From Mobula hypostoma (lineage: Eukaryota): DNA of 64,000 nucleotides. Location: contig NC_086108.1 in assembly GCF_963921235.1 (NCBI RefSeq), positions 78,804,001-78,868,000 on the forward strand, written 5' to 3'. Positions within the stretch are counted from its first letter, which is position 1. The number at the start of each line of letters is the position of its first letter. The notes beneath the pieces are model-generated. The model was not told the origin of the DNA and ran no database searches. It saw only the letters and a program-made list of their open reading frames with translations. Positions 1-64,000 of the stretch are shown here, in pieces. The position numbers and the translations under genes were made by a program.

Positions 1-451
1 CTCACTTGCACCACATCACGGGATCTTGCTGAAGAATCACAAACAAGCTTTAAGTCTGGTGTTACTGTTATGTTTGTAGCTCCAAGACATTAAGCTAATT
101 TTAAGGAAAGGACAGAAAGTCCGAAGGGAGAGTCTAACTTAGTTTCTTTAACTTTATGCATGGCAATGCTCTTGGCAAATTCTGGATGTGTTGGCATCAC
201 AGACAGTGCATGGCAAGCTGCTCGATCTGCTGATCTATCCCAGGTCACCAGATAAAGCTTTGAGCGATTGCTTTCATTTTGAATGGTGCCTAGATGAAAC
301 AAGTTCAATCCCAGAGCTGGTAAAAATGGGGGTACTGGAGTTTCTGCTATTTTGGAGCTACAAAACATAGCATATACATTATTCACTGTACAAGTTAATA
401 TTGAATTTTAAGAAAGCCAAAAGAGACCAAGACATCTTTTTCAATATCCAT

Positions 452-780
452 GGGTTACTGGCAAGGCCAGTGCTTATTTCTGAATCAAAATAAACTTTAT
501 TCATAATAATAAAAAAATTACATTAATATACCATGCAGCCTTTTCATTCTTTGCATTCATAGTCGATGCTTTCAGTACTGTTCGATTACATTCCAACACA
601 TCAATTGCACTGCTGCCACTCGTGATCCTCTGGGATGGTATTCTACTACAATAATTGAAGGGCTTCCTCACCCAATCCAGCCCCTCCCTTTGCCTTTCTC
701 TAATTGCCCTTGGTACTGGTACAACTGAATGGCTTGTTCGGCTACTTTTGAGAATAATTAAGGGACAACCACATTTTAGA
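452..780 (-). mobile_element. Ancient LINE 3' remnant interrupted by another LINE 3' tail (about 481-690)
   Basis: Segments 'tgggttactggcaaggccag' and 'ctaattgcccttg...aaccacatt' resemble an old elasmobranch LINE 3' end. The intervening part carries a minus-strand AATAAA. Recognition only. Confidence 0.35.
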
Positions 781-2561
781 AATTAGTTCTACTGTATCAA
801 AAATCTAAAAAGTTTTCCAAAACTAAAATAACTGAGCATATGACATGAATATTCCATACTGCATGTGATATTTCACAGCACTAATTTTCAGCATGTTCTG
901 AAATTAACTTGACTAAAATAAATTTTCACTAAGACTTATTTATCAGCTGCATCACCTCCTCTCTCCCGCAGCAGCTTGCAAGCACAATGTGAAACCCTCA
1001 CGTGAATTATCATGAACCAAAGCCAGGTAATCTGAAAATTCTGAACATCACACACGGTGATATTTCTGGAAATTTGCCTGGCAGTTGCTGGCTCTACCTT
1101 TCAAGATGAAGCAGCCCAAAGACAGAGTACAGGTCCTGTTCAGAACTTTGGTTAGAAATGCTCTCAGCTGCAATATGTTTCAATGGCATAATAATGCTGT
1201 TTCAAAGGTGTCAGTTCTCCAGGGTTTGAAAATCGGGAACAGTCAAAGCTATAATTTTGTGGGTTCAACTCAAACCTACATCGTTTAGTAAGAAAAGCCA
1301 AGCTGTCTGCATTCAACTTCAGTGACACCTCTCAGTTCTTGTGTTTCTTTAAAGAAATAACTGGAAAGGATTGCTCTACCACCTCTGTGCACAACTCATT
1401 CCCACCGCATCCCCAAACCTCATGCATAGCTGGAACTCTGGGGTTGCAAGGGTCAGTATTTATTGGCTCATCCCGAATTGCTCTTGAGAAGATGGTAGTG
1501 AGCGATCATAATTTGAACTGCTGCTGTCTGTGTGCTGAAAAACAGTGCTGGTAGATGGTGTGTTCCCTCTTGATAGTGAGACGAGAAGGTCAATTCCAGA
1601 GTGATTGTGTATGGTCTAAAAATCATCACATCTCGCTCCAGGATCAAGTTTTTTTTTATTTTTTTTTTTTTTACACACACATTGCTGAGAAAAATGTGCC
1701 ACTCCCACCAAGCTTGAATTTTTAGACTGGTATCCAATTGCAGTCTAATATTTAATAAATTTCAAGATACATTTGTGAGGCAAAAATATCAGTATCTGCA
1801 ATTGAGCCTTAACACCACATGCATCCCGAGATGAAAGGTGTTGTCAACTTGGAAGAATACCAAAAATGATTAAGTACATAGTCAAGTTCTCTGATGTGGA
1901 AATGTTTATTCTTGTGTTTCATTTATGGGGAAAAGAATATTTTTCATTTGCATAATGCCAGAAAAAAAATTGAAGTTCAAAGCAAACATCTGAGAATCTT
2001 GCATGTCCTTTTAACGGTTTTCCCACCAAGCTGCAACCTTCAAGTGTATGTATCATTCCAAACCTCTCTATTCCTGTACCCCGAGAAAATCATCTCTCCA
2101 TTATTTGCTTCTCTTCATTCTTCCCAGCAAAGTTCAAAATTTAAAGTAAATTTCTTATCAGAGTACATATATGTCACCACATGCAACTCTTGCAGGATAT
2201 CACAGTAAGTACAAGATACACAACAGAATCAACGAACAACTATACCCAACAAGACAGACAACAACCATCGTGCAAAACAAAAATCAACAAACTGCAAATA
2301 TAAAAAAGAGACAAAAAATAACAATAAATATCGAGAAAGAGATAAAGTGTCTTTGAAAGTGCGTCCATAGGCTGTGAGAACATTTCAGTGATGGAGCAAA
2401 GGAAGTTATCTCCTTTGGTTCAAAAGCCTGATGGTTGAGGGGTAATAATTGTTCCTAAACCTGGTGGTGCAGGTCCTGAGGCTCCTGTAACTTCTTCCTG
2501 ATGATAGCAGCAAGAGGAGAGCATGACCTGGATGGTGGCCCTTGATGATGGAAGCTGATTT

Positions 2562-3297
2562 AGCCAATAGACAATAAACAAGAGGTGCAGGAGTAGGCCA
2601 TTCAGCCCTTTGAGCCAGCACCGCCATTCACTGTGATCATGGCTGATCATCCACAATCAGTACCCTGTTCCTGCCTTCTCCCCATATCCCTTGACTCTGC
2701 TATCTTTAAGAGTTCTAACTCTTTCTTGAAAGAATCCAGAGAATTGGCCCCCACTGCCTTCTTAGGCAGAGCATTCCACAGATCCACAACCCTCTGTGTG
2801 AAAAAGTTTTTCCTCAACTCCGTTCTAAATGGTCTACCCCTTATTCTTAAACTGAGGTCTCTGGTTCAGGAACATCAGGAACATGTTTCATGCCTCTAGC
2901 ATGTCCAATCCCTTAATAATCTTACATGTTTCAATCAGATCTCCTCTCATCCTTCTAGATTCCAGTGTATACAAGCCCAGTCGCTCCAATCTTTCAACAT
3001 ATGACATTCCCACCATCCCTGGAATTAACCCAGTGAACTTACGCTGCACTCCCTCCATAGCAAGAATGTTCTTCCTCAAATTTGGAGACCAAAACTGCAC
3101 ACAATACTCCAGGTGGGGTCTCACCAGGGCCTTGTACAACTGCAGAAGGACTTCTTTGCTCCTATACTCAACTCCCCTTGTTATGAAGGCCAACATGTCA
3201 TTAGCTTTCTTCACTGCCTGCTGTACCTGTATGCTTACTTTCAGTGACTGATGAACAAGGCCACCCAGATCTCGTTGTACTTCCCCTTCTCCTAACT
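2562..3297 (-). mobile_element. 5'-truncated CR1 LINE (ORF2 C-terminus plus 3' UTR)
   Basis: ORF 2888-3328 LYKALVRPHLEYCVQFWSP..RGDLIET. TSD tgattt at 2556-2561 and 3298-3303. Confidence 0.92.
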
Positions 3298-3310
3298 TGA
3301 TTTCCTGCGG

Positions 3311-3627
3311 CTTTCTCTGTGGCACCAAGGCTGTGAACTGATCTGGCTGCTGTGTGTTTCTGCCGCACTGGTGTGATGAACTAGGGCTGAGATTTGGCTT
3401 GGGCCTACTTCAGCTGCTACAGGAGAAGACTGGGACTCAGTCAGGCTCGCAATGGTGTTGGCTTGCTTCTGTTGTTTGCATGATGTGTTTTTATTTCCTC
3501 TCTCTTTCTCTTTTTTTTAAATTGGGGTATTTGGGTTTCTTGTTTTCTGGCTGCCTGTAGGTAGATAAATTTCAAGGTGTATAATTTATACATTCTTCAA
3601 TAATAAATGTGCTTTGAATCCTTGAAC
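3311..3627 (+). mobile_element. Non-coding retroelement fragment with Rex1-type 3' tail
   Basis: Ends 'ctgcctgtag..tcaaggtgtat..aataaatgtgctttgaatccttgaa', a tail shared with other Rex1 3' ends in the window. Confidence 0.55.
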
Positions 3628-6600
3628 AGTGCTCTGTGTAGATGTGCTCAATAGTGAGGAGGATTTTACCCATGATGGACTGCACAATATCCACTGTTTA
3701 CCCTCCCTCACACATCTATGGAAGTTTGTCAAAGTTTTGGATGACTTGTCAAATCCTGGCAAACTTCTCAGGAAACAGAAACACTGCCATGCTTTCTTCG
3801 TAATAGCACACGTACTGGACCCAGGACAGAACCTCTGAAACGATAACACTGAGGAATTTAGAAGTTGCTGATCCTCTTCACTGCTGATCTCCCGATGAGG
3901 ACTGGCTCATAGACCTCTGGTTTCCTCTTCCAGAAGTCAATAATTATTTCTTTGGTCTTGCTGACATTGTGTGAGAGGTTGTTGATGTGGCACCACTCAG
4001 CCAGATTTTCAATCTCCCTTCTATATGCTGATTCGCCAACACCCTTGATTCAGCCAATGACAGTGGTGTCATCAGCAAACTTAAATATGGCTTTGGAGCT
4101 GTGCTTAGCCTCATAGTCAAGAGTATAAAGTGAGTTGAGCAGGAGCTAACACACAGTCTGTGGTGCATCTGTGCTGATAGAGATTGTGTAGGAGATGCTG
4201 TTACCTATCCAAACCGAATGGGGTCTGCAAATGACAAAATCAAGGATGCAATTGCACAACGAGGTATTGCCTAGGAATAGAAGCTTATTGATTGGTTTTG
4301 AGGAGGTGATAGTATTTAATACCGAGCTGTAGTCAATAAAGAGCATCCTGATATACATAGTTTTGCTGTCCTGATGTTCCAGGATTGAGTGAAGAGCCAA
4401 TGAATGAAATAGCATCTGCTGTTGAACTGTTTTGATGGTAGGCAAATTGGAGTGGATCCAATTCACTTCTCAGGCAGGAATTGATACATTTCATCACCAA
4501 CCTCTCAAAGCACATCAACATAGTGGAAGAGAGTGCTACTGGACGATAGTCATGGAAGCAGAAAACCACGACCTTCTTGCAACACTTCCAAAATACATCA
4601 CGTGGATTTCCTGGCATTAAGGTATCTTTTCGGCCACATGTTCGATGATTGCACCAATTACTTCAAATGCAGATAAATCATTACTTTCTTGATATGCCAA
4701 CACAATGTCATTTTTGATCCAAAAAGTCAAGGCATTGATGATTTCTTTCAGTTCAAGACTGTCATCAACAGCCATGCTGATTATATGTGAATTTTCATTT
4801 TAAGAACATTCCTCCATTAAAGTTACCATCGTGCCTTCAACTGACACCAGTAACCTGGATCATTCTTGAGCAGCTCTGCCTACAGTCAAAATTGCTCTTC
4901 AAGTCTCTGCAGCTCACTACTGCATTTTACATTCAAAACAAAAGCTCAACATGAAGAGAGTAAAAGAAGCCAATTTTTCCCAATGGAACAAGTATGATGG
5001 ACGGCCAATACTCTTCACTGATTTACAGCAAGAACTAAAAAGATCAGTATCTTCCGCCACAGAGCCCAATGACAATAAAAGACTTTACCTGGCAGCACCT
5101 CAAAGTTTCCTAATCAGATTTAGAAAACAAACTCAGAATATTGCAATTAGTTTAATCCCATAGCGCCTATACTGAATCAGCTAAAATCACTTTCCTGCTA
5201 TTATGAAGGAAAAAGCATCATTAGAAAAAAAATCTGATATTTTCTCAATGCTGTAGGTTCAAAGAAAGGAGAGACTTATACACAATGGCCATGCTCTAGA
5301 TTTAAATCAGAGCATCAAGCCAAATAACAATGTAACAATTAGAAACAAACCAATTGATCTCAGCCAGTAAATTAAACCTCACACAACTTTTGATCTGGAA
5401 GTTTAAAACATTCAGGGAAAGGAAGACCAAGGAATAGCATTAGTAGCTATTCCAAAGTTTTTAATTCCTGATCTCACAAGAAATATAGAGATAGACTTAT
5501 GAAATTGAACAGAAGAGTAGCAACAGTATGGTTTGAAACAAGGCAATTTCAACTCGCTGTCATAGTGATTTACTATGGCACTTCTGGGTCAGATGTGAAA
5601 CATTAATCATTATAATAGCATGTCCATTAATAATTAGAAAACAGTCAGCTGTCAATAAACATGACCTACTCTCCCTTCTTACACTTTCATACTGGGAGAT
5701 TACCATCACAATTTACTAATTCACTAATGCAAGAGTTAAACATTTTCTTGGTCAGCAAGGTTCTTTTGCACACAATTTAATAAATAGGTTGCAGCTTATG
5801 TTTAAAGTTTACCAGTTAGCTTGGTCTATATTCTAAATGGTGGAAATATTTGCACTGACCTCATTACTTCCCTTCATATGAACATTAGTAGTTTATCTTA
5901 TATTTCAACATAACTTCTAAAAATTAAGAACCAGACATTATCTCTAGCAGAGTATTCCTCAACACATCATTTTTCCAAATTTCAAATCTCAGTCATCCTT
6001 CACCTGACCTATAATAGTCTAAATAGTGATAACATGGAGATAATGGCATGGAACCGAACAACAGCAAAGGAAAATGCATCATTTCACAGAAATAAATCAT
6101 AAAGATACTGGTCTCAATCCTAACAGTAACAATCCTGTAGAGTAGTATCCTTATCTACTTTGTTGTGCTTCTTCTCATTTACCTCTATTGAATCTAAACC
6201 CGTTCCTTCACAAGAAATCTAATGAATTAGCAATTACTTGATCTTCTCATCAGCCCTCAATAACTCCCTTATTTTCAAATAATATGCTCAGTTAAAACAC
6301 TACAATCAAATCCCTTCCACTGCTGAAGCCTATGTACTTCAAAAGACCCAATTATCAACCATATATGCCTCTAATGTTCCAATATGATCAGGTGATGAAT
6401 TAAAGATCTCCCTTGATGATGACCTGTAGTTCATCAATTGATGGCTCACATTCTAGAATGGTAACGATGAGAGGGGTTGAATTGAAGCAACGGATGACAA
6501 GATTAAAGGCACGTTAAAACAAAATGTTTTCCCTCGAATAATGTGATTTATAATTCACTGCTTGAAAAATGGTTAAGGCAGAAATTGCTGCCACTTTTAA

Positions 6601-6865
6601 AGATCAGTGGACAAGCACTTAATGTACTATGTGCTATAATGGACAAGAACTGGAAAGTAGGAATAGACTTTGCCATTAACATGATGTACTCATTCCCAAA
6701 ACATGAACTCATACCCCTCCTATTTGTCTCAGGAAGATTCCATGGAATTTACAAGGGAACATGTTGCCTTGAAGAAATCTTAAATAGTGTCATATTTGTC
6801 TTTTTGAATAAAGTAATTATCAAAATCCATATATTGCACCACATACTACCTTGAGATTCATTTTC

Positions 6866-8133
6866 CTCCCTCTTTTACGGATCGTGCTTTTCAAATTTGG
6901 AAGACTAAGGGTATTTCACGGTTTTTGGATTTATTTTTAGATGGTTCCCTTATGTCTTTTGAACAATTATCTAATAAATATAATTTATCAAGAATACATT
7001 TTTTTTAGATATCTACAAGTTAGAAATTCCCTAAGTACTATACTTTTTTCTTTTCCTATGCTTCCTCCTACATACATTTTAGATACTATAATTAACCTTA
7101 ATCCATGTCAGAAAGATGCATCTGCTATGATTTATAATATTATTATGAAACTTAGGAAAGCTCTATTTGATAAGATTAGGGTAGATTGGGAACAGGAATT
7201 GGGATCTATCATTTCCGTGGATGACCGGGGGCAGATTTTACAATTAGTCAATACTTCCTCTATCTGTGCTAAACATTCCCTAATTCAATTTAAAGTTGTT
7301 CATAGAGCACATATGTCCAAAGATAAATTAGCTTGCTTTTATTCTCATATTAATCCTTTTTGTTATAGATGTCCGGGGCAGATAGCCTCTTTAACTCATA
7401 TGTTTTGGTCTTGTCCTACTCTGGAAACTTTTTGGAGAGACATTTTTAATATTATCTCAAAGGTATTGAATATAGATATCTCTCCTCGCCCTATTACTGC
7501 TATCTTTGGACTACCTAAAATTTCCAGTAATCTTTCTCCTTCAGCCCGTAGAATGATTGCATTTCTTACTCTAATGGCGAAAAGATGTATCTTACAACAT
7601 TGGAAAGAGCTTAATGCTCCAACTACCTTTTTTTGGTTTTCTCAGACGATATTATGCTTGAATTTGGAGAAAATTAGAAGCAATCTTTATGATTCCTCAC
7701 TTAAATTTGAACAGACCTAGAGATCTTTTATTCAATATTTTCATTTAATGTAATTTTTTTTCTCTTTTTTTTGCTCCACATTTATATACCCTTCTTGTTT
7801 TTTTTTACTGTTTTTAATGGAGGTCGGGATTGAGGACGTGATTTTAAGTTTTTTAACTCTGCTTGGTTCCAAGTTAGCCCATTGCTTTGCTTTGCTTTTA
7901 GTTAGTTGCACAGTGGGGTTTTTTGGGGTTTTTTTTTTCTTTTTCTCTATTGATATATATATAAAAATTAGTATACTATTATGTTACCTTAGTATGTTAT
8001 GCTTAAATTACATTGTTTGTATCTTTTTTTTGTATTAATATCTCCTGTAATTTTATTACATTCTAACAGTGTATTAGTGCCTATATGGCTTACCTTTTTG
8101 TATACTTATTCAATAAAAAGATTTAAAAAGAAA
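6866..8133 (+). mobile_element. 5'-truncated L1/Tx1-clade LINE (ORF2 C-terminus with Cys/His motif, 3' UTR, A-rich tail)
   Basis: ORF 6941-7720 HSLIQFKVVHR..CYRC..SLTHMFWSC..FW. AATAAA and A-rich tail. 13-bp TSD gagattcattttc at 6853-6865 and 8134-8146, inside a Rex1 3' UTR spanning about 6810-8400. Confidence 0.92.
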
Positions 8134-8429
8134 GAGATTCATTTTCTTCCAGGCATTACAGGAAAATAAAGAAATACAATACAACTTATGAAAAATTACA
8201 TATAACAAAGACTGACAAACAACCAAGGTACAAAAGAAGGCAGATGAGGCAAAAAAATTAAAGTAAATAAGGAACATGAGTTTCCGAGTCCATGAACATG
8301 AATTTATAGCTTGTGGAGTCACTTCAGCATTGAGACAGGTGAAGTTATCCACGCTGGATCAGGGTAATAACTGTTCCTGAACCTGGTGGTGTGGGATCTA
8401 AATCTATCCCTCAGACATTATACCAAAAA

Positions 8430-8690
8430 GGAAGATGCAAGGGCAAAAAGCCCCCTCAACCCCACTGAGCCAGGAATGACCATTTACACTCACTCTACAT
8501 TTTGTTTAATTGTCCCTGCATCTTTACCAACTCACCCCAAATTCTACCATTCAGCTATACACTTGGGGAAACTTACAGCAGCCAATTAATCTCCCAACCT
8601 GCCTCTAAGATGTGAGAGGCAACCAGAGCACCTGGAGAAAATCCATGTCGTTACAGGGATGGCACACAAAGCATTTGTCAGCGCTGAGTT
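8430..8690 (-). mobile_element. Degraded HE1-like V-domain SINE
   Basis: 'gatgtgagaggcaaccagagcacctggagaaaatccatg' is the reverse complement of the core seen at 13480-13520. Confidence 0.6.
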
Positions 8691-8849
8691 TGAGGTTACA
8701 CATCTGTTTTCCCTACCAGAAAATAGCAGGCATTAAACCAGTGGGAAGTGCATATGGATAACAATGTATCTCCCCAGATGATTCTTCACAAGAGGACTGG
8801 AATTGTTCCTGCTTTTCTAATGGCGGCATTTTCACTTATTTTTATAAGA

Positions 8850-9240
8850 CACAATAAGTATCTGGAGCAATGAACAAGCTATTGGAAGAACTCAGCATGT
8901 CAGACGGCATTTGTGGATACAAAAGGGACAGTTGACATTTTGTGACAAGACCCTGCATCAGAACTAAGAGTAAAGGGAAGACAGGCAGTATAAAGGGGTG
9001 AGGGAGAAGGGTGAAGCAGGAACTGGCAAGTGATAGGTGAATTGAGGTGAGGAGTTGTTGATGGGCAGGTAGAGACAGATGGAGTGGAGAGGGCAGAGAT
9101 GGAAGCTGGGAGGTGATGGTGGAGGCAACAAATGTTGAAAATCATGGAATCTGATAAGAAAGTATGGTAGTTATCAGAAGCAGATATGGATGGCTGCCGG
9201 ACAAAAGGGATAGAGAAATGAGTGGGCTGAGTGGTAAAGA
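8850..9240 (-). mobile_element. Degraded Penelope-like element 3'/pLTR fragment
   Basis: Purine-rich tract and a degenerate hammerhead motif (minus strand agttctgatgcagggtcttgtcacaaaatgtcaact), similar to other copies. Confidence 0.6.
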
Positions 9241-9970
9241 GATAAATAACTACTTCAGCTGGGAATCTCCAGTTCTCTCCTGAAGATCTGTGGAAGCCAT
9301 GTGAACTGCTGACTAGTTTAAAATCAGCTGCTGTCTGGGAAAGAAAGCAAAACCATGTAACATCTAACTCAGCCATAATAGTGAGTAATGCTCACCTTCA
9401 ATACTTAACCAGAACAGAAATTTTACATCAATGACTGCAACTGCGAACAATGCAACTGTTTGCCTTTGGGAATGGCCAATTTTGATGAATCCACAATACA
9501 ACATTTCATAAATGTATCTCAGGAACTAGCAATATGTCTTCCTGAGGTATGTCACCATTAAGTAATGCTGAGTATTAACAACTATTATGGAATATTCCAA
9601 ACTTGGATATGGACTTGTTTTTAAATCAAGCCTAAAAATCATTCTAAAATAAACATAAAAATGAATCAAAAGGATTTCTACTGTATGTCAGAAAGAAAAG
9701 CCAAGGCAAACATTGTTCCCTTAGAAGCAGAAATGGAAGAACTTATAAAGGGGAATAAGAAAATGTATAAGAAATTAAAGTGCTTTACACCCATCTTCAC
9801 TACGAATCAGCCAAAAACACCGAAGGTCCAACTCATCTTGCAAGGATGAGAAACTAAACAAGTATTAATCACAAAGTCATACCAGGAAATAACCTGCACT
9901 GAAGAACTTCAAAACAGGACTCCTTGAGAAGCGTAGTACGACTGGGCAGGTGCCGATTTATACAATTAAG

Positions 9971-12900
9971 ACCATAAGACAAAGGAGCAGAAGCCGGCCA
10001 TTCAGCCCATCCAGTCTGCTCTGCCATTTTATCATGAGCTGATCCACTCTCCTATTTAGTCCCACTCCCCCGCCTTCTCACCATAACCTTTGATGCCCTG
10101 GCTACTCAGATACCTATCAACGTCTACCTTAAATGCACCCAACGACTTGACCTCCACTGCCACCCGTGGCAACAAATTCCACAGATTCACCACCCTCTGG
10201 CTAAAAAAAATTCTTTGCATCTCTGTTCTGAATGGGCACCCTTCAATCCTTAAGTCATGCCCTCTCGTACTACACTCCCCCACCATGGGAAACAACTTTA
10301 CCACATCCACTCTGTCCATGCCTTTCAACGTTCGAGATGTTTCTATGAAGTCCCGCATTATTCTTCTAAACTCCAAGGAGTACAGTCCAAGAGCGGTCAA
10401 ACTTTCCTCATGTTAACCCTTTCATTCCCGGAATCATTCTAATTAATCTTTTCTGAACCCTCTCCAACGTCAGCACATCCTTGCTTAAATAAGGAGCCCA
10501 AAACTGCACACAGTACTCCAAGTGAGGTCTTACCAGTGCCTTATACAGCCTCAACATCACACCCCTGCTCCTATACTCTATTCGTCTAGAAATGAATGCC
10601 AACATTGCATTCGCCTTCTTCACCACCGACTCAACCTGGAAGTTAACCTTAAGAGTATCCTGCACGAGGACTCCCAAGTCCCATTGCATCTCAGAACTTT
10701 GAATTCTCTCCCCATTTAAATAATAGTCTGCCTGTTTATTTCTTCTACCAAAGTGCATAACTATACATTTTACAACATTGTATTTCATTTGCCACTTCTT
10801 TGCCCATTCTCCCAATCTATCCAAGTCTCTCTGCAGACTCTCTGTTTCCTCAGCATTACCGGCCCCTCCACCTATCTTTGTATCATCAGCAAACTTAGCC
10901 ACAAAGCTATCTATCCCATAATCCAAATCGCTGATGTACAACATAAAAAGCGGCTCCAACACGGACCCCTTTGGAACACCACTGGTGACGGGCAGCCAAC
11001 CAGAATAGGATCCCTTTATTCCCACTCTCTGTTTCCTGCCAATCAGCCAATGCTCTATCAACGTATGTAACTTTCCCGTAATTCCATGGGCTCTTATCTT
11101 GTTTAGCAGCCTCATGTGCTGCACCTTGTCAAAGGCCTTCTGAAAATCCAAATACACAACATCCACTGCATCTCCCTTGTCTAGCTACTTGTAATTTCCT
11201 CAAAAAATTGCAATAGGTTTGTCAAGCAGGGTTTTCCTTTAAGGAAACCATGCTCAGTTCTGCCTATCTTGTCATATGCCTCCAGGTACTTCATAACATC
11301 ATCCTTGACAATCAACTCCAACAACTTCCCAACCACCGATGTCAAGCTAACAGATCTATAATTTCCTTTTTGCTTCCTTGCCCATTTCTTAAATAGCGGA
11401 GTGACATTTGAAATCTTCCAGTCTTCCAGAACTATGCCAGAATCTACTGACTTTTGAAAGATCATTGCTAATGCCTCCGCAATCTCCACAGCTACTTCCT
11501 TCAGAACACGTGGGTGCATTCCATCTGGTCCAGGAGATTTATCTACCCTTAGAGTATTCAGCTTCCTGAGTACTTTCTCTGTCATAATTGTGACTGCGCA
11601 CGCTTCTCTTGCCTGCCACCCTTGAGTGTCCGGTATACTGCTGATGTCTTCCTCAGTGAAGATTATGCAAAATACTCGTTCAGTTCCTCTGCCATCTCCT
11701 TATCTACTATTACAATTTCTCCAGCATCATTTTCTGTCGGTCCTATATCTACTCTCACCTGTCTTTTACTCTTTATGTACTTGAAAAAGCTTTTAGTATC
11801 CTCTTTGATATTATTTGCTAGCTTCCTTTCATAGTTCATCTTTTCCCTCTTAATGATCTTCTTAGTTTCCTTTTGTAAGCTTTTAAAAACTTCCCATCCT
11901 CTGTCTTCCCACTAATTTTTGCTTCCTTGTATGCTCTCTCCTTTGCTTTAACTTTGGCTTTGACTTCTCCTCAGCCATGGTTGCAACCTTTTTCCATTCG
12001 AAAATTTCTTCTTTTTTGGAATACATCTGTTTTGCACCTTCCTCACTTCTCGCATAAATTCCAGCCACTGCTGCTCTGCCGTCTTTCCCGCCAGTGTCCC
12101 TTTCCAGTCAACTTTGGCCAGTTCCTCTCTCATGCCACTGTAATTTCCTTTACTCCACTGAAATACCAATACATCGGATTTCAACTTCTCTTTCTCAAAT
12201 TTCACAGTGAACTCAATCATGTTATGATCACTGCCTCCTAAGGGTTCCTTCACCTCAATCTCTCTAATCACCCCTGGTGCATTACACAATACCCAATCCA
12301 GTACAGCCGATCCCCTATTGGGCTCAACAACAAGCTGTTCTAAAAAGCCATCTCGCAGACATTCTACAAATCCATCGCCCATCTGTCGTTCCTGACATCT
12401 TTACTGCTCACTATCTTAGACTTATTTCTGTTTTCCCCCTCCTCCGCTCTATCATTCCGGTTCCAATCCCCCTGCCGAATTAGTTTAAACCCACCCTAAC
12501 AGCTCTACTAAACCTTCCCACCAGGATATTGGTCCCCTTCGGGTTCAGGTGTAACCCGTCCTTTTTGAACAGGTCATACTTCCCCCAGCAGAGATCCCAA
12601 GGATCCAAGAATCTGAACCCCTGCCTCCTGCACCAGTCTCTCAGCCACACATTCGTTGGCCTGATCCTACTATTCTTGCCCTTGCTAGCACGTGGCACAG
12701 GTAGTAATTCTGAGATTATACCCTGGAGGTCCTGCTTCTCAGCTTCCTTCCTAACTCCCGGAAATCTCCCTTCAGGACCTCCTCCCTTTTCCTATCTATG
12801 TCATTGGTACCAACTTGTACCAAGACAACTGGCTGCTCACCCTCTCCCTTCAGAATATTCTGGACCCGATCCAAGACATCCTGTACCATGGCACCTGGGA

Positions 12901-13013
12901 GCCAACACACCATGCGGGTATCTCTATCAGGCTCACAGAATCTCAGGTCCATTCCCCTGACTGTGGAATCCCCTATGACTACCACATTCCTCTTCTCCCT
13001 CCTTTCCTGCTGC
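9971..13013 (-). mobile_element. CR1 LINE with ORF1 SGNH-esterase part, internally deleted endonuclease, RT and 3' end
   Basis: ORF1 VVVIGDSTVRG..VQVGTNDI..DGLHLN. ORF2 SDHNMIEF, KSPGPDG, YLDFQKAFDKV, FADDTK, VRPHLEYC. TSD acaattaag at 9962-9970 and 13014-13022. Flanked by an older plus-strand CR1 remnant (about 9650-9960 and 13023-13385). Confidence 0.95.
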
Positions 13014-13385
13014 ACAATTAAGCTGGTGTTTGACTAACCAGGAGCAAATTAGACAAAGCTGAGTTGGTGAATGTTGTGCATTTGGATTATAGAAGGTTTG
13101 TGGTAAGGGTCCACACAGGAGGTTGGGCAACGATGTAGGAGTATGAAGTTGAATGCAGTATGCATATAGAGTTCAGAAATTGGCTAGACGGAGTGGGAGT
13201 GGGAACAAATGGATCATTCTCAGGTTGTCAAAGAGTGACTCGTGGGATACTGCTGTGATTGGCGCTTGCACACCAATTATTCAATGATTTTGCAGAGGGT
13301 CCATGTGACATATTTCAAAGTTTGGTAAGAATATGGCTGAAGAGGATGACCTAAAGGGGCTTCAAGTGGACATGGAGAAGTGTGG

Positions 13386-13620
13386 GGGGGGGCACAGTAG
13401 CATAGTGGTTAGCACAACACTTTACAGTACAGGTGACCCAGGTTCAATTTCCGCTGCTGACTGTAAGGACTGTAAGTGACCATGTGGGTTTCCTCCAGGT
13501 GCTCCAGTTTCCTCCCACAGTCCAAAGACCTACCTGTTGGTAGGTTAATTGGTCATTGTAAATTGTCCTGTGATTAGCCTAGAGTTAAACTGGGAGTCAC
13601 TGGGCAGCATGGCCCGAAAT
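13386..13620 (+). mobile_element. tRNA-derived V-domain SINE (HE1-like)
   Basis: A-box tagcatagtgg, B-box ggttcaatttc, core gggtttcctccaggtgctccagtttcctcccac. Confidence 0.85.
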
Positions 13621-13889
13621 AAAACTGTGTGTCTTATTGTAATGTAATGATGAAAAATACAGAGCTATCCACTCCACTGCACACCACATAAATCAGAGTT
13701 TTTTTTCAATGCTGAGAATTCGGGTGATGTAGATGTTTGATAAAGGCTTGCTGTTTTTCCATTTGAGTCAATGAAAGCCGACATGCTGGTGAAGTATGCA
13801 ATTAGGAATGTAAATGGTATGAGACCATAGCTTGCAGGTTGACTCGGTAGTAAGGAAGGTAAATGCAATGTTTGCAATAAGTTTGTGAG

Positions 13890-14510
13890 GACCAGAATAC
13901 AACAGCAAGGATGTAATGCTGAGGTTTTATAAGGCATTGGCCAGACCACACTTTGAGTATTGTGAACAATTTTGGGCTCCTTATCGAAGAAGAGGTGTGC
14001 TGGCATGGGCGAGGGTCCAGAGGAGGTTCAGGAGAATGATCCCATGAATTAAAGGGTTAACATACACGGTGCATTTGATTGCTCTGGGCCTGTACTTCCT
14101 AGAGTTTAGGAGAATGAGGGAGATCTCAGTACAACCTACCAAATATTGAAAGGTCTGGATAAAGTGGATGTAGAGAGGATGTTTCTTATATTGGGGGGAG
14201 TCTAGGATCAGAGGGCACAGCCTCAGAATCGAGGAATGACTCAACAGAGAACAGAGATGTGCAAAAATTTCTTTCGCCAGAGCATGGTGAATTTGTAGCA
14301 TACATTGACACAGACAGCTGTGCACGTCAGGTCATTAGATATATTTAAGGCAGAGGTTGATAGATTCTTGATTAATCAGGGTGCCAAAGGTTACGGGGAG
14401 AAGGCAGGAGAATGGGGCTGAAAGGGATAATAAATCAGTCATGATAGAATGGCGAAGCTGGCTCTATAGACCAAATGGCCTAATTTTGCTCCTATGCCTT
14501 ATGGTCTTAC
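13890..14510 (+). mobile_element. CR1 3' fragment
   Basis: High similarity to the reverse complement of 9971-10600. Ends ctaattttgctcctatgccttatgg. Confidence 0.9.
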
Positions 14511-15410
14511 AACAAGTAGAACAAGCAGTAGGCCATTCTGAGAGCTTCTGGCTGCATTTGCTGATGGCAAGAAGCCACAGCACGAGAAAGAGTGATGACT
14601 TACCCCATTACGCAAAAGCAAAATCATGATTTTGCTAAAATTAGTTGCTCTGATCCTCTTACTTGCTGAACAAAGGACTGTGGTAAAGCAGATTTGTGCC
14701 ATTAAGACCTGACCTCAAGTGCTAACCTGATAGAATGCAGCACGTTTAAAAACAGCCCACCTGATTTATCTATCAAGAACTTTCTTGAAAGTTAAAGCAA
14801 CTTTGTCACAAGGGTTTACACAGAATGAAATTAACCACATGAAGGTAATTATTTCCAGTTAATACACTATTGAAGCTTTCCCTTTCAAAAAAGTCACACC
14901 AATTATTGCTAGAACAGCTGCAGACATTAAATCAATGTTCCCACATTCCTGGGAGCAAAGAGAAATGCTGGAATCAGAGATTTATCTAATTTTAAAACAA
15001 TAAATTTGGAGAGCTTGTGAAACAAAGTGAAAAATCACATTCAGTGGATTCCAGCTAATTGGAACACATTGGAACAAGCACATTTTGGCCCAATTAAGCA
15101 GATGCCCCAATGAGTCAAAGTTTCATGGATATAGTTAAATGGTATAAAAGAGTCAAACTACCATTTAACTAAGTAAGAATTTGTGTCTTCAAGTGAACAG
15201 AGATGAGAAGGAGTTTCATTAGCCAGACAGTGGTGGATCTGTGGAATTCATTGCCACAGATGGCTGTGGAGGCCAAGTCATTGGGTATATTTAAAGGAGA
15301 GGTTGACAGATTCTTGATTAATCAGCGTGTCGAAGGTTATGGGGCTTCATTTAAACTGAACAGCTGACTTATTAAAATTCTAACACAAAACATCTAAGGC
15401 CATTCTTTCA

Positions 15411-15451
15411 ACACACATCAAAGTTGCTGGTGAACGCAGCAGGCCAGGCAG
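15411..15451 (-). mobile_element. 41-bp extreme truncation of a Penelope-like element end
   Basis: Nearly identical to the start of the copies at about 43698 and 61401. Flanked by a 10-bp duplication cattctttca (15401-15410 and 15452-15461). Confidence 0.85.
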
Positions 15452-15669
15452 CATTCTTTCACTCGTGAGACTCACAATACAGAATATAGTTGCTCAGATG
15501 AAGTCCTAAAAATGAAACATTGTCCATCCTGACATTAAGAAACAGTAAGGGGAATAGAGAATTGGTGAGATAGAAAATTAAAGCCCGACATAATCAAGTT
15601 CATTGGAACTCAGTACATGCCCCAGTACACAATCATTTTTTCCATACTCAATCTGATCTAAACCTACTC

Positions 15670-16045
15670 AGAGAGATGCACTAACACTGGCCAAAAATGA
15701 CCAGCACGTTGATGCAATTACAAAGCGGGCATGCTAGCAGATATATTTCATTAGAAGTTTGAGGAGATTTGGTATGTCATCAAAGACTCTAGCAAATTTT
15801 TACCAAAGTACCATGACAGCATTCTGACTGTCTGTACAGGATTGGAAAAAGCTGTAGAGGGTTGTAAACTCGACCTGCTCCATAAAGGGCACCAGACAAA
15901 ATTGAGGACATCTTCAAAAGGCGATGCTTAAGAAGGCAGCATCCATCATGAAGGATCCTCACATAAATGGGAGGTACAGGAGCATGAAAACATACTCAAT
16001 GTTTTAGGAACAGCTTCTTCCCCTCAGCCATCAGATTTCTGAATA
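15670..16045 (+). mobile_element. Rex1-type 3' fragment
   Basis: Matches 47330-47700 (ttcattagaagtttgaggagatttgg..ggaacagcttcttcccctc). Confidence 0.8.
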
Positions 16046-16204
16046 TACTAGACTAGAATATAACAGCAAGGACGTAATGCTGAAGCTTAATAAGGCATTG
16101 GCCAGACCACACTTAGGAATATTGTGAGCAGTTTTGGGTCCCATATTGAAGCAATGATTTGCTCACAATGGACAGGGTCCAGAGGAGGCTCATGAGAATT
16201 ATTC

Positions 16205-17023
16205 CAGACAACCCAGCTCTCCCGGAAGTTCCAGGAGTCTCCGCATATTAATAGTGGCTCCCTGATGCCCACAAATTATATACAATATCATAGAAATCAA
16301 TTTTTTTGAGAGAGAAAGCAAGCAAGTGCGAGACAGACCACGAGAGAGGGGGAGAGAGGGAGGGGGAGAGGGAGGGGGAGAGGGAGGGGGAGAGGGAGGG
16401 GGAGAGGGAGGGGGGAGAGGGAGGGGGGAGAGGCGGGGGGAGAGGGGGGAGAGGGGGGGAGGGGGAGGGGGAGGGGGAGGGCGCAAGAGAGACGTGAGTG
16501 AGAGACAAGAGCACGAGAGCGACTGAGAGAGAGAGAGGGGAGGGGAGAGAGGGAGGGGGAGTGAGGGGAGGGGGAGTGAGGGGAGGGGGAGAGAGGGGAG
16601 GGGGAGAGAGGGGAGGGGGGAGAGAGGGGAGGGGGGAGAGAGGGGAGGGGGGAGAGAGGGGAGGGGGGAGAGAGGGGAGGGGGGAGAGAGGGGAGGGGGA
16701 GAGAGGACGAACGAACCATGGCAGAATATTCCAAAGAAAGAAAATATAAAACGTACGTCACCCCAGACTATGCTAAAGTGTACCCCTGCCTAATAAGGGT
16801 CAAAAATAATGACAGCGTTGCTCGCTGCACTGTTTGCAACAGTGACTTTTCTATTGCCCATGGTGGGTTAAGACTGTAAAAGACATGTTGAGGTGAGTGT
16901 CTGGCCAGCTGCTAAGGAGCTACTCTATTGAAGACATCCCACCTCTCCCGGAAGTTCCAGGAGTCTCCTGCAAATTGATGGTGCTACCTCCCTGAAATGA
17001 GTTTTGGCAGGGTGGGATGTCTG
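16205..17023 (+). mobile_element. Non-autonomous hAT-like DNA transposon (TIR CAGACATCCCACC, 6-bp TSD)
   Basis: Ends cagacaacccagc..ggtgggatgtctg. TSD ttattc at 16199-16204 and 17024-17029. Zinc-finger-like exon 16718-16892 (ARCTVCNSDFSIAHGG..DCKRHVE, one frameshift) followed by a GTGAGT donor. Confidence 0.85.
16343..16705. repeat. GA-rich polypurine low-complexity array inside the hAT-like element
   Basis: Repeated gagggaggggga-type units. Explains the Pro-rich and Gly-rich ORFs. Confidence 0.95.
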
Positions 17024-17049
17024 TTATTCTGGGAATGAAAGGGTTAATG

Positions 17050-17129
17050 CAAGGCTTCCCAACCTGGAATCCACAAACCTCTTGGTTAATGGTAGGAGTC
17101 CATGGCATAAAAAAGGTTGGAAACCCCTG
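17050..17129 (+). mobile_element. 80-bp hAT MITE
   Basis: TIR caaggcttcccaacc..ggttggaaacccctg. Flanking duplication gggttaaYg. Second copy at 50321-50401. Confidence 0.85.
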
Positions 17130-17559
17130 GGGTTAACGTATGAGGAGCATTTGATGGCTCTGGGCCTGCACTAACGGAGTGGAGTTTAGAAGGATGGGAT
17201 CTCATTGAAACTTACTGAATATTGTTAGAGTGGATGTGGAGAGGATTTTTCCTTTAGTGGGAGAGTCTAGGACCAGAAAGCACAGCCTCGGAATAGAAGG
17301 ATGCCCATTTAGAATAAGAGATGAACAGGAGCCAGAGGGTGGTGAATCTGTGGAATTCATTGCTGCAGACTGTTGTGCATGCCCAGTCATTGGTATATTT
17401 AAGGCGGAGGTTGATAGGTTCTTGATTAATTAAGGTGTCAAAGGCTATGGGCAGGGGCGGGGAAGGCGGAAGGATGGGATAATAAATCAGCCATGATGGA
17501 ATCACGGAGCATACTCAATGGCCAAATGACCTAATTCTGCTCCTCTGTCTTATAGTCAT

Positions 17560-18185
17560 GAACCCATTAACACTACCTCACAATTTTCCTCTCATTTTGT
17601 AATATTTATTATTGTAATTTATACAATTTTTTATTTATTGCACTGTACTGTTGCCACAAAACAACAAATTTCATGACATACCGTCTGCCGGTCATAATAA
17701 ACCCGATTCCGATTCTGCATTGGTCCTATGTTCCCTAGCATTCAAAAATCTGTTCATCTTGGTCTTGGAAATACCAAATGATTATATTCCCATTCACAAA
17801 TGGTAATTACTGAGCTGTCATCTATTTTAGTTGTCCTATTATGATTGCCAGTGATGACCTCCATGTAGCTGCCCTTCAAGAATAATGTGTACTCTTCTCA
17901 ACGTTTCAAAGTTAAAAGTAAATTTATTATCAAATTTATTATGTCACCATATACAACCCTGAAATTCATCTTCTTGTGGGCACACTCAATAAATCCAGGA
18001 CAGAATCACTGAAAGACCACACCAACGTGGGCATTCAACCCGTGTGCAAAAGACAGCAAACTGCAAAAACAAAAGAAATAACTAATAACAACAACTAAAT
18101 AAACAATAAATATCCAGAACGAAAGGAAGAGTGAAAGTGAGTCCATTGATTGTGGGAACATTTCAATGATGGGGACAAGTAACTT
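17560..18185. mobile_element. Two Rex1-type 3' UTR tails (17560-17716 plus; 17905-18185 minus)
   Basis: aataaacccgattccgattctg tail. The second part matches 2128-2410. Confidence 0.7.
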
Positions 18186-19122
18186 CTTCAAGCAGCAAGA
18201 ATGAGACTTCTCGACTCGTATTCTGCACAGTAGTCACAGAGAAAATAAATACAGATGCAACGTACAAACATCAGGAAAACTCAAATCATTGGTTACTGAA
18301 TTCAGTAATGGGATGTTCAAAGCTCAGTCATCTCTTATTTAACAAGATACGGCTGGCTGCAAACCACCTTCTCTTTCCTCCACGACCCTCCCCTCATCAT
18401 CCCAGAGACTGATATACAGATCTCGCTTATAGATTTTTGCCTACGTCCACATCAAAGCATCCATAGATAATGATTGTATGACCATTGTATAAGAACAGCC
18501 ACAAAGTTTTGCCAGTTGCTGATCTGAGGGAGATTGGCTTCTAGTGACTGAAGATAAAAATAGTTCCTTTTAGTGATAGCCTTTAATTTACTGGTTTTAA
18601 TTTGGTACAAAGCTGAATGGAAAGGAAATTGTCAAATCTTTAGAGAGTTTTGGATCAAACACGGAAATGATTTTTTAAAAATCTATTTCAGACTCAAACC
18701 AGCATCTTCAATCAAAGGTGCAACATCAAAGGATCTTGTACCAGCAGTGAACAGAAACTTGGGGGTGGGGGGGGGGTTGATTAGTATTCTGTGATGAGAC
18801 GCCTAAACATCACAACAGGAAGCAAAATATTAAGGGCTTGAGCAAGCTGAGTGGTTATATATTTGATTTTAAAAAAACATACTGCACCTCACCTCCCAGT
18901 CCTTGGGATTGTACGTACTAGAACACATTTTAAAAACTGTTGAGGGCAAAAAGACAAATAGAAAGTGTTGGATTAAGTGGTGAAAATAGTGCATGGGAGT
19001 GAAAAGTAATTCAAAGGGACATAAGAAAATGATGATGTTTGTTAGATAGGCAAGAAGTATGATTATGGGAGTGGGAGAAAGATTTTGGGCAACATAGAAG
19101 ATAACCAAGACGAGAACAGCAG

Positions 19123-19124
<2 letters not shown>

Positions 19125-19173
<49 letters not shown>
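19125..19173. repeat. (GT)n microsatellite
   Basis: Directly visible. Confidence 0.99.
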
Positions 19174-19174
<1 letters not shown>

Positions 19175-19286
19175 CCATTTGACAAAAGCAATAAAACTAA
19201 AGGTTATGTGACAGAGGTCAGGGGTTGAGGATGAGGGTCAATGATTAAACAGAGGTGATTATCCTTTAGCAAGTTCCACTTTAAAA

Positions 19287-19570
19287 TGCACTCAGCAGCC
19301 ACTTATTAGGTAGAACCTGGTGTGGTCTTCTACTGCTGTAGTCAATCCATTTCAAGGTTTGACATGTTATGCTTTCAGAGATGCTGCTCTGCACATGACT
19401 GTTGTAACACATGATTATTTGAGATACTGTTAACTTCCTGTCAGCTTGAACTAGTTGGGCCATTCTCCTCTGTCTCTGTCATTACCAAGGTGTTTTCACA
19501 CAGAACTGCCGCTCATTGGATTGTTGTTTTTTTTTATTTTTTGCACCATCCTATATAAATTCTAGAGACT
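19287..19570 (-). mobile_element. Tc1-like transposon deletion derivative
   Basis: ORF MAQLVQADRKLTVSQI..SISESITCQTLKWIDYSSRRP resembles the Tc1 HTH region. Related copy at 44373-44730. Confidence 0.75.
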
Positions 19571-19579
19571 TGTGAGGAA

Positions 19580-20450
19580 GTCTGCAGAAGAACTTAGCCA
19601 TTGAGAAAATGGGGTCATGGGCAAAGAAGTGGCAGATGGAACACAGTAGAGGGAAGTGTACTGTATAGTCATGCACTTTGGTAGAAGGGATAAAGGCATA
19701 GACTACTTTCTAAAGGGGAGCAAATTCAAAAATCAGAGGTGCAAAGGGAAATGGGAGTCCTTGTGAAGAATTCTCTAAAAGTTAACTCGCAGGTTGAGGC
19801 AGTGGTAAGGAAGACAAGTGCAACTTTAGCATTCATTTCAAGAGGACAAGAATCTAACAGGAAGGATGTAATGCTGAGGTTTTCAAAGGGATTAAAGTGT
19901 TGTGAGCAGTTTTAGGCTCCTTATCTAAGAAATGATGTGCTGGCAATGAAGAGGATCCAGGGGAGGTTCATAAGAATGATTTGAGGAATGAAAGGATTAA
20001 CATGATGAGCATTTCTCTGGGCCTGTACTCACTGGAGTTTAGAATAATGAGGGGTGATCTCATTGAAACCTATTGAATATTGAAAAGCTTAGATGGAGTG
20101 GGTGTGGGAGGATATTTTCTATAATGGGTGAGTCCAGTGCCAAAGGGCACAGCCTCAGAATAGCCGGGCATCCATTTAGAACAGAGATGAGGAGGAACTT
20201 CTTTAGCCAGAGGCCAGAGGATATGTGGAATTCATTGCCAGGGACTACTGTGGAGGCCAAGCCACTGAGTATATTTAAAGTGGAGGATGATAGCTCCTTG
20301 ATTAAGCAGGGCATCTAAGATTATGGTGAGAAAGCAGGAGAAATGGGGTTGAGAAGGATAATAAATCAGCCATAGTGATCTATTATTAATGGTGGAGCAG
20401 ACTTGATTGACAAAATGGCCTAATTCTGCTCCTATGTTTTATGATCTTAT
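19580..20450 (+). mobile_element. CR1 3' fragment
   Basis: GESSAKGHSLRI..FRTEMRRNFFSQR..WNSLP and CR1 3' UTR. Confidence 0.9.
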
Positions 20451-20594
20451 GTACGCCTTCTGCAAGACTGTGGAAGAGCTGAAGTTAAAGGTCAAGATCA
20501 TATCACATCGCAGCGAAAGCTCAACAGACATACCTTGTCTGTTACATGACCCTAGCCTGATGAATTCAACCATACTTATCTGGTTGGATTAGGC

Positions 20595-21333
20595 CAGGGG
20601 TCACCAACCTTTTTTACACCACGGACCGGTTTGATATTGACAATATTCTTGCGGACCGGCCGACCGGTGGGGGGGTGGGGGGTGTTAATCACGATCAGAA
20701 TATAGGTGATAAGTCAACTAAGTCCTTTATAAGTGGCTAATACACTCAATTTCATTTTTTAAAGGGTTTATCTAACTAATTTAATATTAAACACACAGCA
20801 CATATTTTCCCCGTATGAACATATAAAATCATTGCAACACACCAATATTGCTGAATCAGTGGGAGCCCTGGGCTTGTTTCCCTGCAACAAGACGGTCCCA
20901 TCGAGGGGTGATGGGAGACAGTGATACTCGAAGGGGGTTCCTTATGTCCAGTCTATTCTGCAATTTAGTTTTCGTTGCATTCATTGCAGAAAAGCCCGCT
21001 TCGCAGAGATATGTTGGAAATGGAAGCAACTTTTTCAGTACTTTCGTGGCTATCTCAGGATATTCAGCCTTGACTTTGATCCAGAATGCCGGCAGAGATG
21101 CTATGTCAAAGATACTTTTCAGCCCACCGCCATTTGCAAACTCGAAGAGTTGATCTTCTTCCCGCGCTAACATGGATGACGCGTGGGTCATGACCTTGCG
21201 TGCGTAATGACCTTGTGTGCGTTCAAGTTCCAACAGTGGGCGTGACAGGGAATGAGGAAAGGTGCAGCTGACCCATATCATTTCCTCGCGGCCCGGGAGC
21301 ACATGCTTTGTGGCCGGTGGTTGGGGACCACTG
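20595..21333 (-). mobile_element. hAT Charlie/Buster-type deletion derivative retaining the C-terminal dimerisation domain
   Basis: TIRs caggggtcaccaacc and ggttggggaccactg. Perfect 8-bp TSD gattaggc (20587-20594 and 21334-21341). ORF FWIKVKAEYPEIA..LLPFPTYLCEAGFS..KQAQGSH. Confidence 0.95.
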
Positions 21334-21854
21334 GATTAGGCTGTGCTGCACTGATCTAAATCAGTTCCTTAGTTTTGTCTGAATGATAAGCTTTAGAGAT
21401 CTTGATATCCAGGAACTTGAAGCTTCTCACTCTTTCCACTGTTGAGCCCACAATGAGAACGGCAGTGCTTATATGCCAACTTCCCCTACCTGAGGCCGCA
21501 ATCAATTCCTTGGTGTTACTGATATTAAATGCAAGGTTGTTATTGCGTCAATACTCAATCAGCTGATCCATCTCACTACTGCACAGCAGGAGATCACGGA
21601 GAGAGTTAGAGATAGTTCCTAGTGGACTTTACATGCCAGCTTTAATAAGAGATCAGTGCCTCTTGGAATGTTTTGGAGAGCCACAACCATAACCATTGTT
21701 TTCACACTTAGCAGGGCCAGTAAAAAGAAATGAGGTGTAAGCAGAGCAGCCAGTGTTACAGCAGTCAGGCTTTGCTCAACAGGCTTAGGCAAAAACAAAA
21801 GCTAGAACTTAAGCTTGAAAAGTTAGAGGCCTAACAAGTGCAGACCGAATGAAA

Positions 21855-22385
21855 GCTTAGGGATGGTTTCCTTAAGGAAAAATCTTGCCTGACAAATCTG
21901 TTGAAATTCTTTGGAGAAATAACAAGCAAGATAGACAAAGGAGAGTCAGTAGGTGTTGTTTATTTGGATTTTCAGAAAACCTTTGACAAGGTGCCACATG
22001 AGGCTGCTTTAACAAGATAAGAGCCCAAGCTATTACAGGAAAGACACTAGGATGGACAGAAGATTGGCTGGAGGCCAAGAGTGGGAATAAAGGGGGAACT
22101 TATTCTGGTTGACTGCCAGTGAGTAGTGGTATTCTGCAAGGTTCAGTATCTGGACCACTTCTTTTCAGATTATATGCCAACGATTTGGATGACGGAATTG
22201 ATGGCTTCATAGCCAAGTCTGCAGATGATATGAAGGTAGGTGCAGGAGCAGCTAGTTCTGAGAAGGTACAGAGCCTACAGAAGGACTTAGACAGATTGGG
22301 AGAATGGGCAATGACGTGGCAGATGGAATATAGTGTAGGCAACTGTATAGTCATGCACTTTGTAGAACGAACAAAGGCATAGACC
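21855..22385 (+). mobile_element. CR1 RT fragment
   Basis: SGILQGSVSGPLLF..SADDMKV. Similar to 10740-11250. Confidence 0.9.
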
Positions 22386-22553
22386 TCTACATTTATGTAT
22401 GTGTGTGCACTTGCCTGGCCGTTAGACACTACACCGTGCTTGGAGTGATCAGTGTTTAAATAGCATGGGCTTATGTTCAAAATGCAGTGATTTTTTGTCA
22501 CTGATAGCTGATGAGATATAAACAATAAGATAATTCACAACTGCTTTGCTCAC

Positions 22554-22856
22554 TGTGGTTTCAAGCACTCAGGCTTGGAGTTTCCAGGAAATGGCCGGGA
22601 ATGGAAATGAAATGATTTCACTACATACTTCAGAAAGTTAGGAATTACGAAGGTATCGGCAATCATCTTGAATGTTACAATGAAAATAAAGATTTGGAGG
22701 ATACAATGGTCTGAAGCACTGTACGAAGGCTGTTCATTATGTGCACTAGGTGTCTGCACTGATTTTATGTTCACATAATCTGTATCCATCAAAAAGAAGC
22801 AGCAGATGAATTCCTCTGTCAATAACTAGCAAGAACTAATACACAGTCTTAAAGTA
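22554..22856 (-). other. Candidate exon of an unidentified host gene (ORF from ATG 22789 open to the splice donor)
   Basis: Non-repetitive sequence. Acceptor ctttacag at 22857 and donor ACA|GTGAGC at 22553. The frame MDTDYV..PECLKP is open for 78 codons up to the donor. No homology recognised. Confidence 0.35.
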
Positions 22857-23150
22857 CTGTAAAGATATTGGTAGCATTCCAATTTTTTTATTTATTTCAA
22901 TAAGTGGTAGTCTTTTTTATATCTTACAACTACTCCCATGGGCTGAATGGGGTAGCATCTCTGATGAAGGGGCTTGCTTGTTGTGACCATTTCAGGGCAG
23001 CTCCCTGCTGGACACTCAACTCTCACCTGCAGCTCCAAGTAGCTGTTTGCATGTGACAGAGACCTCATCTGGTACACCGTTTTGACAGGCAGGCTAAAAC
23101 CAGGTGAGGGCAGCCGGCGGCCTCATACCCTGGGGAGATAGAGACATACC

Positions 23151-23955
23151 TAGAAACACAGAAAACCTACAGCACAATACATGCCCTTTGGCCCACAATG
23201 CTGTGCCAAACATGTACTTACTTTAGAAATTACTTAGGGTTAACAGCACACACAAAATGCTGGTGGAACGCAGCAGGCCAGGCAGCATCTATAGGAAGAA
23301 GTACATTCGGGGTTTCGGGCTGAGACCCTTCATTAGGACTAACTGAAAGAAGAGATAGTAAGAGATTTGAAAGTGGGAGGGGGAGGGAGAGATCCAAAAT
23401 GATAGGAGAAGACAGGAGGGGGAGGGATGGAGCTAAGAGCTGGGAAGTTAATTGGCAAAAGGGATACAGAGCTGGAGAAGGGAGAGAATCATGGGACGGG
23501 AGGCCTGGGGAGAAAAAGGGGGAGGGGAGCACCAGGGGAAGATGGAGAGCAGGTAAGGAGTTATTGTGAGAGGAGATGGTCTTCCCCTATCATTTCGGAT
23601 CTCCCCTTCCCCCTTTCAAATCTCTTACTATCGCTTCTTTCAGTTAGTCCTGACAAAGGGTCTCGGCCCGAAACGTTGACTGTACTTCTTCCTATAGATG
23701 CTGCCTGGCCTGCTGCGTTCCACCAGCATTTTGTGTGTGTTGCTTGAATTTCCAGCATCTGCAGATTTCCTCGTGTTTGTGTTAACAACAGCCCTCTATT
23801 TTTCTAAGCTCCATGAACCTATCCAAGAGTCTCTTAAAGACCCTGTTGTATCCAACTCCACTACTGTCGCTGGCAGCCCATTCCACGCACTCACCACTCT
23901 CTGTGTAAAAAATTTATCCCTGACATCTCCTCTGTAGCTAATCCCCAGCACCACG
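23151..23955 (-). mobile_element. CR1 3' end (hosts a Penelope-like hairpin)
   Basis: Matches the CR1 3' UTR at 38915-39190. Confidence 0.85.
23246..23780. mobile_element. Penelope-like inverted pLTR pair
   Basis: 23246-about 23412 is inverted at about 23579-23742. Each arm carries a hammerhead-like motif. gttaaca on both flanks. Confidence 0.85.
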
Positions 23956-24339
23956 TACCTGTGCTGGTGTGTGAAGTCAGCTCTGACAGACTGGATGGAT
24001 TAGATCTTCAGTAATAGCTAATGACCAGGAAGGTGGTACTCCAACTCTCCACAGAGAGCAAAGGGCATGACAATGCACAGAAGACGTCATGATCATCCAA
24101 TGCAATCAAGGGAGGCCCCAGTTTGTGATTTGCGTTTGTACCGCCAGACCCAGACTCTGAGGTCAAGAGTGGAACTCCCCAGGGCAACAGCCTTTTTACT
24201 TTAAAAACCCTCCCACACAGAAGTGTCATTGTTGGACACAACAGACAACCACCAGTATAACTATTTCCATCAACTTTGACTCACTGGCGCAGTTGCTTAA
24301 TTGGTCCAAAATGTGTATATACACACACACACACACACG

Positions 24340-25140
24340 GAGAAAGTATACAGTAAATGGCATAACCCTTAATGATTTACAGAAAGATTTTAGGACCCAG
24401 ATCCATAGCTCAGTGAAAGTGGCCACTCAGTGAAATAATAGATAAGGTGATAAAGGTGGTGTATTCCATGCTCACCATAGGGAAGTCAAGGTTGCAGCTG
24501 TACAGCCCTTTAGTCAGTCTGCACTAGGATTATTGTATGTCATTCAGTCACCTTATCAGATGAAGGATGTGAAGGCTTTGGGAAGGGTTCAGAAGCTGAC
24601 TAGATTCTAGGCTGCCTAGTTTAGAGGGTATGAGCAAGCAGAGGCTGAACAAACATGGGTTATTTTCTTCAGAGCGTTGGAATCCCTTTGTGGACTTCAG
24701 TTCAGAACACTATTTGCTTGCGTTTATTGTTTGCACAACTTGTTTTTTACTCTCTACACATTGGGAGTTTGATGTTCTTTTAAAAATTTTTTTTAGGTTT
24801 CTTGATTTCGCAGCTGCCTGTTAGGAGACGAATCTCAAGGTTGTATAAGGTATACACACTTTGATTATAACTGTACTTTCAACTCTGAACTTTGAGACTG
24901 AGGAGAAATGTGATATATTTATAAGATTATGAGAGGAATAGATAGGGTAAACAACAGAATATTTTCTCCCCCAGGGTAAAATATCAAATACGATAGGACA
25001 TGCTTTCAAGGTGAGAGGAAAAAGAATTTAAAGCGCCAAGATTTTTTTTCTCACTATGGTAGAAACATACAGTTTCCTTTGACATGTTGCTCGGTGCAGA
25101 TATTGTGGGCCAAAGGACCTGTTCCTGTGCTGTATTCTAA
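24340..25140 (+). mobile_element. Old CR1 3' fragment interrupted by a Rex1-type tail (about 24680-24895)
   Basis: Degenerate CR1 ORF2 C-terminal sequence and 3' UTR (gggccaaaggacctgttcctgtgctgta). Confidence 0.7.
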
Positions 25141-26084
25141 GGTCATTCACTATTAAATAATTATTGTTTAAATAATGAAGTGATTATGCTTCAGCACAGA
25201 GAAATTCTTCCATGAAAATAACCATTGGCAATAAGTAATTTTCTGTTTCTAGCTGTCGTTAAAATAATATGCAATCGTACATGTTTAATTGCGTGATCCT
25301 TTAATTCTTTCATTATTTTATTTGTTCACTAACTAAAGGAATAAAAAGGTTTCAAGTAAAATGAAGATTTTCAAAGGGATATTATTGTCATGGAAAGAAA
25401 GGGTGTAACTGATTTAGTGTAACCCTAAATGCACCAAGCTCCGTTAAACTTGATTATCTTTAAAAATGGAAGGAGTGCCGGTTACGTCTGCAGAGAAAAA
25501 AAAAGCATCCCCTTGATGGATGACAAGGGAGAACAAAGAGGAGTAAATTAAGAATTCAAATTAAAACTGGTAAGGTAAGCCAGAGAAAGAAAACACGAAG
25601 AATGAAAAAACAAATAAAATAAATTGCACAATCACAAAAAGCCTATTTATTTCTGTAATAGCCTGGTTCACAGGCTAAGACAGTAATTTTATCTTTTTAA
25701 TCTATGCTTAAGATCACAATTTATTTACACTCGAATTTGCTGGAATTGTTAACTGAACCCACAAACAATGCCTTGATATTCCTTTATTTTGCACTATTTT
25801 CTTATTTGGTCATTTATAGCAACTGTGTGTCTTTGCACTGTGCTGCTGTCACAAGTCACCAAAACTCACATCATGTGAGACAATTATAACAAACCTGATT
25901 CTGACAGATCGTCATGGTCTCAAAAGATTATCTGGGACATTATGGACACTTAATCCAAATGTTTATCTCTCTTAAAAAACTAAATAAAATGATAGAAAAT
26001 CAGCAATTATAAATGAAGTGTCATCTATATACACTAAGAGAATTAGAGAGAGAAAACTGAGGGGAAAAGAGCCTTTCTTGTTTC

Positions 26085-27482
26085 AGAAAGGCTCTAAGAA
26101 TAAACCAGGAAATTATAGGCCAGTGAGTTTGATATCAGTGGTGGTTAAATTATTGGAAAAGTATTCTAAGGGACCTGATATGGATGTATTTGGATAGTCA
26201 GGGACTGATTAGGGATTGTCCACATAGCTTTGTCATGTCTAACCAACCTTAAAGAGTTTCTTAAAGAAGTTACCAGGAAAGTTGATGAAGGCAAGGCAGT
26301 GGATTTTATCTACATGGACTTTAGCAAGGCCTTTAATAAGGTCCCACATGGGCGGTTGGTTAAGAAGGTTCATCTTGGAATTCAAGATGAGGAAGAAAAT
26401 TAAATTAGACATTGGCTTTGTGGGAGAAGCCAAAATGGTAGTAGATGCTTGCCTCTCTGACTAGAGGCCTGTGACTAGTGGAGTGCCACAGTAATCAGTG
26501 ATGAGTCCATGTTGTTTATCACCTATAATAATGATTTAGATGATAACGTGGTAAACTGGATCAACAGATTTGAAGATGACACCAAAATTGAGAGTGTAGT
26601 GGACAGTGAGGAAGGCTATTAAAGCTTGCAGTGGGATACAGACCAACTGGAAAAATCGGCTGAAAAAATAGCAGATAATATTTAGTACAGACAAGTGTGA
26701 GGTGTTTCACTTTGGGAGGACCAACCAAGGTGGGACTTACACGGTAAGTGGTAGGACACTGAGGAAAATAGCAGAACAGTGGGATCTGGGAATATGAATC
26801 CTTAATTCCTTGAAATTGACATCACAGGTTGAAAGGGTCATAAAGAAAGCTTTTGGTACACTGGCCTTTATAAATCAAACTACTGATTACAGGAGTTGAG
26901 ATGTAATCTTGAAGTTGTATAAGATGTTGGTGATACCTAATTTGGAGTATTGTGTGCAGTTTTGGTCACCTACCTACAGGAAAAATATCAGTAAGATTGA
27001 AAGACTGCAAAGAAAATTTACAAGGATGTTGACAGGATTCAGGGATCTGAATTATCAGGTAAGGTTGAATACGTTAGGACTTTATTCTTTAGAGCACAAG
27101 AAAATGAAGGGAGATTTGATAGAGGTATACAAAATTATGAGGGATACAAATAGGGTAAATGCAAGCATGCTTTTCCACTAAAGTTGGGTGAGACAACAAC
27201 TAGAGGTCAGGATTAAGGGTGAAAGGTGAAATGTTTAAAGGGAACATGAGGGGGGAGCTTCTTCACTGAGAGGGTGGTGAAAGCGTGGAACAAGCTACAA
27301 GCATAAGTGGTGGATGCAGGTTTGATTTCAATATTTAAAAGAAATTTGGACATTCAAGTATGAATGGGAGGTGTATGGAGGGCTATGCTCTGGGTGCAGG
27401 CCAATGGGATCAGGCGGATTAATGGTTCGGTATGTTCTAGATGGGCTGAAGGGTATTGTGTGCTGTGGTATTCTATGACTTT
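26085..27482 (+). mobile_element. CR1 3' half (decayed RT plus 3' UTR)
   Basis: KLYKMLVIPNLEYCVQFWSP..GDLIEVYKIM. RT motifs carry stops and frameshifts. Confidence 0.92.
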
Positions 27483-27617
27483 AAAAGGGAAAAAAACTAG
27501 GGAAAAAGTGAAGGTCAAAGTAAAAGTGGAAGAGAACTAAGTGACCAATATTTATAGAAACCATCGAATTGACCTTCACAAATTCTTTCATATATTGATC
27601 TCAAAATTTAGATCAAG

Positions 27618-28290
27618 GCGGAGGAGAAGATGGCGGCGCGACGCAGCACGCAGCGGCCACTCCGGTAAATGATATCTGTTATCTGTCAAGTAGGGTGTCG
27701 TGCACAATCCTGATTTGATGGAGACAGACGTGAGAGCACGGAGGAACATCTGGAGAAACTTCTGAAATGCCTGCTTTGCTGCTGCTGCCACTGTGTGATT
27801 CAGAATCTCCGGAGAAGAAGGTCCTCGACTTTGCTTGTTGCTCGGTGGCCGGGGCGGTGTCAAAACGCTCGGCAGAGATGGTGTTCAGGAGGCTGTATCG
27901 GAGGGGCTGGTCGGAGGCTCAAAGTTTTCAGATGGACTCAGAGTCAGCTGTGGTCGGGTGTTTCCAATGCATCGGCAGTTGTCGGCGCCTGGAGGTTTAT
28001 GGCAGGGAGAGTTTCCCCCTTTTGCCGTCTGCTATCGGGACTATCGGGAGTCGATCAGAACTTTGAGACTTTTTTTTTACCATGCCCATGGTCTGCTCTT
28101 ATCAAATTATGGTATTGCCTTGCACTGCTGTAACTATATGTTATAATTATGTGGGTTTGTCAGTGTTAGTCTTTGGTTTGTCCAGTTTTTTTGTGATATC
28201 ACTCTGGAGGAAATTGTATCATATCTTAATGCATGCATTTCTAAATGACAATAAACGAGGACTGAGTGTCCTCATAATCTAATCTAATCC
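27618..28290 (+). mobile_element. CpG-rich non-coding retroelement (non-autonomous, LINE-dependent)
   Basis: Starts ggagaagatggcggcg. Ends with aataaa and an (aatct)n tail. No credible ORF. Confidence 0.7.
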
Positions 28291-28604
28291 AAATTATTTC
28301 TAAAATTAACCTGATTTGCTTCATACATTGAAGATAATCAACTTCTGATAGCAACAAGAGTGGGGATAGCTATGCTGATGCAGGATTTTTTTTTAATAGC
28401 TGAAAGAACAACTCAGTCATTGAAAAAACTACCTACCCTGAAAGGTCATGTCATACTGATGCCTAAATCATATCTCCCCAAACAGATTGTCTACTCCCAG
28501 TTAAAGGAATGTTAGTGAGCCCCTGGTGGGCAAAGGAAACACTTCAAAGGTAAAAATCAAAATCATTCAGAAGTTGTTCAACATCACATCTAAAAACTGG
28601 GAAG

Positions 28605-29268
28605 ACACTGAACTCAGTATCACCTCCCTGAACAAGGCGGCACAGCAGTGCCTCCACTTCCTAAGATCGAGGAAAGTAAGGCTTCCCCTTCCCATCTTAA
28701 CTGTATTTTACAGGAGCACCACTGAGAGGGTCCTGACAAGTTGCATCTCCAACTGGTATGGGAGCAGTCCAGCACCAGACCAGAAATCTCTACAAAGGAC
28801 TGTGAGAACAGCTGAGAGGATCATCTCCCATCCATTGGAGACATTTATCAGGCGCTCAGCATGGGCAGAGCTCTTAGTATTATTAAGGATCCCACCCATC
28901 CATCCAGCATCCTCTTTGACTTTCTACCATCAGGCAGGAGACTACGATGCACAAAAAAAGGGAACGGTCAGGACGAGAAACAGTTTCTTCCCCCAGTCCA
29001 TTAGGCTTCTGAACTCCCTGCTGCATCGTATTCAAAGTGTCACTGATTAATCTGTTCTCTACCTTACAATATTTAATATTAATATACTTTAGTTTGTTAC
29101 TTATGTGTGATTCATCTGTAGATTTTATTCTCACCTTCAAAAGTTATCATATGTTATGTGTACTACCGTGCTTTGCACCCTGGTTCGAAGAAATGTCTCA
29201 TTTCTATATACATTATATATGTTACACACATGTATGCAGTTAGATGACAATAAACGTCACTTGACTTA
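28605..29268 (+). mobile_element. Rex1-type 3' fragment
   Basis: KAAQQCLHFLR..FYRSTTERVLTSCISNWYG..RTRNSFFPQSIRLLN and an aataaa..cttgactt tail. Confidence 0.88.
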
Positions 29269-29269
29269 A

Positions 29270-29500
29270 GATACACCTGGAGTAAATCTGGTCAAGAGGG
29301 AGCTGCACTACATGGGAATGATCTCCACCATGCCACAGAGAGCAAACGGCAGCTGCAAAAGGAGAGAATGAACAACCAAAAGAGCCAAACACTAACCACA
29401 GACATCACTTACTCATGCCCACACTGCACCAGAACACGAGGGCCCCGGGTCAGCCTCTGTAGCCCACCGATAAACAACCCTTAAGGAGAACATCAAACTG
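29270..29500 (+). mobile_element. Probable RTE LINE 3' remnant
   Basis: Encodes a CPHCTR-like terminal motif typical of RTE ORF ends. Confidence 0.45.
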
Positions 29501-29567
29501 CAATTATTTTCAGTGGTGAGGCTAATGGATTTGTGAATCCTATTCTCTTCTCTGTAGGCTGTCCTTC

Positions 29568-30052
29568 AGAGGCTCTATGCATTTAAAGGCCACAAAAGAA
29601 TGAGAGGCCCTGTGGGGTTAGAGGCATGGCAGCAATCAGAGCCCTCTGAGGTCAGCATGATGTTGAGGTCAGAGGGCCAGTGGACTCTGAGATCCCACGG
29701 GTCTGAAAGCAATAAGGAAGTTAGAGGTCTTCAGGAATTAAAGGGGCAACACAGAATCTAGAGGCGCGATGGGGTTAGAGCACTGTGCGAGCCAAAAGTC
29801 CCGTGAGGGTTAAGGACAGTGGGGAGACAGAGGTCTCTTGGGTTTAGGGGTGTTATAGAAGTCAGATGCCCAATAGGTTTAGAAGCAGCTTAGTAAACAG
29901 AGAACCTATGGGGTTAGATGAGACGGGGAACTCGAGGCCCCATGTAGTTAGGTGCAGATCAGAAAACAAGGCCTCTGAGATTTAAGGGACAGAGCAGTTG
30001 ACAATATCTTGGGGGCTGATGACAGACCTGGAGACAGAGACACACTGGGGCC
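29568..30052. repeat. Degenerate tandem array with 17/18-bp monomers and a ~35-bp dimer period
   Basis: Units such as agaggccctgtggggtt, agaggcgcgatggggtt, agaggtctcttgggttt, agagaacctatggggtt and gaggccccatgtagtt. Confidence 0.75.
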
Positions 30053-31030
30053 ACACATCTGCCTTCATCTCCCACCACCATAACAGTGATGGGATTTCCC
30101 TTGTCCTTAACTACTACACTACAAGCTCATATGCAGCACATCATTGTCTGTAACTACCACGATATCCAGTGGGATCCTACCACAAAGTACATCTTTCCAC
30201 TTCACTTTCCGCATTCCACAGGGATTGCTCTCTACATGACTCTCTTGTTTACTCATCCTTCCCCAGTGAGCTGCCTCCCAACACGTATCCTTACAGGTGC
30301 GACAAGTGTCACACCTGCCTCTACACCTCCTCCCCCACCACCATTCGGGGCCACACAGACCTTCCAGGTAGGAGACACTTCACCACCGAGTCTGTCAGAG
30401 TCATCTGTAGTATCTGGTTCTTCTCTCAGTGCAGCCTCTTCTACACCAGTGAAACCAGATGTAGATGGGAGGGATCACTTCGTCGAGCACCTTCACACTG
30501 TCCGCCGCGTAAGGCAGGATCTTTCAGCAGCTACCTAGACTCTGGCTGGAGGAGCAATACCTCATAAACCATCTGGGTAGCTTTCAACCTGATCACACAA
30601 ACATCAATTTCTCTAACTTCCAGTAACATTTTTTTCTCCTCCCCATACTCCATTCTTCTGGTTCCCCTCTCATCCCTTCTCTTCTGCATACTTGCCCATC
30701 TCCTCCCTCTAGTGCTCATCCTCCTTCCCCATCTTCTGTGGTCCACTGTCTTCTCCTATTAAATTTCTTCTTCTTTAGCCCTTTATCTCTTCCACCTATC
30801 GCCTCCCCCAACAATGCAACTTCCCCCTCACCTGGTTTCAACTACCACCTGCTAGCCTGTACTCCTTCCCACCTCCTTATTCTGGCTTCTGCCCCCTTCC
30901 TTTCCAGTCCAGACAAAGGGTCACACCGCCTGTTTACTCCCCTCTGTAAATGCTGCCTGACTTGCTGAGTTCCTCTATTATTTTGAGCATGTTGCTCAAG
31001 ATTTCCAGCATCTACAGAATCTCTCGAGTT
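30053..31030 (+). mobile_element. Penelope-like element 3' part (decayed GIY-YIG region plus pLTR)
   Basis: TYPYRCDKCHTC..HFTTESVRVICSIW..CSLFYTSET..DHFVEHL. Pyrimidine tract and terminal gctgcctgacttgctgagttcctc. Confidence 0.85.
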
Positions 31031-31646
31031 CAATATTAAAAAGCGAATGTTCCTTCACCAATAAATGCTAGATTCTTAAAGAAACTAATAAAAGCAGATA
31101 CTATTGGTTCAGCATTAGCAGGTGCTTTTGGGCTGAACTCAGGCCCTGTATATTACAGTAGAAGTAAAATCTCCAGTGTTTGTAACACATCAAGAAATAC
31201 AAGTCTCAGTACAAAAGAAATTTCACCTCCCTCTGAGCACATTCTGAATGTCTGTCACCAAGGATGCAATTCCCATCGTGCTAACAGTCAGGCAATATTT
31301 AATTTCATGCATTTTAGTTACAGTAGGTTTAAAGAGATTGATATCTGCCCATTTCACCTTTGTCATAAGATTGTAGTAATGCTTACTAGCTATGCAAGTC
31401 ATGCTACATTTACCAGGTGCTGATTTTAATGCTTTTACATCTACTGTTTAAATCGGACTTCAATCTAGTCAAGTACATTGATACATTTACTAATTAGGAA
31501 TGATCATTCCCTGTTACAAGTGGAGGTGCCCATTTTCCTTACTCTCCCACTTTTAATTGGTTTCATTCATTAACTTGGTGTGCTATATGGTCAGACTCCA
31601 ACCAGCACAGTCAAAAAGATCTGCTGATAACTTCAAGATCTACTGA

Positions 31647-32035
31647 TAAGAACACAAGAATAGGGGCAGGAGGCAGCCATTCAATAAAATAACAGCTGAT
31701 CTGGCCGTGATCTCATTTCTACCTGTCTGCCTTTTCACCATCACCATTAATTCCTCTGCTCTGCAAAAAATCTACGTCTTTTAATCAGAGAGAGACTCTA
31801 CTCCTTCCGTGGGCAGAGAATTCAACAGATTCACTATTCTCTGGGTAAAGCAGTTTCTCCTCATCTCCATCCTAAATATTCCCCTGAATCTTGAAGCTAT
31901 GTCCCCTAGTTCTAGTCACAACTACCAGTGGATGAAAACAAAATTTCCTTCCTGTATCTCATCTACCTCCTTCATAACGTTTCATGTTTCTATAAGATCC
32001 CTCTCATTCTTCTGATTTCTGGCAAGTACAGTCCT
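31647..32035 (-). mobile_element. CR1 3' fragment
   Basis: taagaacacaagaataggggcagga tail. GREFNRFTILWVK is the typical antisense translation. Confidence 0.8.
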
Positions 32036-32220
32036 GATAATAAACATATATTAAACAATTAGTTATTATTAAAAACAAAACCTGATTCTCACTTTTCAAG
32101 GGATCAAGGCAACAGATAATGTCACGCACACACAAAATGCTGGAGGAACCAAAGAGAAGATTTAATCTTCTTCAGGGTAGACACATTTCAAAGAGCCTTG
32201 GTAGTGGAGCAGCAAATCGT

Positions 32221-32590
32221 AAACATGAGAGATTCTACAAATGCTGGAGATCCAGAGTAACTCACACAACATGCTGGAGGAGCTCAGAAGTTTAAATCTT
32301 CACTTTGATGGGAGCTCAATGAGACCCTCTCTCACTGCTACCCCTCTGATTGACTCTTTGACAATGTGCTTATCCAGACACACTTCTACATCCCTTGTTC
32401 TTCACCCATCACATGCCAGTTTATAATCTTTCCCCTCTTCACACCTTCTTATTCTGTTCTTATTCTGGCTCCACTACCCCCCCCCCACCCCACTTTCCGG
32501 TCTTGAGGAAGGGTCTCGACCCAAAACGTCACTATCGATTATTTTGTGTGTGTTATTCTGGATTTCTAGCATCTGCAGAATCTCGTGTTT
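32221..32590. mobile_element. Penelope-derived element with inverted ends
   Basis: aaacatgagagattctacaaatgctgg at the left end and ctagcatctgcagaatctcgtgttt at the right end. Degenerate hammerhead at about 32500-32532. Confidence 0.7.
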
Positions 32591-33474
32591 AAAACAGATT
32601 GTCTTTAGGTCTTATATTCCAAGCACCGTCTTGCTTTCATAATTTTTTTAAAGCAGACAAGTTTTAAAAAGTTTTTACAAGTTTTTATACTACTTAATAA
32701 GAACATAAGGACCATAAATAGGCAACTTGGCCTTTCAAGTCTATCACCAAGAGAAGTAATCCCTTTGAACCCTGCTTTTAATTGACCTCCCCCTAATCTT
32801 GTAACTGTCAGTTAAAAACCTGTAACTAGTTCAGCTACATTGTACAAATATGAAACATTTTGGACGTATGCATAGTAAATGAACACATCTGTTTATTGTG
32901 ATAGCCACACAAGATCATCAATCAGGCATATTCTGAAATACATCTTCACCAATGACATAATAACGGGCCATCAATAGTGATTAATACCATTCCTTTTGAA
33001 TGGTTAATTACCCATCCAACTGCACTTAGAAAATTAAATGCAGACAAATGAAATTGGATAAATGACGGACACTTCACAATGCCATGAAAGTGCCCAAAAG
33101 GACGAATTTGGAATTTGCTGACCCAAATATTCTCAGCAAGCCTGCCACTTCTTTCCAGTGACAGACACTCAGTTTGGCTGCACAACTACACTTGATTTAT
33201 AAATGGGACTGGAAGAGGAATTGGAGAATTTGTATATTTTCTTGAGAGTTCCATCTTGCCTACTTTCTATCATTTTACTGCAATGTATCAATGTTCAGTC
33301 AGCAGCAGATCACCATGTCTGTTCATCACACTAAATCCTTGTAGAAATGTTGCTGAAAACAGGAAGCATTTCTATCAAGAGACTGCAGCTGCACCACCAC
33401 TACTGCAATTCTGACTTAATATTGACAGGAAAAGTCTAATATCACGGTGCCACATCTCCTTATAGTTCCTTGCA

Positions 33475-33786
33475 ATACAGAAAGAGGCCCTTTGACTCAT
33501 CCAGTCTATGCCAGCTCTCAGAACATTCCTATTAATCCCTTTCTCTGCAATTTTTCTCTCTTATCACCCGTACTTTTGCCACCTACCTGCACGAGGGGTA
33601 ATCTAGAGAGCTCAATTAAACCAGCCACCTTTTGGAATGTGGAAGGTAACCACAGCATCCATGGAAACTGAAATGGTTATGGTGAAACCACGCAGACTTC
33701 ATGTAGACAGCACGAAAGGCCAGGATTGAATCCGGGTTTGCTGGAGGCATGGAGCAGCACTCTGACATACTGTACCACTTGGCCAC
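33475..33786 (-). mobile_element. Degraded HE1-like SINE
   Basis: B-box (caggattgaatccggg on plus), V-domain remnant and CR1-like tail. Confidence 0.7.
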
Positions 33787-33900
33787 ACAATATTCACCAT
33801 CTTATTCCAATGTTTTATGTATCTAAAAAATAACAAAAGTTATTATGTCCAAATGGGGTTTTCTGGAAGTGCTGGCACAGATGAAAGTAATTTCCCACTG

Positions 33901-34170
33901 ACACTAGAGATTCTGTAGATGCTGGAAATGTTGAATAAAGCACAAAAATGTTGGAGGATCTCAGCAGGTCAGGAAGCATTTATGGAAAAGAATAAACAAT
34001 CGGTGCTTCTGACCTTGACCCTTCATCAGGACCAGAAAAGAAGCAGGCTGGCTTCTGCCTTCTTCCCTTTCAGTCATGATGAAGGGTCTCGGCCCGAAAT
34101 ATTTATCACCCCCCCCCATAAACGCTGCCTGACTTGCTGAATTCCTCCAGCATTTTGTGTATGTTGCTCA
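33901..34170. mobile_element. Penelope-derived hairpin element with two opposed hammerhead remnants
   Basis: The arms are reverse complements. cccttcatcagg at about 34019-34030 and tgatgaagggtctcggcccgaaa at about 34077-34099. Confidence 0.8.
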
Positions 34171-34489
34171 CTCATTTCTATGCCTCATTACGCCAAGGTG
34201 GTAATAGTACGCCAGTGGCTTAGTCAACATGATCTTCACTGCATAATAATTCCAAGAAACATACAAAGAGCACCAGTTTGTTATACATGGCCTTTTCCAA
34301 CCTCCTGAAAGATTTTGATTCCATCAACCACAAGGAACTATGGAACAATCCCCCTAAAGTTCAAAGCCAACAACGAATAGTCTCCATCTAATGCCTGCCT
34401 AGCAACAGCAGGCAAGATGCAATCCCAACCAATGCGTCTACAACAGAATTAATCTCATTGTCATTTTCCAGTGATGATTTGGTGTGTCA

Positions 34490-34713
34490 TATTAAAGGGG
34501 GTGAATATTTATGCAATCAATTATTTTGTGTTTTATATTTGTAATTAATTTAGATCACTTTACAGAGATCCGGTTTCACTTCGACAGGAAAGCGTCTTTT
34601 TCTGTTAAATACTGTCAAAAAAGCCATATTAAATCCATTTGATTCAATGTTATAAAACAATCAAACATGAAAATTTCCAAACGGGTGGGCGAATACTTTT
34701 TATAGGCTCTGTA
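34490..34713 (+). mobile_element. Tc1-like terminal IR/DR remnant
   Basis: Two direct-repeat-like motifs (ggggtgaatatttatgca and gggcgaatactttttataggctctgTA) about 200 bp apart, ending in TA. Confidence 0.65.
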
Positions 34714-36669
34714 CATTGGGTTGAGCTACATGCAATTAACAGAATTGCATGTCCCTCACATTGTTGATTAGTCATTAAGCCCGTTGCCTGTCGTTTGCAG
34801 AAACGCTGCTTGTAAAAAATAGGCTCATGCAGCAGAATTTCTCCAACCTTCTTTTACTGAGACCACCATATTTCAAAACACACTCTCAACAGGGCACATA
34901 TTATCAATGTAATCATTTCTCATCACTTTCATATCTGTAAATAACTATGGATTATTAGGCATAGCATCACTGTAAACCACAAAAATACAATTGCAATCAA
35001 TTTTTGTTCAGATTACTTGTGACTCATCACTCCTTGTAATCTGCTTTATAGCAAGGTTTAAAAAAATACAGCTTCCCTTGCTCTCCATCGACACACAGGA
35101 AAGATAATTTAAACTTTTAAGTTGTCAGTGGAAAAGAAAATGGTGTAAGATTTAAAATCCACCATTATTCCTCTAGAAAATAATAAAATTACAATTCTCC
35201 CTCAAAGACAGGAAAAGTGGTGGATTCGTGAGACAGAAAGAGGAGGAAAAAGCAAGTGTGAGAAGTGACAGAAAAGCATAGACAAAAGAAAGGTGAAGAT
35301 AAAGGAATGAAACAAAAGTAAATAAAAATTAGCAAATGCTGCATTATAATCCAACTTCTATTACCCAAAATCAATTTGGATTAAGAACCTATTAAATAGT
35401 TATTAACAATTCCATGAAAAACAAATAAGCATAAAGCTGCAAATATGTCCAGATTTTTCAAAGATGGAGTTTTGTCATGGCAAATTATCTGTGCTAATAG
35501 AAAAAGCAAGAAGGCAGAACAATACAGTTTGTAAATGTCAACAAGATTTTTACAATAAGCATAAATTTAAATGACTCCTCTAATAAATTATCAGGGGGCA
35601 TTTCTTCAGTCGAAGTGAAAAGCAGCAACATAAAATCTCAAACACAGTAATCAACATCTGACATGCCCTCATCTATTCCGTTTCACTCTCGACCAACTTA
35701 CCTTAAACAGGTTGGAATTGCAAGTTGATGAGTGAAAGAATTATCCTTAAATAACACTTAAGTATAAAAAGATTTTGGAGCCTTTTAATGACATAGGTTA
35801 GTCTCCTACCTTACCTCATCCCACTCCCCTTCAAAACAGATAATGGACAGTCTCCAATTGTATTTCTGAAGCTACAATATTCATTCAATATAACCGATAT
35901 TTTGGTTCAGGTAGTGGTTCAGTCAAGTCCCAGCTCTTTGTAGAGAAACTCAGCTCTGAAGCCTGAATACTTGGATGATGCTAAAGTGGCTAGAGCATTG
36001 AAGGGCAAATTTAGAGACATTCCAGAGGAAAAGAGAACAGGAAATATCTAAAGAGATCTCCTACACGAGAGAGAAAACATGTGGAAACTAGTAGGAAGAA
36101 ACAATTATAACGAACACTGCCACTATAAAACAAACGGTATATATCAATTTTCAAAACAATAAAAGCAATTAAAAAAAGCTATGCTGCTTCTTGAAAAGAA
36201 GTGGTTTAATTGAGAGATGACTACCTTACTTTCCCTTTTCTATTTTCTATTTATGATTTATAATTTAAATTTTTAATATTTACTAGGGAGCGTGAAGCAC
36301 AGATTCAAATATCGCTGTGATGATTGTACACTCTAGTATCAATTGTTTGGCGACAATAAAGTAAAGTAAGATGTTATCAAAGTAGTAAAAAAATCTACAA
36401 CAAACTGAGGAACTCCCAGACTGTCTTTACTTATGACTCAGAAAAAGCCTCAAATAATCCTCCCCAGTGGGCCACATGAGCCTCAGTCAGTCAGAGAATA
36501 GATCGCTGTTCCAAAACACTAATGTGCAACTGGAAAACTGATAAAGCATGTTTTTTATATTTTCTTTGACAATTAAAGAGAGTTTTCTCCTTGATACTTC
36601 CCATTTTATTTCCAGATTGGAGTTAGTGCTGCTCAATTTGGGAATCCTGAAACATACAGAAAATAAAAC

Positions 36670-37965
36670 TAATAGAACATAGACTAGTACAGCACAGGAA
36701 TAGGCCCTTTGGCCCAAATTATGTGCCAAAGCAAATGGCCAACTAAACTAATCCCTTGTCTACACAACGTCCATATCCTTCCATTTTCATCGCCTTCATT
36801 TGCCTATATAAACGCCTCTTAAAGGTCCCTAATGTATCTGCCTCTACCACCCCTCCAGACAGCGCATTCTAGGCACCCACCACTCCCTGTGTAAAAAAAC
36901 ACTTGCCCTTCACATCTCCTTTGAAACCCCCCTCTCGCCTTAAATGCATGCCCTCTGATATTAGGCATTTCAACCCAGGGAAAAAGATACTGGCTGTGTA
37001 CTCTATCTATGCCTCTCATAAACTTATAAACCTCTATCAGAACTCCCTTCAGCCTCTGCTGCTCCAGAGAAAACAACACAACTTTGTCCAGCCTCTCGTT
37101 TTAGCACATGCCCTCTAATCCAGCAGTATCCGGCTAAACCTCTTTTCACCCTCTCCGTAGCCTTGATATCCGTACTATAAAGGGGGTTACTTGGACTGTG
37201 TGCAATACACCAGATGCAGGTTAACTAAAGTTTTATAAAACTGTAACTACAAGTTCCTGAATTTTGAACTCAATGTCTCGACTAATAAAGGGAAGCATGC
37301 CATATGCCTTCTTAATACCCTATCAACCTGTGTAGCCATTCTCAGGGGGCTATGAATCTGGACCCCGAGATCCCTCTGCTTATCAACACTGTTCAGGGTA
37401 TTGCTGTTAACAGTGTATTGTCCCTTTACATTTGACTTGCCAAGGTGAAATACCTCACATTTGGCCAGGTTAAGCTCTATCTTCCATTTCCCCACCCATA
37501 TCTGTAAATGATCTATTTCCTGCTGTATTCTTTGTCAGTCTTCTATGCTATTCACAATGCCAATCTTCATCTACAACCTTACTAATCCACCCATCTACAT
37601 TTTCATCCATGTATTGACATACTTCACAAACAGCAGAGGTCCCAATACAGATCCCCGCAGAACACCACTAATCACCGACCTACCTCCAGCTGGAAGAAGT
37701 CCCTTCAGCCACCACCCCCTAGCCTTCATAGATCAGAACAAGCCAGCTCTGCATTCAAATGGCCAATTCCCCATTGACCTTATGCATCTTAATCTTCTAA
37801 TAAGCCTCTGATGAGGGATCTTATCAAATGCATTACTGAAATGCACGAAGACAACATCTACAGCTCTACCTTCATCAACCATCCTTGCCACCTCATCAAA
37901 AAAACTCAATCCAGTTAGTGAGGCACAATTTGCCTCATGCAAATCCATGCAGGCTCTCCCTAATA
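36670..37965 (-). mobile_element. CR1 3' half, decayed
   Basis: VDEGRAVDVVFVHFSNAFDKIPH, WKIELNLAKCEVFH and GVLIEVYKFMRGIDRV. Confidence 0.9.
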
Positions 37966-38474
37966 TTTTGAATTAATCCAAGACACACTGGTCCTTCCAC
38001 CAGTCATAACTTGCATATAATAAACTGCACTGTCATAAAACATCACCAAGGATTGTTCACACTGAGGTATATTCAATCAGGCCCAAGCATTTTGAGCAAA
38101 ACAGAAAGTGAAATGTATCAAAAAAGTTAAAGAGTAGGTGAAGAAAGTGATGAAGAACAAGAGAATCATAAGTTGTATTCCAGTGACTTCACAAACCATA
38201 ATTTGCGTCATGGAAATAAAGAATGGATACTCATGTTATGTAAAGCCAGCTAGATGGAGGAAGCCGCAAGATATAAATTCAATAGAAAAAAAAGTCATAT
38301 TATTTAATATATTAAGTTCTGAAGACCTAATGCATTGGTATCAAATAGTCTTCCTTCACTATGATCCATTCATGAATTGTTCCACTTTATAATAGAAAAT
38401 AGAACAAGATCTGAATGTAACAGTGAAAACTGCAGATCAAAGGAAACAGGAAACTTCCCACAAGCTCCCACTAC

Positions 38475-38748
38475 GACCTACAGGAGCCTGAAGACACACA
38501 CTCATTGAGTCAGGAATAGCTCCTTCCCCTCTGCCATTGGATTTCTGAATAGACATTCAACACATGAACGGCACCAACCTCACTCACTCACTACTTTTTT
38601 TTCCTCTTATTGCACTAATTTAACTTTTTAATATATACATGCTTCTTACTGTAATTTATAAATTTTATTGTTATGTGTAGCAATGTACTGCTGCTACTTA
38701 ACCAATTTCATAATATATACACCTGTGATATTAAACCTGATACTGATT
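38475..38748 (+). mobile_element. Rex1-type 3' tail
   Basis: tacaggagcctgaagacacacac..caggaatagctccttcccctctgcc, matching 47635-47820. Confidence 0.8.
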
Positions 38749-38914
38749 ATGTTGAATGCTACATCAACTTCATACTTTCAATCAGTGAACTTAGTGTCTC
38801 AACATCACTGATCTGGTTATTTGATCACTTTTTGGGACCCCGCTGTGAGGAAATTGGCTGTACAGTTACCTCAACAACTGGTACACTTCAAAACTCTTTA
38901 GTGTTTGCAGAGAC

Positions 38915-39785
38915 AGAACATAGAACAGAGAAATTTGAAGCACATTACAGGCTCTTTGGCCTACAATGTTATGCCAACCATGTAACCTACTCAAGAAACT
39001 GCCTAGAATTACCCTACCATGTAAGCTCTCTATTTTTCTAAGCTCCATGTACCTACCTAAGAGGCTCTTAAAAGTCCCTATTGTATCCACCTCTACCACC
39101 GTCACAGGCAGTGCATTCCACGCACTCACCACTCTCTGTGTGGAAAAACTTACCCCAACATCCCCCTTGTAACTATTTCCAAGCACCTTAAAACTATGCC
39201 CCCTCGTGTTAGCCATTTCAGCCCTGGGAAAAAGCCTCTGGCTATCCACATGATCAATGCCTCTCATCATCTTATACACCTCTATCAGATCACCTCTCAT
39301 CCTCCATCGGTCCAAGAAGAAAAGGCTAAGTTCATTCAACCTATTCTCATAAGGCATGCTCTCCAATCCAGGCAACATTCTTGTAAATCTCCTCTGCTCT
39401 CTTTTTATAGTATCCACATCCTTCCTGTAGTGAGGTGACCAGAACTGAAAACAATACTCCAACTGGGGTCTAACTAAGGTCTTATATAGCTGCAATATTA
39501 CCTCACGCTTTTGAACTCAATTCCATGGCTGATGAAGGCCAACACATCGTATGCCTTCTTAACAACACTGTCAAACTGCGCAGCAGCTTTGAGTGTCCGA
39601 TGGACACATATCCCAAGATCTCTCTGATCCTTCACACTGTCAAGAGTCTTACCATTAATATTATGCTCTGTCTTCAAATTTGACCTACCAAATTGAACCA
39701 CTTCACATCTGCCACTTCTCAGTCCAGGTGTGCATCCTATCGATGTCCCGCTGTAACCTCTGACAACCCCCAGACTATCAACAAT
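38915..39785 (-). mobile_element. CR1 3' fragment
   Basis: ORF QLYKTLVRPQLEYCFQFWSP..RGDLIEVYK..RGHSFK. Confidence 0.92.
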
Positions 39786-40690
39786 GCTGTACAGTTTGCT
39801 GATGGCACCTCTGTTGGCCGAATCAAAGATGGTGATAGATTGGCATATAGGATGGAGTTTGTAAATCTGGTTGAATGGTGCTACAATAATGACCTCTTAC
39901 TCAATCTCAGCAAAACTAAAGAGCTGAATATTGATTACAGGAGGAAGAAGCAGTCTTTGTTAGGGGATCGAAAATGGATTATGACAGTGGCTTTAGATTC
40001 CTTGGTGTCGTCATATCAGAAGATCAGTCCTGGGACCAGCACGTTAGTGTCATCAGAAAAAAGGCACAACTGCACCTCTATTCTCTTAGAAGTTTGCAGA
40101 GGTCTGTCACGTCACCGAAAAGTTGACGAACTTCTGTAGATGCACAGAGGAGAGTATCCTAACTGGTTGCATCACAACCTGGTATGGAAATGCCAATGTC
40201 CAGAAACAAAAGTGTGGTGGTATAGCCTAGTCCATCACAGGCAATGCCCTCCCCCACCACTGAGTACATTTACATGGAGTGCAGTCACAAGAAAGCAGCA
40301 TCCAGTATCAAGGACCCCCACCATTCAACCATGCTCTCTTCTCACCACTAACATCGGGCAGGAGGTCCAAAAGCCTTAGGTCCCACACCACCAGGTTCAG
40401 GAACAGTTATGTCCTTGCAACCATCAGGCTCCTTCACTCACCAAAACTCTCAACTGATTCCACAACCTACACACTCACTTTCAAGGATTCTTTACAACTT
40501 ATGTTCTCAGTATTATTTTTTACTTGCAGAGTTTGGCTTCTTCTGCATATTGTTTGTCAGCCTTTACTTATATACAGGTTTTTAATAAATTCTATTGCAT
40601 TTCTTTATTTTCCTGTAAATGCCTGCAAGAAAATGAAACTCAAGGTAGTATAGTACATACTTTGAATATAAATTTCACTTAGGCTTTGAC
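39786..40690 (+). mobile_element. Rex1-type 3' fragment
   Basis: QFADGTSVGRI..LNLSKTKEL and SGRRSKSLRSHTTRFRNSY. Confidence 0.88.
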
Positions 40691-40992
40691 ATAAATATTA
40701 CCTTGTTATTCCTTTAATATCACTGTTTTATGTGGAGTGAAATTTGCTATTTAACAGTAGCAGTAGAGTACAAAGACATAAAATCACTATCAGTTATTAA
40801 AAATAAATAGTGCAAAAAATCTGATTCTGATTTGAAAAAAATAAATATGAGGTGGTGAAAAGTAGCATCACGTGTTCCCACAATAAGACCTGTACTCATG
40901 ACAAATATCTAAATGAAACTTAAATGCTCTCAGCTTATCCTTCCACTCTGCCCCAAAGAGTTCACTAGAGAAATTCCAGGCTTCTGCAAGGT

Positions 40993-41144
40993 AACGCACA
41001 CAAAACGCTGTTGGATCTCAGTAGGTCAGGCAGCATCTATGGAAAAGAACCCTTTCCATAGATGCTGCCTGGCCTGCTAAGTTCCTCCAGCATCTCGTGT
41101 GTGTTACTATGGATTTCCAGTATCTGCAGAGTTTCTCTTGTTTG
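40993..41144. mobile_element. Penelope-derived short hairpin element
   Basis: aggcagcatctatggaaa and tttccatagatgctgcct form a perfect inner stem. One arm is extended by about 35 nt. Confidence 0.8.
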
Positions 41145-41194
41145 CAGTCTTCAACATCTTGATTTTCTGAATACGTCTTTGAATGGATGGAAAT

Positions 41195-41850
41195 CACAGC
41201 AAGAGCTACTTGATTCTTTCTAATCCTTACTTCCAGCATAAGAATGTGTATTGCATTGACCTTAATTAGTTGGGGATTGAATTCAAGAGCCATGAGGCCT
41301 TGTTGCATCTACTGTATACAAAACTTTGGTTAGTCCACATTTGGGATATTATGTTCAGTTCCAATTACCTCTTACAGCAAAGATGTAGTAGTTTTAGAGA
41401 GGGCGCAGAAAAGATTTACCAGGATGCTGTCTGATTTGGAGTGCATGTATTATGAGGTTAGGTTGAGCAAGCCAGGCCTTCTCTTTTGAGTAAAGGAGGA
41501 TGGGAGGTGACTTGATATGGGTGTACAAGATGATAAAAGGCATAGATACAGTGGACAGCAAGAGACCTTTTCCCCAGGGCGGAATGGCATAATTTTAAAG
41601 TGATTGGAGGAAAGTATAGGGAAGATGTCAGAGGAAAGTTCTGTTTACACAGAGAGTGGTGGCTGCATGGAACACGCTGCCGGGGCGGTGGAAGTGGCAG
41701 ACAGGTTAGAGACTTTTAAGACGCTTAGAATGGTGGCCAACAGATGAAAGAAAAATGTAGAGCTATGTGGGAGGAAGGATTGATCTTAGAATAGGTCAAA
41801 AAGTTGGCACAACATTGCCGACTGAATGTCTATGTTGAGCTGTACTGTCC
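41195..41850 (+). mobile_element. CR1 3' fragment
   Basis: Similar to the reverse complement of 38920-39560. Confidence 0.85.
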
Positions 41851-41861
41851 TAAAAATTAGG

Positions 41862-42260
41862 GACAAGAAAATGCAAATACTGGAGGTTGAAGCAAATAAT
41901 AAATTCAGTGGATCAGACAGCATATGTGTATGCAAGGAGACGGTCCAAATTTCAGGTCAACTCCCTGTACAAGGACTGAGAGTGTAGAGGAATGAAAGCT
42001 GGTATAGAGAAGCGAGGACATGAGGTGAGACAGAGGCTGCTAAGTGTTAGGTTAGACTCGGGGGAGGGGGCGTCAGGGCTGCTTGCAAGTGAGGGAGGGG
42101 GAGAGTGGAACAGGTAATAGGTGGATACACAAGTCGAAAAAGGCAGATGGAGTCAGGCTGGGGAGGAGAGGGAACAGGAAGGGCTCTTCTGATTTTCATT
42201 TGGTGTCACCATGTCTGTGAAGAATGCTGAGAATAGACATGTTGGGATGGGAAGTTGAAA
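41862..42260 (-). mobile_element. Old Penelope-like remnant
   Basis: Degenerate terminal motif and purine tract similar to 8850-9240. Confidence 0.5.
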
Positions 42261-42356
42261 TGAATGTGCAGTTTTTTTTATGAATTAGATTGACAAAGTG
42301 GTGGAAAATGAAATTACCAGTCGCACAGAATGAATTAGTAACATCAAGGAACTCAC

Positions 42357-43020
42357 GCGAAGTTTCATTGACAAGTTAAATATATTTTTCCCAGCTCTTG
42401 ATTCGTCTTCCACTAAGAGGTGATATTTTATTCTCCTTCAGCTCCACGTAAGCCCCGAGTAGATCTGTGCCAGCTCCTGTGTCTGCAGCCAGCTGATAAC
42501 ACAGGCAACTATGCTGCACAGCTCAAGACATATCACGTACTTGAAATAATACTGAAAAATTCTCAGTATGATGGAGTCATACTGGAAGAAAATTAAGTTA
42601 TAAAATGCATTAAGTTCTTTTGTAAAACCTTTACAGAAAGCAAGTAAAAAAAGAATTGAGTTCTGAACCATAGGTTTTAAGAGGGTCTCCTACATAGCCA
42701 GGTTTTCCAAAGAGCATGCCATGACATTTTATTTGCAGAGAGTATCTGTGAAAACAGCTTTTGGCAGAGTTGTCGGCATCTGAACAGGAGCAGCAGGTCA
42801 ATGAGAAGACACAAGGAGGCTCAGAGAGTCAGTAATGTGGATTGGGATGTTACAGTCACCATGCCGAGTCTGCAGCGTTGGCAAGTCAGCAGTGTTAATT
42901 AACCTGGTTGGACGGGAGGAGAACAGTTGCCGAATACGGGCAAGGCAATGAGCAGGTGTTTGAGGCTCAGTGGGGCAGCTCAAGGAGCAGGTGTGCACTG
43001 GCAAATGCTATCTGGAGCTA
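42357..43020 (-). promoter_or_regulatory. Candidate promoter plus alternative first exon of a host gene
   Basis: Repeat-free block, richer in GC than its flanks. Several E-boxes (CAGGTG x2, CAGTTG, CATCTG, CAGCTG) and TTAATTAA. Ends ATG AAA CTT CGC|GTGAGT with a consensus donor at 42356. Confidence 0.45.
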
Positions 43021-43696
43021 AAGTTTAATTAGATGTATTAGATCTTGCTAGGTGTTCATGGCTGGTTTACCTTCAACAGGAGTCCTTGATTTTTAGTAGA
43101 TTTGCATATGCTAACCCAATAAAGACATTTATGTAGTGCTAAGGATTCCTGTGAATCTAAGTGTCAGGTTAAGATCAGTCATAACACTCTCCACACACAA
43201 AATCGGAAGCTTAGTCTGCAAGTCCTACTCCTAGTTGACACTTATGCAGTACAGCTCTGAAGGAGTGTCAAAAGTTATCTCTCCGTCAGGATGCGATCCG
43301 AGTATTTGTGCAGATGCGAATATCCTGCGCCAATAAACAAGAAACAGCTGCACACTTCCAGGTAATTGGGAAGGTTACACTGGTATTTCTGGGACCTTCC
43401 TTACTTCAAACTTGGCGTAGTCCTTACCTTCATGACAAAAGAAAGGCACTCTAAGTTCAGATAGAAATTCATCGACCCAAAACATCAACTACTAACCCAC
43501 CACCACTACTTTATCATCTCCTGTCAGTCACTCTATATACAGACGCTCCTGTACCTAGCATCATTTTATGGACGTGTAATCAATCTAGGAATATAAGCTA
43601 TCTTATGTATTTATATTTAATGTGTTTTTTTTATTATTATTGTGCTCTTTATCTTATTTTGTTATTTTGTGCTGCATCCGATCTGGAGTAACAATC

Positions 43697-44246
43697 AACA
43701 CACATCAAAGTTGCTGGTGAACGCAGCAAGCCAGGCAGCATCTCTAGGAAGAGGTACAGTCCACATTTCAGGCCAAGACCCTTCGTCAGGACTAACTGAA
43801 GGAAGAGTTAGGAAGAGATTTGAAAGTGGGAGGGGGAGGGGGAGATCCAAAATGATAGGAGAAGACAGGAGGGGGAGGGATGGAGCCAAGAGCTGGACAG
43901 GTGATTGGCAAAGGGGATATGAGAGGATCATGGGACAGTAGGCCCAGGGAGAAGGAAAAGGGCGGCAGGGGGGAACCCAGAGGATGGGCAAGGGGTATAG
44001 TCAGAGGGACAGAGGGAGAAAAAGGACAGCGAGAGAAAGAATATGTCCATAAAAATAAATAGCGGATGGGGTACGAGGGGGAGGTGGGGCATTAGCAGAA
44101 GTTAGAGAAGTCAATGTTCATGCCATCAGGTTGAAGGCTGCCCAGACGGAATATAAGGTGTTGTTCCTCCAGCCTGAGTGTGGCTTCATCTTTACAGTAG
44201 AGGCCGTGGATAGACATGTCAGAATGGGAATGGGATGTGGAATTAA
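43697..44246 (-). mobile_element. Penelope-like element 3' part with hammerhead motif
   Basis: Same family as 23246 and 61401. Includes the end of the GIY-YIG region. Motif agtc-ctgacga-agggtcttggcct-gaaa at about 43758-43794. Confidence 0.88.
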
Positions 44247-44372
44247 AAAATCATTTTGTTCATCTTTACACTTGTGTACTGGAAATTACATTAAAACAAT
44301 CCCGAATCTTGAAAATGGTAAACTTAAAAAAACTTGGGATTGCACTGAATTCTTCTTTCTCCAATGCTAATA

Positions 44373-44730
44373 TATACTCCTGTACCTATTAAAGTGTCTA
44401 CTGAGTGGATGTTCGTGCTCTTCTGCTGCTGTAGCCCATCCTCTTCAAGGTTGACATATGTGGTCAGAGCTATTCTTTTGTACAGTGCCGTAACATACTA
44501 TCGCCTTCTTGTCACCTTGAACCAGTCTGACCATTCTCCTCTGATCTCTCTCATAAACAGGACCTGTTCACCCACTGAACTGCCACTCACTGGATTTTTT
44601 TTTGTTTTTCGCACCATTCTCTATAAAGTGTGGAGTCTGTTGTAGGTGCAAATCCAAGGAGATGAGCAGATTCTGAGATACTCAAACCACTCCGTCTAGC
44701 ACCAACAATCATTCCACAGCCAAAGTCACA
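44373..44730 (-). mobile_element. Tc1-like deletion derivative
   Basis: Similar to 19287-19570 (cttctgctgctgtagcccatc..gcttgaaccagtctg-like). Confidence 0.75.
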
Positions 44731-44814
44731 AACATCAAGAGGCCACTGGGTGTATCACAGATAAATCTATTGCCAAAACTTTATCTGTGTTGGTTTTGAG
44801 ACAGTGTTGAGACT

Positions 44815-46820
44815 CCTTGAAGATGTCCTGTAGGCTAGTACCCAAGATGGAGCCCATTAAATTTACAAACTTCTGCAGCTTCTTTCAGTCCTGTGCAGCA
44901 GCCGCCCCCCCCGCCACCATACCAGTGATGCAGCCTGTCAGAATGCCTCCACTGCACATCGATAGAAGTTTTTGAGTGTATTTGTTGACATTCCAAATCC
45001 CTTCAAACTTCTAATGAAGTATAGCCGCTGTCTTGCCTTCTTTATAACTACATCGATATGTTGGGACCAGTTATCCCTCCATGAGGATGGGTATGTGTTC
45101 CTTCTTCCTACCTTTCATGAAGTCCACAATCAGTTATTTTGTCTTAGTGCCAGGTTGTTGCTGCAACACCACTCCACCAGTTGGCATATCTCACTCCTGT
45201 ACACCTTCTCATCACCACCTGAGATTCTACCAACAATGGTTGTATTGTCAACAAATTTATAGATGATATTTGCGCTACACAGTCATAGGTATAGAGAGAG
45301 TAGAGCAGTGGGCTAAGCACACACCCCTGAAATGCACCAGTGTTGTTCGTCAGCGAGAGGGAGATGTTATCACCAATCCGCACAGATTGTGGTCTTCTGG
45401 TTAGGAAGTCGAGGATCCAATTGTAGAGGGAGGTACAAAGGCCCAGGTTCTGCAACTTCTCAATTAGGTTTTTGGGAATGATGGCATTAAATGCTGAGCT
45501 ATAGTTGATGAACAGCATCCTAATGCAGGTGCTTGTGTTATCCAGGTGTGACAGAGCCATTGAGATTGCATCTGCCATTGACCTATTATGGCGATAGGCA
45601 AATTGCACTGGGTCCAGGTTTTTGCTGAGGCAAAAGTCATTCTAGTCATGACCAACCTCTCAAAGCATTTCATCACTATAGATGTGAGTGCTACTGAGCG
45701 ATAGTCATTAAGGTAGCCAACATTATTCTTCTTAGGCACTGGTATAATTGTTGCCTTTTTGAAGCAAGTGGGAACTTCTGTCTGTAGCACTGAAAGGTTG
45801 AAAAAGTCCTTGAATACACCCGCCAGTTGGTTGGTACAGGTTTTCAGAGCCCTACCAGGTACTCCATCAGGACCTTCCGCTTTGCGAAGGTCCACTCTCT
45901 TTAAAGACAGCCTAACATCGGCCTCTGATACAGATCACAAGGTCATCAGGTGCAGCAGGGATCTTCACAGCTGTAGTTATATTCTCCCTTTCAAAGCGTG
46001 CATAGAAGGCATTGAGTTCATCTGGTAATGAAGCATCGCTGCCATTCATGCTATTGGGTTTTGCTTTGTAGGAAGTAATGTCTTGCAAACCCTGCCAGGA
46101 TGTCGTACATCCAATGTCGTCTCCAACCTTGTTCAAAATTGTCTCTTCGCCCTTGAAATAGCCCTCCGCAAATCATACCTGGTTTTCTGGTACAGGCCTG
46201 GGTCGCCATACTTAAATGCCGCAGATCTAGCCTTTAGCAGACGATGTACCTCCTGGTTCATCCACGGCTTTTGGTTTGGGGATGTACAGTAAGTCTTTGT
46301 AGACAGACACGCATCCACACAGGTTTTGATGAATTTGGTAGCAAATGCAACATACTCATCCAGGTTCGAAGATGAATCCCTGAATACAGTCCAATCCATC
46401 AATTCAAGGCAAACCTGTAGGCGCTCCTGTGCTTCCCTTGTCCATACCTTCTTGGTCTTCACTGCTGGTGCTGCAGTCTTCAGTCTCTTCCTATAGTCGT
46501 TCCTATACTCGGGGAGTAGAAGTACAGCCATGAGATCAGACTTCCCGAAATGAGGACGTGGAATAGCATGGCAGGCATTCTTGATGGTGGTATAACAATG
46601 GTCCAGTGTGTTGTTTCCTCTAATATTGCAAGTGATCTGTTGATGGGAATTGCTTAGTGATTTTTTCAGATTAGCCTGGTTAAAATCTCTCAAAACAATA
46701 GTGAAGATGTTGGGATGCGCTGTTTTGTGCACGTTGATTCCATTGCTCAGATTATCAAAAGATTGATTGACATTGGCCTGAGGTGGAATGTATACTGCCT
46801 CCAAAACGACCCCAGAGAAC
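44815..46820 (-). mobile_element. Rex1/Babar LINE (APE endonuclease C-terminal part plus RT)
   Basis: [61 protein letters not shown]. Confidence 0.93.
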
Positions 46821-47822
46821 TCCCTGATCAATAAGCTACAGAACCTGTGCCTCTGCCCCTCCCTCAGCAACTGGATCCTCAACTTACTAACCAGAAGACC
46901 ACAATCTGTGCAGATTGGTAGTAATATATCCTCCTTGCTGATGATCAACATTGGCGCACCTAAGGGGTTGTGTGCTTAGCCCACTGCTGTACTGCCTCTG
47001 TACTCATGACTGTGTGGTAAGGTACAGCTCAAATTCCATCTATAAATTTGCTGATGATACAACCATTGTTGGTAGAATCTCAGATGCAGACAAGAGGGCG
47101 TACAGGAGTGAAATATACCAGCTAGTTGAGTGGGGTCGCAGCAACAACCTGGCACTCATCGTCAGTAAGACCAAAGAGCTGATTGTGGACTTCAGGAATG
47201 ATTAGACGAGTGAACATGAACCAATCCTCATAGAGGGATCAGAATTGGGAGAGAGTGAGCAATTTCAAGTTCCTGGGTGTCAAGATCTCTGAGGATCTAA
47301 CCTGGTCGCAACATACTGATGCAGCTATACAGAAGGCAAGACAGCGGCTTTATCTGATTAGGAGTTTAAATAGATTTGGTTTGTCAACTAAATCACTCAA
47401 AAACTTCTATAGACGTACTGTGGAGAGCATTCTGACAGGCTGCATCACTGTCTGGAAAGGCTACTGCACAGGACCGAAAGAACCTAGAGAAAGTCGTGAA
47501 ATTATTCAGCTCCATCTTGGGTACTAGCCTCAGTAGTATCCAAGACATCTTCAAACAATGGTGCCACGGAAAGACAACTTCCATTACCAGGGACCCAGGA
47601 CATACCCCTTCTCACTGTCACTGTCAGGAAGGAGGTACAGAAGCCTGAAAGCACACACTCAGTGATTCAGGAACAGCTTCTTCACCTCTGCCATATGATT
47701 CCCAAATGGACATTGACCCCATGAACACTACCTCACTTGTTTTTAATACTACTGAGGATAGTACTGCACTGCTCCTGTTAAGTTAACAAATTTGACAAGA
47801 TATAATAAACTTGATTCTGATT
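46821..47822 (+). mobile_element. Rex1/Babar LINE 3' part (RT plus 3' UTR)
   Basis: [27 protein letters not shown] and FKFLGV..KARQRLY. Confidence 0.92.
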
Positions 47823-48089
47823 GTTTCTAATAGCAATGTCAATCATTAGGGGTAAGCTCAGCTCCCTTGGCTCATTGCACTGAAACAGCTGACACGGTCA
47901 TGTGGCCAAGAACAGGGAGGGTGAAGAAGCATTGAAGACAATGCTATCCTTTCACCCAAAGCTCTTCCTCAAATCCTGAAGGCTCCTCTGATTACAAATT
48001 GAAGCTGTTGTCGACATATGCCGATATGCCTTTTGAAATACCACCCGCTCACCTAAATCCCAAATCTTCCTTTTTGCCTGGAGAAGCAA

Positions 48090-48385
48090 AAGTTTCAAAG
48101 GTTCATTTATTATTAGGGTATACAACTTGAAATTGTTCTTCTCCAGGAAGCCATGAAACCAAGAAAGAAAGGAAAGGCAGCATGATCATCAACCCCCAAA
48201 TTACCCCTCTTCCCTCACAAAAAAAACGAACAAAAACAGAACGGGTACATCAACCCCCAAATCCTTCCCACACAAAAAAAAATGAAAGAGAACAGGGCGA
48301 TCACACCTCCCCCCAAATCCCTCCTCCCACACAAAAAACGAACTAAATATAACAGGAACATCAACCCCAAATCCCGCCTCCCACA
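48090..48385 (-). repeat. Retroelement 3' tail containing four ~55-65-bp tandem units
   Basis: Repeats of catcaacccccaaat..cccacacaaaaaa at about 48187, 48248, 48300 and 48359. Confidence 0.75.
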
Positions 48386-48527
48386 GGTTTCACGATCTAT
48401 CCAGGTGATGTAAACCCAAGGAGCGTTTACAAGCACCATACTGAAATCTGCAGCAAAGAACAATCTGCTGGAAGAGCAGCATCTGTGGCTTGGGGACATG
48501 TGGGGGGGGGGGGAGAAAGAGTGGTGG

Positions 48528-49382
48528 TGCTACCTCCCTGAAATGAGTTTTTGCAGAGTGGGACGTCCGTGTCTTTTACAGTCATTTAACCCACTATGGA
48601 CAATAGAAAAGTCACTGTTGGGGCCAGCTGGTGGCACAATGACACCAGCGCTGGACCCGGGAGCGGAGGTTCCTGGGTCCGAAACCAGTCGGGTCCGCTC
48701 CTGAGTACGCTTTCCATCCGTGCCGGGTTGAGTATCGAGATCGCAACTCAACCTCATAAAATAAAAAAGGGAAAAATACTGTGAAAATGTCTGTGTGAGG
48801 AGTGACGTGTCAAACAGTCTCTCTCTCGCTCCGCGCCTTGTAAAAGCCAGGAAAAAGGCATCATCGCAGGCGCATGCACGCACACGCAGACGCACAGACA
48901 CACACACACAGACACAGACACACAGACTCACACGCACGCAGGCACACTCAAAAACAAAAGGAAAGGAAAGTCACTGTTGCAAACAGTGCAGCGAGCAACA
49001 CTGTCATTATTTTTGACCCCTATTAGGCAGGGGTACACTTTAGTGTAGTCAGGGGTGAAGTATGTTTTATATTTTCTTTTTTTGTAACACTCTGCCATGG
49101 CGCTGCAGGATACTAAACTGAACTGATGGATAATAAAAGAGAGAGAGGTCGACTGTAAAGCCCGCCCACAGAGAAAACTGATAGATCTACTTAGCACAAA
49201 GAGAGACCAATCAGGATGCTCTCTCTGTCACTCTCTCACTGGGTCTCTCTCTCCCTCCCTCCCTCGTTTGCTCTCAAAAAAAAATCGATTCCTGGGATAT
49301 TGTATATAATTTGCGGGCATCAGGGAGCCGCTATCAATATGCGGGGAGACTCCTGGAACTTCCAGAAGCGGTAGGTTATCTG
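48528..49382 (-). mobile_element. Second, rearranged copy of the 6-bp-TSD hAT-like element
   Basis: Left end on the minus strand at 49382. ORF MAECYKKRKYKTYFTPDYTKVYPCLIGVKNNDSVARCTVCNSDF. A right-end segment at 48528-48569 lies in plus orientation. Confidence 0.85.
48621..48966 (+). mobile_element. tRNA-derived SINE with CA-rich region and A-rich tail
   Basis: A-box tggtggcacaatg, B-box gggtccgaaacc. 13-bp TSD aaagtcactgttg at 48608-48620 and 48967-48979. Confidence 0.85.
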
Positions 49383-49874
49383 CAAATGTAAGAGATTGTA
49401 AGAATTGTAAGGATGAAGTTTAAAGAGAAACACGGAAAGCAAACAGGTACGGGAAAACCAAGAAAAATCAAAGCAAATACTTGGATATTCCACAGTACGT
49501 AAAGGGCAAGAGGTTATTCAAGAAAAGAGCTAGGCTGTTTAGGGACCAAATGCTTGGTGGTATAGTTGCAATATTGCTCCAAATGAATACTTCAAACCTG
49601 TGTTCATCAGAAAGAGAAGAATGCCAATGTCTCAATTTTTTAAAAGTTGCGTGTAGAATATTGAATAGGATAAACTTCCAATAAGCTGTAGTTTTAAATG
49701 CTAGCATCCTTGAATGTAGATTATAGCCCTGGCTGTTAAAAAAAAGCAAGGGAGGAAGCTGCAGAGGCTCATTATATTCTCTTTCTGGCTGTAGTACTGC
49801 TAACAGATCACAGTAGCTGCTAACATTGTACTGTTTTTAAAAAAGAATAAATCAATAATCACCAGTCAAGAAGT

Positions 49875-50284
49875 TTTCTCATGCTGCCATCAGGAAGTTG
49901 ATACAGGAGCCTCAGGACTCACACCATCAGGTTCAGGAATAGTTATTATCGTCAACCCTCAAGTGCTTGAACTAAAAGAGATACCTTCACTCAGCTTCAC
50001 TTGAAATGTTTCCACAACCTATGGACTCACTTTCAAGGACTCTTCATCTCATGCTCTCGATATTTATTGCTTATTTTTTTATTATTATTTGTTTCTTTTT
50101 GTAATTGCACAGTTTTCTGTCTTTGGCACACTGGTTGAATGCACAAATTGATGCGGTCTTTCAGTGATTCTATTATGGTTATTATTCCATCATGGATTTA
50201 CTGAGTATGCCTGCAAGAAAATGAATCTCAGGGTTGTATATGGTGACAAATATGTACTTTGATAATAAATATACTTTGAACTTT
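49875..50284 (+). mobile_element. Rex1-type 3' tail
   Basis: Reverse complement of the family at 2128-2520. Confidence 0.8.
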
Positions 50285-50320
50285 ACCGGTGGTGGGCAAA
50301 TTGTAGGAATCTATTCCAAG

Positions 50321-50401
50321 CAGGGGTTTCCAACCTGGGAAACCAAAGACCCCTTGCTTAGTGATATTGGTCCATGGCATAAAAAAGATTGGGAACCCTT
50401 A
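50321..50401 (+). mobile_element. 81-bp hAT MITE
   Basis: TIR caggggtttccaacc..gattgggaaccctta. Perfect 8-bp TSD attccaag. Confidence 0.9.
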
Positions 50402-50934
50402 ATTCCAAGGGACTTGATAAACTATTTAGAAATAAGGATTTCTATATTGTTTTGAATGAAAACTCCATCTGTTTATTACGTTAAAATATGAATTCTCCTC
50501 ATCCCTCCCCAAATAATTGATTCCTGATATTATCATGCTCTTTTCTGCAGCTGAAGCCATTCCAGATTTCCAGGGATAGCTGTTGTGAGTTTCTTCATTT
50601 TCATTTATTTTGATCAACTTTCTACCTTAATTACCTCAATAGTATTCAAGTCTCATGCACCTTCCGTAATCTCTGAGAACACCCAGTTGCTCACCTCTAA
50701 GCATCTGGGTTAACGAGTATTGATGAGATCAAAACATAACCATGAAACACCAGTTGGCCATTTGCACTGACTCTCCTATTTATTATTACCACAGTAGATC
50801 TGATTGTAATTCCAACTCTGCATTCCTGCATAGTTGGGTAAATTTTACCCCTTCCCAACTTACGAACCATCCATCCACTTGTGCTTTAAAAATATTCAAC
50901 TTTCTTTGGACATAAAAAAGCTTGGAAAAAAACC

Positions 50935-51536
50935 CCAACATTGCGGCTACAACACTCCGGCCAGACATGGTCCTGTGGTCCACAACTGCCAAGCTGGCAT
51001 ATGTTGTGGAATTGACAGTACCATGGGAAGATGGTGTCAAAGAAGCTTATGAGAGGAAAAAGACCAAGTACTCTGAACTGGCAACTAAGGCTGCCCAAAA
51101 TGGCTGGAAGACCAAGATTTTCCCTGTAGAAGTGGGATGCAGGGGATTCGTTGCTACATCTACGACCAGTCTATTGAGGAAGATGGGAGTGAGGGGTCAC
51201 TCCCTCCAACAAGCAATCAAGTCCTTGTCAAACGCAGCAGAAGAAAGCAGCAACTGGATTTGGATTAAAAGGAAAGACAACAACTGGGCTGCAAGATGAA
51301 GACAGGAGGGTATAGAACTGAGGGGGGTGTATCTGGGACACCAAGTAGCACCGTTGAGCCTTCTGGAGACGTTGTGGGCTTATCAACGAAACGTCAAAGA
51401 AGGGTGCCCACCTGATGACCCCAATGACGTACCTACCCTCCCTCGTTGTCACCACTCCAAGGCCACTGCCAACATCGAGATTGCCGACTTACCATAGGGA
51501 TTGAAACATCAAGTCCTAGTAGCTCTACTACTACTA
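50935..51536 (+). mobile_element. 5'-truncated R2-superfamily (HERO-like) non-LTR element, restriction-like endonuclease domain
   Basis: RPDMVLWS..VELTVPWE..RKKTKY..GW..PVEVGCRG, uninterrupted to the stop at 51299. (CTA)n tail at 51525-51536. Confidence 0.88.
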
Positions 51537-51789
51537 AGGAAGAGAGTTGCAAAGATTCATGATCCTCTGAAAGACAAATGCATTTTATTTTATTTTGAGA
51601 TACAGCATGGAACAGGCCTTTCTAACCCAACGGACCGCACCACCCAGCAACTCACCTATGTAACGCTAGCCTAATCACAGGACAATTTACAATGACCAAC
51701 TAACTTGTATGTCTTTGAAATGTAAGAGCACCTAACTTAATTACGTTCTCCCAAGGGTGAAACAGTCTTTCCTATTTCACACAATGGCA

Positions 51790-53195
51790 TAGATTAATCA
51801 GTCGCAGTCGGAACCTACATATTACAGGAAGATCCTGAGTAACTTGATTCAATTCTTTGAGTAGGTAACAAGATCGATGAGGGTAGCACTTTTGATGTTG
51901 TCCACATAAATTTTTAGCATGGTTTTTGACAAGGTCCACATAGGAAGTGGGGTTAAAAAAAGTAAACACACATGACATCTAGGGATCAATTTCAAATTGA
52001 ATACAAAGTAGGTCAATTATCAGGAAACAAAGCTAATCATTGAAAAGTATTCTTTTGAATGAAAGGCTGTCCCGAGTGGGACTTCCCACAGCTCGCTTTC
52101 AGTAATGCATATTCATGATTTATGCATAAACCTGAGGAGCATGATACAGTAACATAGATGGTACAAAAATTGTCTGGTTTGGGAAAGAGGGAATCAGGAA
52201 GAGGAAACCATTCGGAGGGAAGTTGATGAAGTAGTCAGATGAACAGAAAAGTGTCAAATAGAATTTAACCTTAAGAGAAGGGCAATACATTTGGGGATCT
52301 GAAAGAAGACAAGGAAGTACAGTATATACTAAGTAATATATTAATATCCTTCAAGATTACAAGACAAGCTGACAAAGTAGGAAGTAACCCAGACAAAGAG
52401 CAGGGAATTATATCAGAATCATGTAGAATGCTGTATCAGAATTGATATCAATATCAGAATTGTGCACATTAGCCAGAGTACTGAAAAGGTCAATCCATCA
52501 CATTACAGGAAAGATGTGTTTGCACTCGGGCTACAGATCCATAATTCCTTGAAAGTGTCAGACAGGACTATAAAGAGAGCTTTTCGGCACATAGTCACAG
52601 CAATGAGTACAGGAGCTGTGATGTTATGTTGAAATTGTACCTGAAGTTAGGTGAGGCAGAATTTGAAGCATCATGGGCAGTCTTGGTCACCTGCTTAAAG
52701 GAAAGATAAGTTTGAAAGAGTACAGAGAAAATGTACAAGGATACTGCCAGGACCTGAGAACCAGAGTTGTAAGGAAAGGTTGAATAGGTTAGGACTTCAT
52801 TCTCTGGACATAGGAGAAAGAGGGGAGACCTTTTGAGGTATACAAAATTATGCGGGGTATAGATAGGATAATTATATCTAGGCCCTTTCCCCTGAGGTTG
52901 ACGGAGACTAGAATTCGAGGTCGTAAGTTTAGGGTGAAAGGTGAAATATTTTAGGGAAAACCGAGAAGGACTCCATCACTCAGAGGACAGTGCAAGTGCA
53001 GAATGAGCTGCTAGCTGAAATGGTAAATGTAGGTTCAATTGCAACATCTAAGACAAGCTTAGATAGGTACATGGATGGGAGGGGTATAGAGTGCTATGAG
53101 CCGGATACAGGTAGATAGAACAAGGCAGAAAAACAGGTCATCACAGACTAGATGGGCCAAAGGGCCTGCTTCTGTTCTGTAGTTCTCTATGACTC
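51790..53195 (+). mobile_element. Nested, decayed CR1 fragments
   Basis: 52530-53195 matches 26790-27480. The upstream part is an older RT remnant. Confidence 0.8.
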
Positions 53196-54200
53196 TAACA
53201 AAAGAGACTCAACATTCAAAGAGGTGCAAACAGATTTAATTGGCTTCAAGGAGTCATAGCTATAGGATGATCAAGGCTGGGAGATTAACACACAAGGGAC
53301 TGGAATATGTAGGATGGAAAGTTGAGGAGGTGAGGTGAGGTGAGGTGGCATGGTTAGTAAAAGATAAAGTCTCACTTTCTAGAATCAAGGCATAAAGACC
53401 GAGAATCCGAATCTTCCCTTTAATCACAATGTTATTAGAATGGACCTTCAAGGTGTTACAATAGTAGGGGATATCATGATGTCCAATCCAAGACTTGCTT
53501 TGACCAGAAGTTGTACAATACAACAAAAACAAAGACATTCTTTCTTAACATTTTGAAGTTACACAGCAAATCAATACAAGAGAATTCAGTTTCAAACCAC
53601 ATTTTCCTCTTGATGAATGGTGACAGCATTGTTTCAAAGGAGTACTGGTTATCCCCAAAGAGCTGAAGGGTTCTTTTTCAAATCTGCCAATTTGTAGATG
53701 GTTTATCTGTAACATGCATTTGTTCATAACAGCCTGACGACTGTTGTCAATGATTCCCCAGTTATTCTTCAAACATGCTTTCTACTTTGGGATTTAAAAG
53801 CAATGAAAAGTGATCTGCATATTATGGTAATCTGTGGGATATTAAGGAGGATTGTGTGTTCTTGGCATAAGACCCATTGGATTGTTTCACACAAGCCTCA
53901 CGTGTATGAGGCAACAGAAAGCTGGGCTTTCCTGATAACTGAAAGCTCAGATCATGATAATTTCTGTTACAAGACCATGAGTTTTGTTTAAAATACTTTT
54001 GAAAAAGATATCTGGCAACTCCAGTTCAGTGTTCTCTAAGAAATATTACATGTACAAAACAAATAACAAATCAATGAGCAATCCTATAAACATTAACTGC
54101 TGAGTAACACACAGAAAGCGCTAGAGGAATTCAGCAGGTCAGGCAGCATCTATGGAGAAAAATAAAGAGCCAATGATTTGGGCCGAGACCCTTCATCAGG

Positions 54201-54586
54201 TGCCATCAACCCACTGTTACTCTAACACTTCCGTTTCCTTTACACGCACGGCTTTAGTGGATTTATGGATTGGAATGAAATCCAGTCAAATAGATATTCC
54301 TCAGTCAGCTTGCGAGCTCATCTATTTCAAACACGAGAAAATCTGCGGATGCTGGAAATCCAAGCAGCACACACAAAATGCTGGAGGAACTCAGCAAGTC
54401 AGACAGCATCTAAGAAGAGGAAGAAACAGCTAAAATTTCGGACCAAGACCCTTGGTTGCGTGCTACCAACTATGTTATTCTAACATCACCTTTTTCTCTA
54501 CCAGCATGGCTTTATTTGATATATACATTGGAATTAAATCCAATCTATTAGAGATTCCACAGTCAGCTTGCTCGGTCATTTACTTT
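54201..54586. repeat. Diverged ~125-bp direct duplication separated by a Penelope-derived insert (54328-54452)
   Basis: attggaatgaaatccagtc..agatattcctcagtcagcttgc versus attggaattaaatccaatc..agagattccacagtcagcttgc. Confidence 0.8.
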
Positions 54587-54817
54587 ATTTGATTTCTTTA
54601 TATATTTCCTCTAGTCGGATTGGCTGCTTCTGTTTATAACACAGACTTCTCTCAATTTATGATAGGGATGCATTCCTTAAAACATCAAGCAAAATTTGAA
54701 AAGGTTGGATGAACTCTTTTGTGGGCATTTTGGTATGTTCCACTCCTAGTGGCAGAAAGCACCGCATAATTCAATTTAGCAAAAGAAGATGGTTTGTTAA
54801 CTGATGAAACATCATAG

Positions 54818-55810
54818 ACACAAGAAAGCCTGCAGATGCTGGAAATCCGAAGCACCACACACAAAATGCTAGAGGAAATGAACAAACAGTCGACGTTTCC
54901 TGCCAAAACCCTTCTTCAGGACTGGAAAGGAAGGGAGAAGTCACCAGAATAAACGTAAAAAGGGGGGAGAGGAGGGGAAGGACAATAGCTAGAAGGCGAT
55001 AGTTAAAGCCAGGTGGGTGGAAAAGGTAAAGGGCTGGAGAGGAAGAAATCTGATTGGAGAGGAGAGTGGACTATAGGAAAAAGGGAAGGGGGGGGAAGAG
55101 TCCCGGGGGAGGTGATAGGCAGATAAGAAGAGGTAAAAGGCCAGAGTGGGAAATAGAATAAGAGAGGAGAGAGGGGTAATTTTTTTTAATACTGGAAGGA
55201 GAAATCGATATTTGTGCCATCAGGTTGGAGGCTACCCAGACAGAATATAAGGTGCTGCTCCTCTACCCTGAGGGTGACCTCAGTTTGGTACGAGGATTCT
55301 GCACCGACATGTCGGAACGGGAATGGGAACCAGAATTAAAATGTTTGGCTACCAGAAAGTTCTGTTTTTGGCAGATGGAGCAGGGATGCTCAACAAAGCA
55401 GCCCCCCCAATTTACAACTGGTCTTACCAAGGCAGAGGAGGCCACAACAGGAAGGCCGGACACAATAGACAACCCCAGCAGATTCGCAGGTGAAGTGTTG
55501 CCTCACCTGGAAGGAGTGTCTGGGGCCCTGAATGAAGGCGAGGGAGGAGGTGAATTGGCAGGTGTAGCACTCTGGCCACTTGCAAGGGTAAGTGCCACAA
55601 GGGAGATTAGCATTCATGGGTGGTAGGTGAGGATATGAGGAACTCTATTCACTGTTAGGGCAGCAGGAAGATGGGGTGAGCACAGATGTTGGGGAAATGG
55701 AGAAGATGCAGGAAAGGGCAGCATCTATGGTGGAGGAAGCAAAACCTCTTTCTTTGAAGGACGACGACATCGGAAAGCCACATCCTGGGAACAGATGCAG
55801 CAGAGACATA
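54818..55810 (-). mobile_element. Penelope-like element 3' part (GIY-YIG plus pLTR)
   Basis: GTYPCKWPECYTC..FQVRQHFTCESAGVVYCV..CGLLCLGKT and VAKHFNS..H. Hammerhead core at 54888-54923. Confidence 0.9.
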
Positions 55811-56122
55811 TTACCATAAACTGATGACATATGCCCTAAAAATTAATGCTGTTATCATAAATATATGCAAAATGTCTCTAAATTGAGAAATGGCAAAAGC
55901 AGCTACCCTTCATTGGTGCTGTATACAGAAGATGGACCAAAAGGCACATAGAATTTAAAGTCATTCATTTTGAAATGATGCATTTTACAAAAACATAGTT
56001 TTTATGCTCACTAATTTTAATAAGCAGATGGGCTTAAGAGGTATTGAAGGGAAAAGAAAATATATCAGTAAAATATGGTTAGAGCTGTTTGGGTTCACAG
56101 GATAAATACCAGTATGGGTATA

Positions 56123-56123
<1 letters not shown>

Positions 56124-56161
<38 letters not shown>
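56124..56161. repeat. (TA)n microsatellite
   Basis: Directly visible. Confidence 0.99.
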
Positions 56162-56162
<1 letters not shown>

Positions 56163-56894
56163 CTTTTGAACACTTCTATGTAAGCACACATCTAAGAATC
56201 CAAAACAAAGGACAGTTTTGTTGAACCATTATACTTTGAAATTACAAAATATTGAGTGCACAGAATATGTTAAAATGTCAATTGGTACCATTACTTCAAC
56301 TCGTACATCTGCACTATTACACAGAACAGCGTAAAGCAGAGGGACATGAAATAAGAAACCAAGTAAATGCTGGTCAGATAACCCCCAGTGTCCTGATATA
56401 GATATAATTACAGATGTCTGAGTGGGCCATCCTAATTCACCAGTGACTAAGAGCTGAGCAAATTTAATCTGACCCAGTGCACCGTTGAGTTAACCGCTGA
56501 TAATTTATTAGCAGTAACAATCACAGTCAACTTCGTCTGCACTTCCCTTTTAAAACTCTGCTATTTTAAGCTGAAAAGGTTAATGAGATTTGAACAAGTT
56601 ACAGATAAAAGATCATCAATATGTTGCTTTAGACACATTACCCTGACTTTAAATAAGATGTGGGAAGCAGCTTAAAGTGCTGCAATTTGGTTAATCCTAA
56701 AACTTCAGACTCATTTGCATTTAGTTATCTAAGCTCTTCCACAGAAATACATAGAGATGGAAGACTTCAACTCTGTCACCAAGAAAGTGACTCTCAGTGA
56801 ATGATCCTCACCGTAAGAATCAATTTATTGCCTACAACTGAAAAGATGAGCCTTCAAATCTGGCAAATATTAGGCTGGGAATCCATGCCAGATC

Positions 56895-57470
56895 ATAAGA
56901 AACAGGAGGAGGTGTAGGCCAGATGGCCTTTCAACTGCACAACATCAAACAGCAAGCTCATGTCTAACTTTATATCTCAATGCTCTTTTATTGCTCTAAT
57001 CATACATTTCCTGATTCCTTTAATATCAAAAAAGCTATTGATCTTTGAAACCAATGAATGAGCCTCCACTGACATCCAGGGTACTGATTTCCAAAGATTC
57101 ACCATCAGTGAGTTTCAGAAATAATTCTGTACTTCCGCCGTTAATGGCTTACGTCAAAATAGCCACCATGCATCCAAGCTTGTTTTCTGCCCAAGATATT
57201 ATGGATTATTTCTCATTTTTCTAAACTCTCGAGTACAGGGGTCTATTCTCTTCAATTTCATCCTATAAAATAGACCGAAAAACCAATTTGACGGATCTCC
57301 ATTGCACTTGATAGCAAGAACATGTAGTCACACTAAGATCCTATATAATTGTTGTCAAAGGCTTGCACTCAAATTCTAGTTCCCCTTTATCAATTTCCTG
57401 GACATCCTATTCCATAAGACCCTCAATCCTCATCCTTACTTCTTTTCCCTTACCACCTCAATAAATAAGA
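56895..57470 (-). mobile_element. Ancient CR1 3' remnant
   Basis: cataagaaacaggaggaggtgtaggcc tail and ttccaaagattcacc motif. Confidence 0.65.
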
Positions 57471-58518
57471 CTATTCCTTGGATGTTGATACCATTTTTAA
57501 TATTTAATTGTACTTGGAAGATTTAATCAAGGCAATATTAGACTACAAATAAAACTGCTTGGCTCAAGTGCCCTATCCATTAATCTCTGCAAATTAAAAC
57601 TAATTTTTCTCTCCTTACCATTTCTGACAAAGGGTACTATTGGATATATTGGTACTATAGGTACCTATTGGATTAGCACTCCTTAAATCACCCAAAAGAT
57701 GCATTACCTTCATCAATCATGCACCACAAACACAAGGTGTACTATCTACAAGATGCACTGCCATTACTTTCCTAGGATTCTCTGATAGTACTTATCAAAC
57801 CCATGAACTCTTTACAACAAAATGGACAATGGCAGCAGATGCCGAGGAACACCACCTCTCCAAGCTAGAGATGTTGCTTAACTCTATTAGATTTACAATT
57901 TAAAATCAGCTCCTGAAGGCTAGGTTCCCCTGCAGACTGGACACAACCCAGGCTTTAAAGCATATTGCCAGTCCTTCATTACCACTGAAAACAGAACTCC
58001 TTTCACACAAACAACAACAGTAAATCAAGCTGGCAGCATTAACGTGTTGTCAACAACCAAATCCTGTTCACCAGCCTTGAACTGAAGGGCAGCACTCAAA
58101 ATGTCTTAAGGATCTTCCAGAAATGGAGGAAGTTGTCTACTTCTGTGGGCTACCATAGCTGCAGTGGTACCTATTATCTTGCAGAATTTGGCTACTCTAT
58201 TGTTGAAAGTGGGGAGAAATTTGAGGTTGCTCCGCTGGGAAGCACCCAAGTCACTTCCCAAGCACCGAACCCATTCTGCACACTTAAGAAAACCCTGTAA
58301 AATTCCACTATTTGGATATTCAGCTGTACTGAGGAAAAGTTAACTCCTCTGATGCCTTCTATGCACAATAACATTACTGACATGGAACTATGAGGTCCTA
58401 ACAGCAACTGATTCACTTGTAAAATAAAACTTGGGAGAGAATTTAAAATTGGAAAAGGCATCAAAGCCAAAAACTATTAGCTTTATTTTCCTAAAATATA
58501 TAGTTACTTACAAGCTCT

Positions 58519-59445
58519 TGTGACGAAAGAGGGTTACAAAAAGTACACATAGATTAAGATGTTAACTGTCCTGTGCTGGCACCAGTGGGATCAACAGTTG
58601 ATCTGCCACCTGTCTTCAGGAGAAAGAGAGATAAGGAAGACAATGGAGCAGCATTTGGAAATGTTAATGAAGAGACGGAAGAGTTTAACGGAAAGAGACA
58701 CGGTCTGAGTAATTGTCAAGATCGGCTCCTTTTTGAACCCTGAACTGTTTGAAGTGTGATGGACAGGCGATACCCCAGCAGGTTTATAAAAAGGGACAGG
58801 TTCGCTAAGGCAGGACACACACGACACCACGAGGTAACGAGACCCTGGAAGCGGTGTGCCTCCCATAAGTCGGTGGGAAGTTTTGGAGGGCTGGTCGCGG
58901 GCCCAAGCCAGAGACGCACAGGGTGGAAAGGTACGTTCGGCGGAAACCTGGTGTGTGTCCGCCCTTACCTGGGTGCCGGGTTCACCGCTGAGGAACGATC
59001 GTATCTGAAACGGAGGGGTCACAGTCGGTGACCTCAGAAGACATTACAAAGGGCTCACCCGAAAGCTGACTGCGAAGAATATCAAAGGTCTGTGTGGAAG
59101 CCGTTTTGAATATTCATTCGCTTTCGCTCTCTCTTTCCTTCCCCCCCCCATCCACCGCCACGGCAGTGATTACTGTGAATTGAACTGAACTCAATTGAAC
59201 TGAACTTTGCGTCACTTTGAAACTGGTCATTTACCCCTCGACGACGATAGAGCTTGATTGATCCTGTTATCCTAGTTCTGTGTACATGTGTGTTTATCAT
59301 TGCTGAACTGTTGCATTTATTATTCTTTCGATTAGAGTACTGTGTTGCTTATTTCTTTAATAAAACTTTTAGTTCCAGTAATCCAGACTCCAACTGAGTG
59401 ATCCATTTCTGCTGGTTTGGCAACCCAGTTACGGGGTACGTAACA
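58519..59445 (+). mobile_element. Solo LTR, 927 bp (Gypsy- or ERV1-type)
   Basis: TGTGACG..CGTAACA termini, 4-bp TSD ctct on both sides, TATA-like tttataaaa at about 58783, AATAAA at about 59359. Confidence 0.92.
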
Positions 59446-60016
59446 CTCTCTACAGATAAATTGGATTTGCAATTTAAAGTCATCTCCTGAAGGCTAGAAG
59501 AAAAAAAAACAATCATGCCTAAATGAAGACTCTCATCACCTTGGTTTATATCGCACTGTACTGGCAATACTTCATCCAGAATAATGCAGTTGTTCACCTA
59601 TTACTGAATCTTTTCAAATCCTTGATTTAAAAATGATGCACATGGAAATACTAAAAATCAGAACATTACAAATCCAAGTGTACAGAATATACATTGACAC
59701 ATCAGAACATCATTTTATATGGAAAATTACATTCTATTTGTTAAAGTAACCCAATACGCTTTTTACTTCTTAAAAACAAATTAAATTTTAAAAATGCACA
59801 AGTCCACTTTAAAGATTCACTGCCCACAACAAAATTCACAATCTGATGGGAAAAATACCAATTCTCGAGAATTGTGCTTAGCCTTAACATTACCACAATC
59901 TTCTACTTTTCTACTTATCTTATGTTAATTTTCCCTGTTCCACCCCAAAGTCTCCTCCAGTAAGTAACTTTCTTGGTCAAGTGACTGATCTTGAAATTTG
60001 CTCGTTATTACAACAA

Positions 60017-61348
60017 CAGACATCTCACCTCTCCCGGAAGTTCCGGGAGTCTCCCGCATATTGATAGTGGCTCCCTGACGCCCGGAAATTATATACAATA
60101 TCCCGGAAATAGGTTTTTTTGAGAAAGAGAGGGAGAGGGAGAGCGAGCATCCTGATTGGTCTCTCTTTGTGCTGAGTGGTCCCCATCCACCGGGCCGTAA
60201 GGAAGCGATATGATTTGGCGATATGAGTCAGTGGCACCTTTCCTCACTCCCTGTCACGCACTGTTGAGCTTGAACGCACGCAAGGTCATTACTCACACGT
60301 CATCCATGTTAGCGCGGGAAGGAGAGCAACTCCTCGAGCTTGCAAATGACGGCGGGCTGAAAAGTATATTTGACATAACACCTCTGCCGGCATTCTGGAT
60401 CAAAGTCAAGGCTAAATATCCTGAGGTAGCCACAGAAGCATTGAATACGTTGCTTCCATTTCCAACATCCTATCACTGTGAAGCGGAGTTTTCTGCAATG
60501 AATACAACGAAAACTGAATTGCAGAATAGACTGGACATAAGGAACCCCCTTCGAGTATCGCTGTCTCCCATCACCCCTCGATGGGACCATCTTGTTGCAG
60601 GAAAACAAGCCCAGGGCTCCCATTGATTCAGCGATATTGGTGTGTTGCAATGATTTTATATGTTCATACGGGCAAAATATGAGCTGTGTGTTTAATATCC
60701 AAACGTTACTTAAAATATTATGATACTATTGACTTATCATCTATATTCCGGTCGTGATTAACAGCCCCCCCCCCCACCCCGGGTGGGCCGGTCCGCAAGA
60801 ATGTTGTCAATATTAAACCGGTCTGCGGTGCAAAAAATGTTGGGGACCCCTGCTAAGTAGACCTATCAGTTTTCTGTGGGTGGGCTTTACAATCCACCTC
60901 AAAAATAACGACAGGGCTGCTCGCTGCACTGTTTGCAATAGTGACTTTTCTATTACCCACGGTGGGTTAAAATGTAAAAGACATGTTGAGGTGAGTTTAA
61001 CAGGTGTCATTCATTCATTAGCATAGCTAACGTTATTTAAACTAGCTGGCTAGCTGCGAAAGAGCTACGCTATTTATGTCCTACGTGATGAGGTCAAACT
61101 CCTTGTAGACTTGCTTAAAGTTGTAATAGAATAAACATGATAATATAAGTACATCTTTTAATGTCACATTTTCTGCATATACCCAACTTGGTTTACAGAT
61201 TAGACAAAATCACTAAACAAAGTATTACATACACCCTTGGAGGTCGATGGGGGGGGGTAGGGATATGGGGTTGCGGGGGGGGGGGGCTACCTCCCTGAAA
61301 TGGTGGTGATACCTCCCTGAAATGAGCTTTTGCAGGGTGGGATGTCTG
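60017..61348 (+). mobile_element. Third copy of the 6-bp-TSD hAT-like element
   Basis: cagacatctcacc..ggtgggatgtctg. Flanks caacaa and ctacaa. Zinc-finger exon remnant ending GAG|GTGAGT at about 60989. Confidence 0.88.
60174..60852 (+). mobile_element. Second Charlie/Buster-type deletion derivative, nested in the hAT-like element
   Basis: ORF 60210-60626 is highly similar to 20856-21302. Right TIR ttggggacccctg. Confidence 0.93.
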
Positions 61349-61400
61349 CTACAATATAGTTGGCTGCCTACTATAAATAAAAGTGGTCCAGTAATTGGAC

Positions 61401-61603
61401 AACACACATAAAAGTTGCTGGTGAACGCAGCAGGCCAGGCAGCATCTCTAGGAAGAGGTGCAGTCAACGTTTCAGGCCGAGACCCTTCGTCAGGACTAAC
61501 TGAAGGAAGAGTGAGTAAGGGATTTGAAAGTTGGAGGGGGAGGGGGAGATCCAAAATGATAGGAGAAGATAGGAGGGGGAGGGATGGAGCCAAGAGCTGG
61601 ACA
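61401..61603 (-). mobile_element. Truncated Penelope-like pLTR insertion
   Basis: 11-bp flanking duplication agtaattggac (61390-61400 and 61604-61614). Confidence 0.9.
61462..61497 (-). ncRNA. Minimal type I hammerhead ribozyme motif
   Basis: Minus strand agtc-CTGACGA-agg gtctcgg cct-GAAA-C-GTT-gact: intact core, stem I, stem II, palindromic stem III and NUH site. Confidence 0.75.
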
Positions 61604-62009
61604 AGTAATTGGACCTTCAAATTTCCTTTTCTTTCATGGGAAACTACCCAATATTCACCATGCCTTTCCACGGCAAGAATCCTGAGAACTAATAGTGCAG
61701 AAAACACAGAGATAAACCCACAGTGCTATAAGGTGCTTCACAAATTAATGGTTTTGCCAAAATGTTAAATAGTAATAGACTCTGAAACTATTTCAGGAAA
61801 AATGCAATAACAGAATGGAGATTTTTTTCAAGAGCAGCTCAGTGTTTATAGGTCAAAGATGAAAAGCATATTTTCTATAAAATCCAATCATCATCTCCCA
61901 TATGAGATGGAAGTCTATTCCATAAATTAGCAACCCAATTATTCCCAAGATATTCCCCTTATCTGGTTAACAATACAATTGAAAGGTATATTAAATGATC
62001 AACCAAATA

Positions 62010-62180
62010 AAACTACTTGCATTTGTATTGTATCTGTAACATCCTAAAACGTCCTAAGGTGCTGGTTAGGACAACTACCAAACAAAATTTGATATCAAGC
62101 AACGTAAGGAGATATTCAGACCGATGACCAAAAGCATTGTCAAAGAGGTAAGCTTAAAAGATGTGCCTTAAATTTATAGA
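62010..62180 (-). mobile_element. Ancient L2-like 3' remnant
   Basis: cttgcatttgta..aaaacgtcctaaggtgct..gatgaccaaaagcattgtcaaagaggta resembles elasmobranch L2 3' ends (recognition only). Confidence 0.5.
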
Positions 62181-62299
62181 GAAAGAGAGAAAGATGAAGG
62201 CCATCATTCACTGATCGAGTGATCAGGAGGCAGGCAATGAGAGAAAAGAGAAAGGAAAAACAACAGATGGAGCAGTGTGGGAGAGGGGGTGTGAAGACA

Positions 62300-63742
62300 G
62301 GAGACAGTTGCTTGAAGGAGATAAGCAGATTCACTTGTGTTGTATTCTGATAATTAAAGGATGTGAGAAAGGAGAAAATAAATGGGCAAGGGTGAGAAGG
62401 GGGACAAAAATGGGAGGATTGGAGGATCAAGAGAAGAATAGTGGGGGAGGGGGAGTACAAGAGAGTGTGAATGGGATGAGAAGTTACCTAAAATTGGAGA
62501 ACTCAATATTTCACAAGCAGAATATAAAGTACTGCTTCACCAGTTTTATTTGGGCTTCAACTTGGGAGTAGAGACAGATCATCCTTTCAATTTGGGAATG
62601 GAGAGGGGAAATGAAATGGCCTACAACTGGGCACTTGGAATGACCACTGCAGAATGAGTGTTGGTATCCTGCAAAGCAGTCATTGGTCACCAAGTCTACA
62701 CCAAGAGGAGGCCTGATCAGGAGCAAAGTTGGAGAAGATGCTTTGAACCTTTATCTGACCTATAAGGGCTGTTTAGGTCCTTGGATGATTGTGAAGGAGA
62801 AAAATACTGTAGTCACATTTACTGCGAGGGAAGCTTCCTTAAATAGGATGCAGAAAGGTGGGTTTATTGTAAATCTCAGTGGATAGTTTGTATCCTGAGA
62901 TGGAGTCAATGAGATCAAGAGTGAGAGAAGCATCAGAAATAGTCCAAGTGAATTTGACAGCAGACTGGAAGCTCTGCAGAACATATCAATTTCATCACCT
63001 TCACCACCAACTTTCCCACAGCTACTTAAATTAGACCTCTTTCCTTCCTTCCTGTTTCTTGCAAGGATACCATTCCTTTTCTCCCAGATTTTCCAACTCT
63101 GCTTTCTGCTCCAGGGCATCGTTATTTTCAGAGAGTATGGCTTTCCTTCTTTAGGTTGATGGAGCCCAATCGCGTATCTCCGTTTCTCATAACTGTGCTC
63201 TCACCCACCACCTCCCAGACAGAACAGAGAGAGTTCCCTTTGTCTTTACCTTTCATCTCATGAGCCTCTGCATCCAGCTCATCATCCTTCTTCATTTCCA
63301 CCAGATCAACATGACCTCACCAGCAAACCCATTTTCCACAGGGACCACTCTCTCCATGATTCCACGATCCACTCGTCTCATCCCTCCCTTAGTCCTGGCA
63401 CTTTCGCTTGTAACAGATATAACACCTGCCCTTACATCGCATCCCTCACAACCATTCAGGCACCTAAATAGTCCTCCCAGTGAGACAACGGTTTACAAGC
63501 ATCGCCTCCAACCCTACATACTGCATTTGGTGCTCCTGATGTGGTCTTCTCAACAACATCAAGACCAAGTGCAGCCTAGGCAACCTATTTGCAGAACACC
63601 TACAGATCTCAGTCCACAATGATCATCCCAAGCTCCCAGTTGCAGACCAGCTCAATTCCCCTTCCCATTTCCACACTGGCCTGCCCATCCTTGGCCTCCT
63701 CTACTGCCAGGATGAAGCCCACTGCAAACCGGAGAAGCAACT
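62300..63742. mobile_element. Old Penelope-like fragments (about 62300-62830 minus; about 63100-63742 plus)
   Basis: Degenerate matches to 30053-30600 and 55200-55600. Confidence 0.65.
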
Positions 63743-64000
63743 TAGAATCAGGTTTATCATCACCGGCATGTGACGTGGAATACGTTAACTTAACAGCAGC
63801 AGTTCAATGCAATACATAACATAGAAGGGAAAAAAACAAAAGATATTAATAAATAAACAAGTAAATCGATTACGTATATTGAATAGATTTTAAAAACTGC
63901 AAAAACAGAAATACTGTATTTTTTTTAAAAAGTGAGGTAGTGTTCAAAGAGTCAACGTCTATTTAGGAATCGGATGGCGGAGGAGAAGAAGCTGTTCCTG
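63743..64000 (-). mobile_element. Rex1-type 3' end running off the window
   Basis: agaatcaggtttatcatcaccggcatg tail..ggagaagaagctgttcctg. Confidence 0.8.

Follow-up and report, generated by a model that had tools for sequence, protein, structure and literature searches.

The minus strand of the window analysed here, a stretch of 64,000 nucleotides, carries a complete minimal type I hammerhead ribozyme motif at 61461..61498, referred to below as the 61462 copy, with related motifs scattered over the remainder of the stretch. The question raised by this locus is whether the scattered motifs form a dispersed ribozyme system that cleaves a host intron, as the initial annotation proposed, or are the debris of a transposable element with a hammerhead of its own. 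Were the former true, transposon debris would act on host pre-mRNA in a new manner, with dispersed halves complementing each other over long distances. We consider it very probable that the motif is an ordinary passenger hammerhead in a short, dead and young copy of a Neptune-type Penelope-like element (PLE), inactive alone and decaying along with its family.

Structure of the hammerhead and its published relatives

The motif is identified by its letters, by a descriptor match and by its agreement with the published consensus. The letters and strand given by the initial annotation (61462..61497, minus) are confirmed, and its description of the motif as intact is borne out: all 11 invariant core positions are present with U at H17, and the complete descriptor, which comprises the core, helices I and II, the palindromic helix III and an NUH site, has its sole match in the window here, and matches none of 100 random 64-kb sequences. 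Helix I has 5 bp, with 61498–61494 paired with 61465–61461 through four Watson-Crick pairs and one wobble. The core segment C3–A9 starts at 61493 and is followed by an extra A, helix II, G12–A14, ACGU, and U17 at 61466, which puts the predicted cleavage between 61466 and 61465. The 4 bp of helix II (GGGU/GCCU) comprise two Watson-Crick pairs and two wobbles, and G10.1–U11.1 closes the stem. Helix III is the palindromic ACGU (A15.1–U16.1), and there is no loop 3. Both of these stems had been drawn differently before. The proposed palindromic stem AACGUU includes A14, which belongs to the core, and U17, which is the cleavage-site nucleotide, and the proposed agg/ccu pairing of helix II gives way to the published register, which has the extra A after A9; this A is present in all 13 motif-bearing copies in the window.

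The G10.1–C11.1 consensus pair is absent from the 61462 copy, which has G-U in its place, while the family majority is G-C (8 of 13 copies). The family shows a CG/TG/CA pattern at both the U11.1 and U17 sites, and disabling CpG decay was considered for these two residues of the 61462 copy and rejected, as both occur among published natural examples; by our hand count, U17 occurs in 24 of 56 and G-U at 10.1–11.1 in 8 of 56 (PMC4209133), so that the label "intact" holds. GUU is a valid NUH cleavage site; the fastest sites are GUC and GUA, and cleavage does not take place at NUG (PMC3138052). Judged by sequence, U17 and G10.1–U11.1 are thus tolerated variants and no lesions by themselves, and the 61462 copy may match its parent element in competence; U11.1, which it has in common with its sibling at 43757, may be a subfamily trait.

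Minimal hammerheads have been described in the terminal repeats (pLTRs) of metazoan PLEs by Cervera and De la Peña in 2014 (PMC4209133), and the likeness is extensive. Shared features are the type I topology, CUGANGA with an extra nucleotide, G10.1, GAAA-CG-UH, a palindromic 15.2–16.2 with no loop 3, a U-rich upstream flank, a 3' repeat behind the RT and GIY-YIG domains, and the prevalence of single, dispersed, truncated copies; dispersed single copies numbering thousands per genome are already reported there. The differences are that helix II is 4 bp here as compared with 7–8 bp in the S. mansoni families, that there is no cartilaginous fish among the 56 rows of Fig. S3 of that paper, and that the local density is high here, with 13 motifs in 64 kb. 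In the same study a single minimal motif was assayed in vitro; its monomer did not cleave, and its dimer and trimer did so at a low level. We found no paper specific to chondrichthyan PLE hammerheads or to their intron orientation bias in a literature search that covered few subscription journals. The motif class has been known since 2014; the 61462 copy adds a cartilaginous-fish example to it and brings no conceptual change. What PLE hammerheads do is described as still open (PMC8557442).

Insertion, family copies and Penelope remnants

The 61462 copy lies in a Penelope-like insertion of 213 bp (61400..61612, minus), which is 5'-truncated and consists of the 3' terminal-repeat end only. It is 94% identical to 43696–43908, with 13 differences, ends 66 nt beyond the predicted cut site, and is solitary rather than tandem. 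A target-site duplication of 10–11 bp flanks it, with the upstream copy (61604..61614, minus) overlapping the 5' junction of the element through microhomology and the downstream copy at 61390..61400 (minus); of 5000 random draws, 27 gave a shared 10-mer between nearby flanks. At 15409–15454 (minus) the same young subfamily has a 46-bp tail-only insertion, likewise with a target duplication (9–10 bp) and junction microhomology. Its first base is about 25 nt beyond the cut site, and its end base is the same as those at 61400 and 43696.

An iterated nhmmer search of the window returns 18 family matches, 13 motif-bearing copies and five tail-only fragments, and the reversed window, used as a control, gives none at E<1. 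Nine of the motif-bearing copies are on the minus strand and four on the plus strand. The ten further positions at which related motifs had been named are all family copies, and two that were unlisted (41941–41978 and 54427–54464) raise the count to 13. The copy at 43757..43794 (minus; the 43760 copy) is of the same young subfamily as the 61462 copy and has an intact core, with G17, which is not NUH, and a helix III of AUGU with a wobble. The copy at 54887..54924 (minus; the 54888 copy) has an intact core, helix I, ACGU and a GUC site, and the two outer pairs of its helix II are broken. The other minus-strand copies are decayed: 8929..8966 (A9C, G12A), 23304..23341 (G5A, U16.1C), 33997..34034, the old copy at 41941..41978 (four core changes), and 54427..54464 (four core changes) and 54167..54204 (G12A, A15.1U), the first and second units of a tandem pair. 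On the plus strand, the copy at 23645..23682 has a single core change (G8A) and a 30–40 bp tail, and those at 30905..30932 (GAAA half deleted), 32498..32535 (C3U, G12A, helix I lost) and 34071..34108 (C3A, helix I lost) are decayed. Beyond the window, two metagenome scans of public collections yielded no further copies; a viral contig with a 20-nt match has no hammerhead and was taken as a chance hit.

Back-to-back inverted pairs are formed by the copies at 23304 and 23645, by those at 33997 and 34071 (33900–34170), and by the fragments at 40992 and 41035 (40990–41145). The inverted PLE ends at 23243–23780 are flanked by a common 7-bp sequence, with the 30–40 bp tail on the plus-strand end only, and are possibly one insertion. 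The region 54100–54585 (minus) consists of two tandem units of about 260 bp, about 74% alike, each with a leader of about 120 bp that is not PLE-like, a decayed hammerhead and a tail. Both cores are broken, and the whole looks like either a local duplication or a non-LTR retrozyme of two units in decay. Non-LTR retrozymes (Cervera and de la Peña 2020, PMC7229834; Li et al. 2026) likewise carry type I hammerheads that are related to those of PLEs and function as dimers, but they are close tandem repeats of about 50–970 bp with mostly canonical motifs, whereas the 61462 copy is solitary and has a target duplication; the decayed 54105/54350 pair is the only tandem arrangement here. Retrozymes are reported in one chondrichthyan, along with depletion from Xenopus introns (Li et al. 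2026, bioRxiv 10.64898/2026.07.22.740005).

Three of the 13 motif copies (43757, 54887 and 30905) lie just 3' of same-strand remnants of a Penelope RT/GIY-YIG protein. Upstream of the 54888 copy there is a frameshifted ORF remnant (55198..55791, minus) with the RT C-terminus, a C-x4-C-x2-C linker and a GIY-YIG endonuclease, upstream of the 43760 copy a GIY-YIG C-terminal remnant (44098..44247, minus), and upstream of the 30905 copy a further Penelope ORF remnant (30070..30623, plus). By tblastn these remnants match P0002, a Hypanus sabinus (stingray) protein that has RT motifs as well as a GIY-YIG domain; the remnant at 44098..44247 is 82% identical to it over 51 aa. Going by this best homologue, the host is probably a cartilaginous fish. 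These remnants, together with the consensus fit, uphold the earlier assignment to the Penelope-type minimal hammerheads of the dimer class. All four full-length relatives scanned have RVT_1 and, at the C-terminus, GIY-YIG, mostly below the Pfam cut-off, with DKG present, and the CX2-5CxxC linker between RT and EN is found in the window remnant at 55393–55644 and in 7 of 7 relatives checked. This linker marks the Neptune and Nematis clades alike (PMC8557442), and the remnants upstream of the hammerheads would be of Neptune type by that linker, also found in Nematis. Neptune EN+ PLEs (Craig et al. 2021, PMC8557442) have in common with the sequences here the C-terminal GIY-YIG, the linker, 5' truncation, inverted 5' copies, an optional 30–40 bp tail and a hammerhead near the 3' end; the window differs in having fragments only.

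P0002 is annotated as an isoform of 'divergent protein kinase domain 1C' and is almost wholly Penelope RT and GIY-YIG, and it is therefore probably mis-annotated or an exonised element. Near the 61462 copy there are two older, diverging Penelope ORF remnants, at 62487–62973 (minus) and 63227–63740 (plus), and no hammerhead was detected behind either.

Decay of the copies

The hammerhead core does not stand out from its surroundings among the 13 copies. The initial annotation had looked to a core kept above its flank, or to a strand bias, for signs of function; outside CpG sites, core mismatches to the majority occur in 15 of 113 cells and flank mismatches in 44 of 302 (p=0.87), and the excess of minus-strand copies is not significant (9 of 13, p=0.27). 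The flank in this comparison is a 26-nt downstream block, which contributed to the detection of the copies and may be under constraint too, and the 13 copies belong to several subfamilies scored by majority rule, so that weak selection on the cores would be missed. All 11 core positions taken together give the same picture (22 of 138 mismatches vs flank, p=0.77), and three of 13 cores are intact where 2.7 are expected from the flank divergence. With this low power in mind, the conservation of core above flank that is seen in domesticated ribozymes does not appear across these paralogues.

Four CpG sites read TG or CA in 22 of 52 cells and CG in 16 of 52; a fifth CpG, at N7, was set aside, U7 being among the normal variants. 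An A replaces G12 in 3 of 12 copies and G8 in 3 of 13; both residues are catalytic in hammerheads (PMC6155905). Helix pairing across 12 copies, a small and decayed sample with the deleted 30905 copy left out, is retained in 80.6% of cells, a value reached by 245 of 500 shuffles.

Origin of the motif and competing explanations

The arrangement of the element suggests how the 61462 copy could have arisen. In the parent element two motifs, one in each terminal repeat, would pair via ACGU and swapped helix I strands and, going by the literature, cut the precursor RNA of the element itself. The predicted cut site is spanned by each of the 13 motif-bearing copies, so that their template RNAs would have been uncut or rejoined, and none of the five tail-only copies begins there, as judged by eye. 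The 61462 copy would then derive from reverse transcription of an RNA uncut at this point, which presumably stopped after about 210 nt, and the truncated product would have integrated with the 10–11 bp target duplication. It would owe its intactness to its youth and not to upkeep by the host, and it would decay like the remaining family, largely by CpG deamination. A lone monomer is unable to form helix III, and the 61462 copy is expected to be inactive as a monomer by analogy with its published relatives.

One alternative is that the motif is a chance look-alike and no ribozyme motif at all, which we regard as practically negligible. The bare core pattern is indeed at chance level in the window (7 seen vs 7.4 expected), the folding energy of the motif is unremarkable (z -0.12), Rfam gives no gathering-score match in the window and no hammerhead match at E<=10, where its two matches are chance ones, and 12 of the copies show no covariation above shuffles. 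Covariation is not expected among decaying paralogues, however, and the absence of the full descriptor from 100 random windows, the fit to the consensus beyond the core, including the additional nucleotide that follows A9 and a flank rich in U upstream, and the placement of the motif where PLE hammerheads are described all contradict chance. Another reading is that the 61462 copy is competent but inconsequential and, if transcribed, is cut by or cuts in trans the RNA of other young copies at a low rate with no selected function. Every published consensus element is present, its variants are known in nature, and with 13 copies per 64 kb partners would be plentiful; against this, two dilute RNAs would have to meet through 14 bp, each opening its own helix I, and the templates of the 13 motif-bearing copies would have been uncut or rejoined, with no tail-only copy starting at the predicted cut site. 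We hold this to be very unlikely.

The remaining alternative is the proposed dispersed system. In it, a host pre-mRNA on the minus strand would hold the 61462, 54888 and 43760 copies, and the 61462 enzyme would cut the GUC of the 54888 copy 6.5 kb downstream, affecting splicing or transcript level; extended to the genome, partly decayed hammerheads in long introns, at about one per 5 kb, would complement each other in the same way and impose an orientation-dependent load of pre-mRNA cleavage, which would show in a scarcity of compatible pairs on the sense strand. The 61462 copy does have an intact core and helix II, and with the 54888 copy it would form a helix III of four Watson-Crick pairs and exchange its helix I strands completely. 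The net loop-closing cost at 6.5 kb is estimated at 9.4 kcal/mol, near the 8.6 kcal/mol at 3 kb, so that distance alone does not speak against the pairing, and motif spacing in full PLEs is about 2–3.6 kb (Table S1, PMC4209133). There is also precedent for intronic self-cleavage at the level of the host, in the domesticated intronic and discontinuous hammerheads of amniotes (RECK, CLEC2; PMC6155905), the latter showing that a ribozyme can be assembled from distant halves, and in the intronic HDV-like ribozyme of CPEB3 (PMC10919898). These domesticated ribozymes are single-copy, conserved and active as monomers, whereas the 61462 copy is one of a repeat family, is young and lacks loop-loop contacts, and no host gene was found in the window. 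Given nine minus-strand copies among 13, the three intact cores would all fall on the minus strand, as they do, with a probability of 0.33. Both proposed partners are defective: the 43760 copy cannot be cut, owing to its G17, and the 54888 copy, with two outer helix II pairs broken, could be a substrate but not an enzyme. Free co-folding favours an extended non-catalytic duplex (-22.1 vs -8.8 kcal/mol), although an idealised control is disfavoured too, and about equally (+10.1 vs +9.1 kcal/mol), and nearest-neighbour energies were rejected as a discriminator. Close dimers of the natural minimal hammerhead assayed previously were cleaved weakly (PMC4209133), 8 of 9 Xenopus retrozyme dimers showed no cleavage (bioRxiv 10.64898/2026.07.22.740005), and slow intronic ribozymes are reported to be without effect on splicing (Fong et al. 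2009, as cited in PMC10919898). No host exon was found in the window, where 296 of 434 unmasked ORFs of at least 40 aa, compared with Pfam, gave transposon domains and weak spurious matches, and a crude splice-site scan, which could miss small exons, gave 31 candidates, none of them convincing. Core decay equals that of the flank, the dispersed system is unsupported, and nothing in this sequence analysis points to scattered copies teaming up to cut host RNA; we judge cleavage within such a host transcript highly improbable and give hardly any credence to the genome-wide load. A passenger hammerhead in a dead PLE copy accordingly remains the preferred reading of the 61462 motif, and the family, young and high in copy number, is good material for testing whether introns are under selection against intact cores in sense orientation.

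Antisense copies would pair far more strongly, at -75 kcal/mol over 38 nt, but they are at least 27 kb away and were for this reason given little weight. A weak Peptidase_M14 match at 24161–24430 was considered as a host exon and rejected, having no PDB match; it resembles a CR1-type remnant. The window also contains two copies of a repeat of about 690 bp, at 20595–21279 and, as an inverted sibling with 83% identity, near 60.2–60.9 kb. The repeat has no Pfam match, and its ORF is presumably the C-terminus of a hAT-type transposase. The long ORFs are mostly LINE fragments (2500–4500, 6941–7720, 9950–14500 and 45000–47500), with recognisable pieces including RVT_1 (10411–11184), zf-RVT (6941–7717), an endonuclease (46136–46975) and a GDSL-like piece of ORF1 (12483–12791).
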